Shown: in pieces, positions 1 to 20,950 of the stretch
Position numbering within the stretch: position 1 is the stretch's first letter
Layout: each line of letters starts with the position of its first letter
IMG/VR virus record: IMGVR_UViG_3300005764_000014
Length of the DNA stretch: 20,950 nt
Reading direction: 5' to 3' (one strand)
Origin: an uncultured virus (IMG/VR IMGVR_UViG_3300005764_000014)
Taxonomy: Duplodnaviria; Heunggongvirae; Uroviricota; Caudoviricetes
Position numbers and translations under genes: made by a program
The notes under the pieces: model-generated
What the model saw: the letters and a program-made list of their open reading frames with translations, nothing else
Databases searched by the model: none
What the model was told of the DNA's origin: nothing

Positions 1-728
1 CCTACCTGCCGAACGCCAAGTGCATCAACGCCCCGGAGTTCGCCAACCTGGTCAAGGCCGGGCTGGCCGTGGTGCTGGTGTGGGAAGACACCGGCCGCGA
101 CTGCGCCCGCGGCCACGCCGGCGGGGTGGCTGATGCCACCGAGGCGAACAAGCAGGCGCACGCGCTCGGCGCGGGCAGCGCGGTGATCTACTTCGCGCCG
201 TGCGACTATGACGCGCCGCCAGGCGACCAGCCCTCGATCAACGCCTACATGCAGGGTGCGGCGTCGGTGCTCGGGCACAACCGCACCGGCATGTACGGCG
301 GCTACTGGCCGCTGTCGCGGGCGCTGTCCGCGAACGTGTGCAAGTACGGCTGGCAGACCTACGCCTGGTCCGGCGGCAACTGGGACAAGCGGGCGCAACT
401 GCAGCAGTACCAGAACGGCGCGCGGCTGGGCCCGTGCGAATGCGACTACGACCGGTCCACCCAGCCGGACTACGGGCAGTGGCCCCGCCCGGCCGCGCCC
501 GCGCCCGCTCCCGCGCCGGTTGCCACCGCGCCGTCGCGTACCGCCAGCGGGGCCTACCGGCATCCCCAGGCCCACCCGATCACCCTGGAGGCCTGGGCGG
601 CCTCCCGCAACGAGCAGGTGGCCACCGCCTGGCGGATCTGGGTGACCAACATGACCGGCGACGACCTGGCCGCGTTCGCCAAGCTCGACCTGCCTGCGGG
701 CACGGTCTTCTATACCGTGAACCCGTGA
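1..728 (+). CDS. DUF1906/GH25-like peptidoglycan hydrolase, probable endolysin (5' truncated by window edge)
   Basis: Frame is open from base 3 (YLPNAKCINAPEF...). Motifs VVLVWE, IYFAPCDYD, GMYGGY, WQTYAWSGG, QLQQY, CDYD resemble Rv2525c/DUF1906 hydrolases. A Pro/Ala linker leads to a short C-terminal domain, possibly a divergent LysM-like domain. Confidence 0.8.
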   Translation, partial: YLPNAKCINAPEFANLVKAGLAVVLVWEDTGRDCARGHAGGVADATEANKQAHALGAGSAVIYFAPCDYDAPPGDQPSINAYMQGAASVLGHNRTGMYGGYWPLSRALSANVCKYGWQTYAWSGGNWDKRAQLQQYQNGARLGPCECDYDRSTQPDYGQWPRPAAPAPAPAPVATAPSRTASGAYRHPQAHPITLEAWAASRNEQVATAWRIWVTNMTGDDLAAFAKLDLPAGTVFYTVNP

Positions 729-1162
729 CCCTGTCCCCCGGCGAGGCCGCGATCCACGAGCATGTGGCCGCGCACCTGATCCCGCCGCACCGCGGGCCCG
801 CCACCAAAGTGCCCACCGGGCCACCGCGGGTGTGCTGGAAGGAGATCAACGGCGCGCTGCCAGACTTCTGGGGCACGGTGCCCGGCGCGTACCTGATCAG
901 CGTCCGGCAGGTGCACACCAGGCCGAGCCCCGACGGGCAGGGCGACGTGTACGTGATCTACCAGCTCGACGGCAGCCGCGGCACCGGAGTGCTGGCCACC
1001 CGGGACGCCGAGGTCGTGACCGTGTCCGCCCACGACGCGGTCCTCAACGCGCTGATCGCCCAGGCCCGCGACCCGGAGGAGGCGGCGCTGCTTGTGCACG
1101 CCTACGCCGACGGGGTGAAGACCGAGCGGCTCGGCTTCGTGGATGACAGGGTGGAGCCGTGA
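725..1162 (+). CDS. hypothetical protein (145 aa)
   Basis: GTG at 725 overlaps the lysin stop (GTGA); GC3-rich codons; C-terminal part of track ORF 338..1162. Confidence 0.7.
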   Translation: MTLSPGEAAIHEHVAAHLIPPHRGPATKVPTGPPRVCWKEINGALPDFWGTVPGAYLISVRQVHTRPSPDGQGDVYVIYQLDGSRGTGVLATRDAEVVTVSAHDAVLNALIAQARDPEEAALLVHAYADGVKTERLGFVDDRVEP

Positions 1163-1458
1163 GCAAGGACATCCGGTGCCCCTACTGCGGGGAGAAGTGC
1201 AGGAACAGGTGGGCGAAGCTCCTGCACAAGTGCACGGTGGCGGCCGGCTACCGCGCCCAGGCCGCCGACCCGTGGCATGACCGGGTGCTGGCGGCGATGT
1301 CGTGGTGTGCGGGGATGCAGGCGGCCGGGCACACCCGGGTGCCGATTGTCGCGGTGATGGGCCAGCTCGACCCCGAGCACAAGATGCACGGCGCACCGGA
1401 CCCCCGCGCCGACCCGGTCACCGGGTGCCTGCCGGTGACTGCGGAGCCGCCGCCGTGA
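1159..1458 (+). CDS. hypothetical protein with N-terminal CPYC...HKC possible Zn-binding motif
   Basis: GTGA overlap with the upstream stop; GGAG upstream; 99 aa. Confidence 0.65.
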   Translation: MSKDIRCPYCGEKCRNRWAKLLHKCTVAAGYRAQAADPWHDRVLAAMSWCAGMQAAGHTRVPIVAVMGQLDPEHKMHGAPDPRADPVTGCLPVTAEPPP

Positions 1459-1886
1459 GGCGGGCCGCCGCCGCGCTCGCGCTCGCGCTCGGGCTGCTCG
1501 CGCTGTCCCCGGCACGGGCGTCGGCCGAGGACCCGCACTGCATCCAGCACGGCACCAAGCACGCCTACCTGTGCTACTACCACCAGCCCGGGACCGGCGG
1601 CGGCGTGTACGCCACCCTGCTGCTGTTCGAGAACTGGTACTACTGGCACCCGCTGTCGGGTGACCTGGTGGTGGACGAGACCTACGTGCACAGCTCCGCG
1701 CCCGGCTACGCCGGGGCCCACCGGATGATCCACTTCTCCGACCTGGGCCAGGTGACCGACCAGGCCTGGCTGGCGAACTTCCCGCACAACACCGGCCCGC
1801 CGGCGGGCAGCACGCCCGCGGAGCAGCGTTCCGCGATGGACTTCCAGTACGCCATGAACGCCGACCAGATCGGGCATTCGTTCTAG
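1455..1886 (+). CDS. secreted hypothetical protein (143 aa)
   Basis: GTGA-coupled start; signal peptide MRRAAAALALALGLLALSPARASA with an AxA cleavage site; aromatic-rich mature region. Confidence 0.75.
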   Translation: MRRAAAALALALGLLALSPARASAEDPHCIQHGTKHAYLCYYHQPGTGGGVYATLLLFENWYYWHPLSGDLVVDETYVHSSAPGYAGAHRMIHFSDLGQVTDQAWLANFPHNTGPPAGSTPAEQRSAMDFQYAMNADQIGHSF

Positions 1887-1895
1887 GCTGGTTTG

Positions 1896-2060
1896 GTGAG
1901 GCGCTGCATCTGCGTGCACAAGCGCCGCGCGCACGAGCACTACCGTCCCGGGCTGGAGTGCTCACTGTGCGGGTGCATGGGCTTCCGCTGGCGCTGGCTG
2001 CACTGGCGGGCGTGGCGCGTTGATCGCATGGTCAGGGATCTGTGGAGTCAGGGGCTGTAG
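1896..2060 (+). CDS. small Cys/His Zn-finger-like protein (54 aa, not in ORF track)
   Basis: Own translation: MRRCICVHKRRAHEHYRPGLECSLCGCMGFRWRW...QGL*; CxCxH..HEHYRxGxxCxxCxC pattern. Confidence 0.6.
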   Translation: MRRCICVHKRRAHEHYRPGLECSLCGCMGFRWRWLHWRAWRVDRMVRDLWSQGL

Positions 2061-2245
2061 GGCCAGGCTCGCGCCGGGTCAGCGGGGATATGCGCGCCGC
2101 GCCTGCTGCGAGCACCCGGCGGGAGCCTGGCGCTCTTGTAAGTACAGCACGGGAGCGCGGCCGGGGCTAGCGAGTCGTTTACCGCCCCGATGTGGTGGCC
2201 CCCCTGCAGCGGCAGGCCATTGGCCCGCCGCGCCCCCGTGCTGGG

Positions 2246-2719
2246 TCAGGCCGAGCGGGCTGATCGTAGCACTCGCCCAGGCCGGTGCCGGGCCCGCAGC
2301 TCGGCGGCGTGGATCGCCGCCGCGCCTTCCAGGCTCGACCGCCCCCAGGTGGCGTGGTAGTACACCGTGCCGGCGGGGGTCACCCAGTAGATGCCCTTCA
2401 TCCCGTTGCACGCCTTGCACAGCGCTGCGAGGTTCGGGTACCAGGTCAGCCCTCCCATGATCCACGGGGTGATGTGGTCGATCTGCAGCGCGTGCCCCGA
2501 GGACCGCGCGGTGGCCCCGCAGCCGACACACCGGTTGCCGTCGGCGGCCAGCACCTTGCGCCGCAGCCGGGCGGTGATCCGGTCATGCTTGCCACGGACC
2601 CCGTGGCGGACGGTGGCCCGCCAGCGCTGCCGCCAGCGGCGCGGGAACAGCAGCCCGCGCGGGTGCACGTAGCAGGCCGCGACCAGCAGCAGCGCGGCGA
2701 TGGCCTCAGCGGTGCTCAC
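2246..2719 (-). CDS. HNH endonuclease with hydrophobic N-terminus
   Basis: RRKVLAADGNRCVGCG...LQIDHITPWIMGG...NLAALCKACNGMKG is a classic HNH/Zn-ribbon signature; GTG at 2719 overlaps the upstream TGA. Confidence 0.85.
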   Translation of the reverse strand: MSTAEAIAALLLVAACYVHPRGLLFPRRWRQRWRATVRHGVRGKHDRITARLRRKVLAADGNRCVGCGATARSSGHALQIDHITPWIMGGLTWYPNLAALCKACNGMKGIYWVTPAGTVYYHATWGRSSLEGAAAIHAAELRARHRPGRVLRSARSA

Positions 2720-2877
2720 CGCTGCTCCGGGCAGGCGCAGCCGGGCTCGTGCACGATGAACCCGAGCCTGGTGCGGTAGCACGGCGGCACCGGGTCGGGC
2801 TTCGGCTGCCGGGGCACCGGCCCGGCGGGGGTCTGCCGCTCGCTGGCCCACCAGCGGTTCCAGCGTCTCGCGTTCAC
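2716..2877 (-). CDS. small hypothetical protein (53 aa, not in ORF track)
   Basis: MNARRWNRWW...PPCYRTRLGFIVHEPGCACPEQR*; GAGGA RBS; fills the traB-HNH gap with a GTGA overlap. Confidence 0.6.
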   Translation of the reverse strand: MNARRWNRWWASERQTPAGPVPRQPKPDPVPPCYRTRLGFIVHEPGCACPEQR

Positions 2878-2884
2878 GTCCTCA

Positions 2885-4759
2885 TCATCTCCCTGTCGGC
2901 TCCAGCAGGCCGCTGGACTCGCGCAGCTTGCCCGCCTCGATCAGCCGGTCCACTTCGGTGCTGATCGTAGTCAGCGGCATGTCCGCGATCAGCTCGGTGA
3001 TCAGCTCGCCCATGCCCATCGGCCGATTCGCCAGCGCGAGCAGGATCATCAACTGCCGCGAGCTGGCCGCCTCGGCGTCGGCCTGGATGCCCGCTAGCAC
3101 CTGCCCCGCCGCCTCGATCGTGTCGGCCATCACGTCCCACACCAGGCTGTCGGGGTGGCGGATGGTCAGCGACTCCGCGGTCTCGTACGGGTCGGCCAGC
3201 TTGTCCGTCCGCATCGTGACCTCGGGCCGGTTGTCCGGCCCGGAGGCATACCCCAGGCCCCAGGTGGGGGTGCCGTCGGAGAAGTACCGGGGCAGGTCGC
3301 GGGGGTTGTTCGGCAGGTTGACGTAGCCGCCGGTGACCGCGTCCCCGGTGCGCCCGCACCACACGTTCCCGCCGACCAGGATGGACCGGACCTCCTGGGC
3401 CTTCAGCTCGGCCAGGGACGGCACCTGGGCGGCCAGCCGCAGCCGGAAGCCGACCTTGCGGCCGAGCTTCAGCAGGTCGAGAATCAGCGCCGCCGCGCCC
3501 TTGGAGGCCAGCAGGATCGGGGCCTCGTCAATGGTGATCTCGATGATCGGCACGTCGACCATGAACGGGTTGAAGAACCCCATCCCCCTGCGCCGCTTGC
3601 AGGCCGGGCCGCACCGCCCCCGGCCGCAGTCGCCGTGCTCGCGGCACCATTCCAGCTCGCTCATCCAGGCCGACCGGGCGAACATCGCCTTGTGCAGCGC
3701 GGCCAGCCAGGTCATGCACTCCTCGATGCCGCGGGCGTAGGGCACGACGTCCCGCCAGGCGGGCAGCGCCTGGCCTTCCTGCGGGTCGAGGATCACTGGG
3801 GCGATGTACCCGGAGCTGGCGGAGATGGCCAGGGACAGGTTCAGCGCGGCGGTCTTGCCGCTGCCGTCGGCCCCGGCGAAGATCGAGTGCTTGACGCCGT
3901 CCTCGGGCAGGTTGTAGAACGCCTCGTGCACCGGCTTGCCGTCGGGGAACCGGCCGATCACCGCGCGGCCGGTTCGCGGGTCGATGCCGATGCCGTCCCA
4001 CAGCCGTACCGCGTCCAGGGTGCCCGAGTTCAGCAGGGTGAGCAGGCCGTGGTGCTTGCGCCCGTCGGGATGGGACTCCGCGAACGCCTCGGTGACCGCC
4101 TTCTCGAACGTGGCGGCGATGTCGGTGCCGCAGGACAGGATCTTGTCGATGGCGTTCCGCGCGCCGTCGAGGCAGATCTCGTACTGGACGCCGTTGTCGA
4201 TCGGCTGCGGCGGGCCCAGCCACGCCACCCATTTCTTGGTGACCGCGAGCCGGGTGAACTTGGCCTCGATCGTCTCGGGCGGCGGGGCGGCGGCGGTGGT
4301 GGGCTTCCACCGGTAGTGCTCCAGCCAGAAGCAGTACGGGATGAACCACCCGGCGAGGGTGACCAGCAGCCACCAGCCGGTGCCCAGCGGCATCAGCGCC
4401 ATCGACCAGGCCGCCGCCCAGGACACCCCGCCCTGGACGTGCCAGCGGTAGAACTTCTCCCGGTGCCGGGTGGCGATCACCACGCACACCTGGGTGCCGA
4501 GCGCGGCAAGCACACCCCACCACGGGTGGCGGGCGAGCGCGGCGAGCGGGCCCGCAGCCATCAGCGCCAGCCAGGTGAACGGCAGCAACTGGTGGCGGAA
4601 CCGGAAGACGTGGATCTCGGCCAGGGGACTGGGCCTGGTGCCGCGCTGCTGCGCGTCGAGGATGGCCTGCAGGTGCTTGGCGTCGGTGCCGTTGGCCGTG
4701 ACGATAACCGGCCCCGGCGTCTTGCGCCGGGGCCGGTCATCGGTGCGGGCCTTGGCCAC
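2885..4759 (-). CDS. traB: FtsK/SpoIIIE-family conjugative DNA translocase (Streptomyces TraB-like)
   Basis: N-terminal TM segments, Walker A GADGSGKT, Walker B IIEITIDE, LGRKVG arginine-finger region, AAQ motif and a C-terminal winged-helix-like domain. Likely start is GTG 4759 after AGGGGA. Confidence 0.85.
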   Translation of the reverse strand: MAKARTDDRPRRKTPGPVIVTANGTDAKHLQAILDAQQRGTRPSPLAEIHVFRFRHQLLPFTWLALMAAGPLAALARHPWWGVLAALGTQVCVVIATRHREKFYRWHVQGGVSWAAAWSMALMPLGTGWWLLVTLAGWFIPYCFWLEHYRWKPTTAAAPPPETIEAKFTRLAVTKKWVAWLGPPQPIDNGVQYEICLDGARNAIDKILSCGTDIAATFEKAVTEAFAESHPDGRKHHGLLTLLNSGTLDAVRLWDGIGIDPRTGRAVIGRFPDGKPVHEAFYNLPEDGVKHSIFAGADGSGKTAALNLSLAISASSGYIAPVILDPQEGQALPAWRDVVPYARGIEECMTWLAALHKAMFARSAWMSELEWCREHGDCGRGRCGPACKRRRGMGFFNPFMVDVPIIEITIDEAPILLASKGAAALILDLLKLGRKVGFRLRLAAQVPSLAELKAQEVRSILVGGNVWCGRTGDAVTGGYVNLPNNPRDLPRYFSDGTPTWGLGYASGPDNRPEVTMRTDKLADPYETAESLTIRHPDSLVWDVMADTIEAAGQVLAGIQADAEAASSRQLMILLALANRPMGMGELITELIADMPLTTISTEVDRLIEAGKLRESSGLLEPTGR

Positions 4760-4766
4760 CGGTCCC

Positions 4767-5660
4767 CTACGTGGTGTGGAAGGCCGGCTCCGCGGCCTGC
4801 TCACCGGACGCCGCCACGGCCTCGTGGGTGGGCCCGTAGGTGTTGGTGACCCGGTCATGCAGCCCGGCGGCCAGATCCTTCACCCGGTTCAGGTTCTCCT
4901 TGACCTCGGCGCAGGCACGGGCCAGGTCCGCGCCGATGCCCAGGGTGGTGCCGTCGGTGGGGATGAGCCCGCCGAGCTGGTCGATCAGCGGGCCGATCTG
5001 CTCCAGCGCGGACACGTCCAGGCTGTCGGCGGCCTGGGCGACCTGCTCGCTGCTCTTGACGACCTCCTCGTAGCTGGCGTCCGACCCGCCGCCGCCGCCG
5101 TTGCCCGGTGCTCCGTTGCTCTCACTCACTGGTGTACCTCCGTTGGTTGATCCGTTTCCTTGCCCCGTCTGTGTTGGTGTCACCCAGCCGCCGAGTGGCC
5201 CGTACTCCTCCCAGGTGAGCGGGACCGCGCGCCGGCCGGGTGTCTTGCCGTCGGCCAGCGGCGGCCCGTCCGGGTTCTCGCTGCGGCGCTGGTGCCCCTG
5301 GGCGGTGACCGCCTGCCAGTGCTGCCGCGCCTCGTCCCACAGCTTCCGCCGCTCGGCCGACCGCTTGGCCTCGTCCCGGTGGGCGGTCGCCCGGGTGGTT
5401 GACAGGACGTGGTGGTGGTCGTTCATCCCGGCGCGGAACCCCTCGCGGGTGACCGGGAAGCCGTGCCGGATCTCGTTCATCCACCACCCGGTGGTCGCCT
5501 GGCGGGCGGCGCGGCGGGCGTTGCTGTTCCGGTCGTAGTGCCCGCCCCGGGCGGTCGCCCGGGTGCGGGCGGCGGTGCGCTGCCTGCCGACCGCCGTGGT
5601 GGACGCCCCCCAGGCCTGGGTGATCGCGTAGCACAGCCCGATGAAAAACAGCAGTTCCAT
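4767..5660 (-). CDS. TraA-like transfer protein (hydrophobic N-terminus, helical C-terminal domain)
   Basis: Directly upstream of traB. The C-terminus (TYGPTHEAVAASGEQAAEPAFHTT) resembles, from recall, proteins preceding traB in actinomycete elements. Internal GGAGG-N7-GTG at 5129. Confidence 0.6.
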   Translation of the reverse strand: MELLFFIGLCYAITQAWGASTTAVGRQRTAARTRATARGGHYDRNSNARRAARQATTGWWMNEIRHGFPVTREGFRAGMNDHHHVLSTTRATAHRDEAKRSAERRKLWDEARQHWQAVTAQGHQRRSENPDGPPLADGKTPGRRAVPLTWEEYGPLGGWVTPTQTGQGNGSTNGGTPVSESNGAPGNGGGGGSDASYEEVVKSSEQVAQAADSLDVSALEQIGPLIDQLGGLIPTDGTTLGIGADLARACAEVKENLNRVKDLAAGLHDRVTNTYGPTHEAVAASGEQAAEPAFHTT

Positions 5661-5661
5661 G

Positions 5662-6081
5662 TCAGCCTCCGGTGCTGATCGAGGTCGACGCCTGCGACAC
5701 CGTGGACGGCAGGCTGTTCAGCGCGGCGAACGGGGTGGCCGCCGCCGCGACCAGCACGCCGAGCACGATGGCGATGTAGAAGTTGTGGCCCTTGCCCGAA
5801 TGCCGGGGCATCGAGTGGTGTACGAACAGGAAGATCAGCACGGCGACGATGGCGGCGAAGATCGCCGCTGCGGAGTAGCCGAGGATCTGCGCGCCCAGCT
5901 TGCCGATCAGCCCGGCCGTGAACATGAGGACGCGGGCCAGGATGCCGACCAGGCGGCCGGTGGTGCCGACGGTCACGATGCCGATGAACACCACGATCGG
6001 GGCGGCTTTCTTGAACCGGCCCAGGGCGTGGGCGGTGATGGCGAGGGCGATGGCGATTAGCCCCCATTCAGCCGGTGTCAT
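5662..6081 (-). CDS. multi-pass membrane protein, Spd-like
   Basis: 139 aa with about 4 hydrophobic helices; in the tra operon. Confidence 0.7.
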   Translation of the reverse strand: MTPAEWGLIAIALAITAHALGRFKKAAPIVVFIGIVTVGTTGRLVGILARVLMFTAGLIGKLGAQILGYSAAAIFAAIVAVLIFLFVHHSMPRHSGKGHNFYIAIVLGVLVAAAATPFAALNSLPSTVSQASTSISTGG

Positions 6082-6090
6082 GGTCAGCTC

Positions 6091-6492
6091 CTAGATCACT
6101 CCGGTCAGGACCAGCACGGTGACGGTCAGCACCGTGAGGCACAGCAGCAGCTTGGGCGGTGAGTCCCCGGACCACACCAGCAGGTAGGCCAGCGGCGCGA
6201 CCGCGAAGGCGTGCACCGCGCCGTAGGCCAGCCGGGGCCAGCGCAGCGCCCCGGCGGAGTAGTACTCCGCGGCGGTGCGGTGCATCGCCCACAGCGCCAT
6301 GATCGAGGGCGGCGCGGCGTGGACCACCGAGGCACCGGACAGCGCGCCGTTCAGCACCCGGTCGATCGTGCCGGCGGTGAGGGAGCCGACCCGCTGCGGC
6401 CGGTCCTCTCGCGCGCGGGCGCGTGTGTGCGCGTTGATCCCCGGGATTTCCTCCTCGGTCGGGCGGACGGGCAGGTCGACGGGCGCGGTCAT
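6091..6492 (-). CDS. membrane protein, Spd-like
   Basis: 133 aa with two C-terminal hydrophobic helices; ATGA-coupled to the upstream gene. Confidence 0.7.
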   Translation of the reverse strand: MTAPVDLPVRPTEEEIPGINAHTRARAREDRPQRVGSLTAGTIDRVLNGALSGASVVHAAPPSIMALWAMHRTAAEYYSAGALRWPRLAYGAVHAFAVAPLAYLLVWSGDSPPKLLLCLTVLTVTVLVLTGVI

Positions 6493-6728
6493 GCGGCTCT
6501 CCCCTCGGTGCCGGCGGCCAGGCCGGCGAGGAACGTGGCGGCCTGGTGCATCAGCGCCTGGCGGTCGGCGGAGCGGGCGGCGGTGGCCCGGAACCAGTCG
6601 TAGGCGGTGGCGAGCTGCGCCTCACCGGTCGGCGCGGCCTGGAGCTGGTCCCGCCAGCGCTCGGGCCGGGCGTCACAGCGGCGCGGCTGCCGGGTGCCGT
6701 CGGCCAGCAGGCGGCGGTGGCCAGCCAT
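6489..6728 (-). CDS. hypothetical protein (79 aa)
   Basis: ATG at 6728 in a TGATG overlap; MAGHRRLL...EGRAA. Confidence 0.65.
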   Translation of the reverse strand: MAGHRRLLADGTRQPRRCDARPERWRDQLQAAPTGEAQLATAYDWFRATAARSADRQALMHQAATFLAGLAAGTEGRAA

Positions 6729-6907
6729 CAGTCCCACCATCCTTCCGGTGCGGTGATCACGATCAGCCATGGCCAGCGGGCTTCGATCTGGGCCCAGGCC
6801 CGGCGGCCGATGATCAGCATCAGCCCGGCCAGGATGGCCGCCGGGATAACGATCATCGCCCCCTGCACGAACATGATCAGCATGAACTCCAGCAGCAGCC
6901 CGATCAT
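6728..6907 (-). CDS. small membrane protein (59 aa, not in ORF track)
   Basis: MIGLLLEFMLIMFVQGAMIVIPAAILAGLMLIIGRRAWAQ...WWD*; coupled at both ends. Confidence 0.65.
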   Translation of the reverse strand: MIGLLLEFMLIMFVQGAMIVIPAAILAGLMLIIGRRAWAQIEARWPWLIVITAPEGWWD

Positions 6908-7095
6908 GCGGCCCTCATCTCATACCGGCCCGAGCGGACCTTGAAGTCCGGCCAGGTGTCCCGGTCCCAGCCGTCGGCCGACAGCCAGTTCTGCGCGGCG
7001 CGCTGCAGCCCGTCGGGAACGTCCCGCTCGTCCAGCCGGATGGTGGCAACATGGCGGCCGGAATCGGTCTCGATGTGTGCCTCACGCTCTGCCAT
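6904..7095 (-). CDS. hypothetical protein (63 aa), first gene of the tra operon
   Basis: GGGAGG RBS, then ATG 7095 (MAEREAHIETD...). Confidence 0.65.
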   Translation of the reverse strand: MAEREAHIETDSGRHVATIRLDERDVPDGLQRAAQNWLSADGWDRDTWPDFKVRSGRYEMRAA

Positions 7096-7179
7096 CGCCG
7101 CCTCCCTCACGGTCACGGGTAGACACCTGAGTGTACGCTCTTTGTCGGTACAAGTCCCTACAGCGGGGAGGTAATTCCG
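7096..7179. promoter_or_regulatory. divergent tra/GntR control region with GT-N4-AC operator-like sites
   Basis: TTGT-CGGT-ACAA at 7142-7153 and AGT-CCCT-ACAG at 7153-7163; matches the GT-N4-AC core of HutC-subfamily operators; GGGGAGG RBS for the GntR gene. Confidence 0.55.
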
Positions 7180-7923
7180 GTGGCCCTGTGGAAAACAGTC
7201 GCCCAGGCGCTGGAAGACGACATCACCAGCGGCAAGCACAGCCCGGGTGACGAGCTGCCGTCCGAAGCCGAACTCGCCCGCGAGCACGGGGTGTCCCGCA
7301 ACACCGTGCGCCGGGCGCTGGAGCACCTGACCACCCGCGGCCTGATCCGCGGTGAGGGCACCGCCCGGCGGCGGGTGGCCGAGCGGGTGCTGCTGGAGAT
7401 CCACGTCACCCGGCCGGCCTCGCGGGTGGCTGGTGGCCAGTCACCCACCCCGGGCGCGGACTCGTGGGCGCACGACGTCGCCGCGCTCGGCCTGGAGGCG
7501 GGCGTTGAGCTGTCAGTGTGGGCGGCCGAGGCGGGCGGCATGGCCGGGTGGCTGGAACTGGACCCCCGCGACCAGGTAGTCGTGCGTGAGCAGCTCCGCA
7601 CGGCGGCCGGCCGGCCGCATAACCTCGCGGCCTGGTGGTTCCCCCGGCTGATAGCGGCGGGCACCAAGCTGGTCTACCCCGACGACATCACCGAGGGCTC
7701 GGTCCCCTACCTGGGTGGCATCGGGTACGCCCCGGTCACGTTCACCGTGGAGATCGAGGCCCGGATGCCGACCGTGCATGAGGCGGGCCGGCTGCTGATC
7801 GCTCCTGGCGTGCCGGTGCTGGTGGAGTACCGCACCGGGGCCACCCAGTTCAGCCGGCAGGTGGTGTTTTGCTCGGTCACCATCTGGCCGGGGGACCGCA
7901 CCCGGCTGCTGGTGGACCTGTGA
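7180..7923 (+). CDS. GntR-family (HutC/UTRA) repressor, KorSA/TraR-like
   Basis: PGDELPSEAELAREHGVSRNTVRRALEHL is a GntR wHTH, followed by a UTRA-like C-terminus; divergent from the tra operon as in Streptomyces plasmids/AICEs. Confidence 0.9.
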   Translation: MALWKTVAQALEDDITSGKHSPGDELPSEAELAREHGVSRNTVRRALEHLTTRGLIRGEGTARRRVAERVLLEIHVTRPASRVAGGQSPTPGADSWAHDVAALGLEAGVELSVWAAEAGGMAGWLELDPRDQVVVREQLRTAAGRPHNLAAWWFPRLIAAGTKLVYPDDITEGSVPYLGGIGYAPVTFTVEIEARMPTVHEAGRLLIAPGVPVLVEYRTGATQFSRQVVFCSVTIWPGDRTRLLVDL

Positions 7924-8150
7924 GCGCGCTGCTGGCCGGCGACCGGGTCGAGGTCACCGGCGAGGGCTACGGGCGGGTGGTATCCGCGCTGCGGGACTGG
8001 AGCATGGGGGAGTGTGACGCCGCCTGGCACCACGCGGCCGGTGGCCAGCCGCCGATGCTCATCACAGTCACCCTGGACAGCGGGCGCACGGTCGCGCGGC
8101 TGCCAGGCGACGTCAGGCGGTTGGCGCAGTGCGGGACCTGCGACCCCTGA
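7920..8150 (+). CDS. hypothetical protein (76 aa)
   Basis: GTGA-coupled to the GntR gene; MSALLAGDRVEVTGEGYGRVV... Confidence 0.6.
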   Translation: MSALLAGDRVEVTGEGYGRVVSALRDWSMGECDAAWHHAAGGQPPMLITVTLDSGRTVARLPGDVRRLAQCGTCDP

Positions 8151-8322
8151 TCCGCGCTACCGCGATCGACGCGGCTGCCGCGACCGCGCCCGCGGCGAGG
8201 ATCGCGCCCGAGCCGCTCAGCGCGAAGATGTGCAGCAGGCCCAGGCCGTGGTAGTGCATCGGGCCGTCGCCTACCGGGCCGCCGTGGAAGTGCATCGCAG
8301 TGACGCCGTGATGGAACATCAT
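8113..8322 (-). CDS. small Met/His-repeat membrane peptide (69 aa)
   Basis: GGAGGA-N8-ATG; MMFHHGVTAMHFHGGPVGDGPMHYHG, then a hydrophobic helix and an Arg-rich tail. Confidence 0.65.
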   Translation of the reverse strand: MMFHHGVTAMHFHGGPVGDGPMHYHGLGLLHIFALSGSGAILAAGAVAAAASIAVARIRGRRSRTAPTA

Positions 8323-8335
8323 CCGGGGGCTCCTC

Positions 8336-8437
8336 CGGGGTGACGTAGGTGCCAGCCCAGTTTTGGCAACCGGCCCAGGGCGAGACATCCGTCATCTGAC
8401 CGATCTTTAAGAGCGATCATGGACGGGGTGACGTAGG
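8336..8437. repeat. 14-bp direct repeat CGGGGTGACGTAGG x2
   Basis: Exact copies at 8336-8349 and 8424-8437 in an intergenic region. Confidence 0.85.
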
Positions 8438-8440
8438 AAA

Positions 8441-9127
8441 TTAGCCCGCGCCGTTGCTGTGGGCCCGCGCGGCGGGGATCGCCTTCTGCGCGGCGTACTG
8501 GGTGACGCCGTGCCGTTCCACGACTTTCCGCCAGGACAGCGGCAGCCCGTGCCCGGCGTCCTCGATCAGCTTGGCCACCAGGCCCGGGTCGGGGGTGCCC
8601 GCTGGACGCCGGGCCCGGGTGGCCTTCGCCGCACGAGATGCAGGACGCCGCCGTGAAGCCGCCCCAGGCCGGGGCTCCTCGGACGGCGCGGTGTCCTGCC
8701 CGCGGGTGTGCAGCTTGACCAGCCCGAGCCCGACGCCCAGGCATATCGCCGCGCACAACGGCGCGGCGGCAGCGGCGATCTTCCACGACAGCGGGGCGTA
8801 CTGGTAGTGCAGCCAGTTGCCCGCCATCGACGCGGCCAGGCCGAACAGGGTCAGGCCCCACATCCGGCCCTTCATCCACCACCCCTCGTCGCGGCGGGTG
8901 GCGCTGTACAGCCTGCCCTCACCGACCACAACGAACACATCAATGATCAACGGGAACGCTACTGCGGCCCACAGCGGGCTGCCATGATGGGTGGCGAAAT
9001 CCAGCAGGTTCCGGTACGAGAGCACCAGTGCGGCGATCGTCGCGGCGACACATACCCCGCCCACCACCAGGTCGGCCACCCGGACGTCCTGGGGTGTGCC
9101 GTCTCGCGCCCCTGTACTTACAGCCAC
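8441..9127 (-). CDS. DUF2637-like (Spd-type) membrane protein with C-terminal HTH-like segment
   Basis: ALVLSYRNL...FPLIID...ASMAGNWLH...AAAPL pattern with about 4 TM helices; C-terminal LSWRKVVERHGVTQYAAQK. Start uncertain (GTG 9127, 7 nt after TACAGT, possibly leaderless). Confidence 0.75.
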   Translation of the reverse strand: MAVSTGARDGTPQDVRVADLVVGGVCVAATIAALVLSYRNLLDFATHHGSPLWAAVAFPLIIDVFVVVGEGRLYSATRRDEGWWMKGRMWGLTLFGLAASMAGNWLHYQYAPLSWKIAAAAAPLCAAICLGVGLGLVKLHTRGQDTAPSEEPRPGAASRRRPASRAAKATRARRPAGTPDPGLVAKLIEDAGHGLPLSWRKVVERHGVTQYAAQKAIPAARAHSNGAG

Positions 9128-9158
9128 GAGGACCACTGTACCGCCGGGAAGGGGTCTT

Positions 9159-9689
9159 GTGCCTACAAGCAACCGCAGCGCGGGGCGGATCGAGGATGAG
9201 CTGTGGCTGCCGTTCCTGGCGACCGCGCGGGACCGGGGCATCACCAACACCGACGCGATGCGCGAGGCCCTCGCGGACTGGGTGGCCAAACACCAGGCGG
9301 CCCCGCCCGGCGGGGAGCATCCGGGCGGGGCCGCACAGCCGAGGTTAGGGACAAGTGGCGACGATCCAGCCGGTGGGCCCGGTCTGGCTGTACTCCGTCT
9401 TGTACTGGCACTGGCCGTTGATGAACATCCACGCCCGGCCCCAGCGCATCGCGCCGCCGTCCTTGGTGTGGGCCACCGAGTGGATGCCGTTGTCGTAGTA
9501 GACCTTGCCACCGTAGGTGGTGTTGCCGGACCAGTCCCTCACCTGGGACCACAGCGCGGCGCAGCCGTCGGTGGTCGAGGAGTCGGAGTCCGGGTTCCAC
9601 CACACGCCGAGGTAGCCACCCGGGCCGAGCCCGATGGCGTTCTTGACGGTGCCCTGGTCGCACGGGCCTGGGATGCGCTGGCCCGCTGA
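9159..9689 (+). CDS. ribbon-helix-helix (CopG/Arc-like) protein; only the first ~46 aa look genuine
   Basis: MPTSNRSAGRIEDELWLPFLATARDRGITNTDAMREALADWVAK fits an RHH pattern; purine-rich GGGAAGGGG upstream; the frame runs on antisense to the next gene. Confidence 0.5.
   Translation: MPTSNRSAGRIEDELWLPFLATARDRGITNTDAMREALADWVAKHQAAPPGGEHPGGAAQPRLGTSGDDPAGGPGLAVLRLVLALAVDEHPRPAPAHRAAVLGVGHRVDAVVVVDLATVGGVAGPVPHLGPQRGAAVGGRGVGVRVPPHAEVATRAEPDGVLDGALVARAWDALAR
9297..9334. terminator. 14-bp-stem GC hairpin, probable terminator between convergent units
   Basis: GCGGCCCCGCCCGG-N10-CCGGGCGGGGCCGC, perfect inverted repeat. Confidence 0.7.
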
Positions 9690-9782
9690 GGCCGAGCTGG
9701 CCGGGAGCGCCAGGACGGCGGCTGCCGCAACGGCAAGAGCCGCGCCCGTGAGCGCGGCCCTGCTGATCCGTAGTTTGTGCAT
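9345..9782 (-). CDS. secreted hypothetical protein (145 aa)
   Basis: Signal peptide MHKLRISRAALTGAALAVAAAAVLALPASSASA; 4 Cys in the mature region; GAAAGGA RBS. Confidence 0.8.
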   Translation of the reverse strand: MHKLRISRAALTGAALAVAAAAVLALPASSASAGQRIPGPCDQGTVKNAIGLGPGGYLGVWWNPDSDSSTTDGCAALWSQVRDWSGNTTYGGKVYYDNGIHSVAHTKDGGAMRWGRAWMFINGQCQYKTEYSQTGPTGWIVATCP

Positions 9783-9806
9783 GGGTGAGATCCTTTCTGT
9801 GGTGGC

Positions 9807-9874
9807 GGGCGGGCCTTCCTGCCCCCCTTGGAGGAAGGCCCGCCCCCTTGGCCCGGCGGTGGATCGCCGCCGGG
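9807..9874. terminator. two tandem hairpins
   Basis: GGGCGGGCCTTCCT...AGGAAGGCCCGCCC (9807-9845) and CCCGGCGGT...GCCGCCGGG (9852-9874), just after the stop of 9878..10267. Confidence 0.55.
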
Positions 9875-9877
9875 GGC

Positions 9878-10267
9878 CTACTCGATGGGCTTGCCGTCGG
9901 CGTTGGTCATCCGCCCCGCCTCATCCCAGCAGATGACGGTGTCGTGGTGCATGTCCGCGCCGTCCGGGTGGCCCGCCGGGCGGTAGTGGCCGGCGTCGGC
10001 GTAGCAGTGGTAGGCCGCGCCCGGGTAGGGCCGGTGCTCGCACAGCATCGGCGGTGCGTGCTCGGCCTCGAAGTGGGTGGCGTAGGCCGCGCCCGCGGCC
10101 TTGGTCTCGGTGTCCTCGACGGTCGCCTCGTCGGCGGGGCCCAGGACGGTCACGGTGGCGGGGATGTCGCGGCCCCTGATCTTCCGCTTGCAGCGCGGGC
10201 AGGTCAGGTAGTAGCCGTTGACGTCCACCCCCGCCTCGGCGTACGGGAGCCCTAGTGGCGTGGTCAT
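9878..10267 (-). CDS. hypothetical protein with CPRC...H..H Zn-finger-like motif
   Basis: 129 aa, ATGA-coupled, GC3-rich. Confidence 0.7.
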   Translation of the reverse strand: MTTPLGLPYAEAGVDVNGYYLTCPRCKRKIRGRDIPATVTVLGPADEATVEDTETKAAGAAYATHFEAEHAPPMLCEHRPYPGAAYHCYADAGHYRPAGHPDGADMHHDTVICWDEAGRMTNADGKPIE

Positions 10268-10560
10268 GGCAGATCCTTGTAGTCGCAGCCCCAGACGCTC
10301 TGGGACAGGTTGTCACGGACGGAGATCAGTTCCTGGGCCTGCCAGGACAGCGCGCTGATCACGCGGGACAGTTCCCCGATGCCCTCGATGGTGAGCGAGT
10401 CACCGGCACGGGCGAACTGCCGGATGCGGTGCTCGATGCGCCGCGCCGGGTCGCAGCCGGGGGCGTGGATGCCGCCGCTCGGATTGCCGCAGGCCGGGCA
10501 ATCGAGGACGACCGCCTTGTTCCGGTCCACGGTGGCCAGGACTTCCTCCAGCCCGCTCAT
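10264..10560 (-). CDS. hypothetical protein (98 aa)
   Basis: ATG 10560 overlaps the upstream stop; CPACG..H..GC motif. Confidence 0.7.
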   Translation of the reverse strand: MSGLEEVLATVDRNKAVVLDCPACGNPSGGIHAPGCDPARRIEHRIRQFARAGDSLTIEGIGELSRVISALSWQAQELISVRDNLSQSVWGCDYKDLP

Positions 10561-11054
10561 TCCGCACCGCCCAGGCCGTAGAGCTGCTCGCCGTCCTCGG
10601 TGAACGCGGGGACGTTGATCTCGGGCATGCCACCGTGGTGCTGGCCGCCGCCCTCGCCGCAGCCGCACTGCCGGCACCAGGGCTCGGGGGCGTACTGCTC
10701 CTCGGGCCCGCCGTCGAAGCCGTGCGCGGCGCTGCCGGCGTGCATCCAGGCACCGGAGCGCAGCATGGCGTCCTCGGTGTCGAGGCAGGGCGTCAGCCAC
10801 TCGACCGCCTGTCCGGCGGCGATGGCCACGCGGGCCTCCTCGCCGGTCAGGTAGCCCGTGTAGCGGGACCGGGCGGTGGGCTTGGTGTTCAGCACCCCGG
10901 CGGCGATGGCGCGGAAGGTGGACCGGTAGCTGCGCGAGCTGGCCGGCGGCATGGTCAGCTCGTAGACCCGCGCGCCCTCGCGCAGGGCGGTGGGCACCTG
11001 CGCGCGGGTGATGCCGATACGGTCGGAGCCGTAGCCGATGGTGTACAGCTTCAT
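10557..11054 (-). CDS. hypothetical protein (165 aa)
   Basis: Starts 2 nt after the upstream stop; GC3-rich. Confidence 0.7.
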   Translation of the reverse strand: MKLYTIGYGSDRIGITRAQVPTALREGARVYELTMPPASSRSYRSTFRAIAAGVLNTKPTARSRYTGYLTGEEARVAIAAGQAVEWLTPCLDTEDAMLRSGAWMHAGSAAHGFDGGPEEQYAPEPWCRQCGCGEGGGQHHGGMPEINVPAFTEDGEQLYGLGGAE

Positions 11055-11056
11055 GA

Positions 11057-12142
11057 TCAGTTACCTGCAATTCTGGTGATCTGGTCCGCGATGTCGCGGA
11101 CCCGCTCGTAGCCGGCGTCGGCGTCGGTGGTGGCCGCCACGGCGGCGGGCCCGGTCGCGGCCGGCGGCTCCTCGGCGTACGGGTCCTCCCACTGCCATTC
11201 CGGCCACAGGTAGAACTCCATCTCCCACCAGCCGAAGGAGTAGCCGTCCGGGGCGACGTTGTCGTTCAGCCACCGCTCGACGCCGTCGGCGGCGTCGGAC
11301 AGCACTTCCTCCTCATCGAGGGTCAGGCTCTCGGCGGGACGCGGGCTCATCGAGGCCATCTTCCGGTCGGCCAGGTCGATGACCTCGGGCACCGGGTAGC
11401 CGTGGCTCTCGGCCTTCTGGATCAGGTGCGCGAGGCCGTACTGGCCCCAGTGCCCCTCGACCCAGCAGCCCTGGTCGGCCTCGGTGGCCTCGATGATCTG
11501 CGGGGGCTGGCGGTAGAAGTGTGGCTGCGGCCCGTCGTACACGCAGATCTCGGTGCCGGGCTCGCAGTAGCAGAACGCATCGCAGGCGGCGCAGGAGTGC
11601 AGCCGGCCCGGCTCGTGCCCGTTCTCGGCGTGGTCGGGGCGGAAGGCGACCGCCCAGCCGGCCGGCTCGCTCTCATCGGCGGTGTCGACCACCACGGTCA
11701 CGTAGGTGCCGGGGGTGCGCCGGATGTGGGCTTCGAGCCCGCCGCCGACGAACTCCGACGGGTGCATGACCGGGCCGGTGTAGGAGTACTGGCCGGTCCA
11801 GCCGTCCAGCAGAACCCAGCCCTGCTGCCACGCCTCGCGGACGTAGTCGGCCTCGTGCTCGGCGGAGATCTGCCCGTCATCGTCACAGGCCATCGTCAGC
11901 TCGGGCGCGTGCACCCCGGCGGCGTCGGAGATCCCGCCGCCGCCGTGCACCCGCACCGGGTGGCCGAAGTCCATGATGTCGTTGAGGGCCTTGCCCTCAT
12001 ACGGCGCGGTGACGATGTGGTAGTCCATGTTCCGCTCCGCGATCCGGTCCCCGATGCCGCCGCTGGTGCGGTGCCCGCACGCGCAGGTGAGGAACCGCTG
12101 GCCTAGCTGGTCTTGCTGGCCCACGACGCTGTGGGTGATCAT
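11057..12142 (-). CDS. acidic multi-module phage protein (361 aa) with shared C-terminal peptide
   Basis: AAGGAG RBS, ATG 12142; GWTGQYSYTGPVMHPSEFVGG module; ends ADAGYERVRDIADQITRIAGN. Confidence 0.75.
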   Translation of the reverse strand: MITHSVVGQQDQLGQRFLTCACGHRTSGGIGDRIAERNMDYHIVTAPYEGKALNDIMDFGHPVRVHGGGGISDAAGVHAPELTMACDDDGQISAEHEADYVREAWQQGWVLLDGWTGQYSYTGPVMHPSEFVGGGLEAHIRRTPGTYVTVVVDTADESEPAGWAVAFRPDHAENGHEPGRLHSCAACDAFCYCEPGTEICVYDGPQPHFYRQPPQIIEATEADQGCWVEGHWGQYGLAHLIQKAESHGYPVPEVIDLADRKMASMSPRPAESLTLDEEEVLSDAADGVERWLNDNVAPDGYSFGWWEMEFYLWPEWQWEDPYAEEPPAATGPAAVAATTDADAGYERVRDIADQITRIAGN

Positions 12143-12855
12143 GACATCTCCTTGATCTTGTAGGGGTACATGGACCCCTCGCTGTGGCGGGTGCCCGTCC
12201 GGCGGTCCCCGGTGGTCTCGTAGGCGCTGAAGTACAGCACGCCGCCCTCGTGGTAGAAGTAGCCGCCGGTCACCAGCGCCGACAGGGCCTCGCTGGTGGT
12301 CACCGTGACGTAGCCACGGGACCACAGGAACACGCCCTCGGGGGTGAAGGTGGCGATGTGCTGGCCGATCAGGTGGACCCGGACCTCGGTGCTGCCAATG
12401 CCGGCGTGCTCGGTGAACTTGCCGAACCGGTAGCCGTGGGTGTTGGCCAGCACCCGGGACGGGTGCTTGGACCGGGCGATGGCCAGGGCCTGCGCGTAGT
12501 CCATCCGGGTCCAGTGCAGCGGCGTGTAGGGCTGGCCCGCCTTGTCCTGCTCGGCCAGCCGCTCGGCCACCGGGGTGGTCCCGGTGGCCTCGAAGTAGGC
12601 GGCGAGGGCCGCCTCGATGTCGTCGCCGTTGTAGACGGTGAACTCGCCGTTGGCCGTGGTGACCGAGAACCGGCCGCCGTCAAGCTCGCGCTGATCCGGG
12701 TCGGGGTGCTCCACCCACAGGCAGTAGTCGGTGTCGTTCGCCTGGCTGCCGAAGGCGGGGCAGGCGTCGTTGTGCCAGGAGACGTCGGGCAGGCCCGCCG
12801 AGATGATCTCGGCGGGCACTGCGTATCCGGCTCCGTGCTCGGTCTCCCACTTCAT
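12139..12855 (-). CDS. phage hypothetical protein (238 aa)
   Basis: TAATG overlap at 12855; DVSWHNDACPAF motif, recalled from phage hypothetical proteins. Confidence 0.75.
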   Translation of the reverse strand: MKWETEHGAGYAVPAEIISAGLPDVSWHNDACPAFGSQANDTDYCLWVEHPDPDQRELDGGRFSVTTANGEFTVYNGDDIEAALAAYFEATGTTPVAERLAEQDKAGQPYTPLHWTRMDYAQALAIARSKHPSRVLANTHGYRFGKFTEHAGIGSTEVRVHLIGQHIATFTPEGVFLWSRGYVTVTTSEALSALVTGGYFYHEGGVLYFSAYETTGDRRTGTRHSEGSMYPYKIKEMS

Positions 12856-13088
12856 TACCGGCGCTCCGTCCCGTCCGCGTTGATCACGACGGCCATGGTG
12901 TGCCGCTTGTAGCGGATGGTCACCCGGCTGACGCCGAAAGTCTGCGCGTCGGCCTTGTTGACGGCGCGGCCGGTGTGCGCGCCCATAGACAGGACGGTGA
13001 AGTCCTTGCCCTGGTTCCACGCCTCGATGGCCTTGGCCTTGGAGGGGTAGTCCCGCCCGTACGCGGGGCCGACGGTGATGTCTTCCAT
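12855..13088 (-). CDS. small phage protein (77 aa)
   Basis: AGGAG RBS; PAYGRDY..K.......GKDF motif, recalled from phage early genes. Confidence 0.75.
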   Translation of the reverse strand: MEDITVGPAYGRDYPSKAKAIEAWNQGKDFTVLSMGAHTGRAVNKADAQTFGVSRVTIRYKRHTMAVVINADGTERR

Positions 13089-13117
13089 GTCATCTCCTGT
13101 ATCAGAATCTTGCTGCC

Positions 13118-13159
13118 AGACTATGCGCTGGCCTACGCTTCTGTCAACAGTTGAGCAGG
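13118..13159 (-). promoter_or_regulatory. sigma70/HrdB-type promoter with overlapping palindromic operator (copy 1)
   Basis: TTGACA(13147-13142)-N18-TAGTCT(13123-13118); TCAACAGTTGA at 13144-13154. Confidence 0.75.
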
Positions 13160-13164
13160 AGATT

Positions 13165-14715
13165 CTATTCCTTTCCGCGCCGGGCGTGCTCGATGGCGGT
13201 GGCCAGGCTGACAGAGCGCTTCGCACCGCTCGGCCTGGTGCCGCCCACTTCCCGGTCCACCCGTCCGCCGGCGGCGTCGGAGGCCTGCGGGGTGGGCAGC
13301 GTCCGCAGCCCGCGGTGCTTGGCCACCGACCGGGCGGTACTGCTCAGGCCGGCCACCGTCCGCACCACCATGTTCAGCTCGTTGCCGTGCGCGTCCTCCC
13401 CGACTCCGTGCATCGTCGGCAGCAGCGGGATGGCGGGCGAGCTGGCCGGCGGGCGGTCGGCGGGCTCCAGCGGCCCGTACAGGTAGGCCACCGCCATCGC
13501 GGCCTGGGCGGGCACCACGCCGTTGCCGATCGCGCGGAGCTGCGCAGAGCGGGACAGCCCCGGCACGCCGGTGACCCAGCCTGGCGGCAAGCCCATCATC
13601 CACTCAGGGAAGACGGCGGCCATGCGCGGCTGGCCGTTCCGGCCGGGCTCGATCGGGCACGGGGCGGCTATGCCGAAGACCCGCTCCCACCGGGCGACGG
13701 CGGGGCCGTACTCCGCCCAGTCGACCGCTGTCCCAGCTTCGCCGCCCGGGTAGGGGACTGGCCCAGATTCCGGCCAGCCAGCAGCCGCAGGATCTCTCCC
13801 GTCAGCATCGTGTCGCCCCGGGACCGGTGCTGGTTCGGGGAGCCGTGCCGGGCCTCGCCAGTGAGCGGGGTAGGGAGCAAGGCGAGCCCCGCCACCTGAT
13901 CCTCGATCGACGGGTGGTGGCCACCCGCCAGCCGTTTGGCCGCCGGCTGCGCTCCCCCGTTGGAACCCAGGTTCGCCCCCGGCGTGCGGAACAGCCGGGA
14001 GACCTCCGCGGGCAGTTGCTTGCCCTCCCTGCGGTCCCGGGTGTCCATTCCACCCGAGCCCCGCCCAGCCGTGGTCGGCGTCGGCAGGAACCGGGTGACC
14101 ACCGCCACCAGGCCCAGGTGCGACGGCGAGGCCGGCTGGCCGGTGTCCGAGCGGATGTCCCCCCGCGGGTAGGCCCCCTTGAAGTCCCGGGCTGAGGGCG
14201 TGGGCATCAACGGCGACGAGGAACCAGCGCTCGCGGCGGTGGCAGCATCCGGCCCAGTCAGCTCGGAAAAGCCCGTAACGCCCCACATACCCGAGCGCGG
14301 CCAGCGACCGCACGACGGCGTCCATGGCTGCCCCGCCTTCGATAGACAGCAGCCGAGGGACGTTCTCGAACACGAGCACTCTGGGCCGTGCTGCCATTCT
14401 GCTGATCCCTGCCGGGATGTACGGCCAGATCCACCGCTCATCGGCGGTTCCCTTCTGCTTGCCCGCGTTCGACACCGGCTGGCAGGGGAACCCCCCGCAC
14501 AGCACATGCACCGGCGGGACGTCTTCCCACTTGATCTTGGTGATGTCACCCAGGTTCGGCACGCTGGGGAACCGGTGACCGATGATGGTGGCGCAGTGCT
14601 CATCGTTGTCCGCGGCCCACGCTAGGCGCGGGGTGCCGCCGAGCGCGGCGACAACCCCCGCTTCGAGGCCGCCGTAGCCGGTGCAGACCGACCCGACCTC
14701 GTACTCCCCGGTCAT
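13165..14715 (-). CDS. DNA (cytosine-5) methyltransferase
   Basis: Motif I SVCTGYGG, PNLGDI, IV GGFPCQ, VI FENV, VIII HRRERWF, then EWMMGLP and X LRAIGNGVVP. Confidence 0.9.
   Translation of the reverse strand: MTGEYEVGSVCTGYGGLEAGVVAALGGTPRLAWAADNDEHCATIIGHRFPSVPNLGDITKIKWEDVPPVHVLCGGFPCQPVSNAGKQKGTADERWIWPYIPAGISRMAARPRVLVFENVPRLLSIEGGAAMDAVVRSLAALGYVGRYGLFRADWAGCCHRRERWFLVAVDAHALSPGLQGGLPAGGHPLGHRPAGLAVAPGPGGGGHPVPADADHGWAGLGWNGHPGPQGGQATARGGLPAVPHAGGEPGFQRGSAAGGQTAGGWPPPVDRGSGGGARLAPYPAHWRGPARLPEPAPVPGRHDADGRDPAAAGWPESGPVPYPGGEAGTAVDWAEYGPAVARWERVFGIAAPCPIEPGRNGQPRMAAVFPEWMMGLPPGWVTGVPGLSRSAQLRAIGNGVVPAQAAMAVAYLYGPLEPADRPPASSPAIPLLPTMHGVGEDAHGNELNMVVRTVAGLSSTARSVAKHRGLRTLPTPQASDAAGGRVDREVGGTRPSGAKRSVSLATAIEHARRGKE
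13668..14207 (-). CDS. overlapping +1-frame ORF with four (L/F)xTP repeats, nested in the methyltransferase
   Basis: LMPTPSARD, FLPTPTT, LFRTPGA, LLPTPLTGE; codons in this frame are GC3-rich over ~14207-13780 while the main frame looks like a shadow there. Start uncertain. Confidence 0.65.
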   Translation of the reverse strand: MPTPSARDFKGAYPRGDIRSDTGQPASPSHLGLVAVVTRFLPTPTTAGRGSGGMDTRDRREGKQLPAEVSRLFRTPGANLGSNGGAQPAAKRLAGGHHPSIEDQVAGLALLPTPLTGEARHGSPNQHRSRGDTMLTGEILRLLAGRNLGQSPTRAAKLGQRSTGRSTAPPSPGGSGSSA

Positions 14716-14760
14716 GCTCCTGATCCTTCCAGGCCCCGCGCGGTTGCACCAGGCCTGCGA

Positions 14761-15270
14761 TCAGTCTTCACTGGCGGGCTCCTCACCGATCTGGGCGGCG
14801 ATGGCCTCGCGGACCATGCCCATCAGGTCGATGCGGTGCCTGACCTCGTAGGCGTACAGATCCCGGCCGGCCGCGTCGGCGGCCTCCTTCAGCCGGCTCC
14901 ACTCCTCGATCGTGGCCTCGCCGCCGAGGACGGTGCGGCCGACATCATGCCGGGAGATCTGCTCGGTGCCGGTCTTGCCGTCGAGCTTGACGATCAGGTT
15001 GCCGTTGCCGCCGTGCCGCCCGACCACGGTGCCGGCCTTGTAGGTCCGCACCGCGCCGCCGGTCGCCAGGATGAACGGGATCGACAGCTTCGAGGTCGCC
15101 GCTTTGCCGATCTTGCGGAGCTGGGTTTCCAGCTCCTGCTTGCTGTCCGCGGTGACCCGCCGGCCGGTCTCCCCGGTGACGGCGAACCATTCGCCGGCAT
15201 CGGTCACGTAGGCGTTGACGGTCACACCGCCGACGTCGACAGTTCCCGCTGGGTACTCGTCTCCTGCCAT
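14761..15270 (-). CDS. hypothetical protein (169 aa)
   Basis: AAGGAG RBS; GC3-rich. Confidence 0.75.
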   Translation of the reverse strand: MAGDEYPAGTVDVGGVTVNAYVTDAGEWFAVTGETGRRVTADSKQELETQLRKIGKAATSKLSIPFILATGGAVRTYKAGTVVGRHGGNGNLIVKLDGKTGTEQISRHDVGRTVLGGEATIEEWSRLKEAADAAGRDLYAYEVRHRIDLMGMVREAIAAQIGEEPASED

Positions 15271-15572
15271 TCAGAATCATCTCCTTGATCTGCGGCCATC
15301 CTAGCCGCCTTGCATACCGGGCAGCGCCAGGTGGCGCTGCTCTGCTTCATCGCCCGCTCGCGGTTGCGGTCACCGGGGCGGACGTCCACCACTTCCCAGG
15401 TGATGCCCTGCTCGATGGCCAGCCGGAACAGCACGGAGCCCGCCCCGGCCGCGTGGGCGGCGAGGCGGGCTTCGAGGCCGGCGGTCCAGCCGGTGTAGTG
15501 CTGCGGCCAGTGCCGGGGCGGGGCGGTGGTCTTGATCCTGGCGGAAAAGTGAACCGTGTAGATGTGCCCCAT
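15222..15572 (-). CDS. GIY-YIG-like endonuclease (116 aa)
   Basis: HIYTVHF...QHYTGWT..LEARLAAH..G.G...ERAMK...CPVC. Confidence 0.75.
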   Translation of the reverse strand: MGHIYTVHFSARIKTTAPPRHWPQHYTGWTAGLEARLAAHAAGAGSVLFRLAIEQGITWEVVDVRPGDRNRERAMKQSSATWRCPVCKAARMAADQGDDSEWQETSTQRELSTSAV

Positions 15573-15625
15573 CACCCCCGAGTCGACGGGGGCGGTGCGG
15601 GGCCGGCGGCCCGACGGCGGCAGCA

Positions 15626-15958
15626 CTACCGCGCCTTCCCGCCCTCGGCCACCGGGATGGCGGTCTCGGGTATCCAGCGGACCACCATGCCGCCACCGTC
15701 GTAGGGCGTGTCGTTGAGCAGGTCCGCGCGGGCCTGGGCGGCCCAGGCGTGGTAGTAGACACTCTCGGCGTCCTGGTAGGGGTACCGGCCGTCGGCCTGC
15801 CAGACGAACACGCCATGGAGCCCGTGCTCGGTCACCAGGTCCCCGCCGCAGTAGGCGCAGCGCTTGCGCTTCGGCATGCCGCCGCCTTGCGTGTGCACCC
15901 CGGGCAGGTCCGGGTTGGACCGGTGGACGCAGTGGTGCTGGGTGGCCATCTTGCGCAT
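15626..15958 (-). CDS. hypothetical protein (CAYC motif)
   Basis: TAATG-coupled to the upstream gene; 110 aa. Confidence 0.65.
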   Translation of the reverse strand: MRKMATQHHCVHRSNPDLPGVHTQGGGMPKRKRCAYCGGDLVTEHGLHGVFVWQADGRYPYQDAESVYYHAWAAQARADLLNDTPYDGGGMVVRWIPETAIPVAEGGKAR

Positions 15959-16209
15959 TACGCCCCCCTCCCGGCTCCATAGAACTCCGCCGCACTGACA
16001 TCGGGGCTGGGGTCGCTCTCAGCGGGCTGGTAGCGCTGTTCGTAGCGCGCTTGCGCCCGCGCGTCGAGCGCCTCGGCGGCGAGGCCGCACAGGGCATCCA
16101 CAAGCTGCAGGGCGCACGCCTCGGCGGCGTCCGGGCATTCCGGGTGGGCGTTGAACGCCGAGACCACTATGATCTCGGCAAGTCGGTTCATATCCAGCAT
16201 CATCATCAT
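15958..16209 (-). CDS. hypothetical protein (~80 aa)
   Basis: GGGAG followed by (ATG)4; the true start is probably a later ATG. Confidence 0.65.
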   Translation of the reverse strand: MMMMLDMNRLAEIIVVSAFNAHPECPDAAEACALQLVDALCGLAAEALDARAQARYEQRYQPAESDPSPDVSAAEFYGAGRGA

Positions 16210-16280
16210 CTCCCTGGTAATACCTTAACGGGCGGGGCCGACAATTCACATCGGTTTACCCGCCCGCCATTCCCTTTCCT

Positions 16281-16697
16281 TTATGACCGGTCCTGCTCCT
16301 GCGGGCCGTGGCAGTGCTCGGGCTGCGGCACGGTCGAGGCCACCTTGTACACCCGCTGCAGGCCGGGGATCGGCTGCAGGTTGACGTCGATGGGGTAGAC
16401 GTCCACGCCGGTGATCCGGGCGGCCTCCCAGGCTTCCTCGTCGGGGTAGGTGATCAGCACCTGGACGTCGGCGGGCTCCAGCCCGAGCCGCTCCTCACAG
16501 TTGGCGCAGCCTTCGGCGGGGTACTCCGGGTGCTCGCAGCCTTCCATGTGGTGCCGGGCGTCCTCGCTGCCGTTGCAGAAGTACTTCCCGGGGCGCGGGG
16601 CGTTCTTCGCGGTGCGGTAGGTGTGCGCTTCCTCGCCCTCACCGAGGGCCAGCAGCAGGCCGCAGCCTGAGCAGGCGGCGGGGGGTGTGCTGTTCAT
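16281..16697 (-). CDS. Cys/His-rich hypothetical protein (138 aa)
   Basis: TAATG-coupled; CSGC, CEH, CANC. Confidence 0.7.
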   Translation of the reverse strand: MNSTPPAACSGCGLLLALGEGEEAHTYRTAKNAPRPGKYFCNGSEDARHHMEGCEHPEYPAEGCANCEERLGLEPADVQVLITYPDEEAWEAARITGVDVYPIDVNLQPIPGLQRVYKVASTVPQPEHCHGPQEQDRS

Positions 16698-16963
16698 TAC
16701 CGGTCCTCTCCCGCCCGCTCTAGCGTGTCCAGCGACGGCCAGGGCTGCTCGCCCTTGTGGGCGTAGACCACTTCGACCGTGGTCTTGACCACCCGTACCG
16801 GGTTGCTGCCGAGTGATTCAGCCAGGTTCACCGCCGCCTCGTGGGCGTCGGTGTCGGTGGGCGCGTCACGGCCCACGACGAACTCGCCGCTCGGCTCGAC
16901 CTTCCACTTGCCCAGGTCGAACATCTCGACCTTGTAGGTGATGTCGTTCATCATCATCATCAT
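16697..16963 (-). CDS. hypothetical protein (~85 aa)
   Basis: GAGGAG followed by (ATG)5. Confidence 0.7.
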   Translation of the reverse strand: MMMMMNDITYKVEMFDLGKWKVEPSGEFVVGRDAPTDTDAHEAAVNLAESLGSNPVRVVKTTVEVVYAHKGEQPWPSLDTLERAGEDR

Positions 16964-16979
16964 CTCCTCATACGCCTGA

Positions 16980-17007
16980 AGGGGGGCCCGCCAGCGGCGG
17001 ACCCCCC
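16980..17007. terminator. GC-rich intergenic hairpin
   Basis: GGGGGGCCCGCC-AGC-GGCGGACCCCCC, one mismatch, just after the stop of 17017..17499. Confidence 0.4.
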
Positions 17008-17016
17008 GTCGGGGTG

Positions 17017-17499
17017 TTACTTCTCGACGCCTGGAGCCAGCAGGTCGTCCAGCTTGACTTCCTCCAGCGCGCGGGCCAGCACGTCCCTCCAGTACCGGCC
17101 GGTCTCGTTGCCCAGCGGCACCATCCGCTTGATCCGGTCCCCGCCGTCATCGCGGATGATGACGAACAGGGTCTGGCCGACATTGTCCTTCGCGGCCGGC
17201 CACCGGACGATGGTGCCCTGGGTCCAGGGGGTGCGGTAGGGCTGGCCGACGGCCAGGTCCACTGTCTCGGACGTGCCGGCCGTGGTCGACGTGTATCCCT
17301 CGGGCAGTTCCTTGGTGCACAGCGCCTTGTCGGCCTTCAGGCCGCGCGGGCCCTGCCGCAGCCCGAGGGTGCGCGGGTTGACCTTCTCGACGGTCCACTG
17401 ACCGGGGTACTTGGCGCTGGGCACCATGTCGGGCCAGGTCGCGCCGTCCATCACGTAGACCTTGTCGCGCACCTTGAACGTCTGCTCTGTCATCATCAT
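17017..17499 (-). CDS. hypothetical protein (~158 aa), possibly SH3-like folds
   Basis: AAGGAG followed by (ATG)3; FKVRDKVYV N-terminus. Confidence 0.75.
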   Translation of the reverse strand: MMMTEQTFKVRDKVYVMDGATWPDMVPSAKYPGQWTVEKVNPRTLGLRQGPRGLKADKALCTKELPEGYTSTTAGTSETVDLAVGQPYRTPWTQGTIVRWPAAKDNVGQTLFVIIRDDGGDRIKRMVPLGNETGRYWRDVLARALEEVKLDDLLAPGVEK

Positions 17500-17522
17500 C
17501 TCCTTGGTCTGCCTGCCACTCC

Positions 17523-17558
17523 ATGATGGCGGCTGCTTACACTTCTGTCAACAGTTGG
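17523..17558 (-). promoter_or_regulatory. promoter/operator copy 2
   Basis: TTGACA(17551-17546)-N17-CATCAT; TCAACAGTTGG at 17548-17558. Confidence 0.7.
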
Positions 17559-17568
17559 GCTGGGATTT

Positions 17569-18405
17569 CTATTCCACGCCCGTGATGCGGCTGATCTCCT
17601 CGGTGATCGCCACCACGGCCTCGTAGGTGGTGTCCGCGCTCTCGGCGTTGCGAGCGGTGAACCCGGGGCCGGCCCAGTCATCCCCGGTGCAGCAGGACCG
17701 CTCGATGCGGCAGGTGCCGTCGCCGTTACTCACCAGGACAGCGTCCAGTTCGTGGCCGCAGCGGGTGCGGTGCCCGGCGCGCATCCGCTGGTACATCACG
17801 GTGTCAGGCAGGGGCACCCTCTCGGGAGCGGCGGCCTGCTTGGCAGCATCCCGGGCAGCCGCCTCGACGTCCTCCCAGCCGTAGTAGCCGCCGCACGAGT
17901 CGAGGGTCTCGCCGTCCGGGCCGAGCACCGCCCAGCAGAAGGTGTCGCCGTTGATGTAGTGGCTGTAGACCGCGACGTCACCGGCGATCAGCTTGGCCGC
18001 CTGCGCCTTGTCCTCATCGGACCCGGTCCATTCGGTGCCCTGGGTCTCCCGCCAGTTTTCAGCGGTGACGTAGGCCACGCCGCACTGGGCGGAGTCCCAC
18101 TTGTCATCGAAGGGGTAGGTGCGCGGCCCGGTGGACAGCGCGATGCCGCTGTGCTCGTAGACCCAGACCGGCTGGCTGTACAGCGCCACCCCGGCCTCCA
18201 GCAGGTGGCCCTCGATCTGCGGCCACGCCGGGCCGTTGCCGAACGAGGCGATGTCCAGCCCGGCGTCGTTGGGGAAGTTCCACCGCCGGCCCCACATGAT
18301 CAGGTCGCAGCCGTGGATGTCGTCGCGCGGGGAGCCGGTGTCCGGGTCGTGGTCGATCTCGACCGTCAGGCCGGCCTCGGTGAATGTGTCTATTGTCATT
18401 GTCAT
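17569..18405 (-). CDS. conserved phage/ICE-type acidic hypothetical protein with shared C-terminal peptide
   Basis: YEHSGIALS...WDSAQCG...Y..YINGD...DSCGGYYG motifs, recalled from mobile-element hypothetical proteins; ends ADTTYEAVVAITEEISRITGVE. Start 18405 or 18399. Confidence 0.8.
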   Translation of the reverse strand: MTMTIDTFTEAGLTVEIDHDPDTGSPRDDIHGCDLIMWGRRWNFPNDAGLDIASFGNGPAWPQIEGHLLEAGVALYSQPVWVYEHSGIALSTGPRTYPFDDKWDSAQCGVAYVTAENWRETQGTEWTGSDEDKAQAAKLIAGDVAVYSHYINGDTFCWAVLGPDGETLDSCGGYYGWEDVEAAARDAAKQAAAPERVPLPDTVMYQRMRAGHRTRCGHELDAVLVSNGDGTCRIERSCCTGDDWAGPGFTARNAESADTTYEAVVAITEEISRITGVE

Positions 18406-18424
18406 CTCCTGGTGTTTCTTCCGC

Positions 18425-18889
18425 CTATGCTACAAGGCGGCTCAGACATTCTGTCAACGGTTGATGAGCCGGTAACCGGCCTTGCCGCCAGGGAGCTTTC
18501 CGCGTACGGCCAGTCCCTTGCGGACGAGGCTTGCGGTGGTCCGCGATATACCTTCGGGACTGCGGCCGAGAGCGCTGGCCAGCTCGGCCAGGCCGGTCAG
18601 TGACGAGGCGGAGAGCAGGCTCAGCACCTGCCTCTCGTTCGTGGTGATCTTGCCGTTCATGTGTGCTCTCCTCATCTAGTTCGAGTGTGTCCATGTCGAC
18701 CTTGCCGGACGCGGCCAGGTCCGCAACGGTGCGGTAGTAGCCGGCGTGGAACCCGCCGGGGTGGGTGACTGAGAACTGCTCCCCCTCGCACGGTGGGAGC
18801 GCCCTCGCGTTCAGGTTGCCCTGGTCTCCGACCAGTCTCATCACGATCACTTCGACCCGCATCCCGTTGGCGTCATACCAGCGGGGCAT
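18425..18889 (-). CDS. hypothetical protein; N-terminal ~72 aa look genuine, the remainder overlaps the wHTH gene
   Basis: GGAGAGG RBS; MRVEVI...GYYRTVADL...VDMDTLE. Confidence 0.55.
   Translation of the reverse strand: MPRWYDANGMRVEVIVMRLVGDQGNLNARALPPCEGEQFSVTHPGGFHAGYYRTVADLAASGKVDMDTLELDEESTHERQDHHEREAGAEPALRLVTDRPGRAGQRSRPQSRRYIADHRKPRPQGTGRTRKAPWRQGRLPAHQPLTECLSRLVA
18427..18464 (-). promoter_or_regulatory. promoter/operator copy 3
   Basis: TTGACA(18457-18452)-N19-TAGCAT; TCAACGGTTGA at 18454-18464 contains the upstream gene's stop codon. Confidence 0.65.
18454..18660 (-). CDS. MarR-like winged-helix DNA-binding protein (68 aa)
   Basis: ITTNERQVLSLL....TGLAELASALGRSPEGISRTTASLVRKGLAVR; GAGGAG RBS. 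Confidence 0.8.
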   Translation of the reverse strand: MNGKITTNERQVLSLLSASSLTGLAELASALGRSPEGISRTTASLVRKGLAVRGKLPGGKAGYRLINR

Positions 18890-18928
18890 CCATTACCTCT
18901 CCTTGCTGGGCACACCGTTGTGCCCGCA

Positions 18929-18950
18929 CTTCTGTCAACAGTTGAGCAGG
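18929..18950 (-). promoter_or_regulatory. promoter/operator copy 4 (no clear -10)
   Basis: 22/22 identical to 13138-13159 (CTTCTGTCAACAGTTGAGCAGG). Confidence 0.7.
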
Positions 18951-18968
18951 CAGTTCTGTTCCCGTGGG

Positions 18969-18998
18969 TGGACAGCCTGCCCTGCTGGTGCCTACGAT
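18969..18998 (+). promoter_or_regulatory. putative promoter for the MYHH peptide gene
   Basis: TGGACA-N18-TACGAT. Confidence 0.5.
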
Positions 18999-19033
18999 CG
19001 GGCCCTCATCACAGCTCACCCTGGAGGACCGTC

Positions 19034-19210
19034 ATGGGCGGCAGCCAGATGTACCACCACACCGTGCCGCAGGCCGCGGGCGACATGTACCACCACTCGA
19101 TGCTTCTGCTCCACACCGCCGCGCTGCACGGCCAGCTCGCCATCTCCGCGGCGGTGCTCGCGGTAGCCTGCGGGTATGCAGGACTGCGCAGGGCCCGATC
19201 CCGGGGATGA
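19034..19210 (+). CDS. small Met/His-repeat membrane peptide (58 aa)
   Basis: GGAGGA RBS; MGGSQMYHHTVPQAAGDMYHHSM, then a hydrophobic helix and RRARSRG. Confidence 0.65.
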   Translation: MGGSQMYHHTVPQAAGDMYHHSMLLLHTAALHGQLAISAAVLAVACGYAGLRRARSRG

Positions 19211-19223
19211 CACCAAGGCGGTA

Positions 19224-19415
19224 ATGCCCGACGTGCTGGTGCGCCGGCCGCGCCTCGGCCTGGCCAGCCCCGGCAGCGGCTGGGGCGGCCTGAGAGAGCC
19301 TGAACAGCCGGGGGTGTTCACCAGCGCCGACGGCACGGTGGGCAGCGGCTACGACGTGGCCGGGCGGCGGGCGGCCCGCAGCCGCCGCGCCGCCCGGCTG
19401 GACCGCGAGATCTAA
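19224..19415 (+). CDS. possible small hypothetical protein (63 aa)
   Basis: Fills the gap to the convergent gene; weak RBS. Confidence 0.35.
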   Translation: MPDVLVRRPRLGLASPGSGWGGLREPEQPGVFTSADGTVGSGYDVAGRRAARSRRAARLDREI

Positions 19416-19633
19416 CCTGGCGGATTGGCGCTGTTCGGGCACCGGGCCGCCTCCCGGGAGGTCTCGGCGTACGGGCACCGCACCGGCGGCTTGCCGCAGA
19501 TGTGGCAGTAGGGCAGCCCGCGATCGAGCCGGGCCAGGGTGGTCCGCGCGCACCACCAGCCGAACCGCTCGGGCAGGTTGAGCGCGACCGCCCAGAACAC
19601 CCCGAGGGTGATCAGTTCCCACCGTGCCATCAT
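19412..19633 (-). CDS. hypothetical protein (73 aa; hydrophobic N-terminus, CHIC motif)
   Basis: GAGGAG RBS; ATGA overlap. Confidence 0.6.
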   Translation of the reverse strand: MMARWELITLGVFWAVALNLPERFGWWCARTTLARLDRGLPYCHICGKPPVRCPYAETSREAARCPNSANPPG

Positions 19634-19848
19634 TCTCCTCGCCTGATTACTGCCACGACCTCCGACCAGGGCAGCCGGTGCTCGGCCTCCCCGATCTCGG
19701 CGTAGCAGGCGGCCTGGGCGACCCAGGTGACCCGGGCGCGCACCCGCTTGTTCTTGTAGTCGAACACCACGGTGTCGCCCACAGCGGCCTTCTCCGGGCC
19801 CCACACGTCCCGCACCGGCCCGAGGCCGGGGGAGGCTTCGGCGGTCAC
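19630..19848 (-). CDS. hypothetical protein (72 aa), SH3-like pattern
   Basis: GGAGG RBS; GTGA overlap; VGDTVVF...RARV. Confidence 0.65.
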   Translation of the reverse strand: MTAEASPGLGPVRDVWGPEKAAVGDTVVFDYKNKRVRARVTWVAQAACYAEIGEAEHRLPWSEVVAVIRRGE

Positions 19849-20000
19849 GCCGGCCTCCTGTTCTGCCAGGTGCTGATGTCAGCGGCTAGCGTGACCGAGG
19901 GGTAGGGCTCATCCGGCCGTTGCGGGGTCACCAGGCAGAAGAAGAACTCACCCAGCATCCGGCCCGTCAGGGCCAAGCCCTGCAGATACCACTTGGCCAT
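19845..20000 (-). CDS. small hypothetical protein (51 aa)
   Basis: ATG 20000, 5 nt after the upstream stop; coupled to the next gene. Confidence 0.5.
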   Translation of the reverse strand: MAKWYLQGLALTGRMLGEFFFCLVTPQRPDEPYPSVTLAADISTWQNRRPA

Positions 20001-20005
20001 CGTGA

Positions 20006-20338
20006 TCAGCCCGCTCCGTAGTAGCTGTGCTCGGGCATGGTGTCGGTGCCCTTGCGCACCGGGATCACCCAGCCCTTGCGGGACCGGCCCGGGACGCCCG
20101 CAGCGGCCCAGTCGATCCACGGGGGTACGTCGAACTCGTAGTACGGCTGCGAGTGCGCCGCCTCGGGGTTTTCGTTCACCGGCAGCGGTGGCCGGTTGCC
20201 GTCCTTGTTGCGGGTCTGCCGGACGAACCACATCTCCACCTGACGGCGGTCGATGTCACCGCGCCCGTCGGGGAACTCGAAGGTCTCGTTGAATGCGGTG
20301 GCGATCACCTGGTAGCCGCCGCGCAATTCCTCGGTCAT
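20006..20338 (-). CDS. putative MerR/excisionase-like DNA-binding protein (110 aa)
   Basis: AAGGAG RBS; IDRRQVEMW..R.....PPLPV....YYEFDV..W pattern. The ORF is solid; the function is tentative. Confidence 0.55.
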   Translation of the reverse strand: MTEELRGGYQVIATAFNETFEFPDGRGDIDRRQVEMWFVRQTRNKDGNRPPLPVNENPEAAHSQPYYEFDVPPWIDWAAAGVPGRSRKGWVIPVRKGTDTMPEHSYYGAG

Positions 20339-20377
20339 GGTCTTCTCCTTGATCGGAATCCTATTCTGCCAATGGCT

Positions 20378-20407
20378 AAAGGGGACCGGAGGCGTTCCCG
20401 GTCCCCT
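20378..20407 (-). terminator. intrinsic terminator-like hairpin
   Basis: AGGGGACCGG-N8-CCGGTCCCCT followed by a short T-run on the minus strand, 10 nt after the stop at 20418. Confidence 0.65.
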
Positions 20408-20417
20408 GTGCCTTTCT

Positions 20418-20950
20418 TCAGTTACCCGCTATGCGGGAGATTTCCTCGGTGATCTGCCGGACCTGCTCGTAGCTGCTGTCGCTGTGGTGCTCAGCCGAGC
20501 CGGGGCCAGTCTTACTGCGCCGGCAGGCCGGGTCGTCGCAGTAGTCGTAGCGGCCGGACGGGTCGTGGTAGTGGCCGGTCCCGGGTGCGGGAGGCCAGGT
20601 GCCGTCGGGGGTCATGCCCTCGATGGTGTGCCGGCCGCCCTTGGGGCAGTCCGGGTTCCACGACCACGGCTGGGTTTTCACCACGCAGTAGGCGTCATTC
20701 CGGGCCTCGTACTGGACGCCCTCGCCGCACTTGGTGCACGGCCCCGAGCCGTAGTTGCCGCCGCTCTCGATCAGGTCGTGACGCGGGGTGTGGTTCGGGA
20801 AGTAGGACTTGACGCACAGGTAGCCCAGGTGGTGCTCGTCCGGGTACTCCGGGCCAGGCACCTGGTGGTGGCTGTTGCTGGTGCCACCGTGGGTGTGGTC
20901 GATGTGGTAGTCCAGCCCGCGCACGTTCCAGAACGTCTCCCCGCAGGCGC
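20418..20950 (-). CDS. Cys/His-rich protein (5' truncated) with shared C-terminal peptide
   Basis: Frame is open to the window end (ACGETFWNVRGLDYH...); ends SDSSYEQVRQITEEISRIAGN. Confidence 0.75.
   Translation of the reverse strand, partial: ACGETFWNVRGLDYHIDHTHGGTSNSHHQVPGPEYPDEHHLGYLCVKSYFPNHTPRHDLIESGGNYGSGPCTKCGEGVQYEARNDAYCVVKTQPWSWNPDCPKGGRHTIEGMTPDGTWPPAPGTGHYHDPSGRYDYCDDPACRRSKTGPGSAEHHSDSSYEQVRQITEEISRIAGN

Follow-up and report, generated by a model that had tools for sequence, protein, structure and literature searches.

Three otherwise unrelated early proteins of a tailed actinophage share a C-terminal, presumably helical tag that weakly resembles a helix of the TraA-like protein beside an FtsK-like pump

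A small helical protein encoded beside an FtsK-like DNA pump in an uncultured viral genome contains a helix that resembles a peptide at the C-terminal ends of three early proteins of the same genome. The locus raises the question of whether this likeness is real and, if it is, what the shared peptide does. An earlier note on this DNA took the peptide for a mimic of a TraA docking helix, by which tagged cargo would bind TraB or the TraA helical bundle and be delivered to the recipient with the DNA. Throughout the text, the window is the whole stretch of 20,950 nucleotides that was analysed, and the positions of its relevant features are collected in Table 1.

Table 1. Positions of the pump cassette, the regulator, the segment of interest and the three C-terminal tags in the window.
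Feature	Position	Strand	Remark
FtsK-like DNA translocase ("TraB"), 657 aa	2885..4858	-	directly downstream of the TraA-like gene
TraA-like protein, 297 aa	4767..5660	-	from the ORF list
Segment of interest, TraA-like residues 193-212	5025..5084	-	translation exact, 20 residues
Two small membrane-protein genes (139 and 133 aa)	5662..6492	-	directly upstream of the TraA-like gene; from the ORF list
GntR/UTRA-family regulator	7180..7923	+	Pfam GntR 8.7e-17, UTRA 2.2e-11; divergent from the cassette
Tag 3, 20 residues	11063..11122	-	one residue before the stop; carrier ORF ends at 11057
Tag 2, 20 residues	17578..17637	-	two residues before the stop; carrier of 278 aa at 17569-18405
Tag 1, 20 residues	20424..20483	-	one residue before the stop; carrier ORF ends at 20418

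The window has a G+C content of 65-73% and carries most of its genes on the minus strand. Its nearest record is an IMG/VR entry of 35,316 bases that is identical to window positions 964-20950 and runs on into a phage-type replication block, in which a Sak4-like ATPase, an exonuclease and a DNA polymerase were recognized by PHROG matches. By reading of the sequence, as distinct from family matching, the same block also appears to encode an SNF2-like helicase, a RuvC-like protein, a primase-polymerase and a MazG-like protein. The closest phage relative has 75,011 bases and a CheckV completeness of 96%. It encodes a major head protein that matches an HK97-type family (phrog_1650, 3.7e-71), a tape measure protein (5.2e-35), a large terminase (2.3e-18) and an endolysin (3.4e-31). 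In the window's own lineage the visible phage genes are the lysin and the replication genes; the head, tail and packaging genes were read in the relative. No near-identical DNA was found in plasmids or phages.

Gene order in the 75-kb relative (endolysin, HNH gene, pump, TraA-like gene, two membrane-protein genes and a divergent GntR regulator) is identical to that in the window, and the module is placed between the lysis and the early genes of a tailed phage genome. The conserved cassette comprises the two membrane-protein genes, the TraA-like gene and TraB. Both small membrane proteins have orthologues in the relative (54% and 46% identical, order kept), as have the pump (55-56%) and the GntR regulator (53%). 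The region from the cassette to the replication genes, where all three tagged genes lie, is not conserved between the two: homologues in the relative were found for only 11 of the 44 called proteins, none of them tagged.

Against Pfam, the pump matches FtsK_SpoIIIE (PF01580) with 22.4 bits (E 9.3e-5), just below the curated cut-off of 24. This is a single ATPase domain match, and the NCBIfam EccCa domain reaches 19.3 bits only. By tblastn the pump matched 42 actinomycete plasmids (34 of them from Streptomyces) with 28-37% identity over 44-65% of the protein and E values of 1e-26 to 9e-32; no match was obtained in 50,697 deposited phage genomes. The matched plasmid genes are annotated as hypothetical or as HTH-domain proteins only, and the name TraB is thus used here as a presumptive one. 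Because phage genes are present in the nearest record and in the relative while the pump matches actinomycete plasmids, the element is regarded as a tailed actinophage lineage with a plasmid-like module of FtsK-type pump, GntR regulator and small membrane proteins, and not as a conjugative plasmid. According to passages of the account of the pSVH1 system, Spd homologues are present on some actinophages, where they might aid the spread of phage DNA (PMC4447253).

The TraA-like protein owes its name to its position alone. Its ORF overlaps the start of the FtsK-like gene, and it adjoins the pump in all relatives seen. Beyond this label, no relation to a plasmid TraA was found: the 297-residue protein gave nothing at E 1e-3 in a tblastn search of 72,556 plasmids and no family match in Pfam, PHROG or NCBIfam. 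Its homologues are eight metagenomic proteins (29-43% identity) and one protein of the 75-kb phage relative (34%); in addition, a distant homologue with 26% identity lies beside a TraB relative on a metagenome contig. Scans of genome, metagenome and viral contig collections with the family alignment confirmed no relative.

Read from its N-terminus, this protein consists of a membrane helix, an Arg-rich stretch and a long helix, followed by a disordered linker of Gly/Pro type and a C-terminal domain of three helices. An AlphaFold2 model built on a 10-row alignment (mean pLDDT 68.6, with the blocks of the C-terminal domain at 76-86) places the long helix at residues 69-128, the disordered linker at about 129-196 (disorder was also given as 151-193) and the C-terminal helices at 197-213, 217-232 and 237-285. 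The segment of interest consists of a four-residue cap and the first of these helices, which begins at a Tyr. The model makes helix 1 part of the three-helix domain of the protein itself, with nothing that would mark it as a docking element. By the positive-inside rule, the Arg-rich stretch behind the membrane helix would place most of the protein, including the helical domain, in the cytoplasm. A Foldseek search with the model returned nothing at E 0.001 or better and generic helical hairpins only (best E 0.23); the rows with WXG100 hairpins, at E 0.4-0.6, are not significant.

As to the tags themselves, the gap-free alignment of the TraA-like segment to three tags was confirmed, with coordinates and translation exact and the tags real. 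The claim that early proteins share a C-terminal tag was equally sound. The three carriers are unrelated, the tag ends one or two residues before the stop, and the three tag pairs rank at the top of the 820 pairs that can be formed from 30-residue tails in the nearest record, where 41 called proteins have 60 residues or more (scores 48, 48 and 32; highest background score 31). Exactly three copies are present in this 35,316-base record, of a genome of roughly 82 kb.

Tag pairs have 10-13 of 20 residues and 36-41 of 60 bases (60-68%) in common. Within each pair, 4-5 of the identical residues are encoded by different codons, including switches between the two families of Ser and of Arg codons. 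Since residues are kept while codons and bases differ, the tag is, judged from these alignments, conserved and selected at the protein level. From the Tyr onward it is amphipathic, with a hydrophobic moment of 0.43-0.65 and hydrophobic residues spaced 3-3-4-3. The Tyr is invariant, as are a Glu and an Arg on the polar face. A search of the 25 residues upstream of all four segments found a Gly-Pro turn 8-11 residues before the Asp in each of the three carriers and, at the same distance, an Ala-Pro-Gly turn in the TraA-like protein.

Two other readings of the tag were considered and rejected. An element acting at the DNA or RNA level is at odds with the retention of residues despite codon change, and a membrane-targeting helix is at odds with a net charge of 0 to -2.

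Outside the tail, the carriers have no mutual similarity, and their family matches differ or are absent; no known family in Pfam, PHROG or NCBIfam covers the tail. The tag 1 carrier, whose 5' end is cut off by the window, has 381 residues in the nearest record. Its four homologues (183-248 aa) all end before the tail, two of them on contigs of about 2 kb, where they are possibly cut. Residues 1-192 of the tag 2 carrier, its N-terminal domain, match phrog_6186. This domain has homologues on 45 plasmids and 15 phages; none extends over more than 65% of the protein, and the last ~100 residues with the tail are covered in no case. The tag 3 carrier has 361 residues in protein collections (start near 12142) and 422 as the longest ORF; Pfam, PHROG, NCBIfam and an atlas look-up gave no relatives for it, and the atlas look-ups of the tag 1 and tag 3 carriers yielded no usable lead. 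The clusters to which the tagged proteins belong contain near-identical copies and bring no added variation. A single-sequence fold of the tag 2 protein was unusable (mean pLDDT 34.2) except for a low-confidence helix at residues 261-275 that starts at the Tyr. Homologues of the tag 1 and tag 2 carriers exist without the tag, which would make it dispensable for the carrier fold.

How far, then, does the likeness between tag and helix 1 exceed chance? A 20-position HMM built from the three tags was run on all six reading frames of the window (365 ORFs, 37,162 aa) and recovered the tags at 40.5-45.1 bits and, as the only non-tag match, the TraA-like segment at 11.2 bits (E 0.0065), the next score being 5.3 bits. 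The profile comparison on the contig's proteins that the earlier note had called for therefore singles out the segment. An independent implementation on the 35,316-base record found the same four places and no fifth, with the segment at 13.6 bits (E 0.005). The alignment covers tag positions 1-15 only, and the segment is identical to the individual tags at 6-8 of 20 residues. When 31 likely proteins (6,049 aa, tags removed) were shuffled by residue, none of 300 shuffled proteomes reached the real best-domain score of 10.0; the shuffle maximum was 6.8, and the reversed proteome gave 0.7.

The relation also holds at the level of the TraA-like family. With hhalign, all 20 columns of the tag profile fell on helix 1 of the 10-member family (P 3.2e-4, probability 39%), and the register was the same without the window's own row (P 0.0012, probability 19.5%, score 20.8). 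Among the controls, reversed alignments scored 11.9-12.7 and a TraB alignment 10.1, and none of 200 column shuffles reached 20.7 (maximum 13.7). With BLOSUM62, the best ungapped 20-mer against the tags was helix 1, in register, in nine of the ten family members, at 38.0 for the window's own helix and 13.3-27.7 for the others. The tag HMM scored 0.4 bits or less on the other nine family members, and a helix-1 HMM made without the window row gave tag 2 only 6.4 bits, under one noise match of 8.4, and left tag 1 and tag 3 outside the top 14.

What helix 1 and the tag have in common is a start of cap, Tyr, Glu, any residue and Val, together with the hydrophobic spacing. The segment thus does better than shuffled and reversed sequences, which bears on the concern that it might score no better than random amphipathic helices; these nulls model natural capped amphipathic helices incompletely, and they leave room for a resemblance that is a generic structural likeness. 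On balance, the tag appears to be related to TraA-like helix 1 weakly, yet above chance, at a level expected by accident roughly once in a few hundred to once in a thousand trials.

Searches beyond the window point to a narrow distribution. A strict degenerate DNA pattern recovered all three tags in the window, where none was expected, and gave no match in 185,579 species genomes or in IMG/VR. A word search of 5.8 billion clusters with the last 46 residues of the tag 1 carrier returned only the query itself, and an exhaustive profile search of 1,835,955,588 representative proteins returned the tag 3 protein itself and four repeat-driven artefacts. The tag is, as far as these searches reach, unique to this lineage. 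A looser DNA pattern gave three matches in IMG/VR, in unrelated contexts, against about 3.5 expected by a hand calculation with a guessed collection size. Two of these matches are internal, and one is at the C-terminal end of a short ORF that directly precedes an apparent capsid gene, a chance-level occurrence.

Relatives with the same cassette lack the tag. In the 75-kb relative, with its TraB, TraA-like gene, membrane genes and GntR regulator, no tag was found in 75,011 bases, and the tag HMM gave nothing above 4.0 bits in its six frames. Nor does this relative have shared tails of its own: 66 tails, compared in 2,145 pairs, reached a maximum of 31. The TraB queries had found a single viral record with its metagenome twin, plus three more contigs from metagenomes, and no tag was seen in the stretches of these records that were searched. 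In a second relative, the 10 kb upstream of TraB were free of the tag. If docking on the cassette were the general role of the tag, tags would be expected in cassette-bearing relatives, and their absence counts against such a role. As to the co-occurrence of tag and tra genes across genomes, which the earlier note had suggested for testing, the relatives keep TraB and the TraA-like gene with neither the tag nor shared tails of another kind, and the searches above found no tagged protein elsewhere.

Taken together, the best reading of a selected, modular tail of helix on linker that recurs on three unrelated proteins is a docking peptide, and we put the chances that it serves as a docking helix for a partner common to all three at about even. 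The three tags would be copies of one modular, lineage-specific peptide. Its core would be an amphipathic, mildly acidic helix of about 16 residues that begins at the invariant Tyr, preceded by a Ser/Ala-Asp-x-x cap and a flexible Gly-Pro linker. In the variable early-region of a tailed actinophage, this peptide would have become attached to the C-terminal ends of three proteins that are otherwise unrelated, and its role would most likely be to tether the three carriers to one common binding site. That the helix is free on its linker, that it binds a partner, and which partner it binds are points that we infer.

The candidate site would be the apparently cytoplasmic domain of three helices in the membrane-anchored TraA-like protein, or else the contact site of helix 1 itself. 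No other candidate has any evidence in its favor; for the TraA-like domain, this evidence is the resemblance of helix 1 to the tag. A complex formed by the TraA-like protein and TraB at the membrane is nevertheless a rather unlikely partner in our estimation, which was lowered because relatives with the same cassette have no tags and because helix 1 looks like a part of its own bundle. The same considerations bear on the suggestion that the tag mimics a TraA docking helix: the sequence relation to helix 1 survives, whereas a docking role of this helix is not supported. A complex prediction with TraA-like residues 190-297 (10 rows) and a tag tail (3 rows), run without controls, gave 0.01 against a mark of 0.32 and counts neither way.

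A different use of the same helices would be that the three tails bind each other, so that a heteromeric coiled coil or bundle joins the carriers and the TraA-like resemblance is incidental or a trace of common origin. The presence of exactly three copies in the 35-kb record would suit this arrangement, as would amphipathic helices with 3-3-4-3 spacing and an invariant Glu and Arg on the polar face, as expected for specific pairing. However, some 16 helical residues are short for a stable coiled coil, and the count of three comes from 35 kb of a genome of roughly 82 kb. We consider mutual binding to be quite unlikely.

The tails might also share no function and be left over from recombination events that carried a single 3' gene end from one early gene to another; the likeness to helix 1 would then be the chance similarity of two capped acidic helices. 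Confinement of the tag to one lineage, its location in an unconserved early-region that is a recombination hot spot, and a helix match of only 10-13 bits are all in keeping with this possibility. On the other hand, synonymous divergence with kept residues argues for long purifying selection on the peptide, all chance controls were exceeded, and the hhalign register was reproduced without the window's own row. A relic therefore has a small probability in our judgement.

Given that the element is a tailed phage with an HK97-type match for the major head protein of its relative, the tag could instead be a virion-targeting peptide that binds the procapsid interior or a scaffold, by which the three carriers would enter the particle and be injected along with the DNA. 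Some phage proteins are known to be packaged and injected to counter host restriction, and the variable early-region in which the tagged genes lie would be a usual location for counter-defence genes. The loose-pattern match beside an apparent capsid gene could be listed here too, as a chance-level curiosity. In encapsulins, C-terminal peptides load unrelated cargo into shells with the HK97 fold (PMC8346489). Yet the presumed scaffold of the 75-kb relative has a tail unlike the tag, and virion targeting leaves the resemblance to the TraA-like helix unexplained. Its chances seem slim.

Least favored is the proposal that the tag imitates a helix by which the TraA-like protein docks and that tagged proteins, bound to TraB or to the TraA-like bundle, are pumped or escorted to the recipient with the DNA; the relation of tag and helix 1 above chance (at family level too), the fixed place of the TraA-like gene beside an FtsK-like pump, the possible contact between an apparently cytoplasmic helical domain and signal-less proteins that should be cytoplasmic as well, and the fact that the FtsK-like EccC ATPases of type VII secretion read the C-terminal tails of their substrates all count for it, whereas the lack of tagged proteins in relatives with the same cassette, the route into cells that a tailed phage already has, and a modelled helix 1 that sits unmarked in its own domain count against it, and we hold it to be very improbable. 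TraB-type pumps, as described in passages of PMC4447253, move double-stranded DNA through a hexamer channel, which weighs in the same direction, and protein substrates are not described for them. No report of a protein-cargo signal for TraB systems was found in the literature as represented by titles, abstracts and main-text passages. Cargo delivery with the DNA via TraB is a part of the earlier proposal that finds no support, and the context of a tailed phage with untagged, cassette-bearing relatives weakens the mechanism; that the tagged proteins move along with the DNA by any such means is highly doubtful. Most far-fetched would be a fuller version, in which the actinophage captured a plasmid-type TraB/Spd DNA-spreading apparatus, moves its genome between hyphal compartments without particles, and sends along early, probably counter-defence proteins docked at the pump via a tail that copies helix 1. 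If true, it would provide the first protein-cargo signal for an FtsK-type conjugation system.

Returning to the docking peptide as the preferred reading, it is useful to compare the locus with known systems. The transfer and spreading apparatus of Streptomyces plasmids, as presented for pSVH1 in the passages available, consists of the FtsK-like pump TraB, a GntR-type TraR/Kor regulator and Spd membrane proteins (PMC4447253), and the present locus resembles it in its FtsK-like translocase, its GntR-type regulator and its small membrane-protein genes upstream of the pump. The differences are that here the module is located in a tailed phage genome, between lysis and early genes, and that its TraA-like protein has no plasmid homologue. 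Tagged accessory proteins are, moreover, not described for the plasmid in those passages (PMC4447253). In pumps of the Streptomyces plasmid type, a winged helix at the C-terminus reads the clt site. A second plasmid parallel, shared in position, is found immediately upstream of the pump gene. The TraA of plasmid pSN22, which we take to be the namesake of the TraA-like label, has the same place, although no sequence relation was detectable on the 72,556 plasmids.

Type VII secretion, with EccC, likewise combines an FtsK-family ATPase with a small helical protein encoded beside it, and its substrates carry a C-terminal signal. The substrate motif of that pathway is Tyr-x-x-x-Asp/Glu at the C-terminal end of a helical hairpin. 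In the three tags and the TraA-like segment, by contrast, the residue four positions after the Tyr is Arg or Val, and the motif is absent. The pump here also has a single ATPase domain match, and further components of type VII secretion were not seen.

Secretion signals, encapsulin loading peptides and clamp-binding motifs are all peptides that address unrelated proteins to one place. By analogy, the tag may act like these known C-terminal address peptides, while being a member of none of their families. The closest parallel in design is provided by the cargo-loading peptides of encapsulins, which are short C-terminal extensions on a flexible linker that bring unrelated proteins to one site (PMC8346489). 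The tag differs from them in sequence and length, and no shell partner can be named for it here. Encapsulin loading peptides are short and extended, whereas the tag is predicted to be helical and acidic.

Address peptides are a means by which cells and viruses organise cargo, and in this case one may be at work in a phage lineage absent from culture collections. Once its receptor were known, the common feature of three orphan early proteins would become apparent, and it could be tested whether TraB/Spd modules on phages have a role beyond the movement of DNA. A docking tag private to this lineage would still serve as a handle for pulling down the partners of phage proteins that resist annotation.

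The tailed-phage lineage to which this virus belongs carries a plasmid-type module that is directly preceded by an endolysin gene and that is also present in a 75-kb tailed-phage relative (G002, or L010). It comprises an HNH gene, the FtsK-like "TraB" pump, the TraA-like gene, two to three genes for small membrane proteins and a divergent GntR regulator. The pump found no match among 50,697 deposited phage genomes, and 42 actinomycete plasmids match it. The module may represent the use by a phage of machinery for intramycelial DNA spreading.

Features of the window and of related records, with their positions
Feature	Position	Strand	Basis or remark
Plasmid-type module	window 2246-7923; relative G002 (L010) record positions 44526-50066		gene content
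Conserved C-terminal tail, TraA-like family	window 4767-4940	-	alignments A2/A6
C-5 cytosine methyltransferase ORF	window 13165-14715	-	Pfam, residues 7-170 of 516 only
GGAG and immediate run of ATG triplets	window 16197-16213, 16948-16970, 17490-17506	-	three gene starts
tag2 carrier	window 17569-18405	-	N-terminal domain phrog_6186, E 1.5e-23
Loose-pattern match	viral contig L018, 3001-3047	+	151-kb contig, 29% G+C

Within the TraA-like family, the extreme C-terminal tail that follows the long last helix is conserved, and its Tyr (residue 275) is invariant in the family alignments. In addition, WXG100 hairpins appeared as weak, non-significant rows for the TraA-like model (E 0.4-0.6). A Tyr-containing tail and weak WXG100 rows beside an FtsK-like ATPase recall the substrates of type VII secretion, a likeness that we regard as only a lead.

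To the left of the module, the window encodes a phage lysin, as does the 75-kb relative. Positions 1-963 are unrelated to positions 1-958 of the nearest record (G001); from position 964 onward, the two are 100% identical. G001 is labeled as a provirus and its left end opens with a putative HPr-like ORF, so named from the sequence. The boundary near position 960 may be an integration junction, or else it may come from a chimeric assembly.

Relationships beyond the phages were also found for one of the three proteins that share the C-terminal tag. At its N-terminus, the tag2 carrier has a mobile-element domain that spans phyla: 45 plasmids, mainly from Roseobacter-group bacteria and Pseudomonas, carry it as an unannotated gene, and 15 phages with hosts in the Alphaproteobacteria and elsewhere also have it. 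When the relaxed DNA pattern of the tag itself was run on viral contigs, three matches were obtained, a count close to chance level by hand estimate. One of them, on contig L018, falls at the extreme C-terminal end of a short ORF. This ORF follows one that looks like a prohead protease gene and directly precedes the next gene, which reads like a structural one.

Several genes of the early region and of the replication block, including two tagged genes, start with Met-Thr-Met-Thr or Met-Met-Met. At three gene starts in the window, a GGAG leads straight into a run of ATG triplets, with five overlapping matches against 0.09 expected. These starts represent a common translation-start context.

The C-5 cytosine methyltransferase ORF has the lowest GC3 of all called genes (0.80). 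It is overlapped by another frame (13668-14603), which contains repeated Pro-Thr-Pro-type stretches and resembles the missing central part of a methyltransferase of this kind more closely. The gene may be frameshifted, or it may be read through a shift.

What the first reader, a model, noticed from the sequence alone, without database searches (positions are those of the whole stretch)
11057..20483. Three unrelated proteins end in the same ~21-aa C-terminal peptide: candidate undescribed targeting tag
Seen: ADAGYERVRDIADQITRIAGN* (11057-11122), ADTTYEAVVAITEEISRITGVE* (17569-17637) and SDSSYEQVRQITEEISRIAGN* (20418-20483); consensus [AS]DxxYExVxxI[AT][DE][EQ]I[ST]RIxG. The rest of the three proteins shows no similarity to my eye. 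Conserved residues use different codons (final Ile ATT/ATC/ATA, Arg AGA/CGC), so conservation is at the protein level rather than a DNA repeat. Each tag is preceded by a short GP-containing linker, and the hydrophobic spacing suggests an amphipathic helix. Established analogues: the T4 internal-protein capsid-targeting sequence and C-terminal secretion signals. Inference: a portable address for capsid loading, conjugative translocation, docking to a hub protein, or proteolysis.
Basis: partly seen in the sequence, partly recalled or inferred. Interest (0 to 1): 0.88.

Follow-up and report, generated by a model that had tools for sequence, protein, structure and literature searches.

The report
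Shared helix tail on three proteins
Three otherwise unrelated proteins of an uncultured actinomycete phage- or plasmid-like element end in the same short helix on a flexible tether, most likely a handle that docks them to one still-unknown partner; the tail is real and under selection but has so far been seen only in this element and its closest relatives.

Summary
Three genes (11057-12142, 17569-18399, 20418 to beyond the window end) end in [AST]D..YE.V..I[AT][DE].I[ST][RK]I.G, 1-2 residues before the stop. The pattern occurs 3 times against 0 expected by chance. Conservation is at protein level. Outside the last 17-34 residues the proteins show no significant similarity.

The tail behaves as a portable module. 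Orthologues of two of the families keep it (P0022, P0026). 11 of 13 and 66 of 68 members of two body families lack it. AlphaFold2 gives confident bodies, a low-confidence tether and a terminal helix. The invariant residues are the whole hydrophobic face plus likely helix caps.

It is not a widespread tag. Profile and pattern searches of very large protein and DNA collections found it only in these five proteins, though the searches could detect only close variants.

The context is an ~83-kb actinomycete mobile element. The tagged genes lie between a replication/recombination module and FtsK/TraB-like transfer genes.

Best reading (about 0.5): a tethered amphipathic docking helix that binds one common partner, still unidentified. 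Related elements carry a second shared ending, a Cys-knuckle (CxxCGC..S).

The parts
11057..11122 (-). Tag 1 (ADAGYERVRDIADQITRIAGN + stop), C-terminus of P0021
   Evidence: Translation; regex; HMM 65.9 bits
11123..11161 (-). GP-containing tether before tag 1 (AATGPAAVAATTD)
   Evidence: Alignments; BLASTP segment starts here
11057..12142 (-). Gene for P0021 (361 aa), body of unknown family, tagged
   Evidence: GC3 0.95; no Pfam, PHROG, NCBIfam or PADLOC hit; orthologue P0022 keeps the tail
17569..17637 (-). Tag 2 (ADTTYEAVVAITEEISRITGVE + stop), C-terminus of P0007
   Evidence: Translation; regex; HMM 65.4 bits
17638..17673 (-). GP-containing tether before tag 2 (AGPGFTARNAES)
   Evidence: low pLDDT in the model
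17569..18399 (-). Gene for P0007 (276 aa; an ATG two codons upstream at 18405 is also possible): phrog_6186 body (1-190), degenerate Cys-knuckle, tether, tag
20418..20483 (-). Tag 3 (SDSSYEQVRQITEEISRIAGN + stop), C-terminus of P0020
   Evidence: Translation; regex; HMM 71.1 bits
20484..20522 (-). GP-containing tether before tag 3 (RRSKTGPGSAEHH)
   Evidence: pLDDT 45-64 in the model
20418..20950 (-). 3' part of the gene for P0020 (379 aa in full; the start lies beyond the window end), a broad Cys/His-rich family, tagged
   Evidence: gene seen whole in L096
5040..5084 (-). Weak internal tag-like start (SDASYEEVVKSSEQV) of the helical C-domain of P0025, after a Gly/Asn-rich linker. P0025 is a predicted membrane-anchored protein encoded just upstream of the FtsK/TraB-like gene. 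It is an uncertain relative of the tag.
   Evidence: 11.0 bits, E 0.0054 among 304 ORFs; 12.8 bits in G001; sequence

Best explanation
The tail is a tethered amphipathic docking helix. It is a module of roughly 30 residues: a GP-containing flexible linker, then a 16-17-residue helix (D-x-x-Y-E-x-V-x-x-I-x-x-x-I-x-x-I-x-G). The invariant hydrophobic face (Y, V, I, I, I) would insert into a groove of one common partner protein. In this way three unrelated accessory proteins of an ~83-kb actinomycete mobile element would be brought to the same place or complex. Shown: the module is real, selected at the protein level, separable from the bodies, predicted helical on a disordered tether, and gained or lost independently of the body domains. 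Inferred: that it binds a partner in trans, and that the partner is shared. The partner is not identified. Candidates are a protein of the element's replication/recombination or transfer machinery, or a host protein.
For: (1) Three matches against 0 expected, all at C-termini. (2) Protein-level constraint: synonymous differences and dN/dS 0.30-0.74. (3) Bodies unrelated by BLASTP. (4) Modularity. In the phrog_6186 family 1 of 13 fetched proteins has the tag; P0009 ends in the linker and is probably cut by its 1,573-bp contig, and 11 lack it. In the P0020 family 2 of 68 have it. In the P0021 family 2 of 2 have it. Close relatives of P0007 show four architectures: body only; body + Cys-knuckle; body + linker; body + knuckle + linker + tag. 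(5) Island of conservation. In P0020/P0026 the body is 87% identical, the tether 17-40% with 4-12 gap columns, and the tag 65% with no gaps. (6) Across five tails the invariant residues are P, D, Y, E, V, I, I, I, G, and all variation falls on the polar face. Hydrophobic moment is 0.40-0.65 and is reached by only 0.8-5.1% of shuffles. (7) AlphaFold2. P0007: body pLDDT >90, residues 197-258 <50, helix H250-273 at 72-75. P0020: body about 95, residues 321-360 at 45-64, helix H361-376 at 81-83. (8) Precedent for hubs on such elements: in pSVH1, TraB and Spd proteins interact with many small plasmid proteins, 36 of 360 pairs positive (PMC4447253, passages read). [quoted passage not shown]
Against: No partner has been identified and no binding is shown. 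The tail was found in only five proteins of one lineage, so 'address label' rests on three families. A 16-residue amphipathic helix could equally pack back on its own protein or self-associate. In the P0021/P0022 pair the tag (65%) is no better conserved than the body or linker (75% each). The AlphaFold2 helix confidence rests on almost no alignment depth in that region. Neither tagged body has a known function: Pfam, PHROG function labels, NCBIfam, PADLOC, Foldseek and VIA-align were all uninformative. So there is no functional logic yet for why these three proteins should be co-targeted.
Confidence: 0.5

Rival explanations
1. Assembly tag: the tails bind each other in a short helical bundle, so that the three proteins form one hetero-oligomer or homo-oligomers, with no separate receptor.
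For: Val/Ile lie at positions 4, 7, 11 and 14, an a/d-like spacing of 3-4-3. There are three carriers in one element. P0025 has a weak tag-like helix start after a Gly-rich linker and could be a fourth, membrane-anchored member.
Against: There are only about two heptads, which is short for a stable coiled coil (established knowledge, recalled). The e/g-like positions are not systematically charged (reading).
Confidence: 0.15
2. Translocation or packaging signal: the helix is read by the element's FtsK/SpoIIIE-like ATPase or by a packaging machine, so that the three proteins travel with the DNA into a recipient cell or particle.
For: An FtsK/TraB-like ATPase, a GntR regulator and a DUF2637 protein lie in the same window. 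FtsK-family EccC ATPases recognise C-terminal tails of T7SS substrates (recalled, not checked here). The tagged genes sit among establishment-type genes: a C5 methylase and a recombination module. An earlier, unchecked scan note reports a shared tail read as a transfer signal on Corynebacterium plasmids.
Against: TraB-type conjugation is described as dsDNA transfer with no known protein substrates (PMC4447253, passages read). The ATPase assignment itself is weak: Pfam 22.4 bits against a cutoff of 24, and EccCa 19 bits against 509. No capsid, portal or terminase gene was seen in the 35 kb held. The tail is neutral to acidic and lacks the YxxxD/E motif.
Confidence: 0.1
3. Stability or degradation signal: the helix is a degron or protease-adaptor site that gives the three proteins a common, short lifetime.
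For: It is C-terminal, exposed on a flexible tether and hydrophobic. Accessory early proteins of mobile elements are often tightly timed (general knowledge).
Against: The extreme C-terminus is not conserved: the tails end GN, GVE and GGGERP. That is unlike ssrA-type C-degrons, which depend on the last residues (recalled). Conserved helix caps and polar positions (D, E, D/E, R/K) point to a specific folded interface more than to a generic hydrophobic degron.
Confidence: 0.1
4. No common function: the tail is a leftover of 3'-end recombination or duplication within the element, or an intramolecular C-terminal helix that happens to be shared.
For: It is restricted to one lineage and five proteins. 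Mobile-element genes are mosaic. In P0021/P0022 the tail is no better conserved than the body.
Against: Nucleotide identity is only 60-68% while the hydrophobic face is invariant in 5 of 5 tails, and dN/dS is below 1. The tail is kept in orthologues across an indel-rich tether. All three copies end a reading frame.
Confidence: 0.12

Closest known systems
Encapsulation peptides of bacterial microcompartments
   Same: A short amphipathic helix joined to unrelated cargo proteins by a poorly conserved, disordered linker, terminal in position, and acting as a shared address (PMC12339742 and PMC4594438, abstracts in the search listing).
   Different: No shell (BMC-H/BMC-P) genes were seen among the 47 proteins scanned in the 35 kb held. 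There is no sequence similarity. The context here is a mobile element's replication and transfer region, not a metabolic operon.
C-terminal docking tails of phage replication and transcription proteins (for example T4 clamp-binding ends, SSB acidic tails); recalled, not checked here
   Same: Unrelated proteins of one element share a short C-terminal peptide that binds one hub. The tagged genes here lie next to a polymerase/helicase/exonuclease/annealase module.
   Different: Those tails are extended or acidic peptides, not a capped amphipathic helix. No QL[SD]LF-like clamp motif or acidic DDDIPF-like end is present (reading). No clamp or SSB gene was identified here.
TraB/Spd multiprotein complex of Streptomyces plasmids (pSVH1)
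   Same: The element carries an FtsK-like TraB-type ATPase, and there many small plasmid proteins of unknown function bind a common machinery (PMC4447253, passages read).
   Different: The passages read describe no shared tail motif. The ATPase here is only weakly FtsK-like. The tagged proteins have no pSVH1 homologues that I detected.
T4 capsid-targeting sequence on internal proteins
   Same: A short shared peptide on unrelated proteins of one virus, serving as an address.
   Different: The CTS is N-terminal and is cleaved by the prohead protease (recalled). This tail is C-terminal, and no capsid or protease gene was seen in the 35 kb held.
EccC recognition of the EsxB C-terminal signal in type VII secretion (recalled)
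   Same: An FtsK/SpoIIIE-family ATPase reads a C-terminal tail of its substrates, and an FtsK-like ATPase is encoded in the window.
   Different: There is no WXG hairpin and no YxxxD/E: the residue at Y+4 is R, V, R, L or T. The EccCa model match is 19 bits against a cutoff of 509.

Membership tests
BMC encapsulation peptide | Short amphipathic helix on a poorly conserved flexible linker at a protein terminus | tested here: met
   Hydrophobic moment 0.40-0.65; helix plus low-pLDDT tether; tether 17-40% identical with indels
BMC encapsulation peptide | Shell protein genes (BMC-H / BMC-P domains) in the same locus | tested here: not met
   Pfam scans of 30 window proteins and 17 proteins of the extra 14 kb show none; only 35 kb of about 83 kb could be seen
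T4-type capsid-targeting sequence | N-terminal position, removed by the prohead protease; capsid genes present (features recalled) | tested here: not met
   The tail is C-terminal; no capsid, portal or protease family (35 kb only)
T4SS C-terminal translocation signal | Positively charged, unstructured C-terminal tail read by a VirD4/TraD-type coupling protein (features recalled) | tested here: not met
   Net charge 0 to -2 and predicted helical; no coupling-protein or relaxase family found, the ATPase is FtsK-like
Type VII secretion substrate signal | YxxxD/E motif following a WXG helical hairpin (features recalled) | tested here: not met
   The residue four after Y is R, V, R, L or T in the five tails; no WXG100 family hit
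ssrA-like C-terminal degron | Conserved last residues with a free carboxylate (feature recalled) | tested here: not met
   The tails end GN, GVE, GN, GGGERP and GN
Membrane-targeting amphipathic helix (MinD/FtsA type) | Cationic amphipathic helix at the extreme C-terminus (feature recalled) | tested here: not met
   Amphipathic, but net charge 0, -2, -1, -1 for the four tails computed
Coiled-coil oligomerisation tag | Heptad a/d hydrophobic pattern long enough to self-associate | tested here: inconclusive
   The 3-4-3 spacing of V/I/I/I covers only about two heptads; self-association not established
Known protein domain (Pfam / PHROG / NCBIfam / PDB sequence) | Significant profile match covering the tail | tested here: not met
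   No family covers the tails; PHROG matches of P0007 end at residue 240; best PDB sequence hit has E 1.4

The most novel reading that the evidence does not exclude
The tail is a protein-translocation signal read by the element's FtsK/SpoIIIE-like (TraB-like) ATPase, in the way EccC reads the tails of type VII substrates. Three establishment proteins would then be sent into the recipient hypha together with the double-stranded DNA. That would be the first protein-transfer signal in TraB-type actinomycete conjugation. The Cys-knuckle ending of related elements would be an alternative version of the same address.
Probability: 0.07. Interest if true: 0.85.

Novelty: new variant of a known kind. 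Interest (0 to 1): 0.45.

Why it matters
Short shared tails on unrelated proteins are one of the few sequence-only clues to who works with whom among the many unannotated genes of phages and plasmids. Here the tail marks three unknown proteins as a functional set. Two belong to widespread families, and one of those sits beside recombination genes on proteobacterial plasmids. The tail also offers a simple handle, a roughly 20-residue peptide, to fish out their common partner. If that partner is the transfer ATPase or a host hub, it would reveal how this group of actinomycete elements organises establishment or transfer. The fact that close relatives carry a different shared ending (a Cys-knuckle) on the same families suggests that such endings are exchanged as modules. 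That can be tested once full-length relatives are available.

Tried and rejected
1. + strand reading of the coordinates gives other peptides; the tags are on the - strand.

3. DNA-pattern scans.
- Viral contigs: 0 matches.
- Genome contigs: 3 loci, all internal, at residues 219 of 385, 233 of 399 and 306 of 472. I take these for MltG/YceG-like proteins from memory.
- Metagenome contigs: 7 loci. Five are internal with 39-228 residues following. Two are near an ORF end: L006, 8 residues from the stop in an Arg-rich ORF that is probably non-coding, and L007, 2 residues from the stop in a 356-aa ORF that I take for an electron-transfer flavoprotein from memory. Neither has the D-x-x start or the GP linker.
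- These patterns fixed R and E/Q at positions where P0022 and P0026 have K, so they exclude only close variants.

4. tblastn of a 43-aa tail against PLSDB: 3 records at E 3-9, chance.

5. Tail profile against 5.8 billion clustered proteins ('longer'): 4 of 1446 candidates, namely the window's three proteins and P0022. It missed P0026, so the search is not exhaustive.

6. Tail profile against 1.84 billion representatives: the window's own P0021 plus two internal-repeat proteins (P0023 with 7 stretches, P0024 with 3), which are chance. By my arithmetic about 41 bits are needed for E <= 0.001, so tails like that of P0026 (34 bits) would be missed.

7. 401 Actinomycetota genomes: 6 partial hits of 18-20 bits, about the number expected by chance. 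Three further MAGs: none.

8. Looking for close relatives' DNA: viral contigs through the phrog_6186 family gave 206 relatives, best 45% identity. Through the P0020 family it gave 3 distant loci. PLSDB holds one plasmid with a P0020 relative, and none of its 38 neighbouring CDS share tails by eye. The phage collection has none.

9. Body function: Foldseek PDB found nothing at E <= 0.001 for either model. VIA-align wide gave best Z 6.5 over 63 residues, which is background. The ESM atlas gave no usable hit. NCBIfam and PADLOC gave nothing.

10. Other window C-termini that looked similar by eye (17017-17499 and 14761-15270) do not match the tail HMM.

11. P0025 as a relative or partner: it has only an 11-13-bit internal match and no plasmid homologues. 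It is kept as a lead only.

12. Complex prediction of the three 45-residue tails together: no verdict. The score was 0.02 against a mark of 0.34, the controls were not run and the partner's own fold was uncertain. This is neither support nor evidence against.

13. A shared DNA feature under the tails is rejected. The downstream contexts differ: a TGA-TC-ATG junction after tag 1, a promoter-like spacer after tag 2, and a hairpin plus TTT after tag 3.

14. Earlier scan notes by sequence and by place: nothing for this element.
Full report
WHAT IS THERE

The finding's coordinates are right, but the peptides are read from the minus strand. The plus strand gives unrelated letters. The minus strand gives ...ADAGYERVRDIADQITRIAGN*...ADTTYEAVVAITEEISRITGVE* and ...SDSSYEQVRQITEEISRIAGN*.

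They end three genes:
- P0021, 361 aa, window 11057-12142.
- P0007, 276 aa, window 17569-18399.
- P0020, 379 aa, window 20418 to beyond the window end. The full protein was recovered, and the whole gene was seen in L096.

All three genes have the strong third-position GC expected of real genes in this 71% GC DNA: GC3 is 0.93-0.95.

MORE THAN CHANCE

- A six-frame regex scan finds exactly three matches, each 1-2 residues before a stop.
- A degenerate DNA pattern gives 3 matches against 0 in 100 shuffles.
- A tail HMM scores the three at 65-71 bits. The next best of 304 window ORFs scores 11 bits.
- Pairwise nucleotide identity is only 36-41 of 60, with 4-5 identical residues per pair encoded by different codons.
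- dN/dS is 0.30-0.74, on only 20 codons, so it is noisy.
- What lies downstream of the three stops differs: a TGA-TC-ATG junction, a promoter-like spacer, and a hairpin followed by TTT. So no shared DNA element explains the similarity.

ARE THE PROTEINS OTHERWISE UNRELATED?

Yes, by BLASTP. The only significant segments are the C-terminal 17-34 residues (E 2e-6, 1e-5, 3e-4, 5e-5). P0021 against P0007 gives nothing significant. P0020 and P0021 share a short CACG...[ML]DYHI stretch at different positions, but it is not significant (17 bits, E 0.71).

ANATOMY OF THE TAIL

Five tails are now known: the window's three, P0022 (an orthologue of P0021, ending ...ADAGYEQVLSITEQITKITGGGERP) and P0026 (an 80% orthologue of P0020, ending ...TDATYEQVTGITEKITRIAGN).

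When aligned, the invariant residues are P (in the GP linker), D, Y, E, V, I, I, I and G. That gives D-x-x-Y-E-x-V-x-x-I-x-x-x-I-x-x-I-x-G. This is the whole hydrophobic face of an amphipathic helix, plus what look like an N-cap and a C-cap. Every variable position lies on the polar face.

- Hydrophobic moment is 0.40-0.65 and is reached by only 0.8-5.1% of shuffles. Net charge is 0 to -2.
- AlphaFold2 model of P0007 (13-sequence alignment): body residues 1-190 at pLDDT >90, residues 197-258 below 50, and a terminal helix H250-273 at 72-75.
- AlphaFold2 model of P0020 (68 sequences): body at about 95, residues 321-360 at 45-64, and helix H361-376 at 81-83.

The picture is a folded body, a flexible tether and a terminal helix.

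PORTABILITY

- The body of P0007 (residues 1-190) is phrog_6186 (E 1.5e-23). This domain is widespread on proteobacterial plasmids and viral contigs, where matches stop before the tail. In PLSDB, 40 records match and none covers 80% of the query. In the viral contigs, 206 relatives were found.
- Among 13 fetched family members, 11 lack the tag and only P0007 has it. P0009 ends in the linker (...GWAGDGFTARNSESAQ) and is probably cut by the end of its 1,573-bp contig.
- Close relatives of P0007 show four architectures: body only; body + Cys-knuckle; body + linker (cut); body + knuckle + linker + tag.
- The body of P0020 belongs to a family of 68 fetched proteins. Most end right after the core ...CPxGGxHE, and only P0020 and P0026 carry the tag.
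- In the P0020/P0026 pair the body is 87% identical, the tether is 17-40% identical with 4-12 gap columns, and the 20-residue tag is 65% identical with no gaps. The tag is an island of conservation.
- In the P0021/P0022 pair the tag (65%) is not better conserved than the body or linker (75% each). This counts against a simple 'most constrained part' argument.

HOW WIDESPREAD IS IT?

It is not widespread, as far as I could see.
- The tail profile against 5.8 billion clustered proteins returned 4 of 1446 candidates: the window's three and P0022.
- The word-free search of 1.84 billion representatives returned the window's own P0021 and two proteins with internal repeats, which are chance.
- Pattern scans of viral, genome and metagenome contigs gave 0, 3 and 7 loci, none convincing.
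- PLSDB gave nothing.
- 401 sampled Actinomycetota genomes gave 6 partial hits of 18-20 bits, about the chance number.

The sensitivity of these searches is limited. My DNA patterns fixed residues that differ in P0022 and P0026. The word-based search missed P0026. The representative search needs about 41 bits by my arithmetic. So only close variants are excluded.

CONTEXT

The window's left half carries:
- an FtsK/SpoIIIE-like ATPase at 2885-4858(-). Pfam gives 22.4 bits, just under the cutoff of 24. The best plasmid hits are Streptomyces and other actinomycete plasmid proteins at 28-38% identity;
- a GntR/UTRA regulator;
- a DUF2637 protein;
- an Rv2525c-like hydrolase;
- a C5 DNA methylase.

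A near-identical IMG/VR record (G001, 35,316 bp, classed 'provirus') shares 93% of the window's sampled 31-mers. Window coordinates equal G001 coordinates plus 5. The whole record holds only the same three tags.

G001 extends the window by 14 kb. On the tagged genes' strand and upstream of P0020 it shows a family-A DNA polymerase, an SNF2 helicase, a PD-(D/E)XK exonuclease and a Sak4-like annealase, with a divergent Prim-Pol gene. No capsid, portal or terminase family was seen in the 35 kb.

Contigs that carry these proteins and their relatives are repeatedly about 83 kb long (82,950; 82,966; 83,111; 83,687). That suggests a discrete replicon. One source labels a relative as coming from a Streptosporangiaceae MAG. 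I therefore call it an actinomycete phage- or plasmid-like element and leave the choice open.

On Pseudomonas plasmid pDK1 the homologue of P0007's body lies between ssb/recT and a yqaJ-type gene, again in a recombination context.

MECHANISM

The best-supported reading is a tethered amphipathic docking helix whose invariant hydrophobic face binds a groove on one common partner, bringing three unrelated accessory proteins to the same place.

- Shown: the module is real, selected, separable, helical on a tether, and gained or lost independently of the bodies.
- Inferred: it binds in trans to a shared partner.

Several sequence features argue against specific alternatives:
- The extreme C-terminus is not conserved (GN, GVE, GGGERP). 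This argues against signals that need a free, defined C-terminus.
- The helix is neutral to acidic. This argues against cationic membrane-targeting or T4SS-type tails.
- The residue four positions after Y is never D or E. This argues against the type VII YxxxD/E motif.

A precedent for a hub on such elements exists. In pSVH1, TraB and Spd proteins interact with many small plasmid proteins, with 36 of 360 pairs positive in two-hybrid tests (PMC4447253, passages read). [quoted passage not shown]

The rivals are an assembly tag (the tails bind each other), a translocation or packaging signal, a degron, and a functionless remnant. They are weighed in their own sections.

WHAT IS KNOWN AND WHAT IS NEW

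No Pfam, PHROG, NCBIfam or PADLOC family and no PDB sequence covers the tail. Two literature searches (listings only, apart from passages of PMC4447253) turned up no description of it. That is no proof that it is not in print.

The principle, a shared terminal peptide acting as an address, is well known. This particular tail, its carriers and its context are not described. Unchecked earlier notes of this scan report similar shared tails in other mobile elements, mostly with unknown partners. They are context, not evidence.

SECOND SHARED ENDING

In relatives, 3 of 13 phrog_6186-family proteins and 9 of 68 P0020-family proteins end in H..GxC-x-x-CGC-[EQP]-x(0-4)-S* (for example GPCPLCGCEGS and GPCENCGCES), always at the terminus. 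In the window's proteins a degenerate form of this knuckle lies just upstream of the GP linker: TCRIERSCCTGDDWAGPG in P0007 and YCDDPACRRSKTGPG in P0020. So this lineage of elements has at least two interchangeable C-terminal endings on the same unrelated families. That strengthens the view that these endings are modules. Their function is unknown.

VERDICT

I rate it a new variant of a known kind, with interest 0.45.

Noticed in passing
Relatives P0011, P0012, P0014 (phrog_6186 family) and P0027, P0028, P0029, P0031, P0032, P0034, P0036, P0039, P0059 (P0020 family); degenerate forms in the window at about 17674-17730(-) and 20523-20560(-): A second shared C-terminal ending, H..GxC-x-x-CGC-[EQP]-x(0-4)-S*, closes members of the same two unrelated families in related elements (3 of 13 and 9 of 68, always terminal). 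In the window's proteins a decayed version sits just before the GP linker. It looks like a zinc-knuckle-type module, but its function is unknown.
   Followed up: partly
window 13136-13153(-), 17540-17557(-), 18927-18944(-): An 18-nt element, CAACTGTTGACAGAAGTG, containing a TTGACA box occurs three times on the gene strand (0-1 mismatch) against 0 expected. About 45 nt of flanking similarity (GGAAyAGAA..CCTGCTCAACTG...) accompanies it. It is probably a shared promoter/operator that divides the tagged gene array into transcription units; one copy lies right after tag 2.
   Followed up: partly
window 4767-5660(-), motif at 5040-5084: P0025 is encoded just upstream of the FtsK/TraB-like gene. It has an N-terminal hydrophobic segment, a long Gly/Asn-rich linker and a helical C-domain that begins SDASYEEVVKSSEQV, a weak (11-13 bit) likeness to the start of the tag. 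No plasmid homologues were found.
   Followed up: partly
window 11057-11074(-) and 20418-20432(-): The last codons of tags 1 and 3 use codons that are unusual for 71% GC DNA (AGA ATT GCA GGT AAC TGA; ATA GCG GGT AAC TGA). Tag 2 does not. After tag 1 the next gene's ATG starts 2 nt past the stop. It may be a ribosome-binding or coupling constraint, or nothing.
   Followed up: no
G001 / L096 1765-12657 (window-equivalent about 21770-32660, beyond the window): A replication/recombination module lies upstream of the tagged array: family-A DNA polymerase, SNF2 helicase, PD-(D/E)XK exonuclease, Sak4-like annealase and a divergent Prim-Pol. IMG/VR classes the 35-kb record as a provirus, yet the window also has TraB-like, GntR and DUF2637 genes typical of actinomycete conjugative elements, and no virion genes were seen. 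The element may be a mosaic or a phage-plasmid.
   Followed up: partly
window 13165-14715(-): The 516-aa C5 DNA methylase ORF matches Pfam DNA_methylase only over residues 7-170 (profile 3-162 of 324), and one PHROG model matches only residues 330-412. The middle is Gly/Pro-rich, and a long overlapping ORF exists in another frame (13668-14603). It may be a large insertion or a frame problem.
   Followed up: no
L097 (NC_014124.1, pDK1) 5989-6615: The proteobacterial homologue of P0007's body domain (phrog_6186, unknown function) sits between ssb/recT and a yqaJ-type recombinase gene, next to the relaxase. This hints at a role in recombination or establishment for this widespread uncharacterised domain.
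   Followed up: partly
window 18454-18675(-): A 73-aa ORF looks like a small winged-helix regulator (weak NCBIfam Sta1-family match, E 7.9e-4, 19.5 bits against a cutoff of 80). It lies just downstream of one copy of the 18-nt promoter-like element, so it may be the regulator of these promoters.
   Followed up: no

Follow-up and report, generated by a model that had tools for sequence, protein, structure and literature searches.

In C5 DNA methyltransferases that are made as one chain, the target-recognition domain (TRD) is positioned beside motifs VIII, IX, and X. The enzymes of the Bacillus phages SPR and H2 and M.phiBssHII are single-chain multispecific C5 methyltransferases in which several short recognition units follow each other in a row, and in M.phiBssHII such units are reportedly located at separated places in the enzyme. 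C5 methyltransferases that naturally consist of two chains are, as far as we are aware, textbook rarities, and we know of only one enzyme, from E. coli, for which a two-frame layout has so far been proven. The literature consulted names only two natural two-polypeptide C5 methyltransferases, M.EcoHK31I (E. coli, YGGCCR) and M.AquI (CYCGRG) (PMC3404938). The beta chain of EcoHK31I is described as encoded wholly in another frame within the alpha gene (PMC2836561, PMC3404938). Among phages, both methylase genes (77 and 78) of Kampy are described as being transcribed early (PMC4626039). The excerpts of the mycobacteriophage DNA methylase literature obtained in a limited search contain no description of the layout reported below, which is no proof that this actinophage layout is unpublished.

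The window analysed here is a 20,950 nt stretch of DNA from an uncultured virus of the Caudoviricetes (IMG/VR IMGVR_UViG_3300005764_000014), and it contains an orphan phage methyltransferase gene with phage genes around it, the parts of which are listed in Table 1. The product of the main frame (frame A), which we will refer to as alpha, matches the Pfam family PF00145 over residues 7–170 only of its 516 aa (E 6.3e-29), and the frame A ORF also matches phrog_116, phrog_363, and phrog_1008, each of which is labelled 'DNA methyltransferase'. The main frame contains the catalytic half, with motif I, motif IV (PCQ, 14490), motif VI (ENV, 14370), and motif VIII (HRRER, 14241), and beyond the Pfam match it also contains '...RWE' (13710), motif IX (EWMMG, 13605), and motif X (GNGV, 13527), which make the core complete. 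In the protein alignment, residues G13, G16, P77, C78, E117, N118, V119, R161, and R163 are invariant in the catalytic half, as are E371, W372, G375, G397, and V400 in the C-core, where N398 and G399 are nearly so. In the AlphaFold model, the N-half has a pLDDT of 86–97 in most 10-residue blocks (with dips of 62–77 at residues 71–90), and residues 330–415, at 91–97, are packed against it. The part of a relative (P0003) that matches the alpha N-half resembles M.HhaI in Foldseek (1fjx_A, E 2.1e-13), and nothing beyond the M.HhaI-like core was recovered by this search. The chain that carries motifs VIII and IX was found to have no TRD between them; the conserved repeats at this place are in the +1 frame.

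Table 1. Features of the two-frame methyltransferase gene, in positions of the window.
Feature	Position	Strand	Basis or remark
Frame A ORF, alpha chain, C5 DNA methyltransferase	13165..14715	-	516 aa, stop included; PF00145 and phrogs
Alpha N-half, residues 1-170, motifs I to VIII	14206..14715	-	PF00145, motif strings, AlphaFold
Alpha spacer, residues 171-329	13729..14205	-	Frame-A reading of frame-B-coding DNA; Gly/Pro/Ala-rich; no stop
Alpha C-core, residues ~330-416: W..Y......RWE helix, motif IX, motif X	13468..13728	-	Motifs, alignment, pLDDT 91-97
Alpha tail after motif X, two in-frame repeats (LLPTM 13425, TLPTP 13302)	13168..13467	-	Main-frame GC3 0.87-1.00
Frame B (+1) open stretch, stop to stop	13668..14621	-	317 codons; stop codon 13668-13670; wholly within alpha ORF
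Predicted beta repeat zone, four modules	13734..14210	-	Frame-B dN/dS 0.42-0.52; GC3 0.83-1.00
Invariant module (LLPTPLTGEARHGSP…MLTGEILRLL…)	13734..13880	-	Within the window in frame B only
Frame-B ATG, candidate beta start (206 aa)	14286..14288	-	Inside alpha motif VII codons (LGY)
Alternative beta start, ATG 14441-14439 (257 aa), with SD-like AAGGGA 14454-14449	14439..14454	-	Spacer 7 nt

An ORF of 311 aa (13668..14603, minus strand) is present in the +1 frame (frame B) inside the methyltransferase gene, and the Pfam search detected neither PF00145 in this ORF nor any Pfam family in the +1 products. The four repeats of this frame begin at 14210 (LMPTP), 14090 (FLPTP), 13994 (LFRTP), and 13880 (LLPTP), and the last matched residue of the repeat zone (…AAKL) ends at 13734; these four LPTP-type repeats, and the two that follow motif X in the main frame, are located where the earlier note had placed them. 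The frame-wise comparison of GC3, which that note had proposed, was carried out in windows of 90 nt. The main-frame GC3 is 0.77–0.93 from 14715 to ~14330 (0.70 in one window) and 0.87–1.00 from ~13755 to 13186; between ~14235 and 13760 the bias moves to the +1 frame, the G+C-rich position (0.83–1.00) here being position 1 of the main frame and position 3 of the +1 frame. The order of the codon bias along the gene is A-B-A. The main-frame reading between motifs VIII and IX, which had been described as a low-complexity shadow, is indeed rich in Gly, Pro, and Ala, with pLDDT blocks of 26–49 and dN/dS above 1. Coding of the variable region by the +1 frame, with the main frame still open, is borne out by the codon bias and the ORFs, and the observed two-frame layout of this gene is confirmed to be real.

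When compared by description with M.EcoHK31I, the gene is similar in that a second ORF is located in a different frame inside the large-chain gene, the large chain has motifs I–VIII and X, as alpha does, and internal Met codons of the second frame serve as starts in the known enzyme; the precedent cited in the earlier note is in this respect apt (PMC2836561, PMC3404938). However, the small chain of M.EcoHK31I has motif IX and its large chain the TRD, whereas here motif IX is in alpha and the repeats are in the putative beta (in one relative, L013, the +1 frame is the one with motif IX); the overlap is also longer here, and the host is a soil organism of high GC. M.AquI is likewise split within the variable region, with motifs I–VIII in the large subunit (PMC3404938), but its small subunit comprises the distal part of the variable region together with motifs IX and X; here, these two motifs are in the large-chain frame. 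The M.AquI layout matches instead the gene pairs gp80/gp79 of the mycobacteriophage Goose (L015; cluster A) and gp32/gp33 of the Streptomyces phage Vash (L017), in which the repeats, motif IX, and motif X are all in the +1 gene. These pairs are homologous to the present gene (phrog_1008, phrog_363), make the +1 move at the same place past motif VIII and have the same frame-B ATG, but their main frame stops soon past motif VIII, whereas here it continues to motifs IX and X and two repeats. The SPR, H2, and M.phiBssHII enzymes are similar in being phage enzymes with serial short recognition units, and the separated units of M.phiBssHII may be compared with the tail repeats here; unlike them, all being single chains, the predicted recognition repeats of this gene are partly in a second frame.

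Three-frame reading of 13 loci placed the first LPTP-type repeat past motif VIII in the +1 frame in every case (this set leaves aside L010, L012, and L014, which are partial matches, and L011, which has no anchor motif); in L008 and L009 this repeat reads LLPTC. The window, L008, L009, and the Rhodococcus phage ReT1v-1 (L016) have the A-B-A layout, and frame A is uninterrupted in each of them. In L008 and L009, frame B is closed by a stop of its own that follows a natural terminal module, and in L016 by one just upstream of the RWE helix. In the loci L002–L007, one or two repeats are followed by a change back to the main frame, the later repeats of L007 being main-frame, and in L013 (45% GC) both frames are open across 822 nt. 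The tandem units, of which the +1 frame has four and the tail of alpha two, differ in number and order between relatives. In the relative P0002, every repeat is placed after motif X; the one-chain relatives P0003 and P0144 have the order I–VIII, repeats, IX, X; the alpha tail aligns with residues 360–455 of P0001, where they precede motif IX; and modules homologous to the alpha-tail repeats sit in the +1 frame in L008 and L009. The repeat regions, including alpha's tail, are given low confidence by AlphaFold, and the repeats that P0003 has in cis show a pLDDT of 29–71, which is below 50 over most of residues 180–342.

The LLPTP..GEARHGSP.Q.R..G module is identical in 13 of the 13 aligned proteins. 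Numbered on P0122, which is a gene caller's product from the same DNA (206 aa, starting at ATG 14288), the residues that are invariant in the 13 sequences are L137–P141, G144–P151, Q153, R155, and G158; this module is found in cis in P0003 and P0144. The +1-frame repeats match their homologues more closely than chance would allow, and the layout is no private pseudogene but common to relatives that include Goose, Vash, and ReT1v-1. The query was matched by 232 phage records, and 17 of 20 among the matches listed carry two annotated 'DNA methylase/methyltransferase' genes; the repeat ORF of ReT1v-1 is annotated as a hypothetical protein. A search of genome contigs with the +1 ORF gave no confirmed relative.

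The interpretation that we favour, with a probability of about 0.6, is that a C5 methyltransferase is formed from two polypeptides specified by the same DNA in two frames, viz. a catalytic alpha with a disordered tether and a separate predicted beta made up of recognition repeats. Alpha would carry motifs I–VIII, an unstructured tether of ~160 residues, the RWE helix with motifs IX and X, and, in its tail, two repeats of the recognition type. The predicted beta, of ~206 aa (from ATG 14288) or 257 aa (from ATG 14441), would end at the stop at 13668 and carry four LPTP-type repeats, and it would supply the invariant GEARHGSP module that is missing from alpha, docking through this module on the alpha core beside motifs VIII, IX, and X. 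The tether would be the main-frame reading of the beta-coding DNA, which selection would merely keep free of stops. Beta would probably be made from an internal start, both chains would be required, and the repeats would recognize the DNA sequence.

Folding of both chains together, another of the checks proposed in the earlier note, favours such docking. The complex of alpha and beta received a score of 0.69 (runs 0.71, 0.63, and 0.69) vs. 0.00 for the best of three controls, a pass of the split-gene kind which, as P0003 and P0144 carry the module in cis, indicates that the module fits the core and is not proof of a separate chain. At this mark, 116 of 157 solved complexes pass, as do 2 of 215 mismatched pairs. 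The runs, based on our own alignments, had at least 34% contact agreement, and the pLDDT of the partner, whose own fold is uncertain, was at least 42. The predicted interface involves residues 151–161, 331–342, 363–374, and 389–398 of alpha and 128–147 and 162–173 of beta (P0122), and it is the invariant module that forms the predicted interface with the alpha core. The complex fold thus supports binding of the predicted beta to alpha.

A rival explanation, which we consider unlikely, is that only the 516-aa protein is made and works with its tail repeats, the +1 repeats being untranslated and representing either what a one-chain ancestor has recently left behind or a silent cassette store that recombination or indels could return to frame. 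Because alpha has two tail repeats and P0002 has all of its repeats after motif X, alpha alone might suffice, and the explanation agrees with the switching of repeats in frame and place among relatives (main frame in L007, after motif X in P0002, and the window's tail repeats homologous to the +1 repeats of L008). The dN/dS ratios speak against it. When the window was compared with L007, L008, L009, and L016, in all four of which frame B is out of frame with the catalytic half, the repeat zone gave ratios of 0.42–0.52 for frame B and 1.06–1.76 for frame A, although alignment bias and paralogous pairing are possible in these values since the frame-B protein served as the guide for the alignments and the modules are themselves repeats. 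The dN/dS comparison across homologues, which had also been proposed earlier, thus points to purifying selection on the +1 frame of the middle zone and not on its main frame.

The openness of frame A across the frame-B-coded zone bears on the same question. By synonymous resampling and codon shuffling, respectively (1000 simulations), the probability of a stop-free frame A is 0.003 and 0.007 for L008, 0.003 and 0.008 for L009, 0.000 and 0.001 for L016, and 0.000 and 0.000 for L013, and in these four loci frame A is kept open. In the window alone its openness is within chance (P 0.088 by resampling and 0.136 by shuffling), which agrees with the production of alpha only. Upstream of motif VIII, the openness of the B frame in the window has P values of 0.39 and 0.03 in the two tests, the dS of frame A drops to 0.41–0.51 from 0.81–1.17 (vs. 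L007–L009) and the B-frame dN/dS is 0.74–1.09; the evidence that frame B may be coding in this part is weak for the window and strong for L013.

The putative start sites of beta provide further information. A frame-B ATG is located 47 or 44 nt upstream of motif VIII in 13 of 13 loci, and it is maintained by rare codons, which would not be expected if the +1 repeats were untranslated. Among the 155 codons examined, the window's ATG 14288 is made by the sole TAT among four Tyr codons, and the conserved ATG is likewise made by the only TAT in L007–L009 and Vash and by the only GAT in Goose. No SD-like site is present at a usable spacing from ATG 14288, and this is a point in favour of an enzyme made of alpha only. 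An AAGGG or AAGGA paired with an ATG, as at the alternative start, also occurs 200 nt before motif VIII in L007, L008, and L009 and at -182 in L016, but the ATG to which this SD-like site belongs is seen in only 5 of the 7 loci covered. It is unlikely that beta starts at 14207, the ATG conserved in the 13 loci being that at 14288 and the SD-like site preceding the ATG at 14441.

Other observations also argue that the +1 repeats are translated. Of the best 40 new cluster representatives matching the beta repeats, one has the PF00145 catalytic half, one has a LAGLIDADG hit, and 38 are without a Pfam family; the repeat proteins are thus annotated, in most cases, as products of their own. Here, frame B alone contains the module shared unchanged by 13 of 13 relatives, Goose and Vash need the +1 frame for motifs IX and X, and the frame-B GC3 across the zone is as high as that noted above.

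A further rival, considerably less probable, is that one chain is produced by recoding, the ribosome shifting by +1 past motif VIII (~14207) and back near 13734 to give the order I–VIII, repeats, IX, X. This would restore the order seen in the one-chain relatives P0003 and P0144, and one +1 shift would be enough to complete the enzyme of Goose and Vash, but here two shifts are required. Both the sequence and the length between motif VIII and the first repeat vary among the 12 loci compared, in which no common slippery site can be seen, and on this last ground programmed frameshifting was rejected as the principal explanation. Additionally, relatives keep frame A open across the zone, for which a shifting ribosome would have no need, and frame B has a stop of its own in L008, L009, and L016. 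Where the earlier note had left the choice between a two-chain and a frameshift-assembled enzyme, the former thus stands as the best reading and the latter is disfavoured.

The frame change was also examined in other assemblies. A contig from another sample and study (X4) covers 13000–13768 with no differences, and the B-to-A junction is thereby bridged. In a 2025 sample (X6), the depth is ~7.6 across 14172–14210, about half of it belonging to a variant for which five substitutions are listed; as the listing shows no indel from 14141 to 14241, the A-to-B junction is covered as well. The indels that are listed within the ORF cancel (those at 14136 and 14139 compensate each other, with net 0, and four at 13453–13465 amount to net -3 nt), and none of them is at a junction; as this check was made with contigs rather than raw reads, rare indel variants may have escaped it. 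Over the gene, the nearest record (G001) shows 100% identity and hence represents the same DNA and not independent support. In two relatives, P0123 and P0124, the last repeat likewise runs without interruption into what is the shadow of the RWE helix, the gap in P0123 being of whole codons. Phase variation at G/C runs was also considered (the gene has six runs of at least five G/C, or 3.87 per kb vs. 2.24 per kb in the window), and it is not supported: the contigs show no unbalanced indel variant. Although the window comes from a soil metagenome assembly, it is very improbable that an artefact, i.e. the two compensating sequencing indels which the earlier note had raised, or a private dead gene explains the frame change, given that both junctions are unchanged in contigs from other samples and studies, that the finished genomes of cultured phages have the same layout, and that P0123 and P0124 share the run described above.

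The predicted role of the two-polypeptide methyltransferase is presumably to shield the phage DNA against host restriction. We suggest, quite tentatively, that the same DNA may serve as beta recognition cassettes in one frame and as alpha tether in the other, and that these cassettes may shift between positions in cis, in beta, and in the alpha tail by means of indels and repeat recombination, providing a fast route to new methylation specificities. Such shuffling would be missed by annotation, because annotation records one frame or two unrelated 'methylase' genes. If the two-chain reading is correct, the two-frame design would be a common and conserved build of anti-restriction methyltransferase in phages of high-GC bacteria, including hundreds of sequenced mycobacteriophages, as the number of matching phage records suggests. 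This would have consequences for annotation, since the beta ORFs are without a Pfam family, and it would have a bearing on the prediction of phage resistance to restriction. A separable recognition chain would also be of use in enzyme engineering, because it is a natural model for target swapping. Lastly, the gene would provide a clear case of long dual coding on the same strand in which one of the frames is selected solely for its openness.

In the methyltransferase gene of the window, the earlier note had read C5 methyltransferase motifs in a main frame (frame A, encoding the alpha chain) and LPTP-type repeats in an overlapping +1 frame (frame B, the proposed beta chain), and this two-frame observation is correct at every checkable point, viz. 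motif strings, codon bias and repeats. The Pfam PF00145 match is confined to frame-A residues 7–170 (E 6.3e-29), and in the interval from motif VIII to motif IX this frame reads as a Gly/Pro/Ala-rich string. In terms of codon bias, the G+C-rich third position is that of frame A to ~14330, of frame B from ~14235 to ~13760 (0.83–1.00), and of frame A again from ~13755 on. The window (G+C ~71%) comes from a soil metagenome, and its nearest record, an IMG/VR provirus, is 100% identical over the gene and is thus the same DNA. Several PHROG families of unknown function are also present, and 15 of the 20 window ORFs tested matched none of the PHROGs at E up to 1e-5.

Features of the methyltransferase gene and of other annotated genes in the window
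Feature	Position	Strand	Source or remark
Endolysin	3-728	+	phrog_13480, E 1.6e-28
HNH endonuclease	2246-2881	-	phrog_589, E 7.2e-13
Frame A ORF, 516 aa	13165-14715	-	ORF listing
PCQ	14490	-	frame A motif string
ENV	14370	-	frame A motif string
Motif VIII	14241	-	frame A motif string
RWE helix	13710	-	frame A motif string
Motif IX (EWMMG)	13605	-	frame A motif string
Motif X (GNGV)	13527	-	frame A motif string
Two frame-A repeats after motif X	13425, 13302	-	three-frame reading
Frame B (+1) open stretch	14621 to stop at 13668	-	three-frame reading
Four frame-B repeats	starts 14210, 14090, 13994, 13880	-	three-frame reading
Conserved frame-B ATG	14288	-	start of P0122, a gene-caller product of this DNA
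Second frame-B ATG	14441	-	AAGGGA 7 nt upstream

The two-frame layout is not private to the window. By three-frame reading, the first LPTP-type repeat after motif VIII (LLPTC in the metagenomic loci L008 and L009) is in the +1 frame in 13/13 loci, a set which omits L010, L012 and L014 (partial matches) and L011 (no anchor motif). In the first layout, seen in the window, L008, L009 (best tblastn segments 59–65% identical to the relative P0001) and L016 (Rhodococcus phage ReT1v-1), no stop interrupts frame A between motifs I and X, and the repeats sit in frame B, which ends at a stop of its own. In the second, that of mycobacteriophage Goose and Streptomyces phage Vash, a stop closes frame A shortly after motif VIII, and the +1 gene comprises the RWE helix and motifs IX and X as well as the repeats; each record carries two overlapping "DNA methyltransferase" genes, with an overlap of 182 nt in Goose. 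In the third (L002–L006 and L007), the +1 frame holds only the initial repeat or pair of repeats before a stop, and the main frame carries the later repeats along with motifs IX and X. In the metagenome contig L013 (45% GC, 2851–3769), both frames (306 and 274 codons) stay open over a shared 822 nt; its main frame contains motifs I–VIII plus X, its +1 frame two repeats and motif IX, and the frame-B ATG at 2936 and a main-frame start a few bases upstream lie behind one AGGAGG. A true one-chain form is found in P0144, where the catalytic half is in frame with the first repeat. In P0123 (whose gap is of whole codons) and P0124, as in the window, the last repeat runs directly into the shadow of the RWE helix.

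Some existing annotations of these loci also merit comment. In L007 (640–882), the contig of the closest full-length relative (P0001), the first two repeats are in the +1 frame, ending in a stop, with five more following in the main frame; hence, its annotated 546-aa protein includes a repeat translated out of frame (…GGWPPPVDRG…), a string that the window's spacer also matches. In ReT1v-1 (LC859273; locus 1048–2248) the +1 repeat ORF (1346–2020) is annotated as a hypothetical protein, the "DNA methyltransferase" label is placed only on a 50-aa piece (2098–2250), and the record has no annotation for the 400-codon main frame that links motifs IX and X with the catalytic half. Just after motif VIII, at window nucleotides 14196–14210 and the equivalent site in all 13 loci, the nucleotides give A-D-A, A-D-T or A-N-S when translated in the main frame and L-P-T-P in the +1 frame; likewise, motif IX in the +1 frame of L013 lies on nucleotides that in the main frame encode the string preceding motif X. 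In each case, a pair of "conserved motifs" may be a single signal seen in two frames.

A phmmer search with 200 frame-B residues against 1.84 billion cluster representatives gave 426 matches at E up to 0.001, 39 of them at E up to 1e-10. Among the 40 best new representatives, one matched PF00145, one LAGLIDADG and 38 no Pfam family. Like the window's beta chain, several lack motifs IX and X at their end and have a conserved N-terminus in common, and others have these motifs, like Goose; as gene-caller products, they are evidence of frame placement and not of translation.

Selection on the two frames was examined in the repeat zone by comparing the window with L007, L008, L009 and L016, in all of which frame B is out of frame with the catalytic half. 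Subject to the caveat of repeat modules and of alignments guided by the frame-B protein, dN/dS was 0.42–0.52 in frame B and 1.06–1.76 in frame A, the catalytic half in frame A serving as control (0.29–0.69). When frame B was resampled synonymously or its codons were shuffled (1000 simulations), frame A stayed free of stops with a probability of 0.003 and 0.007, respectively, for L008, 0.003 and 0.008 for L009, 0.000 and 0.001 for L016, and 0.088 and 0.136 for the window; in L013 both frames are stop-free far beyond chance (0.000 in both tests). Frame A is therefore kept stop-free across the B-coded zone, clearly so in L008, L009, L016 and L013. The dN/dS contrast and these values together indicate that frame B is selected for its encoded product and frame A only for staying open, a pattern predicted for a two-product gene. 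The main rival, with alpha as the only product and silent +1 repeats, we regard as improbable.

Assembly of one chain by frameshifting, which the earlier note had also entertained, is disfavoured, as a shifting ribosome would not need frame A to remain open and the loci compared show no slippery site in common between motif VIII and the first repeat. Because the sequences and lengths of this interval also vary between loci, internal initiation, shown for the EcoHK31I beta chain (PMC2836561, in the part consulted), is favoured by analogy for frame B, with a putative start codon. In 13/13 loci the alpha motif VII codons contain a frame-B ATG, 47 or 44 nt ahead of motif VIII; among the 155 codons examined, it arises in the window, L007, L008, L009 and Vash from the sole Tyr codon spelled TAT, and in Goose from the sole GAT. 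For this ATG the window has no SD-like sequence at a usable distance. The pair of SD-like site and second ATG is also present in L007, L008 and L009, and shifted in L016. Both GAT Asp codons of the catalytic half (2/7 Asp codons) give frame-B ATGs, at 14439–14441 and 14601–14603 (GAT GAG read as ATG AG.).

That the frame change reflects two compensating sequencing errors, as the earlier note had allowed, is very unlikely, because contigs of other public runs bridge both junctions and no listed indel sits at either. The comparison was of assembled contigs, in which rare variants are invisible. X1, probably the source run, spans the stretch with no difference, and a run from another sample and study (X4) covers 13000–13768 with 0 differences, thus bridging the B-to-A junction at ~13734. 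A 2025 run (X6) has a depth of ~7.6 across 14172–14210, about half being a variant with five listed substitutions, and no listed indel from ~14141 to 14241; it thus covers the A-to-B junction at 14207, as read from depth and listed variants, the contig rows themselves not being among those shown. A further run (X7) covers 14034–14184 unchanged. The indels listed within the ORF form two groups, both in X6 and neither at a junction: a compensating pair at 14136 and 14139, and four small indels at 13453–13465 with a net loss of three bases. In X7, a 1-base deletion at 13111 is downstream of the gene, and a low-depth contig (depth 2) has 146 bases at 13156–13303 (last tail repeat and stop) replaced by 17 other letters, which may represent a relative without that repeat.

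Structural predictions are consistent with two fitting parts. AlphaFold gave pLDDT values of 86–97 in most 10-residue blocks of alpha residues 1–175 and 330–415, and of 26–49 for residues 178–327; the core of the related protein P0003 resembles M.HhaI (1fjx_A, E 2.1e-13 over 171 columns). The repeat LLPTP..GEARHGSP.Q.R..G is invariant in 13/13 aligned beta-type proteins, and in the window it is present only in frame B. Folding the 516-aa alpha (alignment A1) with residues 1–184 of P0122, the frame-B product (alignment A2), gave scores of 0.71, 0.63 and 0.69 (median 0.69; best of three controls 0.00), against a mark that 116 of 157 solved complexes attained, as did 2 of 215 mismatched pairs. 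Contact agreement between runs was at least 34%, with a partner pLDDT of at least 42, and confident contacts were predicted between beta 128–147 and 162–173 (the invariant repeat) and alpha 151–161 (motif VIII), 331–342, 363–374 (motif IX) and 389–398. The model supports, and does not itself show, alpha–beta binding. As one-chain relatives have the invariant repeat in cis, this pass is of the split-gene kind: in the model the repeat fits the core, which says nothing of a separate chain being made.

The best reading is of a dual-coded gene and a two-chain enzyme (probability about 0.6), in partial support of the earlier interpretation. In the excerpts consulted (PMC3404938, PMC2836561), M.AquI and M.EcoHK31I are exceptions among otherwise monomeric C5 methyltransferases; the EcoHK31I beta chain, carrying motif IX, is encoded wholly inside the alpha gene in another frame, and alpha carries motifs I–VIII, X and the recognition domain. 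The window shares this gene-inside-a-gene design, but differs in having motifs IX and X in alpha and recognition-type repeats in beta, whereas Goose and Vash match the division of parts in M.AquI. For the repeat array, whose members may each specify a target, the nearest analogy may be the Bacillus-phage multispecific enzymes, likened here by title alone.
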